Assembly (NCBI GenBank): GCA_963779925.1
Contig: CAVZZS010000010.1
Span: 612 to 64,611 of the forward strand
DNA length: 64,000 bases
Direction of reading: 5' to 3'
Origin: an uncultured Nanoarchaeota archaeon
GTDB taxonomy: Archaea > Nanobdellota > Nanobdellia > Pacearchaeales > GW2011-AR1
Shown here: positions 1-64,000 of the stretch, one piece after another
Numbering within the stretch: position 1 is the first letter of the stretch
Layout: the number at the start of each line of letters is the position of its first letter
Made by a program: the position numbers and the translations under genes
The notes under the pieces: generated by a model
Told to the model about the DNA's origin: nothing
Database searches by the model: none
What the model saw: the letters and a program-made list of their open reading frames with translations, nothing else

Positions 1-112
1 TGAAACAGCGCTTTATACGATTCTATTGCTCCGGCAGAAGGGAGTACTCTGGAACAAACAGTTCAACTTTTTCTTTGCCTTCTAGGAACTTATTATATGA
101 AAGTAATTACCG

Positions 113-421
113 CTAATTTAAATAGCTGGAACATCCAGATACAAGATTATTATTAAAGTTAGTTTCTGAAAAAAGATATTCCATATCTAAAACATCCAGG
201 ACATCTTCAATACCTTCAAGATTATGCTGTAGCTTTTTTAATACAATCTCTACATCCATGTTGTCAGAGTTCAAAAAATATTTATCCAACTCTCCAGCCT
301 CTTGTTTTTTTATCTTAGTTATATTGTCCAAGAAAGAGAAAATATCACCCAAATTGTCTAAGTCCTTATTGGAATAGTTCAGATCTCTTAGAGAAAATAT
401 GCCAGTCTGCAACTCTTTCAA
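113..421 (-). CDS. PhoU-like C-terminal fragment, probably part of one broken 113..1034 AbrB-PhoU regulator gene
   Basis: 102 aa ORF. DLDNLGDIF resembles the PhoU DLERIGD motif. It lies on the same strand directly downstream of the AbrB-domain ORF. It starts at TTG only. Confidence 0.4.
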   Translation of the reverse strand: MKELQTGIFSLRDLNYSNKDLDNLGDIFSFLDNITKIKKQEAGELDKYFLNSDNMDVEIVLKKLQHNLEGIEDVLDVLDMEYLFSETNFNNNLVSGCSSYLN

Positions 422-566
422 GTCTCCTGATTAATTCCAGATAGGTATTCATAAGGTACATATCATTTCATCTGGTTCTCTTTCGAATTGTTTTTATTTT
501 CCATTCGCATAAAAGAGTATTTTTTTGATAGGTTATTCAGAGAATCAACAGAATTTTCAAGCTTTT

Positions 567-1034
567 TTAATTCTTCAAAATCCTTTTTTCTAATTGTTCA
601 AACATCAGATTTATCAGATAAACCCCCCTTTTCATTATCTTCTCAAGGCTTATATCCATGTCCTTAAATGAAAGAGAAATCTCTACCAGTTTATCCTCTT
701 CAGTTGTTATGCTATATCCGTGAAAACGCTCGAGAATATCTCTGATTCTGCTGGATTCTTTTTCCTCTTTGCTGCCAAAGCTTATTTTGATATTATTAAT
801 GCCCTTTATGTAGCACATCCTTATGAATTCTCTTAGATTCTTTATCTTCTTGTATTCGACATAAAGGGGCTTATTATCTGGTTTATGATTTTCCGCATTG
901 ATAATAAGATTATTATTCAAGTTATCTATGAAAACAAAATCTTTTTCCTTCAGATGATTATGGGTTATCCAGTCTTTTGGCAGCGAAATAGAATAAGACC
1001 CTTTTCCTACAGACTGTATTCTTCTTGCTTCCAT
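567..1034 (-). CDS. AbrB/SpoVT-domain protein, N-terminal part of an archaeal PhoU-type regulator
   Basis: MEARRIQSVGKGSYSISLPKDW matches the SpoVT/AbrB swapped-hairpin N-terminus typical of archaeal PhoU-family regulators. At 155 aa it is about half the usual length. Confidence 0.6.
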   Translation of the reverse strand: MEARRIQSVGKGSYSISLPKDWITHNHLKEKDFVFIDNLNNNLIINAENHKPDNKPLYVEYKKIKNLREFIRMCYIKGINNIKISFGSKEEKESSRIRDILERFHGYSITTEEDKLVEISLSFKDMDISLEKIMKRGVYLINLMFEQLEKRILKN

Positions 1035-1187
1035 GAAATTAAACTGTTTTTGTTATTTTAATTGATTTCTCTATATCAGTATATACTTTAATATTAATTT
1101 GTATTCTATTTAGAGTATATAGTAATAAGTGAATCTATTGAAAGTATTCAGGCAGAAAATATAGTCTTGGCAGAATTAGAAAAATAG

Positions 1188-1501
1188 ATGAATGAAAAGA
1201 AAGAATTAATACTATTCATTAGAAATTCATTGGAAGTTTTAGCGGAGTATCAATTATTTCATGTTCCAGTTCTCGTTTCGCCAAATAATGGAAAAAATCT
1301 TGATGGTTTGTGTATTCCCAGTAAAAGTATAATTTTGGTAAGTAATGATGCTGTCTTAAGCGACAGGAAAAGACGGTTATGCACGAATTAATTCATGCGT
1401 ATGATTTTTTATACAAAGATAAATCTCTGGAAAGAGATACTAGGTCAAAGAGAAGAAAAATTGCAAAAATTGGTATATGGATAGCAAAGATACATATGTA
1501 A
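1188..1501 (+). pseudogene. SprT/WLM-like HExxH zinc metallopeptidase with an apparent -1 frame break
   Basis: The frame-3 ORF (67 aa) ends at 1391. The adjacent frame reads (R)QEKTVMHELIHAYDFLYK from about 1361. The HELIH motif is therefore separated from its N-terminal half. Confidence 0.5.
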
Positions 1502-1695
1502 TCACAAGCGCGCAGGCTTTAGCTAGACCAAATGATAAATTTCTGGATTCTCTAGAAAATCTTGCTAAAAGATTGGATGCGGAACTGATTGTCCTTCCTA
1601 TGATCGGAAATGCCGCTAGAGAAGACTATGACTTCGGAAATTTCTTCTCTAGATATAAGAGAGATATGGTCTTGAGTATTCAAAAAGAGAATTAA
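1477..1695 (+). CDS. N-terminal fragment of the downstream metallophosphoesterase gene
   Basis: 72 aa ORF in the same frame as 1705..2865, separated from it only by TAA at 1693. Confidence 0.4.
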   Translation: MDSKDTYVITSAQALARPNDKFLDSLENLAKRLDAELIVLPMIGNAAREDYDFGNFFSRYKRDMVLSIQKEN

Positions 1696-1704
1696 ACAAT
1701 AATA

Positions 1705-2865
1705 TTGGCATCGAGCAATTCAAATGTAAGGCCCGGTATCAAATTGACCCCCTTACAGGGTTGCAACGTTTTGCCCAGCGTGAAAGAAGCCTTGTTTTTG
1801 CAAGCCCAAAGCAAAGATGGGCTTACACTTCCCCACTCCAATTGCAAGATGCCAAAAGCACTGATTACAACTGGATCGGCTACTAGGCCAAATTATGCGA
1901 CCAGAAAGGATGTTAGCGCGGAAAGGCGCCGCCTCGGAAATATTGCAAAGGGAGATCATGAATATGGCGCAATTATTGTTGAAGTTGTCGGAAATAAAAA
2001 GTATCATTGGAGAAATATTGTTTCTCAAGCGGACGGAAAGTTCAATGATTTGGGAACTGAATATGATGGGAAAGAAACAAGGGCGGTAAAACCCCTTGCG
2101 ATGGTCTGCGGAGATTGGCACACAGGATATACAGATAAAAAAGTGCGTAAAACTACATTGAGGATGATTGAAGAATTTAAGCCGGAAAGATTGATCCTTC
2201 ATGATTTCTTTAATGGCCACAGTATTTCGCATCATATGCAAAAGCAATTAATCTATCAGATGATTCGGGAGGGAGCGGATAAAAATCATCTGTCTCTTGA
2301 AGTTGAGCTTGCATTATGTGGAAAAGAGCTGGAAAAGATTGCCAATCATGTAGGAAATGGCCAGATTTATATTCCCGAGTCGAATCATCTTGAATTCTTG
2401 GACCGATATCTTGACGAAGGCAGGTTTGTAAAAGACGCCATAAATGCGAGAGTTGCATTAAGATTGGCTTTAGCTTATGCTGATGGCTTGAATCCTGTTG
2501 AGGAAGGCATTCGATATGTTCATGGGAGTATACCTGAAAATGTGACATTTCTTACTCGTTGGGACGATCTGAAAGTTAACGGATACCAGCTTGGAAATCA
2601 TGGTGATACAGGACCCCAGGAGGGAAGAGGGAATATACTTACGAAAGAGAAAGATTTCGGGAAAAGCATTACGGGCCATGTTCATAAATCCGAAAAGCTA
2701 AGGCAAACATTTACGGTAGGAACAATGCTTCCATTCGATACTTTCTATATCAAGGGAAATCCAATTGCCTGGACGCATAGCCATGCTTTTGTGTATCCTA
2801 CAGGAGTTCAAGTGGTGAATATAATCGGAGGCCATTATTCTAGAGAAGACCGTGAAAAAAATTAG
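1705..2865 (+). CDS. calcineurin-like metallophosphoesterase (phage/plasmid-like)
   Basis: Motifs in canonical order: VCGDWHTG (DxH), LHDFFNGH, ESNHLEF (GNHE-like), LGNHGD, TGHVHKS (GHxH). It has only a TTG start and is visibly GC-richer than its surroundings. Confidence 0.7.
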   Translation: MASSNSNVRPGIKLTPLQGCNVLPSVKEALFLQAQSKDGLTLPHSNCKMPKALITTGSATRPNYATRKDVSAERRRLGNIAKGDHEYGAIIVEVVGNKKYHWRNIVSQADGKFNDLGTEYDGKETRAVKPLAMVCGDWHTGYTDKKVRKTTLRMIEEFKPERLILHDFFNGHSISHHMQKQLIYQMIREGADKNHLSLEVELALCGKELEKIANHVGNGQIYIPESNHLEFLDRYLDEGRFVKDAINARVALRLALAYADGLNPVEEGIRYVHGSIPENVTFLTRWDDLKVNGYQLGNHGDTGPQEGRGNILTKEKDFGKSITGHVHKSEKLRQTFTVGTMLPFDTFYIKGNPIAWTHSHAFVYPTGVQVVNIIGGHYSREDREKN

Positions 2866-2868
2866 TAA

Positions 2869-3627
2869 TTAGAAAGGTATCAAGTCCAAAGGCTGTTCAG
2901 TTTCTCCAAGCCATTGTGTCAGTCTTTTCAATTTCAGTTTGTCATCTGCAGAAATTATTTTATATTTCGCCTTGGGATGTCCGTTTCCTGAAAAAAGATA
3001 AGAGGACTCCTCCACTCCGCCCAAAAGGGGGAGCGATTCTTCTCTTTCTCTTGTAATCGCTTCAAGGACAGGAGTTCTTTCTTCAACAGTGGCCCTTAAT
3101 TGCTTATCGAATAAATCATAGTCCTCCGGATTGGATAACACATAAATGAAGCTGTTATTGGGAGCAGGAATAGTGATTCTTTCAAGATTATTCAAGTTTG
3201 GATAGATTTTGCTCAGCAAGTCTATTCTCTTTTTCCCTTCTTTTGTGGCAATTTCATAGTCTTTGTTGAATACGGCAAGGATATCCCTCCCATTGAGATT
3301 CTGCCATGCCTGGCATGTTCTTCTCTTCTCGTAATCCGTTTCTTCTATATGCAATGCATCTTCTTTCATGACTTCGGTAAGCTCCTCCAGAACCTTGTTG
3401 ACTTCTTCTTTTGTTCTCATGGTTCTTGAAACCGCAAATGCATAGAAAGCGAATTGGTGCGGGACAATGTACTGGTCTCCCCATCTGAATTTTATAGAAG
3501 CGAAAGGAATGTCCAAATCATTGGAAGTAACTTCATCGATTCGGTTTATCACATCATAATAATATGCTACTTTTATCGCTTTTGGATCTTTGAATTCTTG
3601 CTCGTCAAATAATCCGCCAAAGTTCAT
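2869..3627 (-). CDS. hypothetical protein
   Basis: 252 aa ORF with no recognisable motif. It lies immediately downstream of the nuclease ORF on the same strand. Confidence 0.5.
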   Translation of the reverse strand: MNFGGLFDEQEFKDPKAIKVAYYYDVINRIDEVTSNDLDIPFASIKFRWGDQYIVPHQFAFYAFAVSRTMRTKEEVNKVLEELTEVMKEDALHIEETDYEKRRTCQAWQNLNGRDILAVFNKDYEIATKEGKKRIDLLSKIYPNLNNLERITIPAPNNSFIYVLSNPEDYDLFDKQLRATVEERTPVLEAITREREESLPLLGGVEESSYLFSGNGHPKAKYKIISADDKLKLKRLTQWLGETEQPLDLIPF

Positions 3628-3665
3628 TTCTTCTCCAAAAATTTCAGCATAATCTTTCCATGTAG

Positions 3666-3929
3666 TTATAGCATAATGCAGCCCTGCTCTTCATTCAGAA
3701 CGCCTTTTTTTCCTTTTCCGGATTTTACTTCAATAGAAAGCCTTGGATTGAACCTGTTTTTTATCGAAATCAGATCTGGCCTTCGCCTTCCATTCGGATT
3801 TTTCATCATCATGAAAAGCCTTGAGACATAAAATTCAGAATCAGTGCCGAAAACCCCTGTCTTGTCGCTTCGTCCTTTTTTCATTAAAAAGTCTCTTTCG
3901 GAGGAGTTAAAAGCATATATGTAAAGCAA
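3666..3929 (-). CDS. PD-(D/E)xK nuclease, Hjc/restriction-endonuclease-like
   Basis: GTDSEFYVSRLF ... RRPDLIS ... LSIEVKSGKGKKGVLNEEQ follows the Hjc pattern (E, PD, ExK, Q). Confidence 0.55.
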   Translation of the reverse strand: MLYIYAFNSSERDFLMKKGRSDKTGVFGTDSEFYVSRLFMMMKNPNGRRRPDLISIKNRFNPRLSIEVKSGKGKKGVLNEEQGCIML

Positions 3930-3958
3930 TGACTAATATGTAGAAACAGGTATTTGCC

Positions 3959-5383
3959 CTACTTGCCTTTCTTTTTTCTGACTCTTTTTCTCTTTGCTAG
4001 AATAATAGATATTACTATGATAGCAATAGCTAAAATTGAAAATGCAACTATGATCAGGATTTTGTTTATATTGACTAAATTGCTATTCTGCTCAGCAAGA
4101 TTGTTTTGACTAGAATGATAGTTGTTTATCATAAAGGGTTCAGACAAGTCAAAAGAAATCTGTCCCAGGCTGTCAGTTGCAACAACTTCTACTATATAGT
4201 TTCCATCAGGAACAGAAGAGGAATCCCAAGAATAAGACAGGCTCTGTGAATTATTATTTGTAATTGTCTTATAAAAAGACCCGTCGGGATTCAGCAAAGA
4301 AATATTATAATATTGAATATTATATCCATTAGGTGAAATAGATTGGACATAGCCGATTGTAATAACTCCTGAATAAGTGTTATTAGTAGGAAAGTAAACA
4401 TGTGGGACGCTTGGAGAGATTCCCCCTAATTGAATTAAATCTGATCCGACTGAAGAGCAGCTTTGATTTCCTAGCATATCGCTCGCACAGGCGTAATAAT
4501 AGAATGTGTCTGTTCCAGAGTACTGGTGAAGATGGGCATCAAATGTATAAATCTGATTAGTCCATCCGGCCCCGTTGTTTCTTGATGTTTGCGCTGCAGT
4601 GGTTCTTGTTTCATTATTGATATAATAAATATACCAAAGTCCGGGGCCAATGCCTTTTCTAAGTAGAAAATAAGAAGTAGGAGTGACTTTTACCGTTCCA
4701 ATCATTCCCGTTGCAGGATTTATCGTTAATCCGACAAATTGATATTGGTTATTCATTTCTGAATCTGAAAAATTTTGCGTGGAGTTTAATGTTCCGAATT
4801 GGTAGCAATTTCGATTTGTGTCCGTCCTTCCGGAAACATAAGATGAATTGCAGTAAAATTCATACAATGGAGAGGCTCCAACAGATGAATTAGCCATGAA
4901 CATGAAGATATTATAGTCCTTTAAGCTTGAAACGCTAAGGAATTCCATCTTCACAGCGCTGTTATTTGTCAAAGTAACAAATGAGTGAGGGGTGTTTTCA
5001 AAAATGCTTTCATCCAAATTTGCCGTCGTGGGATAAACATCTCCATGATCAAGAACCGCTGAGTATAATGAATTGTTATTTGTCATGGTTTCATTGAAAA
5101 ATCCGGTCTCTGCTGTTGCATTTACATAATTAGATGCATCGCTGGAAGTCGAGTTAGTCTTGTAGAATAAAGTTACCGAAGAAGCATTTAACCCTGCTAA
5201 ATCGGTTATGGAATAGGCAATGTTTAGGTTTTGCGTAAATAAATTTAAAGTGTTTATATCTGCAGGAATTTTATTTGCAGAAGAAAACTGCGGAGGTTCA
5301 GCTAGAACCAGTATGCTGAAAAAGGTAATTAGAAATATTGACAACAATAAATTTTTACTGCTAAAAAAACTCTTTTTAATCAT
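3959..5383 (-). CDS. exported surface protein with many N-glycosylation sequons and a C-terminal TM anchor
   Basis: N-terminal hydrophobic signal. More than 20 NxS/T sequons. Ig-like C-terminal region (PDGNYIVEVVATDSLG). TM segment plus KRKRVRKKKGK tail. Confidence 0.7.
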   Translation of the reverse strand: MIKKSFFSSKNLLLSIFLITFFSILVLAEPPQFSSANKIPADINTLNLFTQNLNIAYSITDLAGLNASSVTLFYKTNSTSSDASNYVNATAETGFFNETMTNNNSLYSAVLDHGDVYPTTANLDESIFENTPHSFVTLTNNSAVKMEFLSVSSLKDYNIFMFMANSSVGASPLYEFYCNSSYVSGRTDTNRNCYQFGTLNSTQNFSDSEMNNQYQFVGLTINPATGMIGTVKVTPTSYFLLRKGIGPGLWYIYYINNETRTTAAQTSRNNGAGWTNQIYTFDAHLHQYSGTDTFYYYACASDMLGNQSCSSVGSDLIQLGGISPSVPHVYFPTNNTYSGVITIGYVQSISPNGYNIQYYNISLLNPDGSFYKTITNNNSQSLSYSWDSSSVPDGNYIVEVVATDSLGQISFDLSEPFMINNYHSSQNNLAEQNSNLVNINKILIIVAFSILAIAIIVISIILAKRKRVRKKKGK

Positions 5384-5444
5384 GCATCACAAAATCTCTT
5401 TTTATTATACATACTCGGTTTTAACATTTTTAAATGTTTTTTTT

Positions 5445-5918
5445 TCAAATTACTAATGCTTTGATTATCTTGATTTCCTGAAGAGGCCTGTCCTGGGCAT
5501 TCGTCTGTGTTTTTCCTATTTTTTCAACAACATCCATTCCTTCAATTACCCTGCCGAAAACCGGGTGCTTTCCATCAAGAAAATTGTTATTGGCTAAGTT
5601 TATGAAGAATTGGCTTCCCCCAGTATCGGGACCTGCATTTGCCATTGATATTGTTCCGCGCTTGTTTTCATCAAGTTTTGTCTCTGTAAACTCATCTCTT
5701 ATTTTATAACCCGGGCCGCCCATGCCTGTCCCGGTCGGATCTCCGCCCTGGATCATGAATCCGTCTATGATCCTGTGAAAAATCACCCCGTTATAGAATC
5801 CGGCTCTGACTAGCTTTTCAAAATTCCCGGAGGTTATAGGCATCTCTTTGTAGAGTTCTATAACTACGTCTCCCTGACTTGTTTCTAATTTAATCCTAGT
5901 ATCTTGATTTTCTGCCAT
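5445..5918 (-). CDS. ppiB: cyclophilin-type peptidyl-prolyl cis-trans isomerase
   Basis: FHRIIDGFMIQGGDPTGTGMGGPGY and SMANAGPDTGGSQFFI are signature cyclophilin blocks. Confidence 0.95.
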   Translation of the reverse strand: MAENQDTRIKLETSQGDVVIELYKEMPITSGNFEKLVRAGFYNGVIFHRIIDGFMIQGGDPTGTGMGGPGYKIRDEFTETKLDENKRGTISMANAGPDTGGSQFFINLANNNFLDGKHPVFGRVIEGMDVVEKIGKTQTNAQDRPLQEIKIIKALVI

Positions 5919-5946
5919 TTTAACAAAAAATAAGAGAAAAAATTAA

Positions 5947-6114
5947 TTAATATCTTCTTGGAGCTTTTTTAGCGTAACATTCTTTGCAATAAATTGGCTT
6001 GCCGGCTGTAGGTTTGAAAGGTACTTCGCAGTCTTTCTTGCATTCAGAGCAAACAGCTTTATGCATTTCTCTTGGTCCACTAAATCCACCCTGTCTTGAA
6101 TCATTAAATCCCAT
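5947..6114 (-). CDS. small zinc-ribbon protein with a CxxC-x17-CxxC domain
   Basis: My own translation in a frame not listed in the ORF track: MGFNDSRQGGFSGPREMHKAVCSECKKDCEVPFKPTAGKPIYCKECYAKKAPRRY. GGAGG lies 6 nt upstream of the ATG. Spacing between the Cys pairs is exactly 17 residues. Confidence 0.75.
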   Translation of the reverse strand: MGFNDSRQGGFSGPREMHKAVCSECKKDCEVPFKPTAGKPIYCKECYAKKAPRRY

Positions 6115-6210
6115 TGTTTTCCTCCATATCTATTTAATAACAATCTAGAACTTGTCTAGTTGATTAGTAAAGAACAATATTTTGAATATATAAACGTATG
6201 CTAATAGAAT

Positions 6211-6954
6211 TTATTTTGTCGCATATCCGCCAAGAATTGCAATATCATATGTGCCTAATGGAACCGGGGTTCCGCCCCCGCCTACTGCAGCGGATTCAGA
6301 AGAATAAAATCTCCAAGAGCCTCTAGCTTGAACAAAGAAATTATCCAGGAATTTTAATGTAACTGCTGCTCCCGCTTGAAAATCAGAACCGGCTGAAATA
6401 GGCAAATCAGCATTGCTGTTTCCAGAACCAGTCCATATGGTATCGCCTGCAAAGACTTCCAAATCTAATGGTCCTATTCTTGGAAGATGGTATGTTAAAT
6501 CTGCTGTAAAAAAATATTCTGGATTGTCTGCGGAAACTCCGGGATCTCCTTGAGTGTTGCCCGAGTATGTTTCATAAAAAGGCTGGTAAGCCTTGACATA
6601 ATTTGGTGATTCAGTCATAGCCCATGAAAATAAAACATCAGCTCCAAATCCGCTATCTCTATTTATGAATTCTGCATATATTTGAGGCATAGTGTCCAAT
6701 AAAGGCGTGTTACCAGGATCTGTTGTAGTAGCTCCCCAATCACTTGATGCAGGGGGGTTTCCAGCAACGCTGCCGGTTTCATAGCCTATACCCGCCCCGA
6801 ATCTGAATTCTATATTGGGTGCCGGACGAACATAATCTGGAAAGGTTTCTTTAGCCTGTTCAACCCAATCTTCTTGGGCAATCGCAGGAATTGCAACAGC
6901 AGCCGCTAATGTTCCTGCAACAATCAGAGGCGCTATTCTTCTTAATAAACCCAT
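6211..6954 (-). CDS. secreted protein with outer-membrane-like beta-barrel character
   Basis: Ala/Leu-rich Sec signal ending AIAQE. Repeated amphipathic alternating strands: IEFRFGAGIGYE, ADVLFSWAM, FFTADLTYHL, LDLEVFAG, AAVTLKF, FFVQARGSWRFY, YDIAILGGYAT. Visibly GC-richer. Confidence 0.55.
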   Translation of the reverse strand: MGLLRRIAPLIVAGTLAAAVAIPAIAQEDWVEQAKETFPDYVRPAPNIEFRFGAGIGYETGSVAGNPPASSDWGATTTDPGNTPLLDTMPQIYAEFINRDSGFGADVLFSWAMTESPNYVKAYQPFYETYSGNTQGDPGVSADNPEYFFTADLTYHLPRIGPLDLEVFAGDTIWTGSGNSNADLPISAGSDFQAGAAVTLKFLDNFFVQARGSWRFYSSESAAVGGGGTPVPLGTYDIAILGGYATK

Positions 6955-7014
6955 AAAAAATTTAATCTGCTCTTATTTATAAGGTTTTATATACAAAAGA
7001 AAAATATATTGTAC

Positions 7015-7872
7015 ATGGCAAATACATTCGGAAAAGCTAAACCTGAAAGGAACAAAAGTAACAGAATCAACAAGCATAGGCAGTCAATACCGACCATAAT
7101 AAACAATCTTATTTATCAGGCAGACATAATCCTGGAAGTTCTTGATGCCCGGTTCATTGAAAGGACAAGGCACCCGACTATTGAAAAAAAGATAAGATCT
7201 ATGCACAAAAAGATAATCTATGTCCTGAATAAGGCAGATTTGGTTGATACTCATGAAGTAGAAGAGAAACTGGAATTGGGAAAGCTGAATCCGCATGTGT
7301 TTTTCTCTTCTAAGGAGAAAAGAGGCGTTGTCGTTCTGAGGAATCTGATAAAAAAAGAGGCTAAGAAGATAGACAAGGATGCTGTTAATGTCGGCATCGT
7401 CGGATATCCCAACACTGGCAAGAGCTCTCTGATAAATTCTCTGATCTTGAAGGCTTCTGCAAGAGTCTCCCCAATTGCAGGCTATACTAAAACAATACAG
7501 AAGATAAGGCTGGCCAGAGGTATTTATCTCATTGACGCTCCGGGTATACTCCACCCTGAAGAAGGTATGACTATAAACAGAGAGAACACTGTAAGGCATT
7601 CGCAGATCGGGGCGATTGACTGGAACAAGATAAGAGACCCCGAGCTTGTAGTCGACAGCCTGATGAAAGAATATCCCAACTCTATTGAGAAGCATTACAA
7701 TCTTGAAGTAAAAAATGATTCCGAAGTTCTGATTGAAGAGCTTGGAAGAAAATTGAATTATTTGAAAAAAGGAAACCAGGTCGATGAGATCAGGACTGCA
7801 AAACAGATTCTGAGGGATTGGCAGGAAGGGAAAATAAAAATAGATAATTTCAACATTTCACAGAATTTATAA
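7015..7872 (+). CDS. circularly permuted ribosome-biogenesis GTPase (YlqF/RbgA-Nug family)
   Basis: G4 NKADL precedes G1 GYPNTGKSSLIN and G3 DAPG, which is the permuted order. The ATG at 7015 is preferred over the TTG at 7009. Confidence 0.8.
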   Translation: MANTFGKAKPERNKSNRINKHRQSIPTIINNLIYQADIILEVLDARFIERTRHPTIEKKIRSMHKKIIYVLNKADLVDTHEVEEKLELGKLNPHVFFSSKEKRGVVVLRNLIKKEAKKIDKDAVNVGIVGYPNTGKSSLINSLILKASARVSPIAGYTKTIQKIRLARGIYLIDAPGILHPEEGMTINRENTVRHSQIGAIDWNKIRDPELVVDSLMKEYPNSIEKHYNLEVKNDSEVLIEELGRKLNYLKKGNQVDEIRTAKQILRDWQEGKIKIDNFNISQNL

Positions 7873-7909
7873 ATATCAGCGGTATAATTATATCAAGAGA
7901 TGATTTTCG

Positions 7910-8251
7910 ATGAAGTATGAAATTGAAGAGCGAAAAGAAAAAGAGAAATACGGATTTATTGGGATGAATATTTTTGCAGCAAGAGCTCACGGAATTAATT
8001 GGCCCAAGAAACACGGACAGCATGTGATCAGAATTTACAAGAAAGTTCCAAAGAGCGTGAGGCTTCATACGATCCGCCATGAGGAATGCGAGCAGTATTT
8101 CATGAAGAATTTCCATTATTCCTACCATGATGCCCATCAGCTTGCCCTGAAATTTGAAAAATATGAGAAGCCTTTTCCAAAAAAGAATATTAAGAGAGAA
8201 CTTGAAAAAATCGGTTTGATTACAAGTAAAATAAAGGCAAAGAAAAAATGA
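7910..8251 (+). CDS. hypothetical basic protein
   Basis: 113 aa ORF whose stop overlaps the next start (ATGA). Confidence 0.45.
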   Translation: MKYEIEERKEKEKYGFIGMNIFAARAHGINWPKKHGQHVIRIYKKVPKSVRLHTIRHEECEQYFMKNFHYSYHDAHQLALKFEKYEKPFPKKNIKRELEKIGLITSKIKAKKK

Positions 8252-8703
8252 GTTATCCCCCTTATCCTAAGAAAAAACGAAGCGGAATGTGGATTATAGT
8301 TTTATTGGTTGTAGTAGGGGTTATTATTTATGCAAACAGCAAGGGGATTATAAATCTCGGCTCTCTGAATTTTGGAAATTTCAGCATGTCAGGAAACCAG
8401 AGTGGCACAGCATGCATACAGAAAGTTAATTCATGCGGCAGCATCATAAACCAGAAATATGGATCTAATGTGAATGTGTTAAACAGCACAATAGCGCAAA
8501 ATGCCAACGATGCAAATCAGTTTTTGGCAACATGGAAAAGTTCTTCAGAATCGGCAAGTATTGCAACTTACAATGTTTCTTCATATCCCATCACTTTGGT
8601 AGCAACGAGATTTGACAATACAGATGGGACAAAAACGCCTTATGTATTTATCTGCAAATCTGATGGAAATCTGGAAGAGAAAACAAATTCAGGTCTCTGC
8701 TGA
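8248..8703 (+). CDS. single-pass membrane protein with an extracellular domain
   Basis: Short basic N-terminus, one TM (WIIVLLVVVGVIIYA), and a Cys-containing ectodomain of about 110 aa. Confidence 0.5.
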   Translation: MSYPPYPKKKRSGMWIIVLLVVVGVIIYANSKGIINLGSLNFGNFSMSGNQSGTACIQKVNSCGSIINQKYGSNVNVLNSTIAQNANDANQFLATWKSSSESASIATYNVSSYPITLVATRFDNTDGTKTPYVFICKSDGNLEEKTNSGLC

Positions 8704-9537
8704 TTTTTTTGAGGTTAAGCCATTCGCAATTTTTATCTTACTCTCTATTTTGAATAATTTTTGCCGTATCCTTTCGCCTGTAATTCCGTATTCCTCGCCA
8801 AGGCTTTCATTAGTTCGGGGATAAGGAAAGCCGTTCAATCCATATTTTTTGTATAATATTTCTTTTTCTTCTGGCGTTAAATTCGCTTTTTTCAGGCTCT
8901 TTTGCAAAAATTGTTGATCATGTTCACTGTTCTCGCGTGTTTCCTGCTGCTGTTGAGGTCGATTATCAACTGCACGGGCTCCCCGTTCTTCTTCTCCATC
9001 ATCATAAGTAGAATCTATAGAGATAGGATCTGAAAATTGAAGAAGTTCTTCTACACTATCAACAGGCAAAGAAGAAATTTCTGCCAATTGCTCTATTGTT
9101 GGTTTTCTGCCATGTCTCTTCACATAATTTTCAGATTCTGAATTTAATCTGTCTGATTTTATTGCTTGATTAACCGGCAATTTAATAGTTCTGCTCTTAG
9201 ATATTATCGCATTTAGAATGGATTGTCTAATCCACCAGATTGCATATGCTCTAAAGTTTCGATTCTCTTTATTGGGATCATAGCGATCTATGCATTTCAT
9301 CAGTCCAATTCGGCCTTCCTGAATCAGATCTCCAAATTCCAGACTTCGCCTGTGTTTAAGATATCCCGTATAGTGTCCGGCAATAGCAGTTACTAAAGGG
9401 AGGTGAGTTTCAATTAATTTATCTTTAAGAGATTTATCTCTTGTATCTAGATATTCTCTGAATAATTCGTCAAAGTCCCAGCTATTATTCCACATATCCT
9501 TGCCATCTATATATCTTAAAAAAATATCTTTTGCCAT
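8689..9537 (-). CDS. bacterial-type sigma-70 family RNA polymerase sigma factor
   Basis: Region 2: DLIQEGRIGLMKCIDRYDP and FRAYAIWWIRQSILNAI. Region 3.0: SRTIKLPVNQ. Region 4: LTPEEKEILYKKYGL and SLGEEYGITGERIRQ. Confidence 0.85.
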   Translation of the reverse strand: MAKDIFLRYIDGKDMWNNSWDFDELFREYLDTRDKSLKDKLIETHLPLVTAIAGHYTGYLKHRRSLEFGDLIQEGRIGLMKCIDRYDPNKENRNFRAYAIWWIRQSILNAIISKSRTIKLPVNQAIKSDRLNSESENYVKRHGRKPTIEQLAEISSLPVDSVEELLQFSDPISIDSTYDDGEEERGARAVDNRPQQQQETRENSEHDQQFLQKSLKKANLTPEEKEILYKKYGLNGFPYPRTNESLGEEYGITGERIRQKLFKIESKIKIANGLTSKKSAET

Positions 9538-9584
9538 AAGTCAAAAAAATTTGTTTTGCTTAAAAGAGTATCTACTGAGAAAGA

Positions 9585-10886
9585 TTACTTTTGCTTAACC
9601 GGACTCTTTATCTCCTTTTGCCCGCCCATATAAGGCTGAAGAACGGTTGGAATTTTTATGCTTCCGTCAGCCATCTGATTATTTTCCATCACCGCAATCA
9701 GCGCTCTTGGAGAGGCAAGAACAGTATTATTGAGAGTATGGGCAAAATATCTCTGGCCTTTTCCTTCTATTTTAATATTGAGCCTCCTTGCCTGAGCATC
9801 GGTGAGATTGCTGCAGCTCCCTACTTCGAAATATTTCTTCTGCCTTGGGGACCATGCTTCAACATCGCAGCTCTTTGCCTTTAAGTCCGCCAGATCACCC
9901 GAGCATATTTCCAAAACTCTTAATGGGACATTTAATTCTTTAAAGACTTCAACGGTATAATTTTTCATCTTGTCATATAATTTGTAAGAATCTTCAGGCT
10001 CGCAGATTACAATCATTTCCTGCTTCTCAAACTGATGCAGCCTGTAAAAGCCTTTTTCTTCAATGCCATGGGAGCCGACTTCCTTTCTGAAGCAAGGAGA
10101 ATAGCTTGTCAGTTTAAGGGGAAGCTCTTTTGAGAGAAGTGTTTTGTCAATGAATCTTCCTATCATGGAATGCTCTGATGTTCCGATAAGATAGAGATCT
10201 TCGCCTTCAATTTTGTACATCATGTTGTCCATTTCCTTGAAGCTCATGACTCCTTCAACGACTTTTCTTCTTATCATGAATGGAGGTATTACATAGGTGA
10301 ATCCCTGCTTTATCATGTAATCTCTTGCAAATGCCAGCATTGATGAATGGAGGCGTGCAAGATCTCCCAGCAGGTAATAGAACCCGTTTCCGGATGTTTC
10401 CCTTGCAGAGTCAAAATCAACGCCGTTTAATTTCTCCGCGAGTTCAGCATGATTCAATATTTCATATTTTGGAACAGGAGGATTTCCTTTTGGAATCCTT
10501 TCTATTTCAACATTTTCAGAATCGTCTTTTCCTATTGGCACGGATTCATGGATTATGTTAGGAATCTGCTTCAATAATTGGTCTCTCTTTTCTTCAAGGG
10601 TCTTTGTTTTTTTCTCGCTGTTCGAGATTTTATCCGGAAGGTCTTTTGCTTCTTTGATCAGTTCCTTTGCTTTTTTTTCATTCTTGGCCTTTTTTGCCTG
10701 GTTGATATTTTCAGAAATCTCATTCCTCTGCTTTCTCAGCTTGTCGCCATTCTGCTTTTCCTTCCTCCACTTGTTGTCTAGTTCAAGAACTTGGTCGACA
10801 ACAGGCAGCTTGTCATGCTGGAACTTTTTCTTGATATTTGCCTTGACAATCTCCGGATTTTCCCTCAGAAGCTTGATGTCAATCAT
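9585..10886 (-). CDS. serS: seryl-tRNA synthetase
   Basis: N-terminal coiled-coil arm and class II core (FYRLHQFEKQEM, TSEHSMIGRF, GSCSNLTDAQARRL). Confidence 0.95.
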   Translation of the reverse strand: MIDIKLLRENPEIVKANIKKKFQHDKLPVVDQVLELDNKWRKEKQNGDKLRKQRNEISENINQAKKAKNEKKAKELIKEAKDLPDKISNSEKKTKTLEEKRDQLLKQIPNIIHESVPIGKDDSENVEIERIPKGNPPVPKYEILNHAELAEKLNGVDFDSARETSGNGFYYLLGDLARLHSSMLAFARDYMIKQGFTYVIPPFMIRRKVVEGVMSFKEMDNMMYKIEGEDLYLIGTSEHSMIGRFIDKTLLSKELPLKLTSYSPCFRKEVGSHGIEEKGFYRLHQFEKQEMIVICEPEDSYKLYDKMKNYTVEVFKELNVPLRVLEICSGDLADLKAKSCDVEAWSPRQKKYFEVGSCSNLTDAQARRLNIKIEGKGQRYFAHTLNNTVLASPRALIAVMENNQMADGSIKIPTVLQPYMGGQKEIKSPVKQK

Positions 10887-11024
10887 GGAAAATTTAATTG
10901 AATATTCTATTTAAATTTAATGAAATGGTTAAATTCTATTAGTTTTTTGTAATTATATCCAATCTATTTTCAAGAAAGATTTAATTCTAATAAAACTTAA
11001 AAAGCCAGTAATATTACGGCTTAT

Positions 11025-11786
11025 ATGAACCTTAAGGGGTTTTTTAAAATATTTCTAATGATTTCTCCATTAATTTTTTTAATTTTATACTTTTCCCTTA
11101 TTAATATTCATTCTTCCCAAAATAGCGATAATTCTTCCAAAAATGAATCACAAAATTTCACACTTGATAATTCTTATTTGACGCCTAATATAACTCAACC
11201 AAGTATTCAACAAACTCCAATCAAGTCTGCTGATCCAAGAGATAGCATGGATATTTGGTATTGGACATTACCAATTCATTATACTTTTTCAAAAGATAGC
11301 TCCTGTAGTGATGAAACAAAAATGCGAGTTCAAGATGCGATGAATATAATAAACAAGAATACAGATAATTATGTTTCTTTTCAAGAAGATTCTGATTTGA
11401 CTAATACAAGTGGGGATTATAAAGGAATTTATTTTTCTTGCATAGACCAATATAATGATACTCCAAGATCAGAAACTGAAGGAGATGCAAGTTTCTATTA
11501 TTACATTGGAACTAGAGAAATCTCTTCTGGTTCTATAGAATTATACAAACCAAATAGGGCTCAATACGAGTACTGCATGGGTTATCCTGATGTGGAAATA
11601 CATGAAATATTACATACAATGGGATTAGATCATATAACAGGTAGAGCAAGTATTATGAATTCAATTGCTCAAGAGGGATGTTTTAATTTAGACAAAGAGA
11701 TTTCAGATTGTTTAGAGTATATATATTCAAAAGGGCAACAAAATTATTCTTGCCAAGGAATTCCATTTCAGAGTGAAAGTCAATAA
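11025..11786 (+). CDS. secreted metzincin-type zinc metalloprotease
   Basis: Signal/TM N-terminus. HEILHTMGLDH matches HExxHxxGxxH, followed by SIMN (Met-turn). Confidence 0.8.
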   Translation: MNLKGFFKIFLMISPLIFLILYFSLINIHSSQNSDNSSKNESQNFTLDNSYLTPNITQPSIQQTPIKSADPRDSMDIWYWTLPIHYTFSKDSSCSDETKMRVQDAMNIINKNTDNYVSFQEDSDLTNTSGDYKGIYFSCIDQYNDTPRSETEGDASFYYYIGTREISSGSIELYKPNRAQYEYCMGYPDVEIHEILHTMGLDHITGRASIMNSIAQEGCFNLDKEISDCLEYIYSKGQQNYSCQGIPFQSESQ

Positions 11787-11799
11787 AAAGATAAATTTA

Positions 11800-12063
11800 T
11801 TATTCTGATTTCATCGAATTAATCAGAATTACCGCGCCAAGAGCGACAACAAATAATGCTACTATCCCCGTAATTATCCCACCAGACTGCAAGGTTCCTA
11901 TGACCCCCGCAGTGATTGAACCGGTATTGCAGGTAATAGTCTGATTCAAGCTGCAAGCCTTTATTCCGCCATCTGAAGAGCCTTTTACAACGCTGAAAAT
12001 GCCTAATATGCCTGCAAGTATAAGTGCCAATGACATTGCAATCATAAAACCTTTATTCTTCAT
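11800..12063 (-). CDS. small membrane protein carrying the shared C-terminal anchor module
   Basis: 87 aa with an N-terminal TM. The tail ITAGVIGTLQSGGIITGIVALFVVALGAVIL aligns with the tails of the two upstream genes. Confidence 0.5.
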   Translation of the reverse strand: MKNKGFMIAMSLALILAGILGIFSVVKGSSDGGIKACSLNQTITCNTGSITAGVIGTLQSGGIITGIVALFVVALGAVILINSMKSE

Positions 12064-12097
12064 TAATAGAAATATGGGAAGATTTATTTAAATCTTT

Positions 12098-12685
12098 TTA
12101 TTTTTCTTCAACTACAGGAAAATTCTTCTTGTATTTCTTTCTTGCTCTGACGATTATAATAGCAATCACAAGCACAACTGCGAATGCAACTATTCCGATT
12201 ATTCCGCCCGCAGAACTCAATGGGCTGGTAACTCCGCCTGTCAAGGGCGCTGAACTTGTAAATGGATTGCTTGTATTTGACAAAATAGTATCATTTGTCA
12301 TAACATTAGGAGAAAATAGGCTACCATTGGAAGAATTCTGGATTTCATTTGCAGGGAGAACATTCACAGTCCTGTTTGCTTTTGCAATATTTCCTGAAGA
12401 GTCTGTAGAAGTGTATAAGACATAATAAGTTCCAAGAGCGCTAGTATCCACAGCATTTACAGTCAGCATATGGACAGTTATATTACCATCACGATTATCT
12501 ATAGCATTTGCACCAGCATCAATATACTGGCTTCCCAAAGCTATGTTGACAATAGAATTACCATTTAAAGTTATTACTGGGGGAATAGTGTCAGGAGAAT
12601 ATGAACTCGCATTAATTCCTGCGGAAATCATAATGATAGATAATAAGAAAACAGATGATATAAACAATGCAGCTCTTTTATTCAT
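12098..12685 (-). CDS. surface protein with an Ig-like (DUF5011-type) domain and C-terminal anchor
   Basis: PPVITLNGNSIVNIALGSQYIDAGANAIDNRDGNIT ... YYVLYTSTDSSGN matches the DUF5011 pattern. Tail APLTGG-x11-TM-RARKKYKK. Confidence 0.7.
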   Translation of the reverse strand: MNKRAALFISSVFLLSIIMISAGINASSYSPDTIPPVITLNGNSIVNIALGSQYIDAGANAIDNRDGNITVHMLTVNAVDTSALGTYYVLYTSTDSSGNIAKANRTVNVLPANEIQNSSNGSLFSPNVMTNDTILSNTSNPFTSSAPLTGGVTSPLSSAGGIIGIVAFAVVLVIAIIIVRARKKYKKNFPVVEEK

Positions 12686-12738
12686 AAAAAGATTATAGAA
12701 AATTGATATTTAAAGTTATTCGTTCTTAATTGTATATT

Positions 12739-14606
12739 TTAATTCAAATTCTTATTTTTGTTCTTCTTTCTTACTCTAATAATTATTATTGCCAAAACCA
12801 ATATAACAAATGCTATAATTCCGATGATTCCTGTTGGTGATGTTAAAGCACCAATTGCTGCACCTGTTATCGGAGCAGTTGTAGTCGTTCCATTCACAGG
12901 AGTCTGAGTAGATGTAGTGTTTGCTATAGGAGAAGATATGTTAGTTATTGTTGTGTTTGTGTTAGTTGTATTAGCATTACTTGTAGGAGGGACATAACTT
13001 GCTCCTCCGCCTCCACCGCCTGCACTTGTACTTGTTCCGGAAATAGTTGAAGCAGGAACAGTTGGAAGATAAGTCATGAATTCAGTAAAATGCATTGTAC
13101 TAATTATCGTATCTGTTCCATTATCATAATAACAAATTCCAGATGTTTTAGCGCAAGTTTCCAAATCTGTTGTTGTATTTGCAGATATTTGTGTAAAAGT
13201 TAATCCCCCATCATTTGAATATGCTATATGCTTTCCTGTTACTCCTGGAATGGTTATATTTACCGGTTGACTGAAATTTAAATTATTTCCACCAACATCA
13301 ATAATTTCACCAAGTCCATTAACAAATCCATTAGGATAATAATCTCCAGGAACATTTGAAGTAGCTGCTGGTGCTCCAACATTTAATACTTGTGGAGCAT
13401 TTAATGTTCCATCCCATGTAGAATTTCCTGTAATATTTGTTCCAGAAGGAATTACAACTTGAATATTATTTAAATCATTTGAGGTTAAAATTATATTTGC
13501 TGGAACTGTAACATTTAATCTTCCTGAGTCATTTCCAGTCATAAAAGATGTCAAATTCAAGTAGGAAGTATCAGTGTCTGGAACAATATTTGCTTGAGAA
13601 AGGATAGTATATACTGCTTGTACTGATTCACTATTTACTTCTGAAACTTCATTCGTACCATCATTACCAGGAGCTGAATCATACCAGCCACCAATTATAC
13701 CCTTATAATTTTGATTACTTGTAAGCCATAATTGTCCATTTATTGCATCTTTAAAATCTCCAGCATCCATTAGTGCCATTATAGCATAAGCTGTATCTTG
13801 AACATATCCATTAGCATCACTCCAAGAACCATTCATCTGTTGAGATACAATTAAAGCATCTTTTGCGCTTGAATTTCCTGCTTCAACCAAACCAACTAAT
13901 CCAATAATGTATGTAGGATCAGATACATTTGTAATAATTAAAGGAGAGTTAGTATTAATAGTATTTATCAAGCTATTTGCCCAAGGAGAATTACCTGCCA
14001 TTTTAGCATCATCTATATAATTATACAAATCCCAGACAATTAATCCTTCATTGCTTGTTCCTCTATAAACTTTATTTGCTGTGAGCAAATCTGAACCAGA
14101 ACTATATGCATTCATAACTTTGTTCATCAAGAGGTTTGCTTCGGTTGTATAAGAATTAATCCTGCTAATATTCCCTAAATCATAAAGAAATTTTACATTA
14201 ACAGAATTAATGTTATTGCTAGTGGGATCACTATTGGGGTCAACCATTATCGTTGGAAGTTTATTAGTGTACATATTAAGCAGATAGTTTCCAGTCTTTT
14301 CTGCAGCCGTAAGATATGATATATTCCCAGTTATTTTATATGAATTTAACAAACTTTCAGCAGTTATTCCAGCTATATTCATATAAGTTGTTGAAGTTGG
14401 ACTAGTTGCATTTGTAATAGTCCAATCCCATGAACCATTTGCATTTTGCAAATTGACTAATCTATTAGAAGCGTTTATAATTGCAGTTTTTGCATCGGTA
14501 TATTGGCTAGTATTCAGATTTGTTTGTGCACTAACAACTCCTAGAAAGCCGATAAGAATTAAAGCAAATAGAGAGAGAGAGTTAAAAGATTAAATCTTTT
14601 ATTCAT
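12739..14606 (-). CDS. large surface protein with alpha/alpha-toroid (prenyltransferase/terpene-cyclase-like) repeats; its ATG is out of frame because of a (CT)6 tract
   Basis: The track ORF 12739..14451 starts at TTG without a signal peptide. The same frame stays open up to the ATG at 14606. Removing one CT unit gives MNKRFNLLTLSLFALILIGFLGVVSAQT. Repeats of NGSW..D type. Tail APITGA-x11-TM-RVRKKNKNK. Confidence 0.65.
14570..14581 (-). repeat. (CT)6 dinucleotide tract ((AG)6 on the plus strand) inside signal-peptide codons
   Basis: Plus strand reads agagagagagag at 14570..14581, starting 25 nt downstream of the ATG at 14606 on the minus strand. Confidence 0.9.
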
Positions 14607-14643
14607 GAAAAATCTAAAAGAACAGCGCTTTTAAATCTTTTTA

Positions 14644-14940
14644 TCAATGTGTTGAATTAGATTCCAAGTCTCCTAATTCATAGCTTCTAAGAACTTCATG
14701 ATACCATTTTCCATTCTGGCTTACGGCCTGATACTCCGCAGTAACTTCTTTTCCATTGGAGACATATTTCACTTCTATCATAAATTGCCCTGTTAGTCTT
14801 ATGCTCGCCCATTCCATAGATTTCAGGTCTAGTTCCATTGATTCGGGAATGAATGGTTGCGGGACAGGAATCTTTGGTCCTGCAGACACGGAAGTCAGCA
14901 GTGTAGCTGAAAGAAGAAGAATCCTGGCTAAATTTTTCAT
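14644..14940 (-). CDS. small secreted protein
   Basis: 98 aa with Ala/Leu-type signal MKNLARILLLSATLLTSVSAGP, followed by a beta-rich mature part. Confidence 0.55.
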   Translation of the reverse strand: MKNLARILLLSATLLTSVSAGPKIPVPQPFIPESMELDLKSMEWASIRLTGQFMIEVKYVSNGKEVTAEYQAVSQNGKWYHEVLRSYELGDLESNSTH

Positions 14941-14990
14941 CCAGTATAGATTCAGAATTCGTTTAAAAACATTGTTGCAAACTCTGGAAT

Positions 14991-15308
14991 TTATCTCAGC
15001 ATCAGCACTACTTGGACAATGCCCAATAAAGAAAGAACTATTGTAAGGATTAAAAGCAGTTTATTCGTCTTTTTTTGCCCCGCCTGATTAAGAAACTGTA
15101 TTCCCAAAGAAGTTATTCTGTATGAAACTGCGCTTGACAGGTTTGGCGTCCCTCTTGGAACTTTTTCTATCAATTTATTTCTCTCAAGGGTAGTTATAGT
15201 ATCCACATCAAAGCCGTCCACGCTCGTTAAAGTGCCGCTGCCTGTAACCATATCCTTAGGGAATATTCTCTCCAAATGCTCCAGTAATTTCAATGTAGAC
15301 TTTTCCAT
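14991..15308 (-). CDS. winged-helix-like protein with a C-terminal TM anchor
   Basis: 105 aa with a hydrophobic C-terminus LLLILTIVLSLLGIVQVVLML. Confidence 0.45.
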   Translation of the reverse strand: MEKSTLKLLEHLERIFPKDMVTGSGTLTSVDGFDVDTITTLERNKLIEKVPRGTPNLSSAVSYRITSLGIQFLNQAGQKKTNKLLLILTIVLSLLGIVQVVLMLR

Positions 15309-15339
15309 TTGATTATATGCAGATATATAGATAATAACA

Positions 15340-15347
15340 TTTTTAAA
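15340..15347 (+). promoter_or_regulatory. candidate TATA box (TTTTTAAA) for rps10
   Basis: Centred about 26 nt upstream of the ATG at 15369. The same spacing is seen at thyA, infB and serS, which is consistent with leaderless transcripts. Confidence 0.3.
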
Positions 15348-15368
15348 CTATTTCCTGAATATACTTTT

Positions 15369-15677
15369 ATGGTAAAAGCAAGAATCAAGCTCAACAGCAT
15401 AGATATAGAGATGCTAAATGAAATCTGCAATTCTATTAAAGATATTGCCGACAAATCAGGAGTCACAATCAGCGGCCCTGTTCCTCTGCCTACAAAAAAA
15501 CTGAAAATAACCACAAGAAAATCCCCATGTGGAAATGGGACAGCAACATTTGATAATTTTGAAATGAGAATTCACAAAAGATTGATTGATCTGCCTGCAA
15601 ATGAAAAAGTTTTGCACCACATCATGAGAATGAGAATTCCGAAGAACGTCAACATAAAAATAGAGATGAAGGAATAA
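15369..15677 (+). CDS. rps10: 30S ribosomal protein uS10
   Basis: KARIKLNSIDIEMLNEICNSI ... SGPVPLPTKKLKITTRKSPCG ... FEMRIHKRLIDL. The internal ATG at 15369 is preferred over the track start. Confidence 0.9.
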   Translation: MVKARIKLNSIDIEMLNEICNSIKDIADKSGVTISGPVPLPTKKLKITTRKSPCGNGTATFDNFEMRIHKRLIDLPANEKVLHHIMRMRIPKNVNIKIEMKE

Positions 15678-15728
15678 TTTGGATTTTCCGTCCATAAGTC
15701 TTATAAATCATTCATAGGATGAAGTGTT

Positions 15729-16343
15729 ATGGAAAAAAATAATTCTACCAAAGAAATAGAAGAAAAAATAATTGAAGTCGGGCTTAGAATAGCCAGAAGG
15801 GGAGAAGGCGCTTTGATCGTTCTCGGAAAAGCAAATTTCAAGCCTCTTGTCGAGCAGAAAGTTCCTCCGTTCAAAATCGTTGATAATCTGAAATTATTGG
15901 AATCCCTTGCATTGATTGATGGCGCTGTTATAATCAATCATGAAGGCATAATGGAGAATTATGGGGTCATGATTGAATCAAGAAAGACAATGCAGGGTTA
16001 TGGGACACGCCATAGTGCAGGATTGAATGCTTCTCTGATCAAAGGCACAACTGCTTTTGTAATCTCAGAAGAAGATAAAAAAATAAGAGTCTTCAAAGAG
16101 GGGAAGGTTGTGCTTCAGATAGATGCCCTTGAAAAAGGCATAGAAAAGAGGACCCCTGAAATCGGCGGGATTCTTGCAAGTATAGGTGCAGGGACAATCG
16201 GGACTCTCGGAGTTGGAATGCTCATTCCGAATATAGGATTGACTTTGATTCCAGGCGTGATAATATTCGGTTCGACATATTTTCTGCTCAAGAAATTAAA
16301 TGATGCAAACCAGAACAAGAAATTATGGTCCTGGTTCTTTTAA
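15729..16343 (+). CDS. DisA_N/DAC-domain protein (putative diadenylate cyclase) with a C-terminal membrane region
   Basis: GEGALIVLGK, LIDGAVIIN, GTRHSAGLNAS and AFVISEEDKKIRVFKEGK follow the DAC pattern (GALIV, DGA, RHR, SEE). The C-terminus has two hydrophobic segments. Confidence 0.6.
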   Translation: MEKNNSTKEIEEKIIEVGLRIARRGEGALIVLGKANFKPLVEQKVPPFKIVDNLKLLESLALIDGAVIINHEGIMENYGVMIESRKTMQGYGTRHSAGLNASLIKGTTAFVISEEDKKIRVFKEGKVVLQIDALEKGIEKRTPEIGGILASIGAGTIGTLGVGMLIPNIGLTLIPGVIIFGSTYFLLKKLNDANQNKKLWSWFF

Positions 16344-16367
16344 TAATAATACTCTGCAATAGATTTC

Positions 16368-16375
16368 TTTAAAAA
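16368..16375 (+). promoter_or_regulatory. candidate TATA box (TTTAAAAA) for thyA-tmk
   Basis: Centred about 28 nt upstream of the ATG at 16399. Confidence 0.3.
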
Positions 16376-16398
16376 CGAAATAGATTAATTCTCATTTA

Positions 16399-17193
16399 AT
16401 GGAACAGTATCTTGATCTCGCAAAATATATTCTAGATCATGGAAAGGAAAAGAATGATAGAACAGGCACAGGGACAAAAAGTATTTTTGGTTATCAGATG
16501 CGGTTTAATCTAAGAGAAAACTTTCCGCTTTTAACTACAAAAAAGATTAACACCAAAGCTGTTCTTGAAGAATTATTATGGTTTTTAAGAGGAGAAACAA
16601 ATGTCCGGTCTCTTCAGTCAAAGGGAATTCATATATGGGATGAATGGGCGGATGAAAGCGGAAATTTGGGTCCAGTCTATGGAAAGCAATGGAGAAGTTG
16701 GCCAACTCCAGATGGAAAGTATATAGATCAGATAACAGAAACTATTGATAGAATAAAAAAAGATCCTGATTCAAGAAGGCATGTAATCTGCTCTTGGAAT
16801 GTAGCAGATATAGACAGAATGGCTTTGGCCCCATGTCATTGTTTATTCCAATTTTATGTTGCAGATGGGGAATTATCTTGTCAATTATACCAAAGAAGCG
16901 GCGATGTTTTTTTGGGGGTTCCTTTCAATATTGCGAGCTATTCAGCACTGACTCTTATGGCTGCGCAGGTAACAGGTTTAAAGCCGAGAGATTTTGTGCA
17001 TACATTAGGCGATGCACATCTTTATAAAAATCATCTTGAACAAATAGAACTGCAACTTACACGAACTCCAAGACCTTTGCCGCAATTGAAGTTAAATCCG
17101 GACGTAAAAGATATTTTGAAATTCAGATTTGAAGATTTTGAGTTTAAAGGATATGATCCATATCCATTTATTAAGGCAGATATAGCTGTTTAA
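16399..17193 (+). CDS. thyA: thymidylate synthase (ThyA type)
   Basis: Full-length match to ThyA blocks: [45 protein letters not shown]. Confidence 0.97.
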
Positions 17194-17194
17194 A

Positions 17195-17848
17195 ATGCCC
17201 GCAAAAAAGGGTTTATTCATTGTATTCGAAGGTGTTGATGGCAGCGGAACATCCACTCAAGCTCATAAGCTCAATGAAAAAATTAAGAGGCTTGACAAAT
17301 ATCAGGATGTTTTGGAAACTCATGAGCCTTGGAGAAACCAAGAGATAAAAAGAAAACTTAAGGAAGATAAAGATGCTTATTCTGAGCCGCTGGAAACGGC
17401 GGAGCTTTACATCGGAGACAGGACCGATCATTCTTATATTTTGATAAAACCAAATCTTGATGCGGGGGTAATTGTCTTATGCGTAAGATACAAGATGTCA
17501 ACGTATAGTTTCCAGCAGGCCCAAGGTCTCGATATTAACAGATTAATCAAAATGCACAATAATCGGGGCATTCTCACTCCAGATGTTACTTTTTTCATTG
17601 ATGTCTCAAAAGAAGTTGCAGAGGAACGAACCAGGAAAAGGGGCCCGCTTGAAAAGTTCGAGATAAATTCAGAATTTGTAGACAAGGCGATTAAGAACTA
17701 CCGAGAACTTGTATCCTTTTCAGAAAAAAATCCCGAATTATTGGGAAAAGTCATAAGAATAGATGGAAATCGTTCAATAGAACAAGTCGCGGAAGAAATT
17801 TACCAAAATTTTCTGCCGATTTACAATAATTGGGTTAAGTCAGATTAA
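17195..17848 (+). CDS. tmk: thymidylate kinase
   Basis: P-loop FIVFEGVDGSGTSTQ and a DR motif region. Placed 1 nt after the thyA stop. Confidence 0.85.
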   Translation: MPAKKGLFIVFEGVDGSGTSTQAHKLNEKIKRLDKYQDVLETHEPWRNQEIKRKLKEDKDAYSEPLETAELYIGDRTDHSYILIKPNLDAGVIVLCVRYKMSTYSFQQAQGLDINRLIKMHNNRGILTPDVTFFIDVSKEVAEERTRKRGPLEKFEINSEFVDKAIKNYRELVSFSEKNPELLGKVIRIDGNRSIEQVAEEIYQNFLPIYNNWVKSD

Positions 17849-17884
17849 TTTTATAAACAAACTATTTCTTCAAAATCGTATTAT

Positions 17885-17965
17885 GCCCACGTCGCATAAT
17901 GGTATTGCACAAGCTTGGAAAGCTTGGCCCGAAAGGGCTCGCAGGTTCGATTCCTGCCGTGGGCG
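17885..17965 (+). tRNA. tRNA-Ser (anticodon GGA), CCA not encoded
   Basis: Folded by hand. Acceptor GCCCACG/CGTGGGC. 3-bp D stem gca/tgc. Anticodon stem caagc/gcttg with loop ttGGAaa. Long variable arm gcccgaaagggctc. T arm gcagg-ttcgatt-cctgc. Discriminator G. Confidence 0.85.
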
Positions 17966-18044
17966 TCCAAAAAAAGGGAATACTTATTAATCTAAATTCC
18001 TCTTTCATATTATGTTTTGGAGAATGGATTTATAGCGGTTTAAA

Positions 18045-18656
18045 ATGAACATTACAAATCTAATAGGGATTGTTTCTTTTCTTTTATACTGTATATATTT
18101 CGTGCTGTTCTTCATGATACATCTAAAGAACAAAGAGTATAATGCAACAAAGCACGCAGTGAGCGACTATGACATTGGCAGCACGCACAAATTATTCCAA
18201 GTTTATATTTGGGTCGGCATCTTTGGGAGTCTGTCTTTGTCAGGAGCTTTCTTTTTGTCAGCAGATCCCATGTTCCACATAGTAATTCCTCTTCTCCTGA
18301 TCTCAATGGTTGTTTGCCGAATAGGATTGTCAATGTTCAAGACTGACATCGAAGGTAAAAAATTGACCCCGAAAGGGATTATCCATTATCTGTTTGCAAT
18401 TGGCTCATTTGCATTAGCTTATATTATCATTGCCAAAGTAGATGCTCTGTTTTTGAAGCAAGTATTGCCAAATGGAGTCAATCTGGCGATTCAAATTTAT
18501 GGTTATGCAATTATGGCTGCTCTAATTGGCGTTGGTATTACCATGTTTAAACCATTGCGCCGTTTCTTTGCCTTAATTGAACGGCTATATCTGGTACTTG
18601 TAAGCTCTTGGTTTTTAGTAATTAGCGCCGTATTTGCTATAATCGGCAAGTTATAA
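18045..18656 (+). CDS. polytopic membrane protein
   Basis: 203 aa with about six hydrophobic segments. Confidence 0.55.
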   Translation: MNITNLIGIVSFLLYCIYFVLFFMIHLKNKEYNATKHAVSDYDIGSTHKLFQVYIWVGIFGSLSLSGAFFLSADPMFHIVIPLLLISMVVCRIGLSMFKTDIEGKKLTPKGIIHYLFAIGSFALAYIIIAKVDALFLKQVLPNGVNLAIQIYGYAIMAALIGVGITMFKPLRRFFALIERLYLVLVSSWFLVISAVFAIIGKL

Positions 18657-18734
18657 TATGTCAAGCATAGCGGTTAATGATCATATCTTTTCAAAAAAGC
18701 AAATACTTATTAATTGAAAATTATCTTATTTTTC

Positions 18735-20057
18735 ATGGTTAGAGAAAAAATATTACTCGTAAGAGCTCCTAATTTATACAAATCGGATCAATGGAAAAAG
18801 CAAAGGGTACTAAGGACCCCTACAAATCTAGCTCTTCTTGCTTCGTATATAAGAGAAGAGGGAAATTATGATCCGAAAATTGTTGATTTTGAAACCTATG
18901 ACCTGAATAACATATCTGAAATATCGGATGTAATTCTCAGCCAGAATGCGAGATATATCGGTTTCTCTACATTGACTCCCCGTTTTCCGACGATATTGAG
19001 AATTGCCCAAGAAGTAAAGAAATCAGATAAAGATGTTAAAATCATAGTTGGTGGTCCTCATATTACTGGAAGGCCGCAAGACTGCAAGTATGGACCTATA
19101 GACTATGGAGTTATAGGAGAAGGAGAGCAGACATTTTTGGATTTGCTTGACAGTCTGACTTCAAAGCAAGATCCGCAAAACATTCCAAACTTAGTCTATA
19201 AGCAAGGGGAGAATGTAACAGTCAATCCAAGAAGGCCTTTTATCGGAGAACTGGATTCATTGCCCCTTCCCGCTTGGGATTTATTGCAGCTAAAAGAATA
19301 CTTAGACCCGACATTTTTCGAGGGCCCTCATGTTGGAATTTTTACATCCCGTGGATGCGCATATGATTGCATCTTCTGTGCATCTAAAGTAACATGGCAG
19401 CGTAAGATTAGACATAGAAGTATCGATAATATAGTTGGAGAATTGACCGAATTAAAAGATAGATGGGCTGTTAAAAATCTTTATTTTTACGACGATAATG
19501 TCGCGATAAATGAAGAACGTGCCATCACTCTATTTAATAAGATAAAGGAGATGAATTTCAAATATCAAATCCAGCTCAGAGCGGATTCTGTAACTCCTAA
19601 ACTTGCTTTGGCGCTGAAAGATTCAGGTTGCGTATCAGCAGCGATAGGTGTTGAAACAGGAAACGAGGAAATGCTAAAATTCATCCACAAAAAAGAAACA
19701 AAAGAAGAAATCAGAAGTGCGATTAAAGTGCTAAAAGAAGCAAGAGTCCCAGTTACAACCAGTTACATAATCGGCTTGCCGGGAGATACTAAAGAGACTG
19801 TAGAAGAAACAATACAATTTGCTAAAGAGCTTGATACGGAGCAGATGAAATTTATGCTCTTAACGCCCTGCCCTGGTACCGAAGTATATCAAATGGCTGT
19901 TGATGCGGGGAAATTAGATCCGGACGATTTAAAGCAGATGGAAAAGACAACCTTTTATGATACTACTGAAGTTAACCTTTCAAAATTAACCATTGATGAA
20001 TTGTTGCATTATCAGGATGTCGCATATAATGAGCTTGAAAAGCATGCAAAGCCCTGA
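18735..20057 (+). CDS. B12-binding-domain radical SAM protein
   Basis: N-terminal Rossmann-like B12 domain (IIVGGPHITG). SRGCAYDCIFCAS matches CxxxCxxC. ATG at 18735. Confidence 0.8.
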   Translation: MVREKILLVRAPNLYKSDQWKKQRVLRTPTNLALLASYIREEGNYDPKIVDFETYDLNNISEISDVILSQNARYIGFSTLTPRFPTILRIAQEVKKSDKDVKIIVGGPHITGRPQDCKYGPIDYGVIGEGEQTFLDLLDSLTSKQDPQNIPNLVYKQGENVTVNPRRPFIGELDSLPLPAWDLLQLKEYLDPTFFEGPHVGIFTSRGCAYDCIFCASKVTWQRKIRHRSIDNIVGELTELKDRWAVKNLYFYDDNVAINEERAITLFNKIKEMNFKYQIQLRADSVTPKLALALKDSGCVSAAIGVETGNEEMLKFIHKKETKEEIRSAIKVLKEARVPVTTSYIIGLPGDTKETVEETIQFAKELDTEQMKFMLLTPCPGTEVYQMAVDAGKLDPDDLKQMEKTTFYDTTEVNLSKLTIDELLHYQDVAYNELEKHAKP

Positions 20058-20097
20058 TTTTAAGAAAATTTATAAGTAATTTCTTCTTTAGAATCAA

Positions 20098-20481
20098 ATG
20101 AAAAGGGGATGGATTGATGTAATTCTAGTAGTTCTGGTATTCTTGGTAATTATAGGAGTCGTTTTAATAATACAAAGGGCAGCTCCGATTCATCCGAAAT
20201 CATCAGGTCACATCAATGTTTCTGTAACAGCAACGCATAATATTATCCTGGCGGATTATTCATTTACACCGTCACAATTGATAATAGGGGTCGGAGATAC
20301 TGTTGTCTGGACAAATAATGCCCCGACAGGGCATACGGTAACATCGGATAACGGAAATGAATTAAATTCTCCAACAATTGCAAGCGGAAGAACTTATTCT
20401 CATACTTTCAATACTGCGGGAACTTATAACTATCATTGTTCAATTCATCCCTCGATGATTGGTCAAATAATTGTTTTATAA
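20098..20481 (+). CDS. membrane-anchored cupredoxin (plastocyanin/amicyanin-like blue copper protein)
   Basis: N-terminal TM. Copper ligands are in GHTVTS and YNYHCSIHPSMIG (C-x2-H-x2-M). Confidence 0.8.
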   Translation: MKRGWIDVILVVLVFLVIIGVVLIIQRAAPIHPKSSGHINVSVTATHNIILADYSFTPSQLIIGVGDTVVWTNNAPTGHTVTSDNGNELNSPTIASGRTYSHTFNTAGTYNYHCSIHPSMIGQIIVL

Positions 20482-20526
20482 TTCTATTACATAAAATCTT
20501 ATAAAGGATTTATAGTCTATTTTTTT

Positions 20527-21165
20527 ATGACAACTAGGAGATTCGGACTTTTGGCTTTTCTTGGACTATTAGCTCTTTCTTCAACTTCTGAAGCGCAGGG
20601 AATTTATCTCAAAACCTCAGGCGGAGTATCTTTTGGTTCCGATAAGATTATAGAGAAGAATTATGGTACAATGCCCCTATTCAACATAGGAATTGGCATA
20701 GATGCAAAAAATGGATGGGCTGGCGAATTCGATTTTTTCCAAACCTCGAAACAAGGGCCGGTTATCAATTATTCAAGATTTAATGCTATTCCAAGAATGA
20801 TATTGCCATTTCCTGAAGATATAAGCAAAAGTTCAGAAATAGACGCATATAAAGTAGAATTGCGAGTGTCAAAATCTTTTGGTAAAAAAGGGGAACTTCA
20901 GTCATATGTGGGAATGGATTTATCCTATGAAATGGCTACCCAATCTGTAGCTGAAACTGTAAACGGAACGGCATCATCTTATTCATATGACATGAGCCTG
21001 TATGGTGCAGGAGTATTTGCAGGAGTAGTCATTCCAATTTCAAAGAATACTTCATTCTTTCTTGAAGGTCTTGCTGATGTTATACCTGTGCCTAATTCTC
21101 AAGTAAAAGATGCGACAGATTTTGGCGGAAATTCTGTTATTGTGGGAGTGGAATATTCTTTCTAA
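20527..21165 (+). CDS. outer-membrane-protein-like beta-barrel protein (OmpA/OmpW-size)
   Basis: Signal MTTRRFGLLAFLGLLALSSTSEAQG. First strand GIYLKTSGGVSFG. Alternating amphipathic strands throughout. C-terminal strand VIVGVEYSF ends in Phe. Confidence 0.65.
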   Translation: MTTRRFGLLAFLGLLALSSTSEAQGIYLKTSGGVSFGSDKIIEKNYGTMPLFNIGIGIDAKNGWAGEFDFFQTSKQGPVINYSRFNAIPRMILPFPEDISKSSEIDAYKVELRVSKSFGKKGELQSYVGMDLSYEMATQSVAETVNGTASSYSYDMSLYGAGVFAGVVIPISKNTSFFLEGLADVIPVPNSQVKDATDFGGNSVIVGVEYSF

Positions 21166-21166
21166 A

Positions 21167-21544
21167 ATGGTATCTTTAATGCAGATAGCTATTCCTCAAC
21201 CAAGTATAAAGGGAATAAAACAGATATTAACAGACCGGGGATATTATATAACTCCCGATTATGGTTTAATTAAAGAGAATCCGACAAGTGAATATGCGCT
21301 AGGCGCAGTAAGAAAAAGATCTTTTCTGTCTTATCGTCCTAAAAAATTGTATCATCCTGAAAAAGTGGTCTTTTCTTTTTCCATTCCGGAAGATGAAGCA
21401 ATGAAAAGCCAAATTGAATCAGAAGCGGGAAAATTATTGAAGATCTTAAATGAAGAATGTATTCTTTATGTAAATCTAACAGGAATGCAGGCTCATAGCT
21501 TATTTGAAATAGTTCCCAATAGGCTATATAGAGAGATAGCATAA
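21167..21544 (+). CDS. hypothetical protein
   Basis: The ATG lies 1 nt after the preceding stop. The upstream part of the track ORF overlaps the previous gene and is rejected. Confidence 0.45.
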   Translation: MVSLMQIAIPQPSIKGIKQILTDRGYYITPDYGLIKENPTSEYALGAVRKRSFLSYRPKKLYHPEKVVFSFSIPEDEAMKSQIESEAGKLLKILNEECILYVNLTGMQAHSLFEIVPNRLYREIA

Positions 21545-21574
21545 TTTTATAAAATCAGATATATCATTTACAAC

Positions 21575-21889
21575 ATGGACAAAGAAATAGGAAAAATCAA
21601 TAAAAATCCGACAACGGATATCGTGGTAAGGATTGATGATTTCGGCGATAGAAGAGGATTGACAATAAGGGAATATGTAAGCAGCGACAAATATACCGGA
21701 TTTACAAAATCTGGAGTAAGGATTCTTGCAAATGATTTCAAAAAATTCAAAGAAATGGTTAATTCAATTTCTGAAAGGGAAATGGAAGAAGGCCCATCCG
21801 GAAATGGAAATCACCAGGAAACATTTTCAGAAAAAGTCAAAACCGAAAAGCCAGGAATGGGAAAAGATTACGAATTGCCTGATTATTAA
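21575..21889 (+). CDS. PC4/p15-like ssDNA-binding protein
   Basis: IVVRIDDFGDRRGLTIREYVSSDKYTGFTKSGVRIL resembles the PC4 core (f.g...vdIRe...pTkkGi.l). Confidence 0.5.
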   Translation: MDKEIGKINKNPTTDIVVRIDDFGDRRGLTIREYVSSDKYTGFTKSGVRILANDFKKFKEMVNSISEREMEEGPSGNGNHQETFSEKVKTEKPGMGKDYELPDY

Positions 21890-21912
21890 TTCATAAGGTT
21901 TAAAATCTATTT

Positions 21913-22296
21913 TTGTATAATTTGTTCATGAAAAAAAAGGTAGTCAATGCATTAGCAACAATGTTTATTATATTGGTAATTGGAGGAACTTTATTCTTTG
22001 TAATAGAGAGACCATCAGCTGTTACAGTCTCTGCAGATGCTGCACAATATATCGGAAATCATTCAATAGTCTATGTCCAGGCAGGATGTGTACACTGTAA
22101 AGATCAGGAAGATTTATTCGGAAATAACTGGAAGTATATTAATTCATTAGACTGCATTGCCAGTCAGACAAATACACAGATATGCATAAATGAAAATATA
22201 ACAGGAACGCCCACCTGGGTCATAAATGGAAAACAATATGTAGGAGAACAGTCAATTCAAACATTGGAAAATTTAACAGGTTATATGGGTAAATGA
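21913..22296 (+). CDS. membrane-anchored thioredoxin-fold protein (CxxC)
   Basis: N-terminal TM. Active site GCVHC. Cis-Pro region TGTPTWVINGK. Confidence 0.7.
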   Translation: MYNLFMKKKVVNALATMFIILVIGGTLFFVIERPSAVTVSADAAQYIGNHSIVYVQAGCVHCKDQEDLFGNNWKYINSLDCIASQTNTQICINENITGTPTWVINGKQYVGEQSIQTLENLTGYMGK

Positions 22297-22997
22297 CAGA
22301 CGTTTTAACATTAGGAAAAATAACTTCTCTTGCATTGGTCAATTCTGTTAATCCTTGCCAGATCGCCATGCTTATTCTAGTACTGGTCGCAATCTTAACG
22401 CAAAATCCGGGAAAAAGAAAAAAGGTTTTATTATCTGGTTTTGCATTTATAGCTGCAGTATATATTGGATATTTATTCTATGGAATAGTCTTGGTTCAGT
22501 TATTCCAGGCATTTACAGAATTCTTAAGGCAAGGCTCAGTTTATGTAAATTATATCTTTGCGGCTCTTTCTATGCTCGTTGGAGGATTGCAGATTAAAGA
22601 TTTCTTCTTTTACAAAAGGGGAAGTTTTGCTACAGAAATGCCGCTTTCCTTCCGCCCAAAAGCAAAAAGGATTATCAACAAGATTACATCTCCAATCGGG
22701 GCATTCATTGTAGGATTTGTTATAACGCTTTTCCTGGGACCTTGCACGATGGCGCCATTATTGATTGCGACAGAATCTTTGTCGCAATTAGGGATACTTG
22801 GAGCGCTTCCATGGCTGTTGTATTTCAATTTCATAATAGTGCTTCCACTGATAGTGATTACGTTAATAATTTATGCAGGATTTACGACAGCAGAAAGTGT
22901 CTCCCAATGGAAAGAGAAAAATGTTAGAATCCTTCATTTAATTGCCGGAATTTTATTGTTCGGTATAGGGTTGGCTATCTTGTTGGGTTGGCTGTAA
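22293..22997 (+). CDS. ccdA: CcdA/DsbD-family thiol:disulfide electron-transfer membrane protein
   Basis: Six TM segments with the paired motifs NPCQIAML and GPCTMAPLL. The start overlaps the thioredoxin stop. Confidence 0.8.
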   Translation: MTDVLTLGKITSLALVNSVNPCQIAMLILVLVAILTQNPGKRKKVLLSGFAFIAAVYIGYLFYGIVLVQLFQAFTEFLRQGSVYVNYIFAALSMLVGGLQIKDFFFYKRGSFATEMPLSFRPKAKRIINKITSPIGAFIVGFVITLFLGPCTMAPLLIATESLSQLGILGALPWLLYFNFIIVLPLIVITLIIYAGFTTAESVSQWKEKNVRILHLIAGILLFGIGLAILLGWL

Positions 22998-23345
22998 ACC
23001 TTCAACTAATGCATCTAGATCTTTTAAACCAAAAGGTTTTCTCAAGTAGCCGCTTGCTCCAGCTTCGTCTAAGGCTTCCCTTGAAATTTCTCTGCCGCTC
23101 ATAAGATATAACGGTATATTCTTGCCAAAATCTTTTCTTATTATTTTTATAGCTTCAAGACCCTTGATAGGGGATCTCATATCGTTATCCGTAAGAACCA
23201 TATCATATTCAGCCTGTTTAATCTTCTCTAAAAGTTCCTCTGCATTCTGGCATGATTCTACTTCAAGGCCTTTCTGTTCAAGATAAGAACTAAGAAAAGA
23301 CCTGATTAATTCTTCATCATCGATAATAATAATTCTCTTTGGCAT
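22953..23345 (-). CDS. stand-alone response-regulator receiver domain (CheY-like)
   Basis: IIIIDDEE, phospho-acceptor context MVLTDNDM, conserved S/T in YLMSGR, and the K in LRKPF. Confidence 0.8.
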   Translation of the reverse strand: MPKRIIIIDDEELIRSFLSSYLEQKGLEVESCQNAEELLEKIKQAEYDMVLTDNDMRSPIKGLEAIKIIRKDFGKNIPLYLMSGREISREALDEAGASGYLRKPFGLKDLDALVEGLQPTQQDSQPYTEQ

Positions 23346-23393
23346 ATTATAACACTTTTAAGAACACTTTTAAAGTTTTTTATAAAAGAAAAA

Positions 23394-23807
23394 TTATTGG
23401 TATCTCTTGGCCGCTTCATTCATTCTTTGTTTAAATTCTGTAAGCCCTTCATCTTCTACAACACTACGCGTTTTTGTAGAGCTCTCAAGTTGACCATAGC
23501 CTGCAATTGTCTTCAATAATTCAGATGTTCTTTTTATGTCATTTCCATCTTCTAATCTTATTAAGTATTCTTTTGAAAGTTCCCCATGAGAGGTGTACGG
23601 GATTCCTTCCTCATCCATATAAGCTCTTAATGCATTATAGATATCAACTCTTTCCAAACTTAAAGTCGAACTTCCAGTAGTGGTACTATTTTCAAGAGCA
23701 TCCCAGGCGGCACGAGTCGTGGAATCAATATTGTCCGCATTTAATATAAAAAGCAAATTCTTCTTTTTTGAAGGAAGGGACTTTTGCAATATTTTTATGC
23801 TTGACAT
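23394..23807 (-). CDS. hypothetical protein
   Basis: 137 aa ORF directly upstream of the receiver gene on the same strand. Confidence 0.45.
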   Translation of the reverse strand: MSSIKILQKSLPSKKKNLLFILNADNIDSTTRAAWDALENSTTTGSSTLSLERVDIYNALRAYMDEEGIPYTSHGELSKEYLIRLEDGNDIKRTSELLKTIAGYGQLESSTKTRSVVEDEGLTEFKQRMNEAAKRYQ

Positions 23808-23827
23808 ATTTTTTTATATAGCTCAAT

Positions 23828-23837
23828 CTTTAAAAAT
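23828..23837 (+). promoter_or_regulatory. candidate TATA box (TTTAAAAATA) for infB
   Basis: Centred about 28 nt upstream of the ATG at 23861. Confidence 0.3.
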
Positions 23838-23860
23838 AAATCTATGTTTCAAGATATACA

Positions 23861-25621
23861 ATGGAACCCAAAAATATACGCCAGCCGATAATTACCGTAT
23901 GCGGGCATGTAGATCATGGAAAAACATCTTTGCTCGACAAGATTAGGCAGAGCTCTGTTCAGAAAACAGAAGCGGGGGGGATTACACAAAAGATCTCTTT
24001 TACATTATACCCTATAGACATGCTAAGAAAAGCTTTTCCTTTGATCGATGAAACTGGAACAAAACTGGATATCCCTGGTTTCTTGTTTATTGACACGCCA
24101 GGACATGCTGCATTTACAAATCTGCGAAAAAGGGGCGGAAGCCTTGCAGATCTGGCGATATTGGTAATAGACATAAATGAGGGAATAAAGCCGCAGACCG
24201 CAGAAGTAATCCAAATCTTGAAATTAAATAAAACCCCTTTCATAATTGCATTGAATAAAATCGACAATATTTCAGGATGGCGTTTGTCAAAGAACAGTAC
24301 GAGGGATTTGAAAGAAAATATAGATTCGCAGCCTCCAAATATAAAGCAGCTTTTTGATGAAAAATATCTAACGCTTGTTGCCGCTCTTAATAGTTTTGGA
24401 TTTGATTCTGATTTATATTACAACATCTCCGACTTTACAAAAAAGATTGCTCTTGTTCCCTGTTCCGCACGAACCGGAGAAGGAATTCCAGAATTGATCA
24501 TGATGCTCTGCGGATTAAGCCAGAAATATCTTCAGGACAAATTAACATTGGGCGAGAAGGCAAGGGGAGTCATTTTGGAAATAAAGAAAGAAAAAGAAAT
24601 GAATTACGTTGAGGCAATTCTTTATGATGGAGAACTTTCAAGAAAAGATGAAATTGCTGTCGCAGATTTGGATGGGAAAGCGATAATAACAAAGATCAGA
24701 CTGCTAGAAGAAATTCTTCCCTTGAGTTCAAAATTCTTCTCAAAGGAGGAAGTGAAAGCAGCAACAGGATTAAGACTGCAGTTGATTGAAAAGGCAGAAA
24801 TTCTTCCAGGAATGCCTTTTGTTGAATTTTCAGGCAATAAAGAAGAGATTGAAAAAACATTCAAGAAGGAAATTTCTGAAAATATAAAGACAGACAAGCA
24901 GGGGATAATTGCAAAGGCGGATTCTCTTGGAAGCTTGGAAGCTCTTCTCTTTTTGCTGCGGCAAAGCAATATTCCAATTGTTAAAGCGGGAATCGGGAAA
25001 ATAAGCAAGACAGATATAATTTCTGCAAAGGCCAGTCTTGAAATCAACGAGTTGGATACTGTAATTGTAGGATTTAATGTTTCAATAGATGAAGAGGCAA
25101 AAGCTCTTGCGGAACAAGGTACGAAAGTAAAAATTATCACCGATGATGTTGTATACAAATTAATCGAGAATCTGGTTGAATTCAGGGAAGCAAAAGGAAG
25201 GGAAATAGAAAAGAAAAGGCTGATGAGCCTCGCCTCTCTCTGCAAAATAAAGATTCTGCCCCAGTATGTTTTCAGAAATACAAGTCCTGCAATTTTTGGA
25301 ATAAGAGTTGAAGCTGGAAAATTGGTGCATGGCGTAAGTTTGATTGATAAAAGTGATGAAAAAGCAGGAAGAATAAAAAATATCCAATCCGAAAATCATT
25401 CCGTAGACGAAGCAACAGAAGGCATGGAAGTTGCAGTTTCAATTCCCGGTTCAAATTTTGAAAGAAAATTAAAAGACAAGGAATTTTTATATTCAGATAT
25501 TTCGGATTCGCAGTTTAGGAATTTCAGGAAGAACAAAGATCTATTGTCTTCGCAGGAAATTTCTGCATTGCAGGAAATCGCAGTAATCAAGCGAGAGAAA
25601 AATCCGGAATGGGGAAAATAG
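23861..25621 (+). CDS. infB: translation initiation factor aIF5B (IF2 homologue)
   Basis: GHVDHGKTSLLD, DTPGH and NKID G-motifs. At 586 aa the length and domain order are those of aIF5B. Confidence 0.95.
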   Translation: MEPKNIRQPIITVCGHVDHGKTSLLDKIRQSSVQKTEAGGITQKISFTLYPIDMLRKAFPLIDETGTKLDIPGFLFIDTPGHAAFTNLRKRGGSLADLAILVIDINEGIKPQTAEVIQILKLNKTPFIIALNKIDNISGWRLSKNSTRDLKENIDSQPPNIKQLFDEKYLTLVAALNSFGFDSDLYYNISDFTKKIALVPCSARTGEGIPELIMMLCGLSQKYLQDKLTLGEKARGVILEIKKEKEMNYVEAILYDGELSRKDEIAVADLDGKAIITKIRLLEEILPLSSKFFSKEEVKAATGLRLQLIEKAEILPGMPFVEFSGNKEEIEKTFKKEISENIKTDKQGIIAKADSLGSLEALLFLLRQSNIPIVKAGIGKISKTDIISAKASLEINELDTVIVGFNVSIDEEAKALAEQGTKVKIITDDVVYKLIENLVEFREAKGREIEKKRLMSLASLCKIKILPQYVFRNTSPAIFGIRVEAGKLVHGVSLIDKSDEKAGRIKNIQSENHSVDEATEGMEVAVSIPGSNFERKLKDKEFLYSDISDSQFRNFRKNKDLLSSQEISALQEIAVIKREKNPEWGK

Positions 25622-25668
25622 GTAGTGTAGTTCACAAACCTTTTTAAGGGATATTTCAGAGTTCATAC

Positions 25669-26715
25669 ATGGATTATAGAAGAGCCGAGATTTTAAGCGG
25701 AGGAGCAGGAAAAGGTTTCTGTTATACTGGATATATAAAAGCAAAAGAAGATTTGGGAATAACTGATAGCGATCTTGGAGAAAAAAGTTTAAAATTTGCG
25801 GCTTCAATTGGGTCATATTATGCAGCAGGTCTTTCTTTAGGTGTAAAGGCAGGCGAAATAGAGAGATTTACAGAAAATAATAAAAAATTAATGGGCAATC
25901 TGTTCAAGCCCAGGCTTGACAGGATTATGTCTGCATTGGCAGGCTTAGGAAATCTCGGTAATCCTCGTTCTATAGAAAACTGCAATGGCGATGATCCCGA
26001 TTCTCTTCCTGATACGGGGTTATGTGATATAAGAAATCTTGAAAGGATCGCAAGGGTATTTACTGGCGATAAAAAGCTAAAAGATGTGAAAGACTTGAAT
26101 ATTATAGTAACAGACAGGCAGACATTCAAGCCAATTGTGATGAATTATAAGACATTTCCAGATGTTTATGTCTATGAAGCAATCATGGCTAGTTCCGCTT
26201 TTCTTCCAGCTTTCTCTCCAGTAATTATAAAAAATGAAGGGTTAAAAACAATCGTAATGGATGGCGGATTATCAAATAATGTCCCGTTGGATTTGGCATT
26301 ATTAGAAGAATCAGTCAGAGAAATTGTTTGTGTTGATTTATCATATGCCTCGGCTGTTAGAAAGATTCCTGTAACTGGAAATTTTATCTGGGACTATTCT
26401 CTTGAATCATTTTCTGCAGGGGCTCAAAAAACTAGAGGAATATTCGAGGCTCAGAAATTAGATTACGATAAAATCGCAAAAGATAGGATAGTTGAAATGG
26501 AATGTAACGGCAAAAAACAAGTATTATATCTAACCCCAAACATTCATTATACTAGATCATTCAGATCTGATACCGATAATGTAAGAGAGTTATCTGAAAA
26601 AGGATATGAAGAATTCAGAGAAGCATTAAAGGAATTTGAAGAATATAAAAAAGGGAATAAGCCCGCCTTTGGAACATATTCTTGTAGTGACTCTGATTCT
26701 AAAGTTTCTATTTAG
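25669..26715 (+). CDS. patatin-like phospholipase
   Basis: GGAGKG oxyanion motif, AASIGS (GxSxG variant) and MDGGLSNNVPL (catalytic DGG). Confidence 0.7.
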   Translation: MDYRRAEILSGGAGKGFCYTGYIKAKEDLGITDSDLGEKSLKFAASIGSYYAAGLSLGVKAGEIERFTENNKKLMGNLFKPRLDRIMSALAGLGNLGNPRSIENCNGDDPDSLPDTGLCDIRNLERIARVFTGDKKLKDVKDLNIIVTDRQTFKPIVMNYKTFPDVYVYEAIMASSAFLPAFSPVIIKNEGLKTIVMDGGLSNNVPLDLALLEESVREIVCVDLSYASAVRKIPVTGNFIWDYSLESFSAGAQKTRGIFEAQKLDYDKIAKDRIVEMECNGKKQVLYLTPNIHYTRSFRSDTDNVRELSEKGYEEFREALKEFEEYKKGNKPAFGTYSCSDSDSKVSI

Positions 26716-27898
26716 TAACGACTTCGCCCCAGCCGATAAGTCTCCAATGTCCATTCAGATTTCTTGCAATTCCAAGGTTATCTCCTTTTAATGCAATTAC
26801 CGGAATGTTCAGAGATAATTCTATTTCATCTCCCTTTATTTTTTCCACTATGCCGACAGTTATGGTAGTATTAATGCTCAGCATAAGCATTTCTTTTGTC
26901 TTTATAGGGTCTATAGCCTGATTTTCCGCAACTCCAAGAACTTCCTTGAACAAGGAATAATTAATTTTTAGATGATGAGTTATGTCAGGAAGAATTCCAA
27001 TCTTAGAAACAAGGCATCCTGTTAAAGAATCTGCTTTTGTAAGGGAAGGATCAAGGCTTGTTTCAATTGCAAGACTAACTCCGGGACCTGCTTCCTTTAC
27101 GGGTTCATCGCCTTTGTGCAAAGATAAAATCTTTGTGGTCAATGTTTGGTATGTTTTCTGGTTTGCTTTTTTCATGCTCAATCCAGGCTTGATTTCAATT
27201 TCATCGCCGACCTTTAATTCACCTTTTTTCAGGATTCCGCCTAAAACTCCGCCCTTCATATTTTTGATTTCTATTCCTGGCCTGTTGACATCAAAGCTTC
27301 TTGCGACAAGAAAAATTGGATCTGATTTCAAATCTCTTTCGGGAACTTCAAGTTTGCAGATTTCTTCAAGAAGCTTGTCAATGTTTATTTCCTGCTGAGC
27401 CGATACAGGAATTATCGGAGCATTTTCAACCGGTGTTCCTTTCAGGAAATTTTTAATCTCTCTGTAATTTTCCAGCACTTTTTCTCTGCTGATTAAGTCA
27501 ATCTTATTCTGGACAACAATTAAATTCTTTATCTTTTTGGCAAGCAAAACCATGAAGTGCTCTCGTGTCTGCGGCTTTATTCCCTCATTAGCCGCGATTA
27601 CAAGAATTGCAGCATCAATGATTGCCGCACCAGAAAGCATAGTTGCCATAAGCATTTCATGGCCGGGCGCGTCAATAAAGCTCACATATCTTACCGGTTT
27701 CCCTTTCTTTTGGGTGTTATAATTATCTCCGTCCTTGTAAATTACAGCATCTGCATATCCTAGCTTTATTGTAATTCCCCTCTTTAGTTCTTCAGAATGT
27801 GTATCGGTTACTTTTCCAGTGAGTTTTCTAAGAAGAGTGGTCTTACCATGATCAATGTGACCTACAACTCCAATATTTAAAGAAGATATATTTTCCAT
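26708..27898 (-). CDS. eif2g: translation initiation factor aIF2 gamma subunit
   Basis: NIGVVGHIDHGKTTL, SEELKRGITIKLGYA, DAPGHE, QNKIDL. Confidence 0.95.
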   Translation of the reverse strand: MENISSLNIGVVGHIDHGKTTLLRKLTGKVTDTHSEELKRGITIKLGYADAVIYKDGDNYNTQKKGKPVRYVSFIDAPGHEMLMATMLSGAAIIDAAILVIAANEGIKPQTREHFMVLLAKKIKNLIVVQNKIDLISREKVLENYREIKNFLKGTPVENAPIIPVSAQQEINIDKLLEEICKLEVPERDLKSDPIFLVARSFDVNRPGIEIKNMKGGVLGGILKKGELKVGDEIEIKPGLSMKKANQKTYQTLTTKILSLHKGDEPVKEAGPGVSLAIETSLDPSLTKADSLTGCLVSKIGILPDITHHLKINYSLFKEVLGVAENQAIDPIKTKEMLMLSINTTITVGIVEKIKGDEIELSLNIPVIALKGDNLGIARNLNGHWRLIGWGEVVTK

Positions 27899-27940
27899 AA
27901 AAGTTTAACAAAAAGTGCATTAAAAAAAGTTTGGGTCTAT

Positions 27941-28399
27941 CTAAGCAGCTGCCTTTTCTTCAACAGCTTCCTTTTTTTCAGCTTTATTCTGTTCAGGGAA
28001 AAGTTCAGAAAGTTTCTTGTGTCCTTCCTTCAAAACTTTCAAATTAATCTGAACAGTCGCAGAAGAAATTGTTTTACCCCTTACGGTCTTTCTCAATCTC
28101 AAACCTTTTGGCCTGTTTTTTGAACGCAATCTTTTCCCTTCTTTCTTTGGTCTCTTTTTCATTCCTTTTCCAAAGCCCAAAAGAACCTTCTTTAATCCAA
28201 CGCCTTCAACATCTTCCATTGAAGGAAATCCTGCAATATCGCTTGCGCCGGTTATTTCAAATTCATAACCGCCCAATTCGGGAGAAATCTCAGTTCCTTC
28301 TACTTTATCATGAAGTGACTTTCCAGCTAAATCTTCCTTGTCTGATTCTATCTTGAACGTTCTTCCGTTCTTTTCAGACATGTTTATTTTGAATACCAT
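27941..28399 (-). CDS. rps6e: 30S ribosomal protein S6e
   Basis: FKINMSEKNGRTFKIE ... GYEFEITGASDIAGFP ... RLRKTVRG. Confidence 0.9.
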   Translation of the reverse strand: MVFKINMSEKNGRTFKIESDKEDLAGKSLHDKVEGTEISPELGGYEFEITGASDIAGFPSMEDVEGVGLKKVLLGFGKGMKKRPKKEGKRLRSKNRPKGLRLRKTVRGKTISSATVQINLKVLKEGHKKLSELFPEQNKAEKKEAVEEKAAA

Positions 28400-28485
28400 A
28401 ATTATGATATCAAAAATCGGTTTTTAAAACTTTTCGGGCGGGAAAATATAGAAAATTTGATAAATAACAGGGGACTTTTTGCCCG

Positions 28486-29295
28486 ATGAAAGTCTTTTCT
28501 CATTCCAGATTAAGCACTTTTGAGCAGTGCAATCTAAAATACAAATTCAGGTACATAGACAATATTATCCCTGAAATTGAAAAAACGATTGAAGCGCATC
28601 TTGGGAGCATCGTGCACCAGACTTTGGAATGGCTTTATTCGGAAGTGAAGGAAAAAAGGATTCCAACAATTGATGATATGATTGTTTATTTTTCAAAAAG
28701 TTGGATGGAAGAAAATAAAGAAACTTTGATGCAGAATAATAATGATGAGCAGAAGTATTTCAATAAAGGAGTAAAATATTTGCTCGATTATTACAATAGA
28801 TACAAGCCTTTTGAGGACAATACAATTTATGTTGAAAAGGAAATTTCAATAGATTTGGATGAAAAAGGCGAATTCAAAATAAGGGGTTTCATTGATCGGC
28901 TTGCATATAATCTTGCTACAAAAGAATATGAAATTCATGATTACAAAACTTCCAATACAATGCCGCAGGGAGATAAAATCGAAAAGGACAGGCAGCTGGC
29001 GCTTTATTCCATCGCGATAAAAGAGATGTTTGGGCAAGATAAAGAGGTAAGATTAATCTGGCATTATCTTTTCTTCAACAAAAGGATAGAATCGAAGAGG
29101 ACTGATGAACAGCTTCTCCAATTAAAAAAAGATACACTTGAGCTAATAAGGATAATAGAATCAACGACAGAATTTTCTCCTAACAAATCGCATTTATGCA
29201 ATTGGTGCGCATACAAGCCTATCTGTCCTGCATGGAATAATGTAAAAGAATACATGCCAAAATTTGAGAAGCAGAAAAAGCTTGGGGATTTTTAA
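28486..29295 (+). CDS. PD-(D/E)xK nuclease of the RecB/Cas4 type with a four-Cys cluster
   Basis: N-terminal Cys (EQCNLKYKF), FIDRL, EIHDYKT, QLALY, and C-terminal CNWCAYKPIC. Confidence 0.75.
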   Translation: MKVFSHSRLSTFEQCNLKYKFRYIDNIIPEIEKTIEAHLGSIVHQTLEWLYSEVKEKRIPTIDDMIVYFSKSWMEENKETLMQNNNDEQKYFNKGVKYLLDYYNRYKPFEDNTIYVEKEISIDLDEKGEFKIRGFIDRLAYNLATKEYEIHDYKTSNTMPQGDKIEKDRQLALYSIAIKEMFGQDKEVRLIWHYLFFNKRIESKRTDEQLLQLKKDTLELIRIIESTTEFSPNKSHLCNWCAYKPICPAWNNVKEYMPKFEKQKKLGDF

Positions 29296-31839
29296 TTTGC
29301 AACTTCCAATCCAAGTTCATGGACCTTAACCAAATCAGTCACAGTATCGCCTTCTTGAAGCTTTACAATTCTTACGCCTTGTGTCGCTCTTCCCATTACC
29401 CTGATATTCTGCAAGGTAGTTCGTATCACCATTCCTTTTGCAGTGGTTATAATGATATTGTCATTTCCGTTGATGGAAACAGTCGTAACTACCTCTCCAG
29501 TTTTGTCGGAGATTTTCAAATTGATTACTCCTTTTCCGCCTCTTGCGGTTTTTCTGTAATCTTCAACATTTGTTCTTTTTCCGTATCCATTATGTGTTAT
29601 TGTCAAGACTTCCTTTGTCCTTAATATTTCCAAACTGACTACTTCATCATTCTTTTCCATCCTTATTCCGGTAACGCCATAGCTTGCTCTTCCCATTGAA
29701 CGGACATCATTGCTGTTGAACCTGATTGCCTGTCCTTTCTTTGTCGCAAGCAGCACTTCTTCTCCGGATTTGATGATTTGGGCATCAATAAGCACATCAG
29801 AATTATCCAATGGAAGATTAATCGCCCTTATTCCTGAAGCTCTTGGCTTTGAGAAGTTGGACAAGGACATTTTCTTTACAAATCCTTTTCTTGTTACCAA
29901 AAATAAAGAATCGTTAAAATCACTCATTGCGATGATGTTGGTAATTTTCTCGTCCTTGACTTCAATCAGATTAATGAGTGCTTTGCCTTTGCTGTACCTG
30001 TCTGCTTCGGGGATTTCGTATGCTTTCAGGAATAAAACTCTGCCATTCGATGTGAAGAACATCAGATAATCATGAGTGGAGCAGCTTATTATCTGTTTGA
30101 CAAAATCACCTGTAGCCAAATTATTGCCTATGACCCCTTTTCCGCCTCTTCTCTGTTCTTTGTAGGTTCCGATGTCAATTCTCTTGCAGTATCCTTTTTC
30201 TGTAACAGTCACTATAACTTCTTTTTTCTGGACAAGATCCTTTTCGGCAATTTCGCCGATTCTCTTGACAACCTGGGTTTTTCTATCATCGCCATATTTT
30301 TCTTTAAGAGATTTTACGTCCTTGACAATTATCTTAAGAACCTCTTTAATATCCCCAAGGATTTTTTCATATTCCACAATTTTCAATTTCAGGGTTTCAT
30401 GCTCTTCTTTCAACTTATCCTGTTCAAGCGCAGTTAACTGCCTTAATCTTGTTTCAAGAATTGCCTCTGCCTGTCTTTTCGTGAAATTGAATTTCTTGAT
30501 TAAATTTTCAGCGGCTTCTTCTCTGGATTTCTTGATTATGCTTATAATTTCATCCAGATTTTTCAAAGCGACCAAAAGCCCTTCGACAATTTCGAGCCTT
30601 TCTTTTGCTTTCTTTAAATCATAGGCTGTTCTTTTTGTTATAATCTGTTTTCTGTAATTTACAAATTCTTCAAGTATGTGCTTCAAATTCAGGACTCTTG
30701 GCTGCGTTCCGACCAAAGCCAGGAAATTTGCGTTAAAAGAATCCTGCAATCGCGTATATTTGTAAAGGCTATTGCTGATATATTTTGAATTAACTCCTTT
30801 TTTAAGTTCAATGACAATTCTTATTTTTCCCTTGGAAGATTCATCCCTTAAATCAGATACTCCGATTAATTTCTTGTTCTGTATGAGATTAGCAATCTGT
30901 TCTACTAGCGTGGATTTGTTTAGCATATAGGGAATTTCCGTAATGACAATTTTCTCCTTGCCCTTTGATTCTTCGGTTGTTATTTTCCCGCGCAAAATTA
31001 ATCTGCCTTTTCCTGTTCTGTATAAATCTACAATGTCGCCGGAAAGACTTCCTCCGGTCGGGAAATCAGGTCCTGTAACAATCTGGCATAATTCTTCAAT
31101 AGTGATATTTTCATTCTTTACATATTCAACAATTGCATCGCAAATTTCAGTAAGATTATGCGGAGGGATATTTGTGGCCATGCCGACCGCTATTCCAGAT
31201 GCGCCATTGATCATTAAATTAGGAAGTTTGGATGGAAGCAATTCAGGCTCTTTTAAGGAATTGTCAAAATTAGGAATAAATTTAACGGTCTCCTTGTCAA
31301 TATCCTCGATCATTTCATTTGAAATCTGAGCCATTTTTGCTTCGGTGTAACGCATTGCAGCAGCGCGGATCTCCGTCAATGCTTCCAAAGTTACCCTGGC
31401 CAAAAACCAGAGGATAACGCAATGAGAATTTCTGGGCCATTCTTACTAATGCATCATAAACAGCCACATCGCCATGAGGATGATATTTACCAAGAACATC
31501 TCCGACAATTCTTGCGCATTTTTTAGTCTGCTTGTTGGATTGCAGCCCAAGTAAATTCATAGAATATAAAATTCTTCGCTGAACGGGTTTCAATCCATCT
31601 TCGACTGATGGCAAAGCTCTTGCAACAATAACCGACATGGCATAATCAAGGTAGGACTTTTTGACTTCTTCAGAAATTTCAGTATTGATTATGTTTTTGC
31701 TTCCGGAAAGTTTGCCTTGGGAATCCTTTTCTTCTTCGCCTTCATCTTCTTCAACAGATTCTTCATCTTCAAGGCTTTCTTCTATTTCTTCCTGTTCTTC
31801 ATCAGGATTCTCTTCTGTAAAATCTTCATCGTCTGCCAT
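29292..31839 (-). CDS. gyrA: DNA gyrase subunit A, split into two overlapping ORFs by a +1 frame disruption
   Basis: 174 aa ORF (31315..31839): [15 protein letters not shown] ... [10 protein letters not shown]. 703 aa ORF (29292..31403): [15 protein letters not shown] onward, with six beta-pinwheel repeats. Skipping one nt within 31358..31368 gives [12 protein letters not shown]. Confidence 0.9.
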
Positions 31840-32135
31840 TAGATTACCTCCGCTCCTTGTTCATCCAAATATTTCATGAACTGTTCTTCACTTAATTCGT
31901 CTTCTTTGATATTAGTTCCTTTCCATCCGCATTTTTTGCATTCCCATTCTCCCTTGTTCTTCCCTTCTTCTTCGCCTAAAACAACCCCCACTTCATCGCT
32001 TCCGCATTTAGGGCATCTTCTTAATCTGAAGGTCTTTTCTGCTTTCTTCTTTTTTGCAACTCCGTGAGATTTTTCCCAATCTGACTTTGAGTCAAATCCT
32101 TCCCTTATCCAATCTGGCGTCGCAAGCTTTCCCAT
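31839..32135 (-). CDS. zinc-ribbon protein
   Basis: CPKCGS ... CKKCGW. Its stop overlaps the gyrA ATG by 1 nt. Confidence 0.6.
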
Positions 32136-32519
32136 TTAATTTAAGCTCCCTAAAAATTTTTTAATTGCGTGGGAGCAAGGGGGGATTATTTTTAATCCGC
32201 CGATTTCTTCTTTTGAAAAGAAAGCAACACCTGCCCCTTCTCCTATTGATATTTTGTCAATATTGTTAAGCTTAGACAAAAAGATATGATAATTTATGCC
32301 GTCTTTTTCACTGTAAACAAAATCAAATAAGGATTTTATAGGTATTTCAAAACCAATTTCTTCTTTAAGTTCCCTTTCCATTTCATCTTTCATGTTATCA
32401 GATTCAGCTCTTCCTCCGAATAAGCTCCACATGCCTGGAAATTTTTTGTAATCAAGAGTCTTCTTCTGGAGTAAAATCTCTCCATTATCGTTTAATATGA
32501 TTCCCAATACCGCATCCAT
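32136..32519 (-). CDS. NUDIX hydrolase
   Basis: Nudix box GGRAESDNMKDEMERELKEEIGFE. The internal ATG at 32519 lies 1 nt after the gyrB stop and is preferred over the track start at 32582. Confidence 0.8.
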   Translation of the reverse strand: MDAVLGIILNDNGEILLQKKTLDYKKFPGMWSLFGGRAESDNMKDEMERELKEEIGFEIPIKSLFDFVYSEKDGINYHIFLSKLNNIDKISIGEGAGVAFFSKEEIGGLKIIPPCSHAIKKFLGSLN

Positions 32520-32520
32520 G

Positions 32521-34464
<1,944 letters not shown>

Positions 34465-34534
34465 TTATGATGAAAAAAGACAGAAATAGTTTATAAAGAT
34501 TTCTACAAGAAAAATACAATTTATCGTCGGTAAA

Positions 34535-34729
34535 TTATTGTTTTGCCTTTACTGATTTTGCCTTAGGATTAGTATCTGATTTTAATATCCATCTGACCTT
34601 TCTTTTGCCCATTTTCATGTTTTTTCTGCACTTTGAAGAGCAAAGATACTTGACATTTCCGTCAGTCTTGACTATTGTAAGGCCCCTTGGAAATTCATAC
34701 TGTTTACCGCAATAAGAGCATTTAGGCAT
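34535..34729 (-). CDS. rpl24e: 50S ribosomal protein L24e
   Basis: CSYCGKQYEFPRGLTIVKTDGNVKYLCSSKC. Confidence 0.9.
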   Translation of the reverse strand: MPKCSYCGKQYEFPRGLTIVKTDGNVKYLCSSKCRKNMKMGKRKVRWILKSDTNPKAKSVKAKQ

Positions 34730-35043
34730 TAGCTGTAAACTCCTTTTGTGACTTTTGATTTAATTCTTCTTGCTTCAATTTCTGTCTCTCTGAGCATTAA
34801 AAAATCGCCGATTCTTACAGGTCCTTTGACATTCCTTCTTAAGGACCTTCCCGCATCTCTTCCTTGTTCTACCTTGCATCTTACTTGGGTTATTTCTCCC
34901 CTGAATCCTGTTCTTCCAACAATTTCTTCAACAATAGCAGGAACAGCTTCGCCTACAATCTTCTCGCTTCCCTTAGAACCGCCTTGTTTCTTTTCCTGTT
35001 GCGTTTTTTGTTGTTGCTGTTTTGTTTGCTGTTGTTTTGCCAT
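34729..35043 (-). CDS. rps28e: 30S ribosomal protein S28e with a Q/K-rich N-terminal extension
   Basis: [16 protein letters not shown] ... [24 protein letters not shown]. Confidence 0.9.
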
Positions 35044-35053
35044 GTGAATATGA

Positions 35054-35347
35054 TTACTTTAGTTTAGAAATATCAACTTTACCAGCATCAATTATTGCAA
35101 CAGAAGATGTAGCGACTGGCAAACCTGCAGCAATGCCTAATTTTTTCTTGTTATCTACTTCTACACAATGAATTCCTTTTTCTTTGCATAAAAGAGGAAG
35201 ATGATGAACAATTTCTTTTGGTTCTACGTCAGCAGCATAAATTACTAATTTGGCGGTACCCCTTTCTATTGCTTTAGTCACTTCATTTGTGCCTTTCTCA
35301 ATTTTTCCTTCCTTTCTTACTTTTTCAATGATTTCGTATGCGTCCAT
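35054..35347 (-). CDS. rpl7ae: 50S ribosomal protein L7Ae
   Basis: [25 protein letters not shown] ... [10 protein letters not shown]. Canonical L7Ae-S28e-L24e gene order. Confidence 0.9.
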
Positions 35348-35450
35348 GTTATGTAATGAGGAATAGTATCCTCCCTATTTAGTCATCGGATAAAATATGG
35401 TGAAAAATTTAGTTTATAAAATTTGCTATCGACCATTTTTTTATATAGAA

Positions 35451-36557
35451 TTAAGGACTAGTAATATTTACGTAAAACTGAGCATATGCAGTATTGCCTG
35501 CATTATCGGTAGCTGAACAACTTACTTGGGTTGTTCCTATCGTAAAATTAAATCCTGAAATAGGATTGCATGTCACTGTATCTGTGCCGTCAACAATATC
35601 TGTTGCAGTCGGTAGGGTGTAAGTAATTGTAGCTCCAGATACAGAAGTATTCCCTTGTGCTATATTGGATGGAACATTTGATATTACAGGGGGAGTTGTA
35701 TCTTGAACGATTATGTTAAATGTAGAGGTTCCGGTAAGTCCCAAAGAATCTGTAGAAGAACAAGTTACTTTTGTTGATCCTAAGGGAAATAGCGACCCGG
35801 CAGTTGGACTACAAGTTACTATATCCGAACCATCAACATAGTCTGTTACAGCAGGTATTGCATAATTAACTGTATTCCCAGATGATGATGTAGCTTCCTG
35901 TTTTATATCTGAAGTAGAAGAAATTACGGGAGGAATTGTATCCTTAACTATTACATTAAATGTAATATGTGCTGTATTACTTGCATTATCCGTGGCTGTA
36001 CATCTTACTTGTGTTGTTCCTATTGAAAAAGTAGAGCCGGAAGGAGGATTACAGCTTACTGCATCAATGCTGCCATTGCTGTAGTCTACTGCAACCGGTG
36101 TGAATGTTACAACGGTTCCGATTGAACTTGTAGAATCCACTGTTTGACTAGACACTGGAGAGAATATAGGATCATTAACAGTTACTTCTTGACCGGCTGT
36201 TGCATTAAGTCCGGCAGCGTTTATAGCAGTCCATATAACTGTTGTTGTTCCTGTAGGAAAACCCCCGGCAGGGGCATTATTTGTGACAGTGGGAGAGATA
36301 CCTGAAGGATCAGTTGCATTTGGAGTGCCGAGAGAGGAAATTGTTGTCAATGTTCCTGTAGCATTTATTGTAATGTCTGGAGGTGGAAGTATGCTGGGAG
36401 GAAGTCCTGCTTTAGATAAACTCTGATTTATGATTGTTGAATTATTTGCAGTTTTCGAATTAGATGATACTGCTCTTGTTATAAAAAAAGCCAATAAACC
36501 CAAGACAATTAATATGCCGACTACAAAAACAATCCTAATTTTCCCTCTTTTAGCCAT
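35451..36557 (-). CDS. membrane-anchored surface protein with about four HYR (hyalin-repeat) domains
   Basis: N-terminal TM anchor. Repeated unit DT.PPVIS ... G..V.Y..P.ATD.VDG ... V.C.P..GS.F..G.T.V.C.ATD..GN. Confidence 0.75.
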   Translation of the reverse strand: MAKRGKIRIVFVVGILIVLGLLAFFITRAVSSNSKTANNSTIINQSLSKAGLPPSILPPPDITINATGTLTTISSLGTPNATDPSGISPTVTNNAPAGGFPTGTTTVIWTAINAAGLNATAGQEVTVNDPIFSPVSSQTVDSTSSIGTVVTFTPVAVDYSNGSIDAVSCNPPSGSTFSIGTTQVRCTATDNASNTAHITFNVIVKDTIPPVISSTSDIKQEATSSSGNTVNYAIPAVTDYVDGSDIVTCSPTAGSLFPLGSTKVTCSSTDSLGLTGTSTFNIIVQDTTPPVISNVPSNIAQGNTSVSGATITYTLPTATDIVDGTDTVTCNPISGFNFTIGTTQVSCSATDNAGNTAYAQFYVNITSP

Positions 36558-36624
36558 GATAACTACCGAATAGAAATATCTTTTAAAGTTTTGTGGATTA
36601 AATGTCCTTTATGCAATTTTTCGC

Positions 36625-36894
36625 TCAAAAAGGCCAGTTATTGGGCAGGTCTCCATCTAAGTACCATCTGCCGTCAAATAGGACCATCTTATACATTTGA
36701 TTAGAGATAGCATCTCGACAATAGCCAAAGTCGCTTGATTGGTTTATAACCTCCAAACCCCGCCATTTGCAGTACCCGTCAAAGGTTGAATGGGCATTGT
36801 AAGTCGTAATTACTTGATAAATCATAAAACCTATTATAGCAAAAAACAATAAAACAGAAATTGCTAAAGAAATAATAAGAATTTTCTTTTTCAT
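36625..36894 (-). CDS. small membrane-anchored protein
   Basis: 89 aa with an N-terminal TM and a Cys- and Trp-containing ectodomain. Confidence 0.45.
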   Translation of the reverse strand: MKKKILIISLAISVLLFFAIIGFMIYQVITTYNAHSTFDGYCKWRGLEVINQSSDFGYCRDAISNQMYKMVLFDGRWYLDGDLPNNWPF

Positions 36895-36940
36895 ATTCTA
36901 AAAATAAAACCGAATTATATAAGGGTTATGAATAAAGATT

Positions 36941-37939
36941 CTATTTTCTCCAAGTCACTTCAACATCATCTGTTCTTTGCTTTGGCTTTATGTCTAATTT
37001 ATCAAGATCTCTATAGGAAACTTTTATTCCAGATTTGAAAAGAATCTCCCCGGCGAATGCGATCATCGCCCCGTTGTCAACAAGCAGAGAATTATCCGGG
37101 ACAAATAGTTCGGTTTTTTTCAATCTTTCCCCACACATTTTTTTTGACATGTCTTTCAATCTCGAATTGCATGCAACACCGCCGGCCAGTAAAAGTTCTC
37201 TCTTATCTGTATAGGCCAAAGCTCTCTCGGCAACTTCAACCAGCATTGCAAAAACAGTCTCTTGCATAGAATAGGCCAAATCTTCGGGGGAATATTTCTT
37301 AGATTCCACTTTTTGCTTTAGATTTGTCAAAATTCCTGAAAGCGCAATATCCATACCCTTGACTGTGTAAGGCAGTTCAATATAATTCTTGCCCTGTTCG
37401 GCAAGCTTCTGTACTTTTGGGCCGCCAGGAAATCCAATCCCTAAAAATCTCGCAAAATTGTCGATAAAATTCCCGACACCAATATCTAAAGTCTCTCCGA
37501 AAATTCTGTATTTTCCAGAAGCATATGCTATGACCTGAGTATTCGCGCCTGAAGTGTAAAGCATTACAGGATCTTTTGAGCCGGTGATTTTTCCGACTTC
37601 AAGATGCGCAATGCAGTGATTGACTGGAACAATTGGCTTTCTTAATTTCAGCGACAGCGATTTAGTGAACCTTATTCCTTCCATTAGGCAGGGAGACAAA
37701 CCGGGGCCTTGAGAAAATGCAACCACATCAATATCTTTTTCCTCAATTTCAGCGTCATTCAGCGCTTTCTCATAGATTTCTTTCCCTTTTTCTTTGTGGT
37801 GCTTAGCAGCATCAACAGGGATTATTCCGCCTTTCTCCGTGGTATAAGTATCCTTGACATTTGCAAGAATTTTTCCGTCCCTGACAATCCCTATACCGAA
37901 TGTATGCGCTGTAGATTCAATCCCCAAAACAATAGTCAT
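36941..37939 (-). CDS. kae1: tRNA N6-adenosine threonylcarbamoyltransferase Kae1
   Basis: LGIESTAHTFGIG, HCIAHLE, GGVACN. The ATG at 37939 is preferred. There is no fused Bud32 domain. Confidence 0.92.
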   Translation of the reverse strand: MTIVLGIESTAHTFGIGIVRDGKILANVKDTYTTEKGGIIPVDAAKHHKEKGKEIYEKALNDAEIEEKDIDVVAFSQGPGLSPCLMEGIRFTKSLSLKLRKPIVPVNHCIAHLEVGKITGSKDPVMLYTSGANTQVIAYASGKYRIFGETLDIGVGNFIDNFARFLGIGFPGGPKVQKLAEQGKNYIELPYTVKGMDIALSGILTNLKQKVESKKYSPEDLAYSMQETVFAMLVEVAERALAYTDKRELLLAGGVACNSRLKDMSKKMCGERLKKTELFVPDNSLLVDNGAMIAFAGEILFKSGIKVSYRDLDKLDIKPKQRTDDVEVTWRK

Positions 37940-38015
37940 AAATGCTAGAGATAAATCGCATTTATAAAATTTATAAAACAAGATTAAAATAAAAAAAATT
38001 AATTAAAAGCTGGCT

Positions 38016-38162
38016 TTACTTTTTTTTCTTTTTTTTAGTAGTAGCCTTTTTTCTTTTTCCGCCTCTAGCCATCTTTGCTTCGCAGACGTTCCCCTTGCCA
38101 TCTACATAATAAAGATACCCCGGCTTTCTCTTAACGGCATTTTTAGTAACTATAGTACCCAT
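38016..38162 (-). CDS. small lysine-rich basic protein
   Basis: 48 aa counted from the internal ATG, with GGAGG 8 nt upstream. KPGYLYYVDGKGNV core and a poly-K tail. Confidence 0.45.
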   Translation of the reverse strand: MGTIVTKNAVKRKPGYLYYVDGKGNVCEAKMARGGKRKKATTKKKKKK

Positions 38163-38204
38163 TAATCTTATCCTCCTTTTTGATGAATAAAAAAACCTCA
38201 TCTT

Positions 38205-38552
38205 CTATTTAAACTTTTCTATATCGACGATAACACTTTTGTTTTTCTTGTTGAGTGGTATCTCAACAAAAGATGAAAAGTTTTCTGAAGGGCAGATATG
38301 GGGCAAAAATGGCTTCACTTTCCTGATTTCTATGATCTTTCCCCCGTCATCAATCCAGATTGCAATGAATGGGAAAAAGACAAACAGCGAATGTATCGCA
38401 AGCCTTACGGGCTTGGGAAATTCAAACAGCAGGATTTTTGCATTCTCCCTTCTTGAGAACATTAGCCCGATGATTCGCCTGAATCCTCTTGCGATATTCG
38501 CTTCTATGGGAATTTTCTTACGCCCAAAATTTAAAATGATTCTCTTTTTCAT
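38205..38552 (-). CDS. DUF192-family protein
   Basis: RGFRRIIGLMF ... IHSLFVFFPFIAIWIDDGGKII matches the DUF192 pattern. Confidence 0.6.
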   Translation of the reverse strand: MKKRIILNFGRKKIPIEANIARGFRRIIGLMFSRRENAKILLFEFPKPVRLAIHSLFVFFPFIAIWIDDGGKIIEIRKVKPFLPHICPSENFSSFVEIPLNKKNKSVIVDIEKFK

Positions 38553-38916
38553 TTGTCCTCTTTTTATACTCTTTATAATATAAATTCACATTTCTCTCGC
38601 AGACAAAGTCATGATGCTTGAATCCGCCGCCGAAGGTTTTTGGAATGTGCATCAGTTCATGCATTATAATTTTAATTTGCTCTTCTTCATCCATTTTGTC
38701 GAATCTTTCTGAAATGAACTCAAGGGCATAATATGCTTCAACGCCGATTGTCTTTTGCAGTATTTTTCCGAGGGCGTGGCATCTCGCGATTGTTCCGCGC
38801 GAAGAGCTCCCATAGCTTCTGAAGCATTTGATCCTTTCAAGTTTTATATGAGGAAACATTATTCTGGAAATCTCTTCCGCTTTTCTTTGCAGCTCCGGCG
38901 CATCTTCGTATCTCAT
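38518..38916 (-). CDS. predicted HExxH zinc metallopeptidase (SprT/COG4900-like)
   Basis: IIMHELMHIPKTFGGGFKHH. Confidence 0.6.
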   Translation of the reverse strand: MRYEDAPELQRKAEEISRIMFPHIKLERIKCFRSYGSSSRGTIARCHALGKILQKTIGVEAYYALEFISERFDKMDEEEQIKIIMHELMHIPKTFGGGFKHHDFVCERNVNLYYKEYKKRTNEKENHFKFWA

Positions 38917-39278
38917 TTCAAGTCAAAATCCCAGAAATTTAATTGTCCTTTTGCAGCAATCGGTTCAATTCTCGCAGGATCATCCAGCACAAATCCAAAA
39001 TCGCCCCACTCCCGAGAGGCCAAATGCAGATTTTTGTCTCTGTTAAATTCTTCATCATTGCCGTATTTTTTAACATCGGTCAATTTCGCTTTGCCAAGGA
39101 TAGAACCCAATGGCAGTTCATTAAATCCAAATCTCTTCATTGCTTCTGTATCAGAATTCTTCGGAGCATGAATAAGAAACTCGCCCCTGAAATTTGTATT
39201 CCACTTTCTCAATTCAATCTTTTTTCGGCCTTGTAAAATCAGCTCTGCAAAGGGTTGTTTTATTGAAAGAGTCTTCAT
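38913..39278 (-). CDS. ASCH-domain protein
   Basis: LSIKQPFAELILQGRKKIELRKW and the overall size are typical of ASCH domains. Confidence 0.7.
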   Translation of the reverse strand: MKTLSIKQPFAELILQGRKKIELRKWNTNFRGEFLIHAPKNSDTEAMKRFGFNELPLGSILGKAKLTDVKKYGNDEEFNRDKNLHLASREWGDFGFVLDDPARIEPIAAKGQLNFWDFDLK

Positions 39279-39318
39279 GCATTTTTAATTGCACAAATAC
39301 TTATTAAACTTTTCAGAA

Positions 39319-39531
39319 TTATTCTTTAATCTCAAGGATTTTGTTCTTAGATTTCAGCCCTATTTTGATTTTCGCATCAGCCTTAAAATAATCATGCACC
39401 AGCTTTACAAGCTCCGCATTTGCCTTGTTGTCCTCGGGCGGAGATTTCAGATAAGCAATGTAAGTGTCGCCACTTTCTTTGATTAATTGCTGTTTTCCAG
39501 ATGAAGGTTTGACTCTTACGTAGATTCTCAT
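39319..39531 (-). CDS. DUF167 (YggU-like) protein
   Basis: IYVRVKPSSGKQQL ... PEDNKANAELVKLV. Confidence 0.65.
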   Translation of the reverse strand: MRIYVRVKPSSGKQQLIKESGDTYIAYLKSPPEDNKANAELVKLVHDYFKADAKIKIGLKSKNKILEIKE

Positions 39532-39534
39532 GGA

Positions 39535-40007
39535 TTATCTAGCAGAAGGCGCTTTATATGGTCTTCCTAATGCCTGATAAATCTCTTTTTCAGTTTTTCC
39601 TGCAACTTTTCTCCCGTTGGACTTTCTGAACAGCCCGTGATTTGTCAGCTTGAAGCCCTGTTTTTCCGCAATGATCCTCAATCCGATGTTGGCGCCTTTT
39701 TTGCCTGAGTATGCCAGGAGCGTGCACCCCACTCTTCCGGGATTGTAAAGAATAGCTGAAGATCGATTTCATCAATTCTGAAAAACATCTCCTTGTCTCC
39801 GCCCTGCAGAAATTTTCCTTTCTTGCTTAATTTTTCTTTTATCTTTTCTTTGCTGTTTTCATTTTTTGCGATCAGGACAATATCGATATCTCTAGGATTT
39901 GGTTTTCCTCTTCTTATGCTGCCTGCAATTTCAATTCTTCTGCAAAAAGGCCTTAATTCTTGAACAACTTTTCTTGCAAGGCTGAGAACTCTTTCACCCC
40001 TATTCAT
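39535..40007 (-). pseudogene. minimal Pol-beta/PolX-like nucleotidyltransferase with a -1 frame break at a G4 run
   Basis: Upstream ORF: IEIAGSIRRGKPNPRDIDIVL ... IPEEWG. Downstream ORF: (G)CTLLAYSGKKGANIGLRIIAEKQGFKLTNHGLF ... EKEIYQALGRPYKAPSAR. The break is at CCCC 39727..39730 on the plus strand. Confidence 0.65.
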
Positions 40008-40038
40008 GGAAACTGAAAGCACAAGAAACTTATAAATT

Positions 40039-41685
40039 TTATCTGAATTTTGCCCAATCGTAAATCGGGCTTTCAACAGCAGTTCTTACAGAAGAAACCG
40101 AACTAGAGACTGTTCCGTCACCATAAATATAATCTCCGGGGAAAACAGAATCAACTGCCGCCTGGGCTGTTGGAGCATTCAAGATATAGTAATCTGCATA
40201 ATTCCTCAAATTAAATTTGCCTTGCTGTGTTTCAATAACAACCACGGCATGGGCGATGAAAGGCCCCCTTAATCCGACAGCATAAACATTTTTGTAGTTA
40301 AATGCTCTAGACTCGATATAAGGCGATAAATTTCCGTTTATATCCCTGCAAACGCCATAGCCATAAATTTCATATTCTTCTTGCGCTGAAAAAGTCCCGT
40401 CATGGTCTTTCTGTGATATGCAAGAAATTAATCTGGATAAATCCTGTTCCGAATGTATTTTTGAGATGGCCTCTTCTAATGTATCCCCAAATTGTGCATG
40501 AAGGGCGGCTAAATCAGGTGAATCGGGATAGTGAAGATAAGGGGGATTGGCGTTTACTGTGGAATTATGAAAATTATTTCTCAATCTGCTTTCCCTATTC
40601 ATGCTTGTATCTAATTGTGTCGAGTATTGAATTCCGAAAACATTGTTCTGTGAATTATAATAAAATTCAAGATTCCCGCCATTAAATTTCTCGCCTATTC
40701 CTGCAACGACGGTAAACTGGTCTGGTGCTAAAAAATCCATGAGCTCCGATGCTTTTCCTTTCAAATAAAAGCCATTCTTGAAAAGGGCAAATGCGCTAAC
40801 GTCAAATTGCAGTTCATTTCTGGTGGGCGCAATAAATTCATCTATGCTATAATTTGGTTTTGTAATCAGGCTTATATCGCATTCCAGACTGGCCTTTCTG
40901 CTTTCATCATGAAGACTTGCTCCAATCATGTTCGTTAAATTGAATGGCGAGGGATTATAGAACTGCCCGTCAAAAGTCCCCATATAGCTCAAATCAAAAT
41001 ATTTTGTTCCAAGCTCTAAACCGCCCTTGACATTGAGGTGATCAAAGGGATATGCCATGCTGCCAGAATCATATTCTGAAGTGCCGATTAAATTTATGAA
41101 ATCTTGAGTTTCCTGAGGATCAGCATAGTATTTGCTTCCTATAACAGAAAGCCAAGGGAAGAAGCTAAAGGATTTGAAATCAAATTTTTCTCCTAAATCA
41201 GCATTCCATCCTATTGCATAAAGTGTAAGGGGAGTTTCAAACTTTCCATAGCCAAGCGCAGAAAAGTCGACGCTCGTATTTGGCATATTAATTTTGGCGC
41301 CAGTCATGGAAAAATCAAGCCAGTCAAAAGGCCTTAAGCCCGCCTGCACTTTCATTATATCTGAGTCTTGAAGCAGGGTTTCAGTTGATAAATCCCCATA
41401 TGAAAATCCGGCATAAAAATTCTTGTTTCCAATAACTCCATCAGCATTATTTATTCTTGGAGAATCAGAATATTGCATATCAGAGGCAAAATCAAGTTCC
41501 CAGTCATTCCCTAAGGATAAACTTGAATCAAAGCTGAAGCTTTTATTGTCAATACTCCCTTTAAGATCAATTATCGAACTACTATCTTCTTTTATGATGG
41601 TGCTCTCTAGTGGATTCCCAAATAAAGCTCCTGCTGCCAAGCTCAAAGCCAATGCTATTGGTGCAACTTTCTTCATAATTTTCAT
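40039..41685 (-). CDS. secreted two-domain protein: beta-barrel-like N-terminal region plus a transglutaminase-like Cys/His C-terminal domain
   Basis: Signal MKIMKKVAPIALALSLAAGALFG. About 350 aa of alternating aromatic/polar strands. C-terminus YGYGVCRD ... FIAHAVVVIE ... NYADYY (Cys-His-Asp candidates). Confidence 0.5.
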   Translation of the reverse strand: MKIMKKVAPIALALSLAAGALFGNPLESTIIKEDSSSIIDLKGSIDNKSFSFDSSLSLGNDWELDFASDMQYSDSPRINNADGVIGNKNFYAGFSYGDLSTETLLQDSDIMKVQAGLRPFDWLDFSMTGAKINMPNTSVDFSALGYGKFETPLTLYAIGWNADLGEKFDFKSFSFFPWLSVIGSKYYADPQETQDFINLIGTSEYDSGSMAYPFDHLNVKGGLELGTKYFDLSYMGTFDGQFYNPSPFNLTNMIGASLHDESRKASLECDISLITKPNYSIDEFIAPTRNELQFDVSAFALFKNGFYLKGKASELMDFLAPDQFTVVAGIGEKFNGGNLEFYYNSQNNVFGIQYSTQLDTSMNRESRLRNNFHNSTVNANPPYLHYPDSPDLAALHAQFGDTLEEAISKIHSEQDLSRLISCISQKDHDGTFSAQEEYEIYGYGVCRDINGNLSPYIESRAFNYKNVYAVGLRGPFIAHAVVVIETQQGKFNLRNYADYYILNAPTAQAAVDSVFPGDYIYGDGTVSSSVSSVRTAVESPIYDWAKFR

Positions 41686-41735
41686 GAAAATCTCTGCACA
41701 GGATGTTTTTTAAAACTTGTTTTTATGATTATACC

Positions 41736-42920
41736 ATGCTTATTGGACTTATAGGAAAGCCATCCGTGGGAAAAAGCACATTTTTCAAGGCAGCAACGCT
41801 CGCGGAAGTCGAAATTGCACCATATCCTTTTACTACAATAAAACCGAATCACGGAGTTGGTTATGTAAGAGTAGACTGCATTGACAAGGAATTTAATACT
41901 CAGTGCAACCCTAATCATGGATTCTGCATAAACCATCAGAGATTTGTCCCGATTGATTTGCTGGATGTCGCGGGATTGGTTCCTGGCGCAAGCGAGGGAA
42001 AGGGGCTAGGAAACCAGTTCTTGGATGATCTAAGGGAAGCAGATGTTTTTATCCATATTATAGACACCTCCGGAACAACGGACGAAGAGGGAAAAGAGAC
42101 AGAGAACCATGATGTTTCAAAAGATGTCCTGTTCCTTGAAGATGAGCTGAATAAGTGGTACCATAACATATTCTTGAAAGTCTGGAAAAGCTTTGTCAGA
42201 AAATCGGAAATTGAAGAGGTTAATTTCGCACAGGCTGTAATGAAGCAATTCTCGGGCCTGAAGGTGAATGAAGAGCAGATCAAAAAAGTTTTGAGAAACT
42301 TGAATTTCAATCCGCGACCAAGCCAGTGGAATGACGAAGAAATAAAGAAATTCACTTCCGAATTAAGGAAAGAAAGCAAGCCAATGATAATCGCGGCTAA
42401 TAAAATAGACACTCCAAAGGGAAAGGAGAATTATGAAAAGCTCGTAAAGAAATTTCCGGATTTGATAATTCTGCCTTGTTCTTCCGATTCGGAATTGGCG
42501 CTAAGAGAAGCCACAAAAGCTAATATGATAGAATATGTTCCCGGAGACAGGGATTTCAAAGTTATTGGAAACTTAAATGAAGCCCAGGAAGAGGCATTGA
42601 AAAAGATAAAGAAAAATGTCCTTCATGTTTTTGAAACGGGAACGGGAGTTCAGGCAATTCTGAATAAGGCAGTGTTTGAATTGCTAAAGTATATCGCAAT
42701 TTTCCCCGCAGGAGCTACAAAACTTAAAGACAGCAAAGGAAGAATCCTGCCTGATTGCTTTTTATTGCCCCCTGAAAGCACGGCTATAGATTTTGCCTAT
42801 TATCTTCATACAGATTTCGGGAAGAATTTTATAAGAGCAATTGATGCACGGACAAAAAAGACTCTTGGAAGGGATTACAAGCTAAAGAACAGGGATGCAC
42901 TTGAAATTGTCAGCAGATAA
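41736..42920 (+). CDS. Obg-family GTPase/ATPase of the YchF/DRG type with a C-terminal TGS-like domain
   Basis: GLIGKPSVGKSTFF, YPFTTIKPNHG, DVAGLV, ANKID. ATG at 41736. Confidence 0.85.
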   Translation: MLIGLIGKPSVGKSTFFKAATLAEVEIAPYPFTTIKPNHGVGYVRVDCIDKEFNTQCNPNHGFCINHQRFVPIDLLDVAGLVPGASEGKGLGNQFLDDLREADVFIHIIDTSGTTDEEGKETENHDVSKDVLFLEDELNKWYHNIFLKVWKSFVRKSEIEEVNFAQAVMKQFSGLKVNEEQIKKVLRNLNFNPRPSQWNDEEIKKFTSELRKESKPMIIAANKIDTPKGKENYEKLVKKFPDLIILPCSSDSELALREATKANMIEYVPGDRDFKVIGNLNEAQEEALKKIKKNVLHVFETGTGVQAILNKAVFELLKYIAIFPAGATKLKDSKGRILPDCFLLPPESTAIDFAYYLHTDFGKNFIRAIDARTKKTLGRDYKLKNRDALEIVSR

Positions 42921-42992
42921 AATTCAAGATACACAATCTTTTTATAGGACATTTCTCTCTAAAAAAAATGAAAGAGCTGAAAGGAGGTAAAA

Positions 42993-43793
42993 ATGGCTGA
43001 AGAAAAAATAGAGAAGCACGAACATGAACATCACGAAGCTAAGACAGTTACCTTAAAGAAAAGCACTTTATGGGGAGTTGGTGTCTTTGTCCTTTTGGCT
43101 TTACTTGTAGCAAGCGTATTCACAGGAGGATTTGGAATAATGAAAACTACGGGCAATGCGGCAAACACAGGCAATACAGCTAATACCGGGTACATACAAT
43201 CCTAGCGTATTCATTATTTAACTCGGATTTGTATCCTTCATTGGGTCCAAGCAATGCAAAGGCTACTGTGATTGAAGTTGCTGATTTCCAATGCCCATAT
43301 TGTGCATTAGCTTCAGGATTGCCTAATTGGACATCTCCAATACCAGGGAACCCAATATGCTATTTAATAGGTGCTGCAGCAAATGCTGAACAATTGGCTC
43401 AGCAAGGAAGATACAATTTATATTTGTACCATGGAGCTTCTTAGATGCAAGCACAAGAGTTCAGGCTATATGCAGCAGAAGCAGCATATTGTGCAGCGGA
43501 CCAAGGACAAATTTTGGCGAAATGCATGATGCAATATATAAAGCAAGTGATGGAACAAGTGAAGATACTGGAAAATATTCAAAAGCAAATTTAACAATAA
43601 TTGCACAAGGTATTTCTGGATTAGATATGACGAAGTTTAATACTTGCTTGAGTACGGATGCGGATTTGGCAAGAGTTCAACAAGTACGACAGATGTACAA
43701 AGTTCAGGAGTAACTGGAACACCTGCAATGTTTGTAAATGGGCAGTTCATTAATCCTACATTAAGTGCTGTACAAGCTGCAATTGGTCAGTAA
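42993..43793 (+). pseudogene. membrane-anchored DsbA-like thiol:disulfide oxidoreductase, broken into at least five reading-frame segments
   Basis: Segments read in three frames: TM anchor; ATVIEVADFQCPYC; GKIQFIFVPWSFLD; YAAEAAYCAADQGQ; FGEMHDAIYKASDG ... LDMTKFNTCLS; SGVTGTPAMFVNGQ. Confidence 0.7.
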
Positions 43794-43880
43794 ATTTATT
43801 TTTTATTTTTTTATTTTTTAGATTTCAAATAGAATAAGGAGGCTCATAATCCTTAAAAATCTCCTTTTCTTCTTTTTTTG

Positions 43881-45188
43881 ATGAATTTGGAAACTAAAAG
43901 TTTTCTTGGATGGACTGCGATAATTCTAATGTCCTTAGTTCCAGTTTTCCTTCTCTTTGTATTTGGGAATGGAATAAATGGGTTCAGCAGTTTTTCATCA
44001 TCACTATATAGTCTAGGAAGGATATTCGCGCTTGTTGGTGTAACTCTATTTGCCCTGAATTTTGTCTTATCTACAAGGTTAAAGTTCCTTGAAGAGATCT
44101 TTGGCGGACTCGATAAAGTCTATCTTGTCCATGGAATTGTTGGCGGAGCTGCTTTTATGCTTATTCTTGCCCATCCAATCTTTCTTGTTGCAAATTTGAT
44201 TCCAAATCATATCGTCCAGGCCGCGGATTATTTTATTCCAGGAGGAATCCTTGCTCTTGATTTCGGATTAATTGCAATCATCGGGCTTATTACTCTGATT
44301 TTTGTAACTTTTTTTACAAGAATGAAATACAACAAATGGAAATTTACCCATGAATTTATGGGGGGCATCTTTTTCTTGGTTATTTTGCATATGTTGTTGA
44401 TCGATGACTCTGTTGCAATTGATAGCATCTTCATAGGATATAATTTGTTTGTACTAATAATCGCTTTAATAGGGGGAAGTGCCATTGTATATAATTGGAT
44501 TATAAGAAGAAAGGATAAAAAATACCCAATTTATAAAATTGAAAATATAAAAATAAATAACAATGTGATTGAATTGCAATTAGAGTCGGAATCAGAAAAT
44601 CTTTCTTATCAGTCCGGGCAATTTGTGTTCCTGAAATTTTATAACGAAAAACTTACAAAAGAATCTCATCCATTTTCAATTTCATCAAGAAGCAATAATA
44701 AAACAATAAAAATTTTCATAAAAGAGTCTGGAGATTTCACTAATGAATTAAAGTCTCTGAAAGTCGGAGATAAAGTCTCTGTGGAGGGCCCCTATGGAAA
44801 GTTTAATTTCAAGAATTATAAAGAGAAAAGGCAGCTGTGGATTGCAGGCGGAATAGGAATAACTCCTTTCTTAGGGATGATTGATGAACTCGAAGAAAAT
44901 CCGGATATGGAGATTATTTTATTTTACACATTTAAAGAAAATTATATTGTAGGCAAAGAAGTTTTGGACAAAATCGATAAAATAAAAAATCTTAAATTTG
45001 TTCCATGGAATTCTGGGAAAAGAGGGAAAATCAATATAGGAAAGATAATTGAAATGAGCGGGAGCCTGAAAGACAAAGAAATTTTGATTTGCGGCCCCGG
45101 GGAACTAAAAGAGTCTATAATTAGTGGATTAAAAGACTTGAGAATCAAAAAAGATAAGATTCATGAGGAGGTTTTTGACTTGAAATGA
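43881..45188 (+). CDS. NOX/ferric-reductase-like flavocytochrome (FRD transmembrane domain plus FAD/NAD(P)-binding domain)
   Basis: Two His pairs spaced 13 and 12 residues apart (HGIVGGAAFMLILAH; HEFMGGIFFLVILH). HPFSISS FAD motif. GGIGITPF NAD(P)H motif. Terminal CGP. Confidence 0.8.
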   Translation: MNLETKSFLGWTAIILMSLVPVFLLFVFGNGINGFSSFSSSLYSLGRIFALVGVTLFALNFVLSTRLKFLEEIFGGLDKVYLVHGIVGGAAFMLILAHPIFLVANLIPNHIVQAADYFIPGGILALDFGLIAIIGLITLIFVTFFTRMKYNKWKFTHEFMGGIFFLVILHMLLIDDSVAIDSIFIGYNLFVLIIALIGGSAIVYNWIIRRKDKKYPIYKIENIKINNNVIELQLESESENLSYQSGQFVFLKFYNEKLTKESHPFSISSRSNNKTIKIFIKESGDFTNELKSLKVGDKVSVEGPYGKFNFKNYKEKRQLWIAGGIGITPFLGMIDELEENPDMEIILFYTFKENYIVGKEVLDKIDKIKNLKFVPWNSGKRGKINIGKIIEMSGSLKDKEILICGPGELKESIISGLKDLRIKKDKIHEEVFDLK

Positions 45189-45280
45189 GGTTAAAAAAAT
45201 TAAGAGTTATAGTTGCAGTAGAAATAATTCTTTTTTTATCGACAGTTGGGGGAATTATAATTTTTAGTTTAATAAAATAA
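45185..45280 (+). CDS. possible 31 aa single-TM micro-protein
   Basis: My own translation: MRLKKLRVIVAVEIILFLSTVGGIIIFSLIK. Its ATG overlaps the TGA of the preceding gene (ATGA). Confidence 0.3.
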   Translation: MRLKKLRVIVAVEIILFLSTVGGIIIFSLIK

Positions 45281-45327
45281 AACAGATAGTCCATAAGTCT
45301 TTTAAATCAGATTTTGCAATATAATAA

Positions 45328-46317
45328 ATGCCAACTGTACAGGTAAAAAATTTGACAAAAAAGTTTGGTGATTTAGTTGCAGTAGACAAAATCTCTTTCA
45401 ATATAAATGAAGGAGAAATTTTCGGGCTGCTTGGGCCAAATGGTGCCGGAAAAACAACAACAATTTCCATGCTGTCAACAATACTAAGGCCTACTTCAGG
45501 TGAAGCGCTGGTAAATAATTTTAATATCGCAAAAGATTCAAATAATGTAAGAAAGTCTATAGGAATTGTATTTCAGGATCCTAGTCTTGATGATGAATTA
45601 ACGGGATATGAAAATATGGATTTTCATGGAAGACTATACAATATTCCGAAAGAGATTAGAAAAACACGAATTTTAGAATTGCTAAGGCTTGTTGGACTTG
45701 AAGACAGAAAAAATTCGCTCGTCAAAACTTTCTCTGGAGGTATGAAAAGAAGGCTTGAAATAGCACGGGGATTGCTTCATCAGCCTAAAGTTTTGTTTTT
45801 GGATGAGCCGACAATTGGCCTTGATCCCCAAACAAGAAACTATATCTGGGATTACATAAAAAAATTAAACAAAGAAAAGAAAATTACTATCATTCTTACT
45901 ACGCATTATATGGATGAAGCAGATAAGCTCTGTGATAATCTTGCAATAATGAACAAAGGAAAGATTGTTGCAAGCGGAAATCCTAAAAATCTGAAAGAGG
46001 CCATTGGTGGTGATGTGATTACAATTCAATCTCGCGAGAATCACAAATTAAAAGAGAAATTAGAAAAGCTTTCATGGATTAAAGAAGTAAAAGAACATGA
46101 TGGTTCAATCACAATAAGCCTAAAAAATGCTGAAAAACATGTAGCAGAAATTGTAAAAATCTCCGATAAAAATAGAATAGCAATCAGTTCAATCTCGATT
46201 CATGAACCGACTCTTGAAGATGTTTTTTTGCATTTTACCGGGAAAACCATATATGAGGAAGAATCGGATTCAAAAGAGCATATGCGCCTACGTGGAAGAT
46301 TATGGAGGGGAAGATAA
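45328..46317 (+). CDS. ABC transporter ATP-binding protein (ABC-2/DrrA type)
   Basis: Walker A GPNGAGKTT, signature FSGGMKRRL, Walker B LFLDEPT. Confidence 0.9.
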   Translation: MPTVQVKNLTKKFGDLVAVDKISFNINEGEIFGLLGPNGAGKTTTISMLSTILRPTSGEALVNNFNIAKDSNNVRKSIGIVFQDPSLDDELTGYENMDFHGRLYNIPKEIRKTRILELLRLVGLEDRKNSLVKTFSGGMKRRLEIARGLLHQPKVLFLDEPTIGLDPQTRNYIWDYIKKLNKEKKITIILTTHYMDEADKLCDNLAIMNKGKIVASGNPKNLKEAIGGDVITIQSRENHKLKEKLEKLSWIKEVKEHDGSITISLKNAEKHVAEIVKISDKNRIAISSISIHEPTLEDVFLHFTGKTIYEEESDSKEHMRLRGRLWRGR

Positions 46318-47069
46318 TGTCAATGCAAGGAGTCTATACAATCTGGCTGAGAAACATCAAAAGATTTTTGCGTTCAAAAAGCAGAATAATTGGAAGCCTT
46401 GGACCTCCTCTGCTTATTTTATTCGTGATTGGATTTGGATTGAATTCAGTAGTAAAGATATCCGGAGGGATTAGCTTCACAGAGTTCCTCATTCCGGGAA
46501 TCATTTCAATGAGTGTTTTATTTGCATCTGTATTTTCGGGAATCCAGATAATTTGGGATAAGCAGTTTGGATTTCTCAAAGAAACTCTCGTGGCTCCTGT
46601 TTCGCGATTTCAGATTATGCTAGGACAGACATTAGGCGGAGCAACGACTTCATTCTTGCAAGGCCTATTAATTATGATTATATCCCTAGTGATAGAACTT
46701 CATACAACAACAGTAACAGGATTCTTAATCGCATTCGCCTTTATGATACTTATCGGCATAGCTTTCACAGCTCTTGGCGTTGCAATTGCTTCAAGAATGG
46801 AAGATATGAATGGATTCAGTTTGATAATAAACTTCATAGTAATGCCGGTCTTTGTTATTTCAGGCGCATTGTTCCCTATAAACAGCCTTCCTTCATGGGC
46901 TCAGACAATAACCTTATTTGACCCATTGACTTACGGCGTTGATGGAATAAGAAATGGATTGCTCGGAGTATCAAATTTGAACCCCATAATAGACCTTCTA
47001 GTCCTTAGCGGATTTGTAATAATAATGCTAGTCATTGGCTCTTATTCTTTTAAAAAGATGAAATTTTAA
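46317..47069 (+). CDS. ABC-2 type transporter permease
   Basis: Six TM segments. The ATG overlaps the ATPase stop (TAATG). Confidence 0.8.
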   Translation: MSMQGVYTIWLRNIKRFLRSKSRIIGSLGPPLLILFVIGFGLNSVVKISGGISFTEFLIPGIISMSVLFASVFSGIQIIWDKQFGFLKETLVAPVSRFQIMLGQTLGGATTSFLQGLLIMIISLVIELHTTTVTGFLIAFAFMILIGIAFTALGVAIASRMEDMNGFSLIINFIVMPVFVISGALFPINSLPSWAQTITLFDPLTYGVDGIRNGLLGVSNLNPIIDLLVLSGFVIIMLVIGSYSFKKMKF

Positions 47070-47779
47070 TCAAATTTTTCATAGAATATCTGCTTTTCTT
47101 CAAAACCTAACGACTGCAATTTCTTTTTAACATCTTCAATCATTTCCTTTAGTCCGCAAATATAAAAATTACCGGTAAAATTATGTGTAGTATACTTATC
47201 TAAAAAATCTTGCACATATCCTTTGTCCAATGGACTATTCTTTGGATTGCTAAATATATTATAGAATTTGAAATTAGTGTGCTCTTTTGATAATCTCCCA
47301 AATTCTTTATCATATAGGCTGTCTTCTTCACTTCTTGCAGATTTTAATAAGATTATTTCTTTGTCAAAATTTCGGCTCAATAAATCCGCAATAATTCCTC
47401 TAAAGGGGGCAATTCCGACTCCGGCTGCGATAAAAATCAGATCTTTATTAAAATCATTTACAGTAAATTTTCCTGCAGGTCCGAATAGTTCAACTTCATT
47501 ACCCTGTTTTAATGTTTTTATGAATTCAGAGGCCAGTCCATTTGGGACAATCTTAATGCAAAATTCGATGAAAGTATTTTTTTTCTTTGGAGAATTAGAA
47601 ATTGAAAAGGGCTTTCTGATCTTCTTTCCATCTCCTCTGATAATGCTTAAAGAGAGATATTGCCCTGCCTTGAATTCGAAATTATCTGGAACAGAGAGCC
47701 GAATGCATTTTACATCATGAGTCAGGTTCTTTGTTTCCAAAACATTTGAATTAAAAATTTTAATCACTGGAAGTTTCAT
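47066..47779 (-). CDS. FNR-family FAD/NAD(P)H oxidoreductase
   Basis: RKPFSISNSP (RxYS-type FAD motif) and AAGVGIAPF (NAD(P)H motif). It is the last gene of the suf strand. Confidence 0.7.
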   Translation of the reverse strand: MKLPVIKIFNSNVLETKNLTHDVKCIRLSVPDNFEFKAGQYLSLSIIRGDGKKIRKPFSISNSPKKKNTFIEFCIKIVPNGLASEFIKTLKQGNEVELFGPAGKFTVNDFNKDLIFIAAGVGIAPFRGIIADLLSRNFDKEIILLKSARSEEDSLYDKEFGRLSKEHTNFKFYNIFSNPKNSPLDKGYVQDFLDKYTTHNFTGNFYICGLKEMIEDVKKKLQSLGFEEKQIFYEKFD

Positions 47780-48524
47780 TCTTTAGCCAATTATACCCTT
47801 TTTGTTCAAGATGATTGACAAAGCCACCATTCTCTTCCAATACTATCTTTCCATCAACCATGACAAAAACCCGGTCTGGTTCTATATATTCCAATATCCT
47901 CTTATAATGGGTTATGACAAGAATGTATTTATCTTTATTTGCGAAATTCTTAATCCCTTTTGCAACCACTCTCAGAGCATCAATATCAAGTCCAGAATCA
48001 GTTTCATCAAGGATCGCAACTTTCGGATTAAGTATCAGCATTTGGAGAATCTCAGACTTTTTCTTTTCTCCTCCGGAAAATCCCTGATTCAGATATCTGT
48101 CAAAGAATTTTTCATCCATGTCAAGCAACTTGGCTTTTTCTCTAAGCATTTCATAAAGCTCAAGAACAGACTTTTTACCATCTGAATATACCGAGTTATA
48201 AGCAGTTCTGAGAAAACTGGATAAATTTACTCCGGGAATTTCTTTCGGGTATTGAAAAGATAGGAAAATTCCTCTTTTTGCTCTTTCATCCGGGGTTAAG
48301 TTTGTTATGTCTTCCCCATCAAGTATAATCTCTCCTGAAATTATTTTATATTTTGGATGTCCCGCCAATGCATTTGAAAGACTAGTTTTACCGCTTCCAT
48401 TTGGCCCCATAAGAGCATAAATTTTCCCTTTTTCAAGTTTCATATTCACACCCCTAAGTATTTCTTTTCTATTGCCCAAATCATCCATAACTTCAACATG
48501 CAAATTTCTTATTTCCAATGCCAT
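47760..48524 (-). CDS. sufC: Fe-S cluster assembly ATPase SufC
   Basis: GPNGSGKTSL, GFSGGEKKKSEILQ, AILDETDSGLD. Confidence 0.93.
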   Translation of the reverse strand: MALEIRNLHVEVMDDLGNRKEILRGVNMKLEKGKIYALMGPNGSGKTSLSNALAGHPKYKIISGEIILDGEDITNLTPDERAKRGIFLSFQYPKEIPGVNLSSFLRTAYNSVYSDGKKSVLELYEMLREKAKLLDMDEKFFDRYLNQGFSGGEKKKSEILQMLILNPKVAILDETDSGLDIDALRVVAKGIKNFANKDKYILVITHYKRILEYIEPDRVFVMVDGKIVLEENGGFVNHLEQKGYNWLKNETSSD

Positions 48525-48525
48525 T

Positions 48526-48882
48526 TTAATTTAATTTTTTCAGAGCATCCAGCGGGAAAAGCTCGCACCCCATTCTTGTGGGGGTTATTTTCACGCCAAG
48601 AAATTTATCTATGTCTTCTTTGCTCAATTTTTTTATTTCTTCAATTTTCATCCCTTTAATGTGCTCTATCAATGCTTCTGCGGAGATCATGCTGACAAAA
48701 CATAATTTTCCATTAAATCTCGCATCGGCAATTTTATCTCCTTCAAGTTTTAATTCGATAATTATTTCATCATTGCACAAAGGATTTTTGTGGCTTACTT
48801 CATGGGTCTTATCTTTAAGATTTCCGAAATTTGGTCTTTCAGAATACAGTTCCAAAATCCTTTCTTTGTACATATTTTCCAT
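48526..48882 (-). CDS. sufU: SufU/IscU-like Fe-S scaffold or sulfur-transfer protein
   Basis: Three conserved Cys contexts: NPLCND, GKLCFVS, RMGCELFP. Confidence 0.75.
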   Translation of the reverse strand: MENMYKERILELYSERPNFGNLKDKTHEVSHKNPLCNDEIIIELKLEGDKIADARFNGKLCFVSMISAEALIEHIKGMKIEEIKKLSKEDIDKFLGVKITPTRMGCELFPLDALKKLN

Positions 48883-48883
48883 T

Positions 48884-50287
48884 TTAGCAGACAGAATTTT
48901 CTATTTCAAGTTCTATTAATTTATTTAATTCAGCAGCATATTCAAGAGGCAATTCTTTGATTACGGGCTCTATAAAGCCCGCAACAATCATTTTAGTTGC
49001 TTCTTCTTCGCTTAATCCACGAGACATAAGGTAGAACAACTGGTCTTCGCCAATTTTTCCGACAGCAGCTTCATGGGAGACCTCAACATTATTTTCAGAG
49101 ACTTCCATGCTTGGGAAAGTTTTTGCCTTGCTTAGATTGTCAAGCATTAATCCATCACACCTGACACTTGCCTTTGAATTTATGCATCCTTTCTTTATCT
49201 CAACCAAGCCTCTATAGGAAGTTATTCCGCCGTCCTTGCATATGCTTTTGCTTATTACATTGCATTTGGTATTTGATGCAAGATGATAAACTTTGCAGCC
49301 AGTGTCCTGATTCTGCCCTTTTCCAGCATAAGCAATTCCGACATAATCTGTTCTTGCATTTTCTCCAATAAGAACACTGCATGGATAAAGCATTGTTGTT
49401 TTGCTCCCCATATTTCCATTAACCCATTCCATTATTCCATTTTCATGGACAATTCCCCTCTTCGTATTGAGATTGTAAGTATTCTTGCTCCAATTTTCAA
49501 TGCTGGAATACCGGACTCTTGCATTCTTTAGCACATGAATCTCAACGCATCCGGCATGGAGAGAATTTTCAGAATAAACAGGTGCAGAACAGCCTTCAAT
49601 ATAATGAAGGACGGATCCCTCGTCTGCGATTATCAATGTATGTTCAAATTGCCCTCCTTTTTTTGCATTCATTCTGAAATAAGCCTGCAAAGGCATTTCA
49701 ACTTTTACACCTTTAGGGACATAAATGAACGTTCCCCCACTCCAAACAGCAGAGTGTAAGGCCGCAAATTTATGCAATGCAGGGGAAATACAATTAGTCA
49801 TAAAATATTTCTGCACAAGCTCCGGATATTTTTGGACTGCTTCATCCATATCTAAGAAGATAACGCCCTGCTCTTCCAGGCTTTTTTTAAGATTATGATA
49901 GACAACCTCCGATTCATACTGTGCCCCTGCTCCGGCAAGAGACTTCTTCTCTGCTTCAGGAATTCCCAATCTTTCAAAGGTTTTTTTAATTGCAGATGGA
50001 ACATCTTCCCAGTTCCTTGAATTCTTTAATGCATTTGGCTTAAGATAGAAGTGTATATCATCTAAGTTCAAGTCTGATAAATCTGGACCCCAAGTAGGCA
50101 TGGACTTTTTATTAAAAATCTCCAGCCCTTTTAATCGCTTATTAAGCATCCATTCGGGTTCATTCTTATCTTTTGAAATTTGTCTTACTATTTCTTCGTT
50201 CAATCCCGTTTCTGCCTTAAATTTCAAATCTTCTGGATTATAATGGTCAAATGCTTCTCTAACAACTTCAAAATTTGTCTGTTCCAT
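48884..50287 (-). CDS. sufB: Fe-S cluster assembly protein SufB
   Basis: 467 aa with conserved blocks throughout (HSAVWSGGTFIYVPKG, HTLIIADEGS, RGLSEEEA). Confidence 0.95.
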   Translation of the reverse strand: MEQTNFEVVREAFDHYNPEDLKFKAETGLNEEIVRQISKDKNEPEWMLNKRLKGLEIFNKKSMPTWGPDLSDLNLDDIHFYLKPNALKNSRNWEDVPSAIKKTFERLGIPEAEKKSLAGAGAQYESEVVYHNLKKSLEEQGVIFLDMDEAVQKYPELVQKYFMTNCISPALHKFAALHSAVWSGGTFIYVPKGVKVEMPLQAYFRMNAKKGGQFEHTLIIADEGSVLHYIEGCSAPVYSENSLHAGCVEIHVLKNARVRYSSIENWSKNTYNLNTKRGIVHENGIMEWVNGNMGSKTTMLYPCSVLIGENARTDYVGIAYAGKGQNQDTGCKVYHLASNTKCNVISKSICKDGGITSYRGLVEIKKGCINSKASVRCDGLMLDNLSKAKTFPSMEVSENNVEVSHEAAVGKIGEDQLFYLMSRGLSEEEATKMIVAGFIEPVIKELPLEYAAELNKLIELEIENSVC

Positions 50288-50312
50288 AAAATTAACTATT
50301 GTTAATATTTTT

Positions 50313-50332
50313 TAAGGCTTGCGGTAAGGCTT
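50313..50332. promoter_or_regulatory. direct repeat TAAGGCTT-N4-TAAGGCTT in the sufB / HTH-regulator divergent intergenic region (candidate operator)
   Basis: The 8-mers at 50313..50320 and 50325..50332 are identical. They lie between the sufB ATG (50287) and the regulator ATG (50359). Confidence 0.35.
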
Positions 50333-50358
50333 AAATATGCAAAGAAGCTAAAGTTATT

Positions 50359-50726
50359 ATGAAAAAGACTATGCCCAGGAAATTGAAGTCTGGTATCTAA
50401 TTCCGGCACTGCGAAGAGAGCTTGCAAGAATCTTTATCGAAGATTATGGATTGAAGCAAAAAAAGGCTGCAGAATGTCTGGGAATAACGGAAGCGGCAAT
50501 TTCTCAGTATTTGAAATCAAAAAGGGGCGGAGAAATAAAGTTTTCAGATAAAGCTCTGAAAGAGATAAAAAAGTCAGCAAAAGAAGTAATAGAAAACAAT
50601 GAAGATGTAATGAAAAAAATATATGAATTATGTGTTTCTTTAAGAAAATCAAAAGTTATGTGTGATTTTCACAGGTTACAAGATAAGAGGATTCCCAAGA
50701 GTTGCGATGTTTGCCTGAGGGATTAA
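50359..50726 (+). CDS. HTH transcription regulator with a C-terminal Cys cluster; the N-terminus is out of frame at an A5 run
   Basis: The frame of the track ORF (TTG 50451) is open back to 50352 and reads EKDYAQEIEVWYLIPALRRELARIFIEDYGL. The ATG at 50359 is in another frame. One extra A in 50362..50366 gives MKKDYAQEIEVWY. HTH: AAECLGITEAAISQYLKSKRG. Cysteines: C-x11-C-x16-C-x2-C. Confidence 0.6.
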
Positions 50727-51051
50727 CGTTCCAGAATGAAAAATTGATTATAGGCACTTCTTTAGTAACTGGACTGGACTCTAAAAGTTGTGTTAAAGAA
50801 GATTCTATTCTGTAGTGTCGGTCTTGCGCTATCAATTTTACTTTTTTCTCTCCAATATAAGATGTACGTCTATAACCGGCTACTTCAATTTCCATACTTA
50901 GGGGTTGCCTTTTGCTGTCAAGATTAATCTGTTCAATGTACACCAAAACTCCGCCATTTAGATGTTGTTCACGAATTGCACTTATACTAGAATTATAAAC
51001 ATCATTTTCTGCGTCAAGCTGTGGATAATCCCAAAGATCATATCTCTCCAT
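50656..51051 (-). CDS. hypothetical protein
   Basis: 131 aa ORF. Its 3' end overlaps the convergent regulator by 71 nt, so the C-terminus is doubtful. Confidence 0.35.
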   Translation of the reverse strand: MERYDLWDYPQLDAENDVYNSSISAIREQHLNGGVLVYIEQINLDSKRQPLSMEIEVAGYRRTSYIGEKKVKLIAQDRHYRIESSLTQLLESSPVTKEVPIINFSFWNVNPSGKHRNSWESSYLVTCENHT

Positions 51052-51076
51052 AACGGATTAGTTATCTGATTGTCTT

Positions 51077-51325
51077 TTAAGGATTTCTATTTCTTATACT
51101 ATTAAATTTTTCAATTATAATATTAACATCTTTCAGCATCATCGTCACTGTTTCTTCATCCATTCCATGCATTTTTGCGCCCATTTCAAGGGTGTCTGCG
51201 CCAGAAAAATGGCACCCCACACAATGCAACCCATATCCCATTAAAATAGGAGCGGCTTCAGGATATTTGGTGATTATATCTATCAAAAACATGTCTTTTA
51301 TAACAAATTTTTTTTCTTTTCTCAT
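51077..51325 (-). CDS. DUF1858 / hybrid-cluster-protein-associated redox disulfide domain protein
   Basis: IIITKYPEAAPILMGYGLHCVGCHFSGADTLEMGAKMHG. The internal ATG at 51325 is preferred. Confidence 0.65.
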   Translation of the reverse strand: MRKEKKFVIKDMFLIDIITKYPEAAPILMGYGLHCVGCHFSGADTLEMGAKMHGMDEETVTMMLKDVNIIIEKFNSIRNRNP

Positions 51326-51393
51326 CTTAACGATAGTTAATATAAAAAATAAAGTTTTTATACGTTTAAAAATCTTATTTGTATAGAAAGAGA

Positions 51394-52098
51394 ATGGAAT
51401 TAATAATAAAAGATAATAAAAGAGAAGCTGTGAAAAAAGCGGCATCAATAATATCTAAGCTTGTCAAGAAAAAACCTAATGCAATCTTAGCATTGGCGAC
51501 AGGCTCAACTATGATCCCGCTCTACAGAGAATTGTCAAGCCTGTATAAAAAAAAGGAAATAGATTTCTCTCAGGTTACGACTTTTAATCTTGATGAATAT
51601 GCCGATATCGCTTTCAATAATTCTGAAAGTTATCATTATTATATGAATAAAAATCTCTTCGACAAGGTCAATATACAAAAATGCAATACGCACTTCCCTT
51701 CATCAGAAGGAAAGGAGTATGAAGAAGAGATTAAGGAAATGGGGGGGATTGACTTGAGCATATTGGGAATTGGAGTAAATGGGCATATTGCATTCAATGA
51801 ACCAGGCTCTTCATTCAAAAGCAAGACAAGAGAGGTCAAATTATCAGAAAAGACGATTAAAACAAATTCCAAATTGTTTCCAAGTATAAAGAAAGTTCCG
51901 AAAGAGGCCTATACTGTCGGGATAGAAACCATAATGAAATCAAGAGAAATTGTTCTTCTTGCATTCGGTTCAAAAAAAGCAGATGCAATTGCAGACGCAG
52001 TAAAGAGTCCTATGACAAAAAAATCGCCTGCTTCAGTATTAAGAAAGCACAAAAATACCTTATTTATTCTGGACAAAAAGGCTGCTAAAAAATTATAA
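51394..52098 (+). CDS. nagB: glucosamine-6-phosphate deaminase / 6-phosphogluconolactonase family
   Basis: LALATGSTMIPLY, FNLDEY, GIGVNGHIAFNEPGS. Confidence 0.8.
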   Translation: MELIIKDNKREAVKKAASIISKLVKKKPNAILALATGSTMIPLYRELSSLYKKKEIDFSQVTTFNLDEYADIAFNNSESYHYYMNKNLFDKVNIQKCNTHFPSSEGKEYEEEIKEMGGIDLSILGIGVNGHIAFNEPGSSFKSKTREVKLSEKTIKTNSKLFPSIKKVPKEAYTVGIETIMKSREIVLLAFGSKKADAIADAVKSPMTKKSPASVLRKHKNTLFILDKKAAKKL

Positions 52099-52132
52099 TA
52101 AACCTTAAATATTAATCTAAGAAGTATTTGAT

Positions 52133-52729
52133 ATGGAAAAGAGCGAAGCGTTGGTTGTTGTTGCCCACCCCGATGATGAGACTATATGGATGGGCGGTAC
52201 AATTCTGAGAAACAAAAATTGGAAATGGACAATTTTTTCTCTGTGCAGATCAAAGGATCCAGATAGGAAGCCAAAATTCGAACAAGCCTGCAAGATCTAC
52301 AATGCAAATGCAATAATATCAAACCTAGACGATGAAATTCTTCAGCCGATAAATCTTAATGAAATCATAAGAATCATAAAAATATCCTTGCCTCAAAAAA
52401 ATTATGATATAATCTTTACGCATGGAAAAAATGGGGAATATGGCCATATTAGGCATATTGAAGTCCATAATGCAATCGAAGAAATGGTAAAAAACAAGGA
52501 ATTAACTGCAAGAAAGGTTTACTTTTTTAATTATAAAAAAGGGGAAAATATTCCATACCCTAAATTAAAAGTTCCAGAGCCTATAGATTCTTCAGATTTA
52601 GTCTTAAATTTAAATGAGCAAGAATTAGAATCGAAGAAAAAAATCATCAAGAATGTTTATGGATATCCTAATGAGAAAGGATTTGAACTAATGAGTTGCA
52701 ATAAAATGGAGAGCTTTTCTTTAAAATGA
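52133..52729 (+). CDS. PIG-L/LmbE-family N-acetylglucosaminyl deacetylase
   Basis: VVVAHPDDETIWMGGT and a downstream HxxH (HIRHIEVH). Confidence 0.8.
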   Translation: MEKSEALVVVAHPDDETIWMGGTILRNKNWKWTIFSLCRSKDPDRKPKFEQACKIYNANAIISNLDDEILQPINLNEIIRIIKISLPQKNYDIIFTHGKNGEYGHIRHIEVHNAIEEMVKNKELTARKVYFFNYKKGENIPYPKLKVPEPIDSSDLVLNLNEQELESKKKIIKNVYGYPNEKGFELMSCNKMESFSLK

Positions 52730-53874
52730 AAATTCTTGTGCTATATCCTCATCCAGTTGAGCCAGATGGCGTAAGTTTGCAGGGGCATTATCTTATCAAG
52801 GGATTAAGAGAGCTGGGCGTTGAAGTAATGCCTTGTGACAGGGGAAACAGTCTTGAAAAATTGTACGTATACAAATCATTTAAACCGGACGTGGTTATCG
52901 GGCTGGGTTTCTGGGGAGATACTCCTGAAATTGTTCACAGCCCTATAAATCATGGATTAAAAGTAGTTCCTTGGTTTAATGCCGATGGCTGGGTTGCAAA
53001 TTACCATCATACATTAAATGATCTGCCTCTGCTTGTTGCAACAAGCAATTGGGTCAAGCAAACTTACATGAGGGACGGACTTAAGGGGGATAACATCCAA
53101 GTCTGTCACATCGGTTATGACCCTGAAACATTCCACCCAACAAATGATTCTGAAAGCATAAAAAAATTGAGAGGGCTTCTTGGAATTCAGGATGACGAAA
53201 AAATGATTTTCACCGCTGGAGGCGATGTAACCAGCAAAGGAGCGCAGGAAATGTTCAAGGCTATTGCTAAGTTAAATGATGAGTTTCCAAATTGGAAATA
53301 TGTATTGAAAACAAATGAAAGTTTTTCTGCAGATGATCATGGGCATGAAGAAGAAGACTTGATTGAAGAATTGGGGCTCGACAAAAGCAGGATAATATAC
53401 TTGCAGGGAAAATATTCTCCTGAATTTATGGCTTCACTATTAAATGCGTGCGATATTTATGCGGCTCCATCAAGATTAGAGGGCTTCGGCATGATACAAG
53501 TAGAGGCAATGGCCTGCGGGAAGCCGGTAATCTCGATAAATGTCGGTGGCCCAAAAGATACAATTGTTCATGAAAAAACAGGCTTTCTTGTCGATGTTGA
53601 AACCGAGATAAAGCTTCCAAGCGAATGGGCCTATGATTGGATGGGATTTGAAGATAAGCATAAAATAGTCTTCGATAAGCCAAAGACATTTGCATATCGT
53701 GCGAATATAGATCAACTAGCAGAATATACCTTGAAATTATTGAAAGATGATTCTTTAAGAGAGCAAATGGGAAAAGATGCGGCAGAACATGCGCTGAATA
53801 ATTTCCATTACAGGGTTACTGCACAAAGAATGCTTAATTTAATCAACGAGCATGTTCTGAACAAAAAAGATTAG
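52726..53874 (+). CDS. GT4-family glycosyltransferase
   Basis: EGFGMIQVEAMACGKPVIS (E-x7-E region). Confidence 0.8.
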   Translation: MKILVLYPHPVEPDGVSLQGHYLIKGLRELGVEVMPCDRGNSLEKLYVYKSFKPDVVIGLGFWGDTPEIVHSPINHGLKVVPWFNADGWVANYHHTLNDLPLLVATSNWVKQTYMRDGLKGDNIQVCHIGYDPETFHPTNDSESIKKLRGLLGIQDDEKMIFTAGGDVTSKGAQEMFKAIAKLNDEFPNWKYVLKTNESFSADDHGHEEEDLIEELGLDKSRIIYLQGKYSPEFMASLLNACDIYAAPSRLEGFGMIQVEAMACGKPVISINVGGPKDTIVHEKTGFLVDVETEIKLPSEWAYDWMGFEDKHKIVFDKPKTFAYRANIDQLAEYTLKLLKDDSLREQMGKDAAEHALNNFHYRVTAQRMLNLINEHVLNKKD

Positions 53875-54992
53875 ACTTTTTCAAGAGAATTCATTACATC
53901 CTGCAAAGAAAGTCTCTTCACTTCAGTCAAACTATCAGCAGCTCCAAGAAACACGAGCAGGTCATCTCCATCTTGCACTAATCCCGTTGGAAAGATAACA
54001 TTATTCACATATCCTTTCTCTTCATAGTTTTCTGTTGGAGCAAGAATCGGTCCATTAGATTTTGCAATAATCTTCCTCGGATTTTTCAAATCAAGCAATA
54101 CTGCTCCAACCTCATATTTTGATATGACTTTGACAATGCTAGAGCCAGAAACAATGACGGGGGCATCAGCATTTTTTTCAATTACTCCATGATAAAAAAG
54201 AAGCCAGCCTTTTTTTGTCTTTATTGGAGGAGGACCTGCACCAGCTCTTCTATAATCCCAAGCTCCTTTCTTCGATAATTTAAGAGGTTTATTTTCTCCC
54301 CATTCAATTAGGTCTTTAGATGAAGCAACCCAAATATGGGGTGGCGTGAATTCAAAACTTCCTTCAGGACGATTAAAAGCATAATATTTATTATTTATTT
54401 TCTGAGGAAAAAGGACGACATCTTTATTCTGTTCGGAAAAAATTATTCCTTTCCTCTTCCAGTTTATGCAATCTTTCGAAATAGCCAAAGATGTTGAAAC
54501 ATTTTCTTGGTTGGATAGAGAAACATAAGTCATAGCATATCCATTGCCGATTTTTACAATTCTTGGATCTTCAACACCAAACTCCCCATTGTTTTCTAAT
54601 CCGGTAAATGTTGGGTTTTTATCAATTGATTTAATCTTAAATCCGGTTTTGTCCAATACAATTTTTCTAAAGTGGGACATATATAATAATCTTTTAGTAG
54701 CATCTTTGAAGATTATATCTTTTTTAGATTTCGATCTCGCATCCCCTTTTTTGAACCGATCAAATTCTATCTTGCATATTTTTTCCCCCGTGCATCGCGG
54801 AGCATAATAATACTTATTATCTTCACTATATCCTTGCTTCATTTGTTCTGCAACACGAACATAGAGAGCTATATCGCCATTCGGCAATCTTGTCGCAGCA
54901 GGATTAAAAGTCCCCACAACCTCAAATTTATTAGAACTAGGTTTGATGTCTTTGGGAGTAATCAGCACAGCCTCTTTTTTTACAGGAATCAT
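53871..54992 (-). CDS. GH130-family glycoside phosphorylase/hydrolase (DUF377 beta-propeller)
   Basis: VGTFNPAATRL, GVEDPRIVKIG, WDYRRAGAGPPP. Confidence 0.7.
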   Translation of the reverse strand: MIPVKKEAVLITPKDIKPSSNKFEVVGTFNPAATRLPNGDIALYVRVAEQMKQGYSEDNKYYYAPRCTGEKICKIEFDRFKKGDARSKSKKDIIFKDATKRLLYMSHFRKIVLDKTGFKIKSIDKNPTFTGLENNGEFGVEDPRIVKIGNGYAMTYVSLSNQENVSTSLAISKDCINWKRKGIIFSEQNKDVVLFPQKINNKYYAFNRPEGSFEFTPPHIWVASSKDLIEWGENKPLKLSKKGAWDYRRAGAGPPPIKTKKGWLLFYHGVIEKNADAPVIVSGSSIVKVISKYEVGAVLLDLKNPRKIIAKSNGPILAPTENYEEKGYVNNVIFPTGLVQDGDDLLVFLGAADSLTEVKRLSLQDVMNSLEKV

Positions 54993-55022
54993 GTTATAAA
55001 ATTATTCTGGAAGTATAAAAAT

Positions 55023-56147
55023 TTATCCAATTAAAACTCTTTTTTCTTTCAAAGATTCATAAGCAACAATGTACATTGCAGCATTCCATCCTTGATAACC
55101 CTCTACGCTTGCTTCAGTTCTTCCTATTTCTCCTGTTTGTCCGTTTAGCCATTCAGCAAAATTCCCACTATTCTTCATATTGGCTTCAGCTAGTTTAATC
55201 AATTGGGTCTCAGCTTCTTTGAATTTTTTCATTTTTATGAGAGCAAGGACATAAAATCCGCCGATGAATGTCCAAATCCCCGCATTGAGATAATGCCAGG
55301 GTTTTCCTGCAGCGCAATCCAGAAAATAATCTTGCCAGTCTTTGCTGCCTGGTTTTATTGGAGGATAAATTGCTTTAACTGGATAGGGTTGATTTATCTT
55401 ATTCTTTTTTATGTATGATAAAATCTTTTCAGCTTTGTCTTTATCGGTAAGTTCAAAGAGAATTGCCAATAAATTTCCGAGTGTATCAAACCATTCGCCT
55501 TTTTCATGATATTTTCCATGATTTTTCCATCTCCAAGGCAGGTAAAAATTTTCCCCCCACAATCCAAAGTCTTTATTATTATTGACAACAGATTTCACTT
55601 TCTCTGCATCTTTGTTCATTCCTGCCAATTTCAAAGCATGATAATACAAAGCCTGCGTATTTATTGTGTGCCCATATCTGTGTGGAAATGCATCCTGCCA
55701 ATCAGTGGTTGGCAATTGTTCTGGCATGGAATCTTCTCCCGTATCCTGGCATGCAAGCCATTCAAAGGCCCGATCAATATTTTTCTTATATCTATTGAAT
55801 AAAGAACTGTCCTTGTATTTGTTTTTGTAATTATAATGTCCGATTATAAACCACAAAGTAGAATCAATTGACATGTAATCTACATGGTGCTTTCTACTGG
55901 AATATTTATCTACTGCATTGGGGATTTGTCCTTTTGCTGATTGATTCTCCGCCAAGGTAATAAGGGACTTTTTTATTGTCTCTCTCATTTTTTTATCATT
56001 AAGCAGAGAAGCCCCCAGAGAAATTATCATTGAATCTCTTCCAAAAACCATATCATAGCCGGGATATGCGGCAAAAAATCCATGAGATGTAGAGCACTTG
56101 TTCAAAATCCAGGTTGCCTTTTCATAAGCTTCTTTTATCAATTCCAT
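55023..56147 (-). CDS. (alpha/alpha)6-barrel glycosidase, amylo-alpha-1,6-glucosidase (GDE_C)-like
   Basis: FGRDSMISLGA, WQDAFPHRYGH, YLNAGIWTFIGG. Confidence 0.6.
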   Translation of the reverse strand: MELIKEAYEKATWILNKCSTSHGFFAAYPGYDMVFGRDSMIISLGASLLNDKKMRETIKKSLITLAENQSAKGQIPNAVDKYSSRKHHVDYMSIDSTLWFIIGHYNYKNKYKDSSLFNRYKKNIDRAFEWLACQDTGEDSMPEQLPTTDWQDAFPHRYGHTINTQALYYHALKLAGMNKDAEKVKSVVNNNKDFGLWGENFYLPWRWKNHGKYHEKGEWFDTLGNLLAILFELTDKDKAEKILSYIKKNKINQPYPVKAIYPPIKPGSKDWQDYFLDCAAGKPWHYLNAGIWTFIGGFYVLALIKMKKFKEAETQLIKLAEANMKNSGNFAEWLNGQTGEIGRTEASVEGYQGWNAAMYIVAYESLKEKRVLIG

Positions 56148-56153
56148 TTTAAA

Positions 56154-58355
56154 TCACAAGTCCATTAAGTATAGCCTTGCCATCAAATAAGAAATTGTAG
56201 ACTCCGCACCTTGATTAAGATTGATTGCATTCTCACCGAGGCCGTCAAAACAACCGCCAGTTGTGGAATCGTAGACAACCTGATTTAAGCTATTTTTCCC
56301 GATAAACCACTGAAATGTCTGTAATGCATATTTCTTGTATCTCTCATCTCTCATAATCTTGTAAGCAAGAATCAAAGACTGAATCATGTAAGATGCTTCT
56401 ATTGGCTGCTGGTCATACTCTGCTTTTTTCCCGTCCTTAAAGTACCATCCTCTCTGCCCGACCGGAACAAAGATTTCTTCATTGAATGTTTTTGACAAAA
56501 GAAAGTCCAGACTTTCCAAGCCCACATCTAGATATTCGCGCCTTCCCGTAGAGAGGTATGCATATAATAATGCTTCCGGCAATTTGCTATTGGCATAAGA
56601 CATGTATGGCTCAAACCATCTCCATGTTGGATTAGATGAGGCCTTGTAAAGGGTTATCAAATCATTTGCAAGCTTTTCTATTTGTTTTCTTATTTTCGTC
56701 GAATTTGCAACTCTGTTGTAAAAATACAGTCCTTGAAGTATAAAAGATATGGATCTTGGTGAGCCTATTTTATCTGAAGCTATAATTGCTTTTCTGATTA
56801 TTGCCTCTGCTTCTCTTTTAAAATCATCAGGAATGTGGGGTGATGAAATCATGTATCCCAAAGCCCAAATCGCTCTGCCATGCGCATCTTCGCTCCACTG
56901 ATCTCTGTTTATGCTTTTATCTTTGGCTACGAAGTTGTATAATTTGCCATCTCTCTTCTGTACATATTTTATGTAATTAAGGTAAGTCTTTATCAAATCA
57001 AGCTGCTTGAATTCTCTAAATTTCTCATAATGCTTTGTGCATACAAGGATTGCTCTTGCATTGTCGTCAAGGGTATAACCTGAATTTTCATCAGGATTAG
57101 TTTGAATTGCAAATTGTATGATTCCAAAATTGTCTGTTAATTTTATCAAATGGGACGTATCTATCTCAGGCAAGGATTCGAATTCTTTTTCCTTCAAATC
57201 AAGATATTTATTGAAAACATCGCAGTAATGCATTGCAACATTAGGCCAGGTCATGGACCTTGTGTAATAATAAGAGTTTTTTTCCATCTGTTGCCTCAAA
57301 TTAGAATTTCCCAATAGATTCAAAATTGCCTTCTCAAATTCCTTTGGTTTTCCAAATCCCACTAATATCCCCCTGTCATCACTAATCATGTCTTGTGCAT
57401 GGAGAAATGATGTAGAGACTACAGCTCGTCCGCAACCCATTGCATAAGAGAGAGTCCCAGATGTGATCTGATTCGGATTCATGCTGGAAGAGATATAGAT
57501 ATCAGTGGCTTTAAGATATTGGATTATCTCATCTAGAGTAAGATATTTATTATAGAATTTGACATTTTTTTCCAGGTTTAATTTTTTTACTTTTTCAGTC
57601 AGAAAGTTTCGATAAGCTTCTCCATGCTCTTTTCTTACTATCGGATGGGTCTCTCCAATTATTAGGTAAATTAAGTTAGGATATTTTTCTACTATCTTTG
57701 GAAGAGATTCTATAACATGCTCGTAGCCTTTTCCCGAGCTTATCATGCCAAAAGAGGATAAAATTATTTTTCCTTCATAACCAAGACGGGCTTTTTCGCT
57801 TTCTTGTCCATCAAAAGAAACCTTAGGAATGCCATGGGGAATGAGATGAATCGGCGTATTTACATGATAGACTTCTCTTAAAATCTCGACAGCCTTATTG
57901 GTCATGACAATAATCTCTTCAACCTTTTCTGAGATTGCCTTGACAACCTTTCTCAATTGAGGATCGGGATCTGGCATGACTGAGTGAAATGTGATTATTA
58001 CCGGCTTGTTGACGATTTCAAGGAATGCAAGCAAATAATCTCCCCACTCGCCCCTGAAGATTCCAAACTCATGCTGTATATTGACAAGTTTTATCCTCGG
58101 AGAATCATTTATCTGCTTCGCAGCTTCAATATAATCGTTCATGTCTGTATCGCTTATCTGATAAATAACTTCCGGCGGATAATTGTAGATGTTGACGCCA
58201 TTGCTGTTCATAGCTATGACGCCGGCTTTAGAATTTTTTGGAAGCCTCTCGTTTATCGACGCAACTATGTCTTTAGTAAACGTTGCAATGCCGCACTCTC
58301 TTGGAGGATAAGTCGCAAGAAAAACTATATCAGACTCGTTAAAGCTTCGCTTCAT
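56154..58355 (-). CDS. two-domain protein: N-terminal GT4 glycosyltransferase plus a C-terminal alpha-helical toroid-like domain
   Basis: FLATYPPRECGIATFTKD and GCGRAVVST blocks in the first 390 aa or so. The remaining 340 aa or so are helical and W/Y-rich. Confidence 0.7.
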   Translation of the reverse strand: MKRSFNESDIVFLATYPPRECGIATFTKDIVASINERLPKNSKAGVIAMNSNGVNIYNYPPEVIYQISDTDMNDYIEAAKQINDSPRIKLVNIQHEFGIFRGEWGDYLLAFLEIVNKPVIITFHSVMPDPDPQLRKVVKAISEKVEEIIVMTNKAVEILREVYHVNTPIHLIPHGIPKVSFDGQESEKARLGYEGKIILSSFGMISSGKGYEHVIESLPKIVEKYPNLIYLIIGETHPIVRKEHGEAYRNFLTEKVKKLNLEKNVKFYNKYLTLDEIIQYLKATDIYISSSMNPNQITSGTLSYAMGCGRAVVSTSFLHAQDMISDDRGILVGFGKPKEFEKAILNLLGNSNLRQQMEKNSYYYTRSMTWPNVAMHYCDVFNKYLDLKEKEFESLPEIDTSHLIKLTDNFGIIQFAIQTNPDENSGYTLDDNARAILVCTKHYEKFREFKQLDLIKTYLNYIKYVQKRDGKLYNFVAKDKSINRDQWSEDAHGRAIWALGYMISSPHIPDDFKREAEAIIRKAIIASDKIGSPRSISFILQGLYFYNRVANSTKIRKQIEKLANDLITLYKASSNPTWRWFEPYMSYANSKLPEALLYAYLSTGRREYLDVGLESLDFLLSKTFNEEIFVPVGQRGWYFKDGKKAEYDQQPIEASYMIQSLILAYKIMRDERYKKYALQTFQWFIGKNSLNQVVYDSTTGGCFDGLGENAINLNQGAESTISYLMARLYLMDL

Positions 58356-58431
58356 GTTCGCCTCTTTGAATAGAATAGCAATCTGCAGCTTTTAAAGATT
58401 TTGTTTCACAGCGATTTTGTAATCTGCGCAC

Positions 58432-59040
58432 TCAGTGAGAGCTCAAGAAATATTCATTGACAGCTTTCCAGTTGATAACATTAAAAAAATTGTCAACGTA
58501 TTCGTCTCTCTTGTTTTGATACTTCAAATAATAAGCGTGCTCCCATACATCGACGCACAAAAGAGGGATTTTCCCATTGGTGATAGGGTTATCTTGATTT
58601 GACGTGCTGACAATTTCGAGCTTTCTGTTAGTGGGATTTAGAACAAGCCATGCCCATCCGCTTCCGAATTGTCCTAGAGCTGCTTTCTTGAATTGTTCTT
58701 GAAATTGTTCGAAGCTTCCGAAATTTTTTTTGATTGCAGTCAAAATTTCTCCAGTCGGCTTGACATTTTTTTTCAAAATCATCCAGAAAATGCTGTGATT
58801 CAGGTGTCCGCCGCCATGATTTCTAATGGCGGTCCTTATTTCTTCTGAAACTGAATTCAGATTCTTTATTAAATCGTAAATTGGTTTGTCCTGCAGTTCT
58901 TCATGCCCTTCGAGAGCCTCATTTAATTTCTTGACGTAAGTCGCATGGTGTTTATCATGATGAATCCGCATGGTTCTTTCATCTATATAAGGCTCGAGAG
59001 AGTCATAAGCATACCCAAGTTCTGGCAATTCATAAACCAT
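58432..59040 (-). CDS. sod: Fe/Mn superoxide dismutase
   Basis: [41 protein letters not shown] at 59040. Confidence 0.95.
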
Positions 59041-59085
59041 TATTAACAATAGTGAATCTTTTTTAAAAACTTTTTGGATATAGTA

Positions 59086-59355
59086 TCACAAATCAAATTC
59101 TTCGATAAATTCTATAATAGATTTATATCTGTCCAAGAATTTGTAACCCTTATCAGTTAAAGTGATAAATTTTTCATCATTATGGGTTGTTTCTTTTATG
59201 AATCCCCCAGCAATCAACTCATTATAATAGTCCTTGAATCTAGAAGAAGACATTCGCGATTTTCTCAATAATATCGTTGGCTTTATTGCATTTCTATTTT
59301 CTTGGATAACCCTTAGTGTATCTTTTAAGATTTCTAATTTCTCTCTTTTGGCCAT
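59086..59355 (-). CDS. winged-helix DNA-binding protein (COG3432-like)
   Basis: REKLEILKDTL ... KPTILLRKSRMSSSRFKDYYNELIAGGFI ... LTDKGYKFL. Confidence 0.6.
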   Translation of the reverse strand: MAKREKLEILKDTLRVIQENRNAIKPTILLRKSRMSSSRFKDYYNELIAGGFIKETTHNDEKFITLTDKGYKFLDRYKSIIEFIEEFDL

Positions 59356-60033
59356 TTAATCACCAGATTTTTTGAGAACTTTATAAAGAATCACCAAAAA
59401 TATTCCCAAAGACATAAGATAAATAATGAGCTTAAGAGATTCCAAAAAGATAGGAACCAAGATGTTGAAAACATTTAATATGAAGAATATAAACAAAAGG
59501 AGGTAAGTCATCAGCAAATTATTTTTCTTTTTCAGTTTATGCTTTTGATTATATGAAGCTATGCCGACCATTATGATAGCAGAAACGAGAAGTAGAATAT
59601 TTATACCGATATAAAATATTTCATTTCTAAAGAAAATACTTGCAAAGGCGATTATAATTGCGATAGCATGACAGATGTAAGGCATTTTAGATCTGTCTTT
59701 AAATTTCTTCCAAGACATACTATAAACAAGATAGAAAATAGAAAGCGAACTTAGATACATGAAGACAAAGAGCGCAAAATAATCAAATATCATCGGATAG
59801 ATTCCTAGTACTTGCGAATTAAAAGAGATTGTTATGAATTCAATAATAAACCTAAAGAGGTATGCAATAGCAAAAAATAAGAATGCCTGACGAAAATATT
59901 TTATTCCCTTGTAAGAGCTTAGTTCATATAACTCCTTAGTTCCAAAATAGATCATAAGGCTGCAGACTATAACAACAAAAGAGTAAATTATTTCAGCTCC
60001 AATTCCTAAATTTATGGGGGGTAATGGTGGCAT
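59356..60033 (-). CDS. polytopic membrane protein
   Basis: 225 aa with about seven hydrophobic segments. Its stop abuts the wHTH gene start. Confidence 0.5.
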   Translation of the reverse strand: MPPLPPINLGIGAEIIYSFVVIVCSLMIYFGTKELYELSSYKGIKYFRQAFLFFAIAYLFRFIIEFITISFNSQVLGIYPMIFDYFALFVFMYLSSLSIFYLVYSMSWKKFKDRSKMPYICHAIAIIIAFASIFFRNEIFYIGINILLLVSAIIMVGIASYNQKHKLKKKNNLLMTYLLLFIFFILNVFNILVPIFLESLKLIIYLMSLGIFLVILYKVLKKSGD

Positions 60034-60126
60034 TTTATTCTATAGAAACGGGAATATTTAAAGATTTATAACGAAGATGGACTTAAGGTCCACTTTATTT
60101 AAAAGCAAAATGCTAATAGTTTATTT

Positions 60127-60417
60127 ATGCCTAGCAAAAATAGAAATAAAGTAATTAAGAAGAATGCAAAAAGAATGTGGATTACTGGTTTAATAGTATT
60201 AGCAGTAATTTCTGCAGGTATTACTGTTTACCTTATTTATTCACATAATCATCAACCAACAAACTCAGGGCCAAACCCCGGGCAATTCCGAGGAAATCAT
60301 AGGAATTTTACATTCTGGGGCAATAATTCTACAGGGCAAATGCCAAGATTTAATGGGAATTACACAGGACAACCTCCCAAATTCAATAATAATTATACCG
60401 GAGCAGTACCACAATGA
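60127..60417 (+). CDS. small TM protein with tandem N-x-(S/Y)-T-G-x-x-P-x-F-N repeats
   Basis: One TM, then NNSTGQMPRFN / GNYTGQPPKFN / NNYTGAVPQ. The stop overlaps the ABC ATPase start. Confidence 0.45.
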   Translation: MPSKNRNKVIKKNAKRMWITGLIVLAVISAGITVYLIYSHNHQPTNSGPNPGQFRGNHRNFTFWGNNSTGQMPRFNGNYTGQPPKFNNNYTGAVPQ

Positions 60418-61124
60418 ATTCGGTAATAAGAATGGATGATGTTTGGAAAAGATACCAAATGGGAAAAACTATTGGGCTGACCGTACTTAAAGAAATAGAT
60501 ATCTGCATAAACAAAGGAGAGTTTGTTGCAATTAATGGACCAAGTGGTTCTGGAAAGTCTACAATGGTAAATCTGATTGGAGCTCTTGATAGACCATCCT
60601 GGGGCACAATTTATCTCAATGAAAAGAATATAGCAGAGATGAGCGAATCATCTTTAGCTTTTCTCAGAGGAAAAACAATCGGATTTATTTTCCAGCAGTT
60701 TAACTTAATACATGATTTAACAGCACTTCAAAATGTTATGCTTCCAATGGAAATTGTTAACGTACCAGAAAAAGAAGCAGAAAAAAAAGCAATAGAGCTT
60801 CTTACAAAACTTGGACTTGGAGAGAGGTTAAATCACAAGCCAACAGAATTATCAGGAGGTCAGCAGCAAAGAGTTGCGATTGCAAGAGCTCTCGCAAATG
60901 ATCCGGAAGTTATTCTCGCCGATGAACCTACCGGGAATCTCGACAGCCAAACAGGAGAATTCATAATGAGATTTTTAGAAGACTTAAATGAAAAAAGTGG
61001 TAAGACAATTATACTTGTAACACATGATCTTGATTTAATGCGTCATGCAAAAAAAGTAATACACATAAAAGATGGTCGAATTGAAAAGCAAATTGAAAAT
61101 AAAAAGAGGATAAGGACAAAATGA
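60414..61124 (+). CDS. ABC transporter ATP-binding protein (MacB/LolD/FtsE type)
   Basis: GPSGSGKST, FIFQQFNL, LSGGQQQRVAIARAL, ILADEPTGNLD. Confidence 0.92.
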   Translation: MNSVIRMDDVWKRYQMGKTIGLTVLKEIDICINKGEFVAINGPSGSGKSTMVNLIGALDRPSWGTIYLNEKNIAEMSESSLAFLRGKTIGFIFQQFNLIHDLTALQNVMLPMEIVNVPEKEAEKKAIELLTKLGLGERLNHKPTELSGGQQQRVAIARALANDPEVILADEPTGNLDSQTGEFIMRFLEDLNEKSGKTIILVTHDLDLMRHAKKVIHIKDGRIEKQIENKKRIRTK

Positions 61125-62227
61125 AAAAAATATTCTTCTTGTTTATCTTTATTTCACTAGCATTACTATGCCTAGTTTCTGCGCAGACTTCGACTACAGT
61201 TAATTACACGACTTCAAGTAATCAGGGATTAGTCGTAACCCAGCTTAAATATTCGCCATATCCTGCAAATCCTGGAGAGTATATCGATCTTTGGATTGAA
61301 GCACAAGTAGTCGGAACTATTACCCCTTCAAATGCGACATTTATGTTAAGTCCCCAGTATCCCTTCTCATTGGATTATAGTGATTCGGGAGTAAGAAGTT
61401 TTGGGCAACTAGGTACAACACCAGTCGTTATGCATTTCAAGGTAAAAATTGATCAGAATGCAACTCAAGGAGACAATGAACTGGATTTGTATTATAGCAC
61501 AAGCGGATCAAGTTCTGTTAATAATGTATGGACTTTGCAGCCATTTAATATCTCGGTCGCAAATTCACAAACCGATTTTGATTTAGTAGTTCAGGATTAT
61601 ACATCTTCTGCAACATCAATAGCAATTGCAAATACCGGAGAGAATACTGCAAACTCTTTGATTGTAAGAATACCTACTCAATCAAATTTCAAGGTTTCTG
61701 GAGCTACAGGGCAAATTGTTGGAAATTTAAATTCTGGTGATTATACTATAGCAACTTTTGATTTAACTGCTGCAACAAGAAACAATAATGGAACATTAGC
61801 AATTGAATTGGATTATACTGATGCAATCGGGGTAAGAAGAACAATAATAAAAGATATTTCTCTCTCCAGTTTCTTGTCTAATTCTTCATATCCAATTTCT
61901 GGTCTAGACACACTCGGCAGTGGTTCAGGGAATAATAGCTCTGGAGGAAGTTTTCCAACTGGCTTTCAGGGCGGCAATTTTCCAGGGGGGTACAGAAGGA
62001 CAACTACAAGTATATTTAGCAATGGGTGGTTCTGGGGGGCAGTCGGATCAGTTTTAGTAATGATTGGAGGAGTTTTATTTTTTAGATTCAAAAAGAAAAA
62101 ACATGATCATAAAAATCTGGAACATTCAAAAAAGATTATTGATGATCTTAAAATAAAAAAATCAGAAAAAGAGAATTCTAAAAAGATACCTGACTGGGTA
62201 TTAGAAGAGAGTAATAAGAAGAGATAG
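61121..62227 (+). CDS. exported S-layer-domain-like (COG1361-type) protein with a C-terminal TM
   Basis: Signal peptide, two beta-sandwich-like halves (YSPYPANPGEYIDLWIE ...), and a G-rich linker followed by a TM and K-rich tail. Confidence 0.55.
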   Translation: MKKIFFLFIFISLALLCLVSAQTSTTVNYTTSSNQGLVVTQLKYSPYPANPGEYIDLWIEAQVVGTITPSNATFMLSPQYPFSLDYSDSGVRSFGQLGTTPVVMHFKVKIDQNATQGDNELDLYYSTSGSSSVNNVWTLQPFNISVANSQTDFDLVVQDYTSSATSIAIANTGENTANSLIVRIPTQSNFKVSGATGQIVGNLNSGDYTIATFDLTAATRNNNGTLAIELDYTDAIGVRRTIIKDISLSSFLSNSSYPISGLDTLGSGSGNNSSGGSFPTGFQGGNFPGGYRRTTTSIFSNGWFWGAVGSVLVMIGGVLFFRFKKKKHDHKNLEHSKKIIDDLKIKKSEKENSKKIPDWVLEESNKKR

Positions 62228-62231
62228 TAAA

Positions 62232-63512
62232 ATGAGACTTAAAAAAGCCGTCTCACTTGCGTGGAACACTTTAATCCACAGCAAACTGAGAAGCTGGTTA
62301 ACGATAATAGGAATTGTTATAGGAATAGGTGCCGTCGTGTCAATTATTTCTGTAAGTCAAGGCGCAAAAATGTCTTTGCAAAATCAACTTGGTAGTCTCG
62401 GAGCGGATATATTAAGTGTAAGCTCCGGAGCTTCAAGAGCCGCAGGTCCTGAATCACAATTTTTTGGAGGTGGCGGAGGCGGAGGAGGGACGGTGGGAGG
62501 ATATAATCTAAAGACTACATCAACTTCCAAAAACCTAACGCAAAAAGATGTATCCATAATTAAGACTATTCCAAATGTAGAGTATGTAATGGGATCTTTG
62601 TCTGGGCGATCTAGTGTAAGTTATCTAAGCAAAACTGCAACGATAAGTATTGAAGGAGTTGATCCGTCTATTTGGAGCAATTTCATAACAACAAAATTAT
62701 CTGATGGAAGGTATTTGACTTCAAGCGATTCAAACTCGGTAGTAGTAGGGTATAATGTAGCAAATTCCATATTTACTGGATTATCCTTGAACCAGAAGAT
62801 TTCAATTAATGGAACAGTCTTTAATGTAATTGGTATATTAAAGAGCAGTGGAGGGCAAACGGATTCCCAGATTTTTATGCCTTTAACAATGGCAAGACCA
62901 ATAGTAGACACTATTGGAAGCACGGATTTTGGATCAATTGAAGTGAAAATTTCTAGTACTGATTTAACTAATCAAACAATTAACAATATAACGAGTGTAC
63001 TGATGATGGAAAGAGGAATTCTTCAGACAAGCAAAGTAGATTTCTCGGTAACTTCTCCTACAGCAATTCAAGCAACAATATCTTCCTCTCTTAACTCTAT
63101 ATCAATATTTCTTGCGGCAATAGCTGCAATTTCTTTATTGGTTGGGGCAATTGGAGTTTCCAATACAATGTTCACATCTGTACTTGAAAAAACAAAAGAA
63201 ATTGGAATAATGAAAGCGATAGGAGCCAAAAATAGAGATATCTTAATGATATTCTTGTTTAAATCAGGGATGCTTGGCTTAGTAGGAGGAATTGGGGGAG
63301 TATTAGTCGGTATTATTGGATCACTTGTAATCGGGCAAATGGGGGGAATCTCAATTGGACTTGGAAGAGGGGGAGTCTTCTCTTCATACTTAAGTCCAGG
63401 ATTGTTAATTGGTGCGTTCATCGCATCGATATTAATAGGAATGATTGCCGGCGCTATTCCCGCATATAGGGCTTCAAAATTGAGCCCGATTGAAGCATTA
63501 AGGTATGAATGA
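62232..63512 (+). CDS. ABC transporter permease, MacB/FtsX family
   Basis: N-terminal TM, large extracytoplasmic domain, and a C-terminal FtsX 3-TM bundle (GIMKAIGAKNRDIL). Confidence 0.88.
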   Translation: MRLKKAVSLAWNTLIHSKLRSWLTIIGIVIGIGAVVSIISVSQGAKMSLQNQLGSLGADILSVSSGASRAAGPESQFFGGGGGGGGTVGGYNLKTTSTSKNLTQKDVSIIKTIPNVEYVMGSLSGRSSVSYLSKTATISIEGVDPSIWSNFITTKLSDGRYLTSSDSNSVVVGYNVANSIFTGLSLNQKISINGTVFNVIGILKSSGGQTDSQIFMPLTMARPIVDTIGSTDFGSIEVKISSTDLTNQTINNITSVLMMERGILQTSKVDFSVTSPTAIQATISSSLNSISIFLAAIAAISLLVGAIGVSNTMFTSVLEKTKEIGIMKAIGAKNRDILMIFLFKSGMLGLVGGIGGVLVGIIGSLVIGQMGGISIGLGRGGVFSSYLSPGLLIGAFIASILIGMIAGAIPAYRASKLSPIEALRYE

Positions 63513-63548
63513 TGAAGAATTTTTAAATGCTAAAAGGTTTTTATCTGA

Positions 63549-64000
63549 ATGACAGAAATCATAAAACTTGAGGGGGTCTGGAAGATTTATAATGAGGGCG
63601 AAGAAAATCAGGTAATAGCTCTGAAAGATATCAATCTTCATGTCAAGAAAGGAGATTTTATCGCAGTAATGGGCCCGAGCGGAAGCGGAAAAAGCACCGC
63701 TATGAATCTTGTAGGAAGCCTTGATATCCCCACAAGAGGAAAAATTTTCCTTGATCTGCATAATATTTCTCATCTAAGCGAATCAGATCTGGCCCAGGTC
63801 CGAGGTCGGAGAATTGGATTTATATTCCAGCAGTTTAATCTGATTCCAAATTTGACCGCAAAAGAAAATGTAATGCTCCCCATGATGTTTCAGGGAGTTG
63901 ATGAATTAAAAAGAGAAAGAAAAGCTGAAATATTATTGAATATGATTGAGCTTGGAAACAGGATGGACCACTATCCTTCAGAATTATCAGGAGGTCAGCA
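63549..64000 (+). CDS. second MacB-type ABC ATP-binding protein (5' partial; runs off the window)
   Basis: My own translation: MTEIIKLEGVWKIYNEG ... GPSGSGKSTAMNL ... FIFQQFNLIPNLTAKENV ... ELSGGQ. It is absent from the ORF track because there is no stop within the window. Confidence 0.9.
   Translation, partial: MTEIIKLEGVWKIYNEGEENQVIALKDINLHVKKGDFIAVMGPSGSGKSTAMNLVGSLDIPTRGKIFLDLHNISHLSESDLAQVRGRRIGFIFQQFNLIPNLTAKENVMLPMMFQGVDELKRERKAEILLNMIELGNRMDHYPSELSGGQ

Follow-up and report, generated by a model that had tools for sequence, protein, structure and literature searches.

A predicted bacterial-type eight-stranded beta-barrel family in a Woesearchaeota archaeon and its possible role at the interface with a bacterial partner

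The gene at 6211..6954 (minus strand) of the 64,000-nucleotide stretch of DNA analysed here (the window) encodes a predicted eight-stranded beta-barrel of the outer membrane protein (OMP) type, which appears to have entered an archaeal lineage by inter-domain transfer. This structural and evolutionary part of the explanation is held with high confidence. The site of action was assigned to the contact zone between the archaeon and a diderm bacterial partner, which is a tentative placement, and the explanation as a whole, that is, a transferred OMP-type barrel that is exported and acts at such an interface, is regarded as somewhat probable. OMP-type transmembrane barrels are regarded as a distinguishing mark of diderm bacteria and of the organelles derived from them, and no use of them by Archaea is known.

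The coding sequence of this barrel (family 1) is complete, with an ATG start, 247 amino acids and a stop, and the original prediction of a 247-aa protein at 6211-6954 was exact in its coordinates and named no strand. A chance open reading frame was ruled out by homologs with E values down to 1.8e-61 and by the retention of invariant residues. By inspection, the N-terminus carries the bacterial-style Ala/Leu signal peptide that had been proposed (residues 1-26, 6877..6954, minus strand; MGLLRRIAPLIVAGTLAAAVAIPAIA), in which a basic n-region (MGLLRR) is followed by a 20-residue h-region rich in Ala, Leu and Val and by an AxA motif; cleavage would fall between AIA and QE, and the AlphaFold2 (AF2) model places a helix at residues 3-20. 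The same Sec-type layout was recognised by inspection in P0008, the ortholog from the archaeal locus L004, whose signal peptide resembles that of the window copy (MDLLKKLARPFVPLVAAGALALGVAGIADA, followed by Q). The signal peptide is followed by a short N-terminal linker (residues 27-47, 6814..6876, minus strand; AF2 helix 28-37) and by the barrel domain (residues 48-246, 6217..6813, minus strand), which was delimited by DSSP of the AF2 model and the family alignment.

The fold was evaluated with an AF2 model built from an alignment of 5 sequences; the model is of medium confidence (mean pLDDT 73, pTM 0.66, strand blocks at pLDDT 90-95), and the fold call is that of this one model. At least eight amphipathic strands in the layout of small OMPs had been anticipated, and exactly 8 were assigned (48-64, 77-98, 103-112, 146-156, 163-176, 189-202, 206-219 and 235-246), with lengths of 10-22 residues. 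The strands were connected by turns T1-T3 (99-102, 157-162 and 203-205; 4, 6 and 3 residues) at the end where the termini lie, alternating with the longer loops L1-L4 (65-76, 113-145, which contains a helix, 177-188 and 220-234; 12, 33, 12 and 15 residues) on the opposite side. When the model was compared with the PDB by Foldseek, the best 13 matches were OMPs of 8 to 10 strands with a probability of 1.0, the best being OmpA-TM, Ail, NspA and OmpX (E 1e-7 to 1e-5). The target-normalised TM score to this class was 0.55-0.67, with the highest values at 0.67-0.69. The alignments spanned approximately 200-220 columns of closed 8-stranded barrels, and on this basis we infer that the family-1 barrel is closed. 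Among the BFVD models, phage-encoded OmpW, Opacity and OMP_b-brl proteins were matched (E 2e-7 to 1e-3). Membrane barrels made up most of the best 50 matches in the PDB and nearly all of those in BFVD, and the exceptions were low-probability matches to acetoacetate-decarboxylase-type enzymes. No lipocalin, avidin or FABP was present among the best 50 matches in either database. A soluble beta-sandwich or jelly-roll, which the original prediction had named as the contrary outcome, was ruled out by the OMP-like 8-strand model and the Foldseek matches.

The two faces of the strands differed in their hydrophobic and aromatic content (72% vs 28% in the dyad pattern), similarly in archaeal and bacterial members (0.69-0.73 vs 0.28-0.39); this alternation was read from sequence and strand positions and alone fits either face outward. 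The residues on the apolar faces are Y-F-A-L-Y, Y-I-I-G-Y and F-A-V-F-W, with Tyr, Phe or Trp at the ends, and the opposite face carries conserved E49, E59, D106, D152, H156, D164, Q193, Q209 and R215 together with Gly. If this polar, Gly-rich face points inward, as in OmpA and OmpX, the barrel core would be filled and therefore have no open channel. The earlier suggestion of a secreted pore-former is thus not favoured for a single-chain 8-stranded barrel whose core may be filled. An oligomeric pore-forming toxin of the alpha-haemolysin or aerolysin type was also rejected, as all 8 strands come from a single chain and no cap or rim domain is present; no beta-barrel pore-forming toxin occurred among the best structural matches.

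The closest known class is that of the small bacterial OMPs (OmpA TM domain, OmpX, Ail/Lom, NspA and Opa; clan MBB; PF01389, PF06316, PF13505 and PF02462), with which family 1 shares the signal peptide, eight antiparallel strands, short turns on the termini side, long opposite loops, an apolar face bounded by aromatics, a polar Gly-rich other face and a consensus C-terminal aromatic-x-Phe. Unlike these proteins, family 1 had no sequence or profile match to OMP families, it occurs in an archaeal host, and the loops are conserved in its core sub-family, where they are among the most conserved parts. The alignment of the family contains 69 invariant columns. Substrates of the BAM machine typically end in an aromatic residue, usually Phe. 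The C-terminal consensus of the family is ...LAGF-x-F; the terminal residue is F in P0003, P0004, P0005 and P0012 and W in P0010, whereas the two archaeal copies lack a terminal aromatic (...LGGYATK in the window and ...GGFSVK in the L004 ortholog). The fold is also shared with phage small OMPs (lambda Lom, and the metagenomic phage OmpW, Opacity and OMP_b-brl proteins found in BFVD); in contrast to these, family 1 had no match in the PHROG scan and no phage genes or integration scars were seen beside the window gene.

By its predicted fold, family 1 is new and very small, its members being single-chain barrels of 8 strands and of the small-OMP type. A word-indexed search returned only 4 relatives (E 1.8e-61 to 3.9e-40), and an exhaustive profile search gave 14 matches among 1.84 billion representatives. 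The OMP models of Pfam, by which the barrel had been expected to be checked, did not match the window protein, and neither the Pfam nor the NCBIfam scan gave any match even at E 0.1-1. The family profile found nothing real among PDB sequences (a spurious uL15 at E 0.58). A pattern scan with the family alignment gave no confirmed locus on genome contigs and none on metagenome contigs (archaeal pair A4). When approximately 1.1 Mb of Woesearchaeota and Pacearchaeota loci, reached via SerRS and GTPase, was searched with the family-1 HMM, only the window and L004/L005 were recovered.

The relatives of the archaeal copies lie on the bacterial side. P0002 is on a contig with a GC content of 0.67, and the ArgG of this contig is 87-90% identical to that of Rectinemataceae (Spirochaetota) MAGs. 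Further members are on short bacterial-looking contigs, richer in GC (0.41-0.65) than the host, and P0010 adjoins a phage tail-fibre gene, a neighbourhood that points to family 1 travelling on mobile elements. Because these relatives are spirochaetal, bacterial-looking or phage-adjacent, the archaeal copies appear to derive from inter-domain transfer. The gene is of bacterial type, and its nearest relatives are bacterial or phage-borne; the neighbour-joining tree of the family was poorly supported (6-50%) and did not group the two archaeal copies, so that it is compatible with either one acquisition or two at the same site.

The genome of the window is archaeal by gene content, as was proposed from the neighbouring genes. 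The window carries aIF5B, aIF2-gamma, S6e and Kae1 at the level of equivalog matches, and Woesearchaeota MAGs encode the closest relatives of its SerRS and GTPase. In both the window and L004, a separate and independent assembly (GC 0.40), the order at the site is GTPase, barrel, Zn-ribbon and cyclophilin. The gene order of L004 matched that of the window throughout SerRS (91% identity), sigma-70, GTPase (88%), barrel (42-46%), Zn-ribbon (89%) and cyclophilin (83%). The intergenic spacers around the barrel gene are short, and a conserved Zn-ribbon promoter lies directly downstream. The gene was missing at this site in 4 of the 6 close archaeal relatives; L169, L223, L224 and L225 had only a gap of approximately 86-130 bp, and L004 clustered with the barrel-less L169 and L224 (95% identity, bootstrap 80). 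Since it is absent from these relatives, the family-1 gene is dispensable, and its distribution and divergence mark it as a fast-evolving, strain-variable accessory surface gene.

The architecture of the L004 ortholog differed from that of the window copy. Where the latter has residues 27-47, P0008 has a domain of approximately 130 aa and a Pro/Gln-rich linker. L004 encodes two unrelated barrels with homologous N-terminal domains (34% identity, E 4e-16), and this domain was also found as a stand-alone ORF; it gave no Pfam match, to SLH or otherwise. OmpM of Negativicutes and SlpA of Deinococcus-Thermus are tethers between outer membrane and wall, in which a periplasmic domain at the N-terminus precedes the barrel at the C-terminus. 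The putative likeness to them is one of architecture: P0008 and the 389-aa PF13505 protein of L004 each have a signal peptide, a globular domain of approximately 110-130 aa, a Pro/Gln-rich linker and a barrel. Unlike these tethers, the L004 N-terminal domain has no SLH match, and in the window copy a linker of 20 residues is all that stands between signal peptide and barrel.

The original prediction also described the gene as GC-richer and, as one of two options, as a recent bacterial acquisition. The first description holds for the overall GC content (0.435 vs 0.365 for the window) and fails as a sign of foreign codon usage. The excess was confined to codon positions 1 and 2 (0.53 and 0.51; z=+3.0) because the protein is rich in Ala, Gly and Pro, whereas GC3 was 0.27, compared with a window mean of 0.33 +/- 0.06 (z=-1.0). 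The third positions thus appear fully host-adapted, and a host-like GC3 indicates a transfer old enough for full amelioration. At four-fold codons of conserved sites, the window gene and its spirochaete homolog had the same third base in 15 of 61 cases, close to the chance level of approximately 25%; synonymous sites between them are saturated. The bacterial type of the gene stands and its recency does not, since an un-ameliorated recent transfer is ruled out by the host-like GC3 and the saturated synonymous sites. Moreover, the window protein retains 70 of the 79 positions (89%) that are invariant in four bacterial homologs. Taken by its sequence, this is a genuine gene of a Woesearchaeota (DPANN) archaeon, on which purifying selection acts. 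Repeats flanking it included no notable target-site duplication or terminal inverted repeats, and hence no mobile-element scar was recognised.

The window was said to hold two further genes of this kind, and both are real and barrel-like. The first (20527..21165, plus strand) encodes 212 aa with a signal peptide, ends in ...VGVEYSF and had a sub-threshold Pfam match to Opacity (E 0.011). A homolog search returned only the gene itself, and its sole relative is L004 15345..16514 (31% identical), which scores above the Pfam cut-offs for OMP_b-brl PF13505 (33.0 bits vs 28.7) and Opacity (22.6 vs 21). Kinship of this family 2 with family 1 was rejected, as hhalign showed no profile relation. The second gene (40039..41685, minus strand) encodes 548 aa; in its AF2 model (pLDDT 74), a signal peptide is followed by the N-terminal barrel at residues ~39-355, then by a disordered linker and, at the C-terminus, by an alpha/beta domain in which Cys446 and His479 are invariant. 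The predicted barrel is many-stranded, with about 20 DSSP strand segments, and its best Foldseek matches were all large outer membrane barrels (MOMP, LptD, OmpG, OccK, TonB-dependent receptors and porins; E 7e-5 to 1e-3, probability 1.0, with TM scores of only 0.2-0.45). The protein has 15 homologs (49-62% identity). Its gene adjoins a YGR210-type GTPase and occupies the same position in three other archaeal gene contexts; synteny of this large porin-like barrel thus extends to relatives. All three barrel genes of the window are flanked by archaeal genes. A screen for a signal peptide plus C-terminal motif in the first ~0.58 Mb of Woesearchaeota and Pacearchaeota loci found only the gene-2 family and a false positive, Kae1; this screen was crude and missed the family-1 target, and hence is unreliable as a census.

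Export of the family-1 protein would run through the Sec system of the archaeon, with the signal peptide then removed; retention of the peptide as an N-terminal anchor is less likely. The barrel would enter a lipid bilayer via its apolar belt, without forming a pore, and would serve at the cell surface as an anchor in the membrane or as a contact protein, inserted into, or mimicking, the outer membrane of a diderm bacterial partner. The interface with such a partner is favoured because of the donor lineage, the two further barrels, the domain-linker-barrel design in L004 and the bacterial-envelope-directed genes reported in Woesearchaeota. Woesearchaeota with murein-transglycosylase giants and sigma-70 have been described, and DPANN archaea have been proposed to live with bacterial hosts (PMC8204110; bioRxiv 10.1101/2025.11.11.687807). 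Small closed barrels at a membrane interface between predator and prey are represented by PopA and by unrelated 8-strand lipid-trapping OMPs (Parr et al. 2025, PMC12228718). PopA-type homo-oligomers, from tetramer to hexamer, enclose a lipid chamber (PMC12228718). Family 1, likewise a small barrel, is known here as a single-chain model and has no established sequence relation to these proteins. The literature search found no report of OMP-type barrels in Woesearchaeota, and the nearest case was a possible distant relative of PopA in Altiarchaeales (PMC12228718).

A broader reading, which is possible and was given a rather low probability, is that this Woesearchaeota clade keeps a toolkit of at least three unrelated families of bacterial-type barrels, among them a conserved porin-sized barrel fused to a Cys/His domain, with which it acts on, or within, an outer membrane of the bacterial kind. 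These barrels may be planted in the outer membrane of a diderm host, with the donor signal pointing to the Rectinemataceae spirochaetes of peat and sediment, or the archaea may themselves have a second membrane. Treponema outer membranes may lack LPS and hence be permissive for insertion, a property extended to Rectinema by assumption. If the toolkit reading is true, OMP-type barrels function in Archaea, and the gene at 6211..6954 would determine host range or contact and so reveal the identity of the host.

Failing a bacterial partner, the barrel would be placed in a membrane of the archaeon itself. The barrel could be an anchor in the cytoplasmic membrane, inserted spontaneously from outside after Sec export and with no bacterial partner, which was considered unlikely. 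In its favour, small 8-stranded OMPs (OmpA, OmpX and PagP) fold into bilayers in vitro without BAM, the archaeal copies keep the apolar belt, and the L004 fusions resemble a surface domain with an anchor. In addition, a small barrel with the polar, Gly-rich face in its interior would have no channel and could enter an energised membrane without necessarily being toxic. However, loops L1-L4 (up to 33 residues, partly conserved and with a helix) would have to reach the cytoplasmic side, archaeal ether-isoprenoid membranes are not known to contain beta-barrels, and the upkeep of three barrel families, one of them porin-sized, would be left unexplained. Should the family-1 protein reside in a membrane of the archaeon, archaeal envelopes would have their first beta-barrel membrane anchor.

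It is improbable that the clade is diderm, with all three barrel families resident in an outer membrane of its own and assembled by unrecognised machinery. Three sequence-unrelated OMP-type barrels within 64 kb, a large barrel conserved as a core gene, in synteny, across at least 4 independent archaeal gene contexts, and the L004 domain-linker-barrel layout, which recalls the OmpM and SlpA tethers, are consistent with such a membrane. Nevertheless, the scanned ORFs (64 kb plus fragments) yielded no recognisable gene for Omp85/BamA/POTRA, Lpt, Lol, a periplasmic chaperone or any other factor of outer membrane biogenesis, family 1 is dispensable, and searches of other Woesearchaeota and Pacearchaeota loci gave no OMP-like ORFs (family HMM, ~1.1 Mb; crude screen, the first ~0.58 Mb). 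A double membrane in Woesearchaeota was likewise not found reported in the papers searched.

The patchy distribution, the tiny size of the family and the missing terminal Phe of the window copy would fit a neutral passenger or a relic in decay, left by transfer from a bacterium or phage and functionless in the archaeon. This was judged very improbable, as the ORF is intact and keeps 89% of the bacterial-invariant residues in spite of saturated synonymous sites and a host-like GC3. A TATA-like box also lies at the modal position, and the ortholog was kept in a second genome, where it gained a lineage-specific N-terminal domain. Slightly less credit was given to a soluble, secreted lipocalin- or avidin-like barrel of 8 strands that binds lipids or small ligands, for example in scavenging host lipids. 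The alternating pattern alone would allow it, DPANN archaea to our knowledge generally lack lipid synthesis and could use a lipid carrier, and the conserved loops PGNTPLL, YVxAYQPF and DLPISAG suggest a putative binding site. Against it stand the prevalence of membrane barrels among the best 50 Foldseek matches, the strand lengths with aromatics bounding the apolar face, the conserved Glu, Asp, Arg, His and Gly of the other face (compare the OmpA and OmpX interior), and the OMP-type GF-x-F motif at the end of bacterial members. Finally, a bacterial fragment mis-joined into the archaeal contig by assembly or binning, which had been named in advance as fatal to the claim and could draw on the bacterial-style signal peptide, the amino-acid composition and a GC content at codon positions 1 and 2 that is 3 SD above the mean, is effectively refuted, because an ortholog occupies the same site and gene order in the independent assembly L004/L005, GC3 is host-like, the spacers are short with the conserved Zn-ribbon promoter immediately 3' of the gene, and three separate barrel genes each lie between archaeal genes.

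With such barrel genes resident in an archaeal lineage, the idea that some DPANN archaea may live on bacteria becomes testable, in that the barrel families and the donor lineage (Spirochaetota/Rectinemataceae, phage) are candidates for host identification and for localisation. The OMP-type genes appear truly resident in the archaeal lineage, given the same site in independent assemblies and the signs of purifying selection, and the barrels appear to have been remodelled within it, as a shared N-terminal domain is carried by two different barrels. They also raise the question of how barrels are assembled without the known BAM machine.

The putative expression signals of the barrel gene resemble those of archaea. 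A divergent intergenic region of 54 bp is common to the barrel and GTPase genes. Two TATA-like boxes were located upstream of the barrel gene (6975..6992, minus strand), TTATAAAT at -28 and ATATAAAA at -38 from the ATG. The Rfam scan of 5300..7300 gave no match. No Shine-Dalgarno sequence was found upstream of the gene, and a leaderless, archaeal-type transcript is therefore probable. TATA-like matches upstream of 68 window genes had their modal bin at -30..-26 (11 of 32 matches), within which the box at -28 falls; such calls are consensus matches in AT-rich DNA and are suggestive only.

The gene at 6211..6954 on the minus strand was an intact ORF with an ATG start and 247 codons. By inspection, the N-terminus of its product (MGLLRRIAPLIVAGTLAAAVAIPAIA, followed by QE) showed the n-, h- and c-regions of a Sec signal peptide and an AxA site, in agreement with the bacterial-style signal peptide of the original prediction. 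The Pfam, NCBIfam and PHROG models gave no match to the protein, and the profile of its family (family 1) found nothing among the PDB sequences. The AlphaFold2 model, computed from a 5-member alignment of family 1, had a mean pLDDT of 73 and a pTM of 0.66; the strand blocks reached pLDDT values of 90-95, and low values were restricted to the signal peptide and the loops. Exactly eight strands were modelled. Their connections switched between short turns (three, of 4, 6 and 3 residues) and long loops (four, of 12, 33, 12 and 15 residues), a topology that is canonical for small outer-membrane proteins. In the Foldseek search against the PDB, OmpA-TM, Ail, NspA and OmpX ranked top, followed by OpcA, AlkL, Thermus TtoA, PagL and a de novo designed transmembrane barrel (E from 1e-7 to about 3e-3, probability 1.0), and the target-normalised TM values of the 8-stranded matches were 0.55-0.69. 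The proposal of at least eight amphipathic strands in a small OMP layout was thus borne out; neither a sandwich nor a jelly-roll, the folds that had been set against a barrel, nor a lipocalin or avidin occurred among these PDB matches. Among viral models, phage-encoded OmpW, Opacity and OMP_b-brl proteins were matched.

One face of the strands was 72% hydrophobic or aromatic, with Tyr/Phe/Trp at either end (e.g., Y-F-A-L-Y and Y-I-I-G-Y). The other was 28% hydrophobic and held family-invariant Glu, Asp, Arg, His and Gln residues plus Gly, resembling the interior of OmpA/OmpX. The closure and orientation of the modelled barrel were inferred from the alignments. By its predicted architecture the protein may work like OmpX, OmpA-TM and Ail, but it differed from them in sequence and belonged to no curated family; hence, its fold is known, whereas the family is new and the host unexpected. 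In the papers searched, OMP-type barrels were not reported for Woesearchaeota, and the nearest remark concerned a possible Altiarchaeales relative of PopA (PMC12228718).

The archaeal setting of the gene, for which a mis-join had been the alternative, was confirmed. The window encoded aIF5B, aIF2-gamma, ribosomal protein S6e and Kae1, whose scores reached or came close to the NCBIfam equivalog cut-offs of archaeal models, and the closest SerRS and GTPase among GTDB genomes were those of Candidatus Woesearchaeota MAGs (74% and 85% identity). The immediate neighbours of the barrel gene (cyclophilin, YlqF-like GTPase, sigma-70 and bacterial-type SerRS) are not diagnostic as host markers. An ortholog, P0008, was found on L004, a 96.8-kb contig (GC 0.40) of a related archaeon that was assembled independently in another study. 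The gene order on L004 was that of the window, namely, SerRS (91% identity), sigma-70 (45%), two small ORFs, GTPase (88%), barrel (42-46%), a small Zn-ribbon gene (89%) and cyclophilin (83%). Hence, a mis-joined bacterial fragment was excluded.

The Zn-ribbon gene (5947..6114, minus strand), unlisted and, at 55 aa, below the 60-aa ORF cut-off, lay directly downstream of the barrel gene and had a GGAGG ribosome-binding site; its product (MGFNDSRQGG...CSEC...CKEC...RRY) had two CxxC pairs and was 85-96% conserved in five relatives. The sigma-70 family gene (8689..9537, minus strand) was bacterial and complete, with Pfam regions 2, 3 and 4, and RpoD/RpoS-like; it was syntenic in relatives and only 45-51% identical, compared with 83-91% for its neighbours. 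Sigma-70 genes in Woesearchaeota are already on record (PMC8204110). SerRS (9585..10886, minus strand) was of the bacterial type, and its best matches were in Woesearchaeota (67-74%), then in Clostridia/Bacillota (61-64%); these sequence matches suggest that an essential gene was replaced long ago by a bacterial version.

The barrel gene had been described as GC-richer, which held for the overall value (0.435 vs 0.365 in the window) but not for the synonymous positions. The excess lay wholly at codon positions 1 and 2 (GC 0.53 and 0.51; z=+3.0 against 68 window genes), whereas GC3 was 0.27, less than 1 SD from the window mean of 0.33. The appearance therefore came from the amino-acid composition of an Ala/Gly/Pro-rich (A+G+P 0.32) and Lys/Asn/Ile-poor (K+N+I 0.11) protein, and foreign codon usage was ruled out as its source. 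A TATA-like box, TTATAAAT, preceded the ATG by 28 nt, the distance at which such motifs were most frequent ahead of window genes, and a Shine-Dalgarno sequence was absent upstream of the gene. This arrangement would fit a leaderless archaeal transcript, although it is suggestive only. No repeats or mobile-element scars were found flanking the gene.

The origin of the gene was bacterial or phage, as the distribution of its family showed. The word-indexed search of 5.8 billion proteins returned four relatives (47-57% identity), and the exhaustive HMM search of 1.84 billion cluster representatives returned only 14 proteins at E<=1e-3. The member with 57% identity, P0002, was encoded on a contig with a GC of 0.67 and bacterial metabolism genes, whose ArgG was 87-90% identical to that of Rectinemataceae (Spirochaetota) MAGs; further members outside the archaeal pair were on short contigs with a GC of 0.51-0.65. 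The gene of another member, P0010, immediately followed a phage tail-fibre gene on a contig with a GC of 0.41, indicating that family 1 is also phage-borne. On this 4-kb contig (L086, 2..2884), the tail-fibre gene had PHROG tail-fibre matches and an S74-like C-terminus, and a Gly-rich protein was also encoded. The OMP-type ending ...GF-x-F (or W) was present in several members other than the two archaeal copies; the window barrel ended in ...GGYATK and P0008 in ...GGFSVK. At four-fold synonymous sites the window barrel and P0002 were identical at 15 of 61, the chance level, whereas 70 of the 79 residues invariant in four bacterial members were kept, which showed that purifying selection has acted on the protein for a long time since its transfer. 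One JGI metagenome (3300017929) yielded both L225 (Ga0187849_1041170), from a closely related archaeon that lacks the barrel gene, and L087 (Ga0187849_1122007), the presumably bacterial contig of member P0012 (GC 0.59); family-1 holders and the archaeal clade thus co-occur in at least one sample.

Within the clade, four loci of close relatives (L169, L223, L224 and L225; GTPase 83-86% identical) retained cyclophilin, Zn-ribbon and GTPase and had only about 86-130 bp at the barrel site, and the family-1 HMM found no copy in about 1.1 Mb of other Woesearchaeota/Pacearchaeota loci. In the GTPase-plus-cyclophilin tree, L004 grouped with the barrel-less L169 and L224 (95% identity; bootstrap 80), and the window was more distant (85-87%). 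Hence, the barrel is an accessory gene at a fixed site, and its distribution requires repeated loss or lateral exchange in the clade. Both archaeal barrels shared the signal peptide type, an insertion of one residue (FLDNFF / FLKDFF) and Lys as the last residue; the NJ tree of family 1 lacked the resolution to show whether or not they are sisters. Because the neighbours sigma-70 and orf8248 were equally divergent (45-52%), rapid evolution by itself is enough to account for the 42-46% identity of the barrels. The single barrel gene is accessory, fast-evolving, HGT-derived and dispensable.

The two further OMP-like genes expected in the window were recovered. The first (20527..21165, plus strand; 212 aa, ending ...VGVEYSF) had a sub-threshold Opacity match, and its only relative, at 15345..16514 of L004, passed the Pfam thresholds for OMP_b-brl and Opacity; profile comparison found no relation of its family to family 1. 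The second (40039..41685, minus strand; 548 aa) comprised an N-terminal barrel, a linker and a C-terminal alpha/beta domain, and had 15 full-length homologs (49-62% identity). Its model (pLDDT 74) had a many-stranded barrel with about 20 DSSP strand segments, and Foldseek matched exclusively large OM barrels (MOMP, LptD, OmpG, OccK and TonB-dependent receptors) at probability 1.0 but a modest TM of 0.2-0.45. The C-terminal domain, with invariant Cys446/His479, is possibly transglutaminase- or papain-like. In the window this gene adjoined a YGR210-type GTPase gene, and so did its homologs in three further archaeal contexts, one of which also had L7Ae, S28e and L24e, indicating a stable gene of the clade. 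On L004, homologous N-terminal domains of about 110-130 aa (34% identity, E 4e-16) were carried by the family-1 ortholog (10001..11068) and the PF13505-type protein (15345..16514), and the same domain formed a neighbouring stand-alone secreted ORF (16570..17052), with 34-46% identity among the three. The domain had no Pfam match and was absent from the window; its presence on two different barrels indicates that barrels recombined with a lineage-specific module inside archaea.

Taken together, the results showed a maintained, signal-bearing protein, predicted to be exported, with a single-chain eight-stranded OMP architecture in an archaeon. The original observation was confirmed, and its interpretation was partly supported. 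The structural and evolutionary statements on the gene are solid, and we hold them with high confidence. The protein would be exported by Sec and would insert and fold into a bilayer via its apolar belt; with eight strands, and provided that its polar Gly-rich face lines the interior, it would serve as an anchor or contact protein and would form no channel. Less probable locations are the membrane of the archaeon itself and a true archaeal outer membrane. The favoured, tentative hypothesis places the barrel where the archaeon meets a diderm bacterial partner, because of the donor signal, three unrelated barrel families (one porin-sized), the domain-linker-barrel design on L004, and the murein-directed giant proteins and possible bacterial hosts published for Woesearchaeota (PMC8204110; bioRxiv 10.1101/2025.11.11.687807). 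Together with its two companions, the gene documents that an archaeal lineage uses bacterial-type barrels, and the three barrels provide a concrete lead to the hosts of Woesearchaeota.

Elsewhere in the window, gyrA (29292..31839, minus strand) was split by a frameshift near 31400 that reflects either an error in sequencing or a genuine disruption. The ORF at 31315..31839 encoded an acidic N-terminal extension and the GyrA N-terminus to ...GSIDGDP before going out of frame, and GyrA resumed with ...AAMRYTEA in the ORF at 29292..31403; gyrB (32521..34419) was intact. Several genes at 11025..14451, 35451..36557 and 43878..45188 encoded secreted or membrane proteins that look bacterial or eukaryotic, including a matrixin-like peptidase M10, a bacterial surface Ig-like domain protein, a triple HYR-domain protein and a NOX/ferric-reductase-type flavocytochrome.

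Follow-up and report, generated by a model that had tools for sequence, protein, structure and literature searches.

Introduction

Sigma factors and TBP/TFB are the textbook markers of bacterial and archaeal transcription initiation, respectively. The window, that is, the whole 64,000-nt stretch of DNA analysed here, is archaeal and nevertheless encodes a protein of the sigma-70 family. Does this gene belong to the archaeon, and what could it do there? A sigma gene kept under selection through deep divergence in an archaeal lineage raises the question of whether the two initiation systems can mix.

The existence of DPANN sigma genes has been known since 2013, when Rinke et al. (Nature 499:431) are said to have reported sigma-70 genes in these archaea. 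PMC6126073 credits Rinke et al. 2013 with the observation. Castelle et al. 2021 (PMC8204110) assign the DPANN sigma-70 genes to family fam00359, especially in Woesearchaeota, call their mechanism unclear, report that no anti-sigma factor accompanies them, and raise as a question the possibility of bacterial hosts for some DPANN. The basic phenomenon, sigma-70 in DPANN, is already published, and an earlier note on this DNA was right in recalling sigma-like DPANN genes that had no functional explanation. New here is the sigma gene as a divergence island beside conserved flanks.

Results

A sigma-70-family gene with regions 2 to 4

The ORF at 8689..9537 on the minus strand starts with ATG and encodes a sigma-70-family protein of 282 aa. 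Its coordinates are exactly those of the earlier note, and all peptides quoted there are present in the translation. The parts of the gene and its immediate surroundings are listed below.

8689..9537, minus strand: sigma-70-family gene (282 aa plus stop codon) with group-1/2-like regions 2-4, from the ORF and from Pfam, NCBIfam, and PDB sequence and fold matches
9439..9537, minus strand: family-specific N-terminal segment, residues 1-33, with R-Y-I-D-G-K-D-M-W and then the helix FDELFREY
9193..9438, minus strand: Sigma2, residues 34-115, regions 2.1-2.4, from Pfam, mapping onto RpoD, and pLDDT of 85-90
9031..9192, minus strand: Sigma3, residues 116-169, regions 3.0-3.1, from Pfam and modelled helices
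8884..9030, minus strand: acidic region 3.2 linker ('sigma finger'), residues 170-218, collinear with RpoD 507-553
8743..8883, minus strand: Sigma4, residues 219-265, regions 4.1-4.2, from Pfam and mapping onto RpoD
8689..8742, minus strand: C-terminal tail, residues 266-282 plus stop codon, the final 15 nt shared with the 3' end of orf151, which runs convergently
9559..9565, minus strand: archaeal-type TATA-like box TTTTAAG, at -28 to -22 from the sigma start codon
9585..10886, minus strand: serS, seryl-tRNA synthetase (TIGR00414, 430 bits), the invariant upstream neighbour of sigma
8248..8703, plus strand: orf151, a convergent single-pass membrane protein (from its translation), which bounds the divergence island on its downstream side

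The earlier note had proposed Pfam models of regions 2, 3, and 4 as a check, and two of the three scored above cut-off. Sigma70_r2 (PF04542) reached 63 bits against a cut-off of 24 (residues 41-116), and Sigma70_r4 (PF04545) passed marginally, with 25.6 against 24.1 bits (residues 219-264), while region 4.2 of RpoD aligned clearly by HMMER. Sigma70_r3 (PF04539) fell slightly below its cut-off of 25.3 (23.7 bits, E=5e-5, residues 130-176); helices are modelled at 122-169 in this sigma3 area, and the structural alignment with sigma factors is full-length. The NCBIfam superfamily model TIGR02937 scored 91.9 bits against a cut-off of 42.9. In the AlphaFold2 model (pLDDT 74), the sigma2, sigma3, and sigma4 domains are formed, and the best 50 Foldseek matches in the PDB were all bacterial sigma chains (sigmaA/70/S/B; prob 1.0, 240-260 aligned columns).

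The best sequence matches were bacterial group 1/2 sigmas (RpoD 117 bits, mycobacterial SigB 105, RpoS 104). The cut-offs of the specific models were missed, both in group 1 (RpoD_Cterm 150 vs 354, PRK05658 134 vs 555, PRK09210 128 vs 572) and in groups 2/3 (RpoS 139 vs 379, SigBFG 86 vs 234, FliA 74 vs 190, RpoH 104 vs 323); other members of the family scored 76-129 against the group 1 equivalog models. The gene is a genuine sigma-70-family member in an archaeal genome.

The description of the protein as complete holds for regions 2-4 only, because the protein lacks canonical regions 1.1 and 1.2: PF03979 and PF00140 gave no Pfam match in the window sigma, whereas the bacterial matches carry both. 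Their place is occupied by the N-terminal segment, which is conserved in 16 family members with G12 nearly invariant and was not found in compact bacterial RpoD-like proteins. The R-Y-I-D-G-K-D-M-W motif is predicted to form a beta-hairpin at residues 8-13 (AlphaFold2 secondary structure). Both the motif, which is common to the orthologs, and the TATA box 21 nt upstream support the long start of the ORF. Inspection of the translated N-terminus gave no evidence of a signal peptide or of a known export tag.

HMMER alignment to RpoD placed DLIQEGRIGLM on the core-binding helix (E. coli 403-413). F95, Y98, W101, W102, and Q105 correspond to E. coli F427, Y430, W433, W434, and Q437, and the recognition helix ITGERIRQ to residues 582-589 (VTRERIRQ). 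The alignment is collinear throughout, query 136-236 matching RpoD 472-570 with just two additional residues, and the acidic/Q-rich stretch read earlier as an insert between regions 3 and 4 corresponds to a normal region 3.2, which is acidic. This linker is the fastest-evolving part of the protein (mean pairwise identity 0.41) and keeps its length across the 16 members. Residues 170-198 are disordered in the AlphaFold2 model; D191 never varies and S173 hardly does.

A native gene of an archaeal lineage

The earlier note had taken the rest of the window to be archaeal, and the markers bear this out: aIF2-gamma (521 bits, cut-off 514.5), aIF5B (641, cut-off 468), and archaeal Kae1 (432, cut-off 375), with S6e and uS10 also encoded. 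Sigma follows serS on the same strand, as noted before, and the 90% cluster of this serS includes a protein named 'Candidatus Nanoarchaeia archaeon'. In 13/13 distinct loci, taken from independent ENA, JGI, Logan, and NCBI assemblies, serS lies immediately upstream of sigma, at serS identities down to 43%. The position is fixed within a housekeeping neighbourhood (serS, a ribosome-biogenesis GTPase, cyclophilin). The GC content of sigma (0.363, vs 0.370 +/- 0.028 for window genes) and its codon-usage distance (0.196 vs 0.229 +/- 0.048) are those of a gene whose composition is ameliorated to the host, that is, native.

A chimeric join at 8.7-9.5 kb, or contaminating bacterial DNA there, has, on this evidence, a negligible probability. 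The chimerism check named in the earlier note was negative, since the serS-sigma junction recurs in the 13 distinct loci and composition is native; the junctions on both sides recur in the independent assemblies, and GC and codon usage are uniform. What speaks for contamination is one relative, P0237, in a MAG labelled 'Omnitrophota bacterium'. Its contig is mis-binned, because its gene order is Nanoarchaeia-like and its uS10 is of archaeal type (146 bits, vs 75 with the bacterial model), and we rejected P0237 as evidence of a bacterial sister group.

The family was separated from 24 bacterial sigmas by a bipartition with 100/100 bootstrap support, a clean split from the sampled sequences that would fit a single acquisition from Bacteria. 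The phylogeny suggested earlier as a way to a donor clade did not reveal one. Bacterial matches form a flat continuum of 125-148 bits (Thermotogota, Bacillota, Armatimonadota, Nitrospirota, CPR) in which no single group stands out, and therefore no donor can be named. An exhaustive search returned about a dozen 50%-identity clusters of the family, and profile searches of proteins added at least two further members, P0121 and P0233, among the matches listed. Alignment of the clade against GTDB genomes gave none above 39% identity among the matches listed; its IQEG..GL motif also matches every bacterial RpoD. Among GenBank phages and IMG/VR there was no viral relative above 38% identity, and a viral vector or donor was rejected on these scans. 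A family-specific degenerate DNA pattern matched only the L006 contig and three chance sites among metagenome contigs. We conclude that sigma belongs natively to a Nanoarchaeia (DPANN) lineage and has been inherited vertically.

Neither anti-sigma families (among the scanned ORFs) nor RNAP subunits, bacterial-type ones included, nor delivery machinery were identified in the window. The convergent orf151 had no Pfam, PADLOC, or PHROG match and no anti-sigma domain. It is syntenic in most loci, and was rejected as an anti-sigma factor on its cytoplasmic stub of ~12 aa, the lack of a family match, and the lack of co-variation with sigma; in the pair L001/L005 (L numbers denote loci), orf151 is 93% identical while sigma is 58% identical. 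Adhesin-like proteins (HYR, Big_3, Bact_surface_Ig-like) are abundant at the loci, which also encode OMP_b-brl proteins, and a patatin-like phospholipase is encoded in the window.

An archaeal promoter

The TTTTAAAA box is equidistant from the sigma start in L001, L089, L003, L088, L005, L006, and L090, and the TATA-like box is kept across alleles whose coding DNA is just 50-65% identical. Genome-wide, TATA-like hexamers are 5.6-fold enriched at -31 to -25, the same distance from the start codon as the sigma box, and serS has its own conserved TATA box, TTTAAATA. From this box, sigma probably has a promoter of its own and an mRNA with little or no leader; expression of the gene is predicted from a promoter motif. 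Sigma-70-type -35/-10 sites were not in excess in the window (73 vs 68.3 +/- 8.4 in shuffles). Because the genes bear archaeal TATA boxes and sigma-type sites are unenriched, no sigma regulon is visible. There is likewise no sign of allele-specific autoregulation, since the promoter region is conserved despite differing recognition helices. A single 11/12 match to a sigma-70 promoter lies at 14453-14481, which we estimate to be about chance level.

A divergence island under purifying selection

Where serS is 83-96% identical between genomes, sigma identity drops to 30-71%, a divergence comparable to that seen across groups with serS identities of 43-58%. The dN of sigma is 8-17 times that of its flanks (for L089/L003, 0.436 vs 0.026 for serS and 0.056 for the GTPase), that is, it evolves ~10 times faster than the housekeeping neighbours and, with deep allele classes, is among the fastest-evolving genes of its neighbourhood. 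The tree of the alleles is incongruent with the flanks, and L001/L005 show excess synonymous divergence (0.68 vs 0.24, p=1e-7); these two observations point to probable allele exchange between related genomes. Nucleotides of the C-terminal tail are nearly identical among L001, L089, L003, and L088 (dS 0-0.08).

No other member of the family is as RpoD-like as the window allele. This allele keeps the equivalents of L404-E407, F427, Y430, W433, W434, Q437, E585, R588, and Q589; the residues at the positions of Y430, W433, W434, Q437, R584, E585, and R588 are Y, W, W, Q, G, E, and R. The earlier description of the binding regions as undegraded fits this allele and does not extend to orthologs from near-identical genomes, which are 30-71% identical and lack the W433 equivalent and several -35-contact residues. 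G75, G78, L79, and I103 do not vary among the 16 members, and F95 and Y98 hardly do, the Y430 equivalent being kept in 15; the positions of W101 and W102 (W433, W434) and those of Q437, R584, and R588 vary. The DNA-contact equivalents W433, Q437, R584, E585, and R588 differ between orthologs, and the recognition helix takes forms such as ITHQRVQQ, FTGETMRG, and VSRQRVDQ. The region 2.2 motif LIQEG..GL is invariant within the clade of the window, whereas the Q406/E407 positions are G-Y or G-F outside it.

With divergence of up to 70% and an AT-rich genome, each of the 13 orthologs is still intact, at 267-295 aa. Most pairs are saturated in dS; on the least saturated ones, dN/dS was 0.11 (L003/L088) and 0.21 (L001/L089). 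Region-wise NG86 dN/dS never exceeded 1 in any region. The gene is selectively maintained. A neutral HGT remnant drifting toward loss, one of the possibilities raised in the earlier note, would agree with the very fast protein evolution, and we know of no need of archaeal RNAP for sigma; the intact orthologs, the low dN/dS, the conserved archaeal promoter, and the retention of one locus across lineages with serS just 43-58% identical exclude it for practical purposes, and we consider it highly improbable.

Discussion

Any functional model has to accommodate a native, serS-anchored gene with an archaeal promoter, retained polymerase-contact regions, and fast evolution. This overall profile argues against both 'junk' and 'housekeeping' and points to an accessory or interaction role.

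The best explanation, which we put forward tentatively and at somewhat less than an even chance, is a non-essential accessory transcription factor that acts inside the archaeon, probably docked on archaeal RNAP, and modulates initiation. Region 1.1 is autoinhibitory; without it, the protein would bind AT-rich promoter DNA through sigma2 and the sigma4 helix-turn-helix, with sigma2 reading a -10-type element, for which the F427 and Y430 equivalents are kept. The clamp coiled-coil is a universal docking site, used by sigma2, TFE, and Spt5/NusG, and that of archaeal RNAP would probably be the site at which sigma docks. Docking on archaeal RNAP is favoured because the protein has lost none of the domains and keeps its linker length. 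Once docked, sigma would modulate TBP/TFB-dependent initiation rather than replace it. It would work in the archaeal cell on a target set that is small and shifting; the 30-71% identity and the variable recognition residues between orthologs suggest such a shift in specificity. We know of no archaeal counterpart of the bacterial beta-flap-tip helix that holds sigma4. Against docking, RNAP as a conserved partner should keep the interface constant; Q406/E407 change outside the window's clade, and all regions evolve fast. Hypervariability and allele exchange are more typical of conflict or host-interaction genes.

Sigma might also engage an RNAP with which it did not evolve, be it the archaeon's own, in a hybrid bacterial/archaeal route of initiation that cooperates or competes with TFB, or the enzyme of a bacterial host, hijacked as by phages, the allele classes then corresponding to promoter or host specificities. 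We consider this unlikely. Bearing on it, core-binding architecture and linker length are under purifying selection and specificity residues diversify at a fixed locus. A regulator independent of RNAP, in which sigma4 and sigma2 alone bind DNA and repress or activate a few genes, seems to us doubtful to a similar degree. Removal of region 1.1 enables sigma-70 to bind promoter DNA by itself, and the window sigma lacks both region 1.1 and region 1.2; in regions 2.4 and 4.2 the residues that contact DNA vary among orthologs, as for small-regulon regulators, and sigma-type promoters are not in excess. Yet every ortholog retains the sigma2/sigma3/linker/sigma4 layout and the linker length, features dispensable for a simple helix-turn-helix regulator. 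LIQEG..GL, the core-binding helix, does not vary within the clade of the window, and a promoter conserved across differing recognition helices gives no sign of allele-specific autoregulation.

Less probable still is a host-directed effector, that is, delivery of sigma by an episymbiont into a bacterial partner to redirect its RNAP, with alleles reflecting host range or an arms race. Phage-encoded sigma factors redirect bacterial RNA polymerase in this way. Against the idea, we know of no bacterial host for this lineage. Every region needed with the bacterial core is present, the phage model phrog_351 scores as high as the best bacterial model (158 bits), and the hypervariability, the allele/flank incongruence, and the synonymous excess of L001/L005 would suit an arms race. 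The adhesin-like and OMP_b-brl proteins at the loci and the patatin-like phospholipase in the window also speak for an effector. Castelle et al. 2021 (PMC8204110) ask about bacterial hosts for some DPANN. Set against these points are the lack of a signal peptide or known export tag, the loss of the Q406/E407 core-binding residues outside the window's clade, region-wise dN/dS that never exceeds 1, and a window in which delivery machinery was not identified. We regard as improbable a conflict or defence module in which the sigma-like protein senses or counters viruses or mobile elements, as a decoy or in the manner of MzaA. It could account for a divergence island between conserved flanks and for the unspecific match of the protein with the sigma portion of MzaA (92 bits in PADLOC, 132 bits in NCBIfam). 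That match is limited to the common sigma domain (132 vs a cut-off of 800), however; neighbouring genes have no PADLOC match, the locus is a fixed housekeeping one and not a mobile island, and no viral relative above 38% identity was found in the viral scans. Should sigma turn out to act on either polymerase, archaeal or bacterial, it would be the first cross-domain initiation factor, and it could also disclose hosts and lifestyle of Woesearchaeota-like DPANN archaea.

Among known systems, the published DPANN genes come closest. As described in PMC6126073 (for Rinke et al. 2013) and in Castelle et al. 2021, they resemble the present gene in lying on archaeal-marker contigs, in the exclusion of mis-binning, and in having no anti-sigma factor. 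The texts consulted make no mention of the serS anchoring, the archaeal promoter, the G-K-D-x-W motif, or the hypervariability seen here. Bacterial group 1/2 sigmas are collinear over regions 2.1-4.2, but the window sigma is just 33-40% identical to them, lacks region 1.1, canonical region 1.2, and the non-conserved region, and belongs to a cell with archaeal RNAP and TATA-box promoters. Bacterial primary sigmas evolve slowly, whereas this gene evolves ~10 times faster than its neighbours. Phage sigmas of phrog_351 are likewise compact, fast-evolving, and encoded elsewhere than on a standard bacterial chromosome; the window sigma differs in its fixed cellular housekeeping locus and its lack of viral context. 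MzaA of the MZA anti-phage system has a C-terminal sigma domain in common with it. MzaA is ~700 aa long, with a large N-terminal part missing from the window sigma; of the 683 profile positions, the match spans just 432-655, and Mza partner genes were not found among the neighbours. Archaeal TFB and eukaryotic TFIIB are analogous initiation factors, with helix-turn-helix units and a linker reaching the polymerase active site. Burton & Burton (2014, PMC4581349) proposed that TFB/TFIIB is distantly homologous to sigma. The window sigma had no detectable sequence similarity to TFB/TFIIB. TFB is the factor with which sigma would have to cooperate or compete in this cell, and it acts with TBP on TATA/BRE promoters, the kind of promoter present in this window.

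Identification and domain architecture of the sigma factor gene

The sigma-70-family gene and its two immediate neighbours are as follows (window positions).

8689-9537, minus strand: sigma ORF, ATG start, 282 aa in the ORF list
9585-10886, minus strand: serS, upstream of sigma
8248-8703, plus strand: orf151, convergent small membrane protein, 3' neighbour of sigma

All peptides quoted in the earlier note, which had claimed a complete bacterial sigma-70 factor among archaeal housekeeping genes, were present in the translation. In Pfam, Sigma70_r2 (63 bits, cut-off 24) and Sigma70_r4 (25.6 bits, cut-off 24.1) exceeded their cut-offs, whereas Sigma70_r3 was slightly under (23.7 bits, cut-off 25.3, E=5e-5). 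The superfamily model TIGR02937 was the only NCBIfam pass (91.9, cut-off 42.9). The best specific model, RpoD_Cterm, fell far short (150, cut-off 354), as did cyanobacterial RpoD (142) and RpoS (139), followed by RpoH (104), SigB/F/G (86) and FliA (74). The best sequence matches among solved structures were RpoD/SigA (95-117 bits), mycobacterial SigB (105) and RpoS (104), with no group 3 or 4 sigma factor among the best 60. The AlphaFold2 model, computed from a 16-sequence family alignment (mean pLDDT 74), had confident sigma2 (residues 20-115), sigma3 (122-169) and sigma4 (222-271) domains and a disordered linker (170-198). The best 50 PDB matches of this model in Foldseek were all bacterial sigmaA/sigma70/sigmaS/sigmaB chains (240-260 columns, probability 1.0). 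The ORF is therefore a genuine sigma-70-family member, as had been claimed; it is closest in sequence to groups 1/2, yet belongs to no curated subfamily.

Residues 34-265 were collinear with E. coli RpoD (372-595) in the HMMER alignment, with 101 residues between regions 3 and 4 versus 99 in RpoD. The acidic/Q-rich insert previously proposed between these regions was therefore rejected, and the stretch is region 3.2, an ordinary sigma finger; in primary sigma factors this region is acidic, for example PIGDDEDSHLGDFIED in E. coli. Completeness held for the sigma2-sigma4 architecture but not for region 1.1 and canonical region 1.2: Pfam gave no match to PF03979 or PF00140, whereas the bacterial sigma matches carry both regions. 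Their place is occupied by a family-specific N-terminal segment in which a predicted beta-hairpin, R-Y-I-D-G-K-D-M-W, precedes the helix FDELFREY. Bacterial RpoD-like proteins of comparably compact size lack this motif. In the region 2.1/2.2 loop, a five-residue insertion, Y-L-K-H/P-R/S (residues 59-63, window 9349-9363), was present in the window allele and in those of the ortholog-carrying contigs L001, L089 and L005 and missing from L003, L088, L006 and bacterial RpoD; it is therefore an allele-class marker.

Residues were numbered via the HMMER alignment to RpoD, and conservation was judged over 16 family members; the roles of the mapped positions are presumed from established genetic and structural work on E. 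coli and Thermus. The window protein keeps the region 2.2 core-binding helix DLIQEGRIGLM (E. coli 403-413), the equivalents of F427, Y430, W433, W434 and Q437, and, in region 4.2, E585, R586, R588 and Q589, with G at the R584 position. Across the family, the G408, G411, L412, I435, F427 and Y430 equivalents were invariant or nearly so. Q406/E407 were retained in the window's clade only (elsewhere G-Y or G-F), the W433 position held W, S, L, H, T, E, P or R, and the W434 position W, Y, H, C or G. Even sister genomes differed in the -35 recognition helix (ITGERIRQ, ITHQRVQQ, ISHEGIRQ, FTGETMRG, VSRQRVDQ). The family thus keeps its fold and general layout, down to the length of the linker, while specificity-determining residues vary.

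Archaeal setting, relatives and synteny

The archaeal genomic setting described earlier was confirmed by aIF2-gamma (TIGR03680; score 521, cut-off 514.5), aIF5B (NF003078; 641, cut-off 468), archaeal Kae1 (432, cut-off 375), S6e and uS10 in the window. The 90%-identity cluster of the window serS includes proteins named 'Candidatus Nanoarchaeia archaeon', and the organism therefore belongs to the DPANN class containing Woesearchaeota- and Pacearchaeota-like orders. The composition of sigma is native to this host: GC was 0.363 (0.370 +/- 0.028 in 56 window genes), GC3 0.279 (0.332 +/- 0.065 in window genes) and codon-usage distance 0.196 (0.229 +/- 0.048 in genes of similar size), with no GC step at the gene. 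The ORFs of the window included no RNAP subunit, anti-sigma factor or integrase.

In a phmmer-type search, five close relatives (45-56% identity) stood sharply apart from the next matches, bacterial RpoDs of 33-40% identity. When 1.84 billion representatives were searched exhaustively with a profile, a second tier emerged, made up of short proteins of 267-304 aa that have in common the family's N-terminal motif, 'HYDPxKxGRNF' within region 2.3 and a C-terminal 'RKIRxANG'. In 13/13 distinct loci (the window, L001, L003, L005, L006 and L088-L095), sigma lies directly 3' of serS and shares its strand; in most of them it is followed by the small, convergently encoded membrane protein together with a 113-aa ORF and a YlqF-like GTPase. 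In a neighbour-joining tree, 16 archaeal-family sequences separated from 24 bacterial group-1-like sigma factors in 100/100 bootstrap replicates. This split and the fixed locus are consistent with a single acquisition and vertical inheritance thereafter. No phylum stands out among the bacterial matches, which run on as a flat continuum, so that a donor cannot be named.

One relative, L091 (GCA_035506395.1, contig DATJPO010000039.1), comes from a MAG labelled 'Candidatus Omnitrophota bacterium'. Its uS10 is of the archaeal/eukaryotic type (146 bits versus 75 with the bacterial model) and its gene order (TMK-S10-...-serS-sigma; TMK, thymidylate kinase) matches the archaeal loci; the contig therefore looks mis-binned. 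Bacterial contamination or an assembly chimera at sigma, the latter raised in the earlier note, was rejected on the recurring synteny, the native composition and the archaeal type of this contig.

A 58-60-aa ORF separates the homologues of orf151 and the 113-aa ORF in L005 (2959-3138), L089 (4917-5093) and L090 (2393-2575), producing a second identity trough beside the sigma island; it is missing from the window (~8248), L001 and L006. The L001 serS (8654-9952, on a 157-kb ENA contig) was called as separate pieces of 34 aa and 317 aa, although the tblastn alignment was continuous across both at 89% identity; the split probably reflects an error in assembly or a frameshift error in that contig.

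Promoters

Sixty window genes shared a position-locked TATA-like box, T-rich at -28/-27 and A-rich at -24..-22 from the start codon, with TATA-like hexamers enriched 5.6-fold at -31..-25, implying an archaeal promoter layout with mostly leaderless mRNAs. Sigma carries a box of its own, TTTTAAG, which lies at -28..-22 (window 9559-9565). The sequence 'TC(C/T)TTTTAAAATAACAAAT' occurred at equal distance from the sigma start in seven orthologs whose coding DNA is only 50-65% identical, and serS has a separate, deeply conserved box. Sigma-70-type -35/-10 sites were not enriched (73 versus 68.3 +/- 8.4 in shuffled sequence). Sigma thus has a predicted archaeal-type promoter of its own, and no bacterial-type promoter set is visible for it to recognize. 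The single near-perfect match, TTGACT-17-TATAAT (11/12; window 14453-14481, plus strand), lies upstream of uS10 in the gap at 14452-15308; we estimate that about one match of this quality is expected by chance in 20 kb at this composition.

Rapid, allele-like evolution of sigma

Protein identity of window genes to their closest relatives, and dN/dS (Nei-Gojobori, least saturated pairs)
serS: 89-94%; dN/dS 0.02-0.04
GTPase: 85-88%; dN/dS 0.03-0.06
cyclophilin: 83-87%
sigma: 45-56%; dN/dS 0.11 (L003/L088: dN 0.079, dS 0.69) and 0.21 (L001/L089: dN 0.209, dS 1.00)

The low dN/dS and the intactness of 13/13 orthologs show that sigma is under purifying selection and is not the neutral HGT remnant that had been offered as one option. 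Region-wise dN/dS was 0.05-0.6, exceeding 1 in no region; region 3.2 was the most variable part and the C-terminal tail the least. The amino-acid replacement rate of sigma was nevertheless 8-17 times that of its neighbours (L089/L003 dN: sigma 0.436, serS 0.026, GTPase 0.056), and in a sliding comparison nucleotide identity fell to 46-68% exactly over the sigma CDS, with flanks at 85-95%.

Identity within and between serS-defined groups
Within A: serS 88-96%; sigma 31-71%
Within B: serS 84-89%; sigma 33-39%
Within C: serS 83%; sigma 30%
Between groups: serS 43-58%; sigma 27-49%

As this full identity matrix shows, sigma is no more alike within groups than across them. The group-B allele L094 shared 48-49% identity with group-A alleles but 33-37% with the others of group B, and the neighbour-joining tree set the related protein P0004 apart from alleles of its nearest genomic relatives. 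At fourfold-degenerate sites within identical amino acids, divergence was higher in sigma for L001/L005 (0.68 versus 0.24 in the downstream flank; Fisher p=1e-7) and L089/L006 (0.60 versus 0.37; p=0.007), with no excess for L089/L003 (0.47 versus 0.39-0.46). We read the dominant signal as weak but real purifying selection at most residues, with whole alleles occasionally replaced via recombination between related genomes.

The final ~57 nt of sigma (window 8689-8745 and equivalents) were nearly identical in nucleotide sequence among L001, L089, L003 and L088 (dS 0-0.08), alleles otherwise very divergent; at this end sigma and orf151 overlap by 15 nt. The segment may mark a limit of recombination or hold a terminator or regulatory element common to these alleles.

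Possible roles of the archaeal sigma factor

The first description of archaeal sigma factors is credited to Rinke et al. 2013 in PMC6126073. Castelle et al. 2021 (PMC8204110) describe sigma-70 genes in DPANN, especially Woesearchaeota, with mis-binning ruled out, anti-sigma factors not found and the mechanism left open. The earlier note's remark on such genes in DPANN was thus correct, and the existence of sigma in a DPANN archaeon is not new. The literature searched yielded no functional study, and the accessible literature on archaeal sigma makes no mention of an invariant link to serS, of a promoter of archaeal type, of an N-terminus specific to the family, or of the roughly tenfold accelerated, allele-like evolution, which is unexpected in a sigma factor. 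Function is a genuine question, and this evolutionary pattern makes it experimentally sharper.

Sigma is a native, maintained gene with a predicted archaeal-type promoter, complete from sigma2 to sigma4 and missing region 1.1, and it is hypervariable at a fixed locus. No excess of sigma-type promoters, no partner genes and no viral link were found for it. Our preferred reading, held tentatively, is that it would act inside the archaeal cell as an accessory, non-essential transcription factor whose sigma2 and sigma4 domains bind AT-rich promoter DNA. It would probably do so when docked on the clamp coiled-coil of archaeal RNAP, since the whole polymerase-spanning architecture is retained. A similar DNA-binding factor working independently of the polymerase ranks second and seems unlikely. 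Somewhat less likely still is an effector hijacking the RNAP of a bacterial partner: hypervariability and the adhesin-rich, OMP-like neighbourhood are consistent with it, and Castelle et al. raise the question whether some DPANN have bacterial hosts, but sigma has no export signal and the lineage no known bacterial host. A conflict or defence role, ranked fourth, is improbable. A neutral remnant is effectively excluded by the selection signal, and a chimera even more firmly.

Other features of the region

A signal-peptide protein without family match (window 6211-6954, minus strand; 43-44% identity to orthologs) evolves as fast as sigma. Related archaeal contigs carry Pfam OMP_b-brl matches (L003 18379-19506, L005 11970-12521), a bacterial outer-membrane beta-barrel family unexpected in an archaeon. 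Many typically bacterial genes lie in the window, at 15729-16343, 22953-23345, 25669-26715, 29292-34419 and 60414-63512; the set comprises a DisA-type diadenylate cyclase domain, a stand-alone response-regulator receiver, a patatin-like phospholipase, gyrB/gyrA and a MacB/FtsX-type ABC system, consistent with the 'hybrid' gene content described for DPANN. GyrA is encoded by two ORFs in different frames (window 29292-31839, minus strand), 31315-31839 for residues 1-110 and 29292-31403 for the remainder, overlapping by 89 nt; possible explanations are a frameshift, an error in sequencing and a true split of the gene. A cluster of DUF192, 'putative phage metallopeptidase' (PF18894) and ASCH-domain genes (window 38205-39278, minus strand) may be what is left of a virus or mobile element.

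Follow-up and report, generated by a model that had tools for sequence, protein, structure and literature searches.

Reading frames at the locus

The window, a 64-kb stretch of a contig from an uncultured Nanoarchaeota archaeon, has a G+C content of 36.5% and carries genes for aIF5B, aIF2-gamma, Kae1, ribosomal proteins S28e and L7Ae, gyrase and a sigma-70-like protein. This gene content, with a Woesearchaeota MAG as the best genome match for the gene discussed below, identifies the source as an archaeon of DPANN type. On its minus strand lies the gene of a large surface protein, and the codons of its signal peptide contain a CT microsatellite. The features that define the 5' region and the extent of this gene are as follows.

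14628..14635, minus strand: TATA-like box TTTAAAAG, 22-29 nt upstream of the ATG
14604..14606, minus strand: true start codon ATG; the MNKRF that it opens is common to the orthologue P0002, whose gene begins at the aligned ATG
14523..14606, minus strand: signal-peptide coding region, broken by the frameshift; predicted cleavage after VSA (GCA 14526..14528)
14570..14581, minus strand: (CT)6 microsatellite CTCTCTCTCTCT within the hydrophobic-core codons of the signal peptide; it exceeds the in-frame number by one unit
14559..14561, minus strand: TAA at which the ATG frame closes, 15 codons long, when the tract is (CT)6
12739..14589, minus strand: long open frame of the gene body, without other stop or frameshift

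The start codon at 14606..14604 opens a frame of 15 codons, reading MNKRFNLLTLSLYLL, which closes at the TAA at 14561..14559; here the coordinates of the initial annotation hold. That annotation also described the 570-residue frame as open all the way back to the ATG. The frame is open upstream of its first start codon, TTG 14451, but only as far as 14589, five codons after the ATG. From the TTG to its end at 12739 it specifies a product of 570 amino acids (P0001). The tract, 12 nt that span codons 9-13, decides whether the two frames meet. Removal of one CT, leaving (CT)5, gives a 621-residue protein beginning MNKRFNLLTLSLFALILIGFLGVVSAQT, and addition of two, giving (CT)8, a protein of 623 residues; the proposal that one unit lost or two gained would restore the frame is borne out by these computed products. 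The repaired signal peptide comprises two basic residues, a 16-residue core with a mean Kyte-Doolittle hydropathy of 2.54 and a VSA/QT cleavage site. Translation from TTG 14451 had been predicted to leave the protein with no export signal, and the product of that start is indeed without a signal peptide and also without the conserved ADRLVxLQ helix. Since the only plausible start, ATG 14606, terminates after 15 codons, no full-length product is predicted and, judged from its reading frames, the gene is OFF as sequenced.

The element TTTAAAAG is probably an archaeal promoter, with a transcript leader that would be short or absent. TTTAAA is kept at an equal distance upstream of the orthologue ATG on four related contigs (L001-L004), and an element like TTTAAAAG also precedes the neighbouring gene at 12685.

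The (CT)6 tract is the sole dinucleotide run of at least five units in the 64-kb window; shorter (CT)4 tracts lie at 25234, 55979, 57447 and 61859. A first-order Markov model would yield some 0.02 CT/AG runs as long as (CT)6 in 64 kb, or about 0.005 for each register and strand. Codon usage gives a probability of about 1e-3 for L-S-L to be written as CTC-TCT-CTC. The tract is not a by-product of codon usage, because CTC, the rarest leucine codon in the genome, accounts for only 6% of leucine codons.

Protein architecture and family

The AF2 model of the 570-residue product has a mean pLDDT of 80 and divides the protein into four parts, listed here with the two genes that follow.

13588..14522, minus strand: alpha/alpha-toroid domain, extracellular, with the family signature ADRLVxLQNxNGSWDW
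13066..13566, minus strand: beta-sandwich domain, residues 296-462 in the AF2 model, with the conserved end CYYDNGTDxIIWTxHFTxFxTY
12844..13002, minus strand: disordered Thr/Asn/Gly-rich stalk, residues 484-536, pLDDT below 50
12757..12837, minus strand: C-terminal transmembrane helix followed by a basic tail (RVRKKNKNKNLN), the membrane anchor
11800..12685, minus strand: two small surface-protein genes downstream; their products have signal peptides and end in the same anchor motif

The toroid consists of 12 helices formed by residues 1-288, most of it modelled with pLDDT above 90. Foldseek matches to it are weak and involve GH76 mannanases, the thioester-containing domain of complement and alpha2-macroglobulin, and terpene synthases, with target-normalised TM-scores (TMt) of roughly 0.3-0.5 for single-domain targets. 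The anchor helix comprises residues 539-565 in the model and has a mean hydropathy of 2.50. An anchor motif, ITGGxIGAL..GIxGIxAF followed by the transmembrane segment and a KKK tail, is common to the orthologues and to the next two genes. Model and hydropathy thus agree with the earlier description of an exported, C-terminally anchored protein: it has a signal peptide, when repaired, and a C-terminal transmembrane helix. No Pfam or NCBIfam model matches the protein or its anchor motif. We conclude that this is a conserved, exported, membrane-anchored surface protein, to which no family model assigns a function.

With a threshold of E<=1e-3, a full HMMER scan yields 779 relatives. Among them are MFA6329859.1, an 'immunoglobulin-like domain-containing protein' of a Micrarchaeia archaeon, a protein of a Woesearchaeota MAG and proteins of Parcubacteria. 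The usual layout in the family is a signal peptide of about 25 residues, a linker of some 25 residues, the toroid, variable middle modules, the conserved beta-sandwich and the anchor. In nearly all full-length relatives residue 1 of P0001 matches a position between residues 40 and 65, after the signal peptide. The window protein is a full-length member of this family and its repaired leader fits the layout.

The downstream pair, at 12098..12685 and 11800..12063, encodes proteins of 195 residues, with an Ig-like domain, and of 87 residues. Together the three genes form a small surface-protein cluster. When the strains of L001 and L003 are compared, the orthologues of the two small genes are a hot spot of single-nucleotide polymorphism, with 79-117 SNPs/kb against 0-5 elsewhere, a concentration which suggests that the cluster is under diversifying pressure.

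Orthologues and the true gene start

Close homologues of the 570-residue product number only three in a set of 5.8 billion proteins. Identities to the window protein are 51% for P0002, over its full length, and 46%, and the best genome match for the gene is a Candidatus Woesearchaeota MAG. P0002 is an intact orthologue of 605 residues. Its gene is found on the four contigs L001-L004, in a neighbourhood syntenic with the window that includes S10, diadenylate cyclase, ThyA, DHFR and, downstream, small Ig-like surface genes.

The leaders of P0002 and P0003 are homologous to the repaired leader of the window protein (MNKRF...GxVSAQT), and the GxVSAQT at the end of the leader is invariant across the three orthologues. 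The signal peptide with a VSA/Q site that had been read from the window alone is therefore corroborated by its relatives. In DNA alignments against L001-L004 the window carries exactly two additional nucleotides, and these fall in the tract. With (CT)5 the leader is 28 residues long, equal to that of P0002. The orthologue site, however, reads GATTCCTGCTTTTCTT and contains no repeat, which indicates that the tract is evolutionarily young.

The gene body aligns end to end with intact relatives and contains no further lesion in its 570 codons. A degraded pseudogene would be recognised by several lesions and the loss of motifs; here a single lesion stands against 570 open codons in which the family motifs are preserved.

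Leader repeats and leader frameshifts in the family

A total of 108 kb of family loci, retrieved irrespective of the state of their leaders, contain a single dinucleotide run of at least five units, a (CT)7 in the homologue on L012 (contig Ga0172381_10000964; tract at L012:3031..3044). This tract is in frame, encodes LSLSL in the core of the signal peptide and occupies the same place as the tract in the window. The chance that any of four repeats in 108 kb would hit a leader is about 0.04. A member of the identical-protein cluster of this homologue is named by NCBI as a Candidatus Micrarchaeia archaeon protein, and the Micrarchaeia gene, present in two assemblies, has an identical leader in both. 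LSLSL in other leaders was considered as a sign of CT repeats and rejected: P0148 encodes it with CTGAGCCTGAGCCTG, and L015 has it without a repeat.

A second type of tract occurs in P0073 (on L019, ERZ27247837 k141_1592479), where nine consecutive G at codons 9-11 (L019:391..399), just after the ATG, throw that ATG out of frame with the remainder of a good signal peptide. This gene is OFF through the frame offset at G9. Among 85 representatives, three have the whole domain and no leader, namely the window protein, P0073 and P0051 (on L023), and all three are leader frameshifts; P0073 and P0051 were picked because they looked truncated. The frameshift on L023 lies in a run of four G, in a gene that is further fragmented. 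P0036 and P0126, at first taken as truncated members, merely have miscalled starts. Finally, L006 and L010, two assemblies of one Woesearchaeota strain, are identical over 6,877 nt but for a 1-nt indel in the signal peptide of the family member; the change on L010 is AA to A, at a non-repeat site.

The initial annotation had proposed a look for 5'-proximal microsatellites in other surface-protein genes and in related genomes. They do occur in leaders of the family, as (CT)7 and G9, but the closest orthologues have no tract and neither further 5' microsatellites nor other candidate contingency loci were seen in the 64-kb window.

A candidate phase switch

Several questions arise in assessing whether such a locus is a switch. 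Is there a simple repeat in the 5' coding region? Does a change in repeat number move the start codon in or out of frame in a gene that is otherwise intact? Is the product exposed at the cell surface, and do relatives carry similar tracts? At this locus each of these properties is found, although the length of the repeat is at the short end of the range known for the bacterial gene oipA and the window holds no further loci of the kind.

The mechanism we propose is as follows. A CT microsatellite lies in the signal-peptide codons, and the dominant genotype of the sample has six units, one above the in-frame five. The extra unit would be the signature of slipped-strand mispairing during replication, and further slippage, dropping one unit or gaining two, would restore the frame. 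The locus could then turn a surface protein ON and OFF stochastically, heritably and reversibly, in the manner of oipA and the other hop genes of Helicobacter pylori, and such a switch might plausibly be useful to a cell-attached symbiont under selection by host or virus. We infer, rather than observe, a useful rate of slippage, the coexistence of ON and OFF cells and selection on the switch. The case rests on the design of the locus, which has the layout of oipA, and on the recurrence of leader repeats in the family. We put the probability that this is a repeat-driven ON/OFF locus of the oipA type at about 0.5.

What do other sequences of the species contribute? In both of its assemblies the tract length is (CT)6 only. 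The second, an independently built de Bruijn assembly of run ERR11571142, provides the Logan contig ERR11571142_1304865 (L026), which was reached through the neighbouring gene P0160; its 4,998 nt are 100% identical to positions 9943..14940 of the window and the (CT)6 is in its interior (L026:360..371). The exact 570-residue product is on record in NCBI, ENA and Logan. The Logan unitig path crosses the tract unbroken, so any minor allele must be rare or have been popped from the graph. Exact look-ups of the (CT)5 and (CT)8 products, the putative ON alleles, gave no match in sequence records, and a variable-gap DNA pattern that would detect alternative tract lengths had 0 matches in JGI metagenomes. 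Pattern and protein scans of JGI and GTDB, the protein cluster at 90% identity and exact look-ups of contigs for P0001 and S10 revealed no second contig of the species. When GTDB genomes, JGI metagenomes and IMG/VR were scanned with the protein as guide, the relatives returned had at most 51% identity, or there were none. The suggestion of a phase switch is thus supported with respect to the frameshift and the recurrence of leader repeats in the family, but searches for a second allele or for length heterogeneity found neither. Six units is, moreover, at the low end for fast switching, which counts against a switch.

The locus is, in our view, a credible candidate for a phase switch driven by a repeat, which would be the first in archaea. 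A broader proposal, that CT and poly-G leader tracts act as simple-sequence contingency loci that toggle surface proteins of the toroid family within DPANN populations, is tentative.

Alternative explanations

A plain, recent pseudogene is a serious rival, compatible with most of the facts, and a real possibility to which we assign less than even odds. On this explanation a single slippage occurred in a microsatellite that had arisen by chance at a tolerant site of the signal peptide, and the lineage is losing the surface protein, with no frequent or selected switching. The single allele in two assemblies, with no ON allele on record, is as it would predict. So is a short tract that is absent from the orthologues, in a window with no other 5' repeats. 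The family members on L010 (AA to A) and L023 (in a G4 run, with the gene fragmented further) have their breaks at sites that are not repeats, which suggests that the family is often dispensable.

Other genes on the contig are broken as well. The gyrA gene is split by a 1-nt insertion at about 31365, directly before AAAMRYTE, the motif of the catalytic tyrosine; a PolX-like gene is split at about 39725; and a DsbA-like gene (43229..43793) has about five changes of frame within 500 nt, with its CPYC, QGKFWEMHD and GVTGTP motifs kept. Broken genes are on this evidence not rare on the contig. A Viterbi frameshift finder based on codon usage recovered the shifts in gyrA and in the DsbA-like gene; the others that it flagged are mostly ordinary overlapping gene pairs, separate genes according to Pfam.

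Against simple decay, the remaining 570 codons are untouched, and the lesion coincides with the one long dinucleotide repeat that the window contains. That a distant homologue has a CT repeat in the corresponding position, and a third member of the family a G9, is hard to explain by chance. In addition, a frameshift in a repeat stays reversible by the mechanism that produced it, whether it is selected or not.

The second alternative is that the sixth unit is an artefact of sequencing or consensus, the true tract being (CT)5 and the gene intact, with the extra unit introduced by library amplification, base calling or assembly. This we consider improbable. The contig does contain several indels in conserved genes, including that before the catalytic motif of gyrA, and the clustered frame changes of the DsbA-like gene look like local consensus trouble. 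The Logan contig that bears gyrB stops at position 31394 of the window, 29 nt before the gyrA frameshift, which leaves the gyrA lesion without independent confirmation, at an ambiguous point of the read graph; exact look-ups of the repaired GyrA and PolX sequences gave no match in sequence records. Both assemblies may, furthermore, rest on the same reads. However, in the separate de Bruijn assembly (CT)6 recurs unchanged, well inside a 5-kb contig, and an error specific to one assembler is therefore unlikely. The disruptions in gyrA and in the PolX-like and DsbA-like genes are all at non-repeat sites and so do not indicate a repeat-specific mode of error. Homopolymer-type error as a general property of the assembly was rejected, given 103 long homopolymers that sit correctly inside intact ORFs. 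We conclude that (CT)6 predominates among the reads and that a systematic error at the read level is unlikely; the six-unit tract is very probably a real, slipped-strand OFF allele.

Recoding, in which the (CT)6 gene would be expressed in a fraction of products by a +2/-1 ribosome shift on CUC-UCU-CUC or by RNA polymerase slippage, is very improbable: a two-base shift on the CU repeat would, by sequence reasoning, re-pair the P-site tRNA perfectly and lead into TLSL-LFALILIG..., but of the marks of a programmed ribosomal frameshift (heptamer, stimulatory structure and conservation) none is found, since the X XXY YYZ heptamer is absent, the RNA downstream has no structure beyond that of shuffled sequences (MFE -13.9 kcal/mol, z = -0.06) and the orthologues are in frame without any shift. 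No sign of unusual decoding is seen elsewhere, and abutting ORF pairs in the same frame, considered as evidence of stop-codon reassignment or recoding and rejected, are separate compact genes (a NUDIX protein and a Zn-ribbon protein, for example).

Significance and comparison with known systems

Repeat-slippage phase variation is a textbook form of bacterial bet-hedging, described mostly in pathogens. In DPANN archaea, which live attached to other cells, contact with hosts and viruses is likely to run through the surface proteins. If the switch is real it would be the first repeat-driven phase variation in the Archaea, in episymbionts whose surface proteins mediate contact with the host. The strategy would then reach into the third domain of life and into symbionts from the environment, and a family of about 780 proteins, so far uncharacterised, would stand out as ecologically important.

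The earlier statement that dinucleotide switching is essentially undescribed in archaea agrees with the literature: we found no paper on repeat-driven archaeal phase variation, and a search for phase variation or frameshift in DPANN or Woesearchaeota found nothing relevant. Surveys took in archaea statistically only (PMC3315296, PMC2831843); in the survey of hypermutable tracts the archaeal part is statistical and demonstrates no individual archaeal switch. A 2025 review lists the archaeal distribution of phase variation as future work (PMC11868660).

How does the locus compare with systems that are understood? The toroid folds of GH76, of thioester domains and of terpene cyclases resemble the window protein weakly. 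With respect to the tract, the 5'-proximal hypermutable tracts that have been surveyed, by which genes are reversibly inactivated, are matched by the G9 of P0073, whereas the tract in the window is a dinucleotide.

The opa genes of Neisseria carry CTCTT pentamer repeats in their signal-peptide codons. There, as in the window, a pyrimidine-rich coding repeat lies in the hydrophobic leader, in opa that of a surface adhesin, and repeat number sets the frame. The differences are that the opa unit is a pentamer, the family has many copies, switching has been measured experimentally and the organism is a bacterial pathogen.

The closest parallel is with oipA (hopH) and the hop, sab and bab genes of H. 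pylori, which share with the window the CT unit and its position in the 5', signal-peptide region of a surface-protein gene. In oipA the signal-peptide codons contain 5-11 CT units (PMC10564699). The number of units sets the frame in oipA and in the window, tract lengths overlap, and ON/OFF switching by slipped-strand mispairing, established for oipA, would apply equally to the window. The H. pylori proteins, in contrast, are beta-barrel outer-membrane proteins of a bacterium, whereas the window encodes an unrelated alpha/alpha-toroid protein with a transmembrane anchor in an archaeon, and length variation among strains and switching are documented in H. pylori while one allele is known here. 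The mechanism would be a classical one; the lineage and the protein family in which it operates would be new.

Leader repeats and frameshifts in other family members

Repeat tracts and frame disruptions are found in the leaders of other proteins of the alpha/alpha-toroid family, on contigs carrying relatives of the surface-protein gene.

L012:3031..3044, (CT)7 tract within the core of the signal peptide of a 2,245-aa homologue, read in frame as LSLSL
L019:367..491, P0073, ATG at 367 and G9 tract at 391..399 (ENA ERZ27247837, k141_1592479)
L023:1856..2000, P0051, ATG out of frame with the signal peptide (GCA_037975565.1, JBBCBH010007345.1)

The contig with the (CT)7 tract is JGI Ga0172381_10000964, assigned in NCBI MFA6329859.1 to a Candidatus Micrarchaeia archaeon, and a second assembly of the homologue has an identical leader. 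In P0073 the G9 tract stands between the ATG and the remainder of the signal peptide, placing them out of frame; the frame would be regained with G8 or G11. The leader frameshift of P0051 probably arose by a G3 to G4 change at CCTGGGGTAT, and the gene downstream of the leader looks fragmented. Comparison of a GTDB Woesearchaeota MAG with a JGI contig (L006:9958 versus L010:2959) reveals a sole difference over 6,877 nt, one A (GCAATC versus GCATC), which falls in the lipoprotein signal peptide of a toroid-family homologue, and it is the JGI copy that is frameshifted.

Frame disruptions elsewhere in the window

Other genes in the window are also disrupted, which bears on consensus quality and on the pseudogene explanation of the out-of-frame leader.

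29292..31839, minus strand, gyrA as two ORFs (174 aa and 703 aa), junction about 31362..31368
39535..40085, minus strand, small PolX-like gene, junction about 39720..39730
43229..43793, plus strand, DsbA/thioredoxin-like gene, about five frame changes within 500 nt
2869..3929, minus strand, 87-aa and 252-aa ORFs, possible frameshift about 3680 (codon-usage model)

The gyrA gene is split by a 1-nt insertion, GAT CCG [C] GCT GCT GCA ATG CGT TAC in the window, directly preceding the catalytic-tyrosine motif AAAMRYTE, and the adjoining gyrB is intact. An independent Logan contig carrying gyrB (L027) stops at window position 31394, 29 nt short of the junction, so it lends the gyrA lesion no confirmation. 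In the PolX-like gene the palm and thumb domains lie in different frames (TGG GGT GCA CG CTC CTG, WGA|LLAYSG), through the loss of 1 nt or the gain of 2 nt at a position with no repeat.

The frame changes of the DsbA-like gene include two insertions of one C each, separated by 12 nt, GGA[C]AAATTTTGG[C]GAAATGCAT; with both taken out this stretch reads QGKFWEMHD, and the catalytic motifs of the gene are still intact. The changes point to a local fault in the consensus or else to a pseudogene of very recent origin. The codon-usage model raises the possibility of a further frameshift at about 3680 (GGC|CTG, C2 to C1), which would join the 252-aa ORF to the 87-aa ORF with its PD..EVK nuclease-like motif.

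Surface-gene cluster and a sigma-70-like protein

8689..9537, minus strand, sigma-70-like protein with Pfam regions 2 and 4
11800..12837, minus strand, three adjacent secreted proteins with a common C-terminal motif, shared with orthologues

This archaeal genome encodes a sigma-70-like protein, which is kept in the relative L001. The three secreted proteins carry (I/L)TGG..(S/T)..GGIIGIVAF at their C-terminal ends, ahead of a transmembrane segment and a lysine-rich tail. The motif has no match among NCBIfam or Pfam models and may serve to sort or anchor the proteins.

The SNPs that separate L001 from L003, two strains with 98.9% identity, are clustered at L001:10795..11820 in the pair of small surface genes lying downstream of the orthologue, at 79 and 117 per kb versus 0-5 per kb elsewhere; the window counterparts lie at 11800..12685. 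Gene content of the region also varies, since L001:5172..8881, between a 105-aa gene and the orthologue, has genes for an Ice_binding/Big-domain protein of 1,073 aa and for a second product of 161 aa, whereas the corresponding window interval (14644..14990) has just a 98-aa secreted protein.
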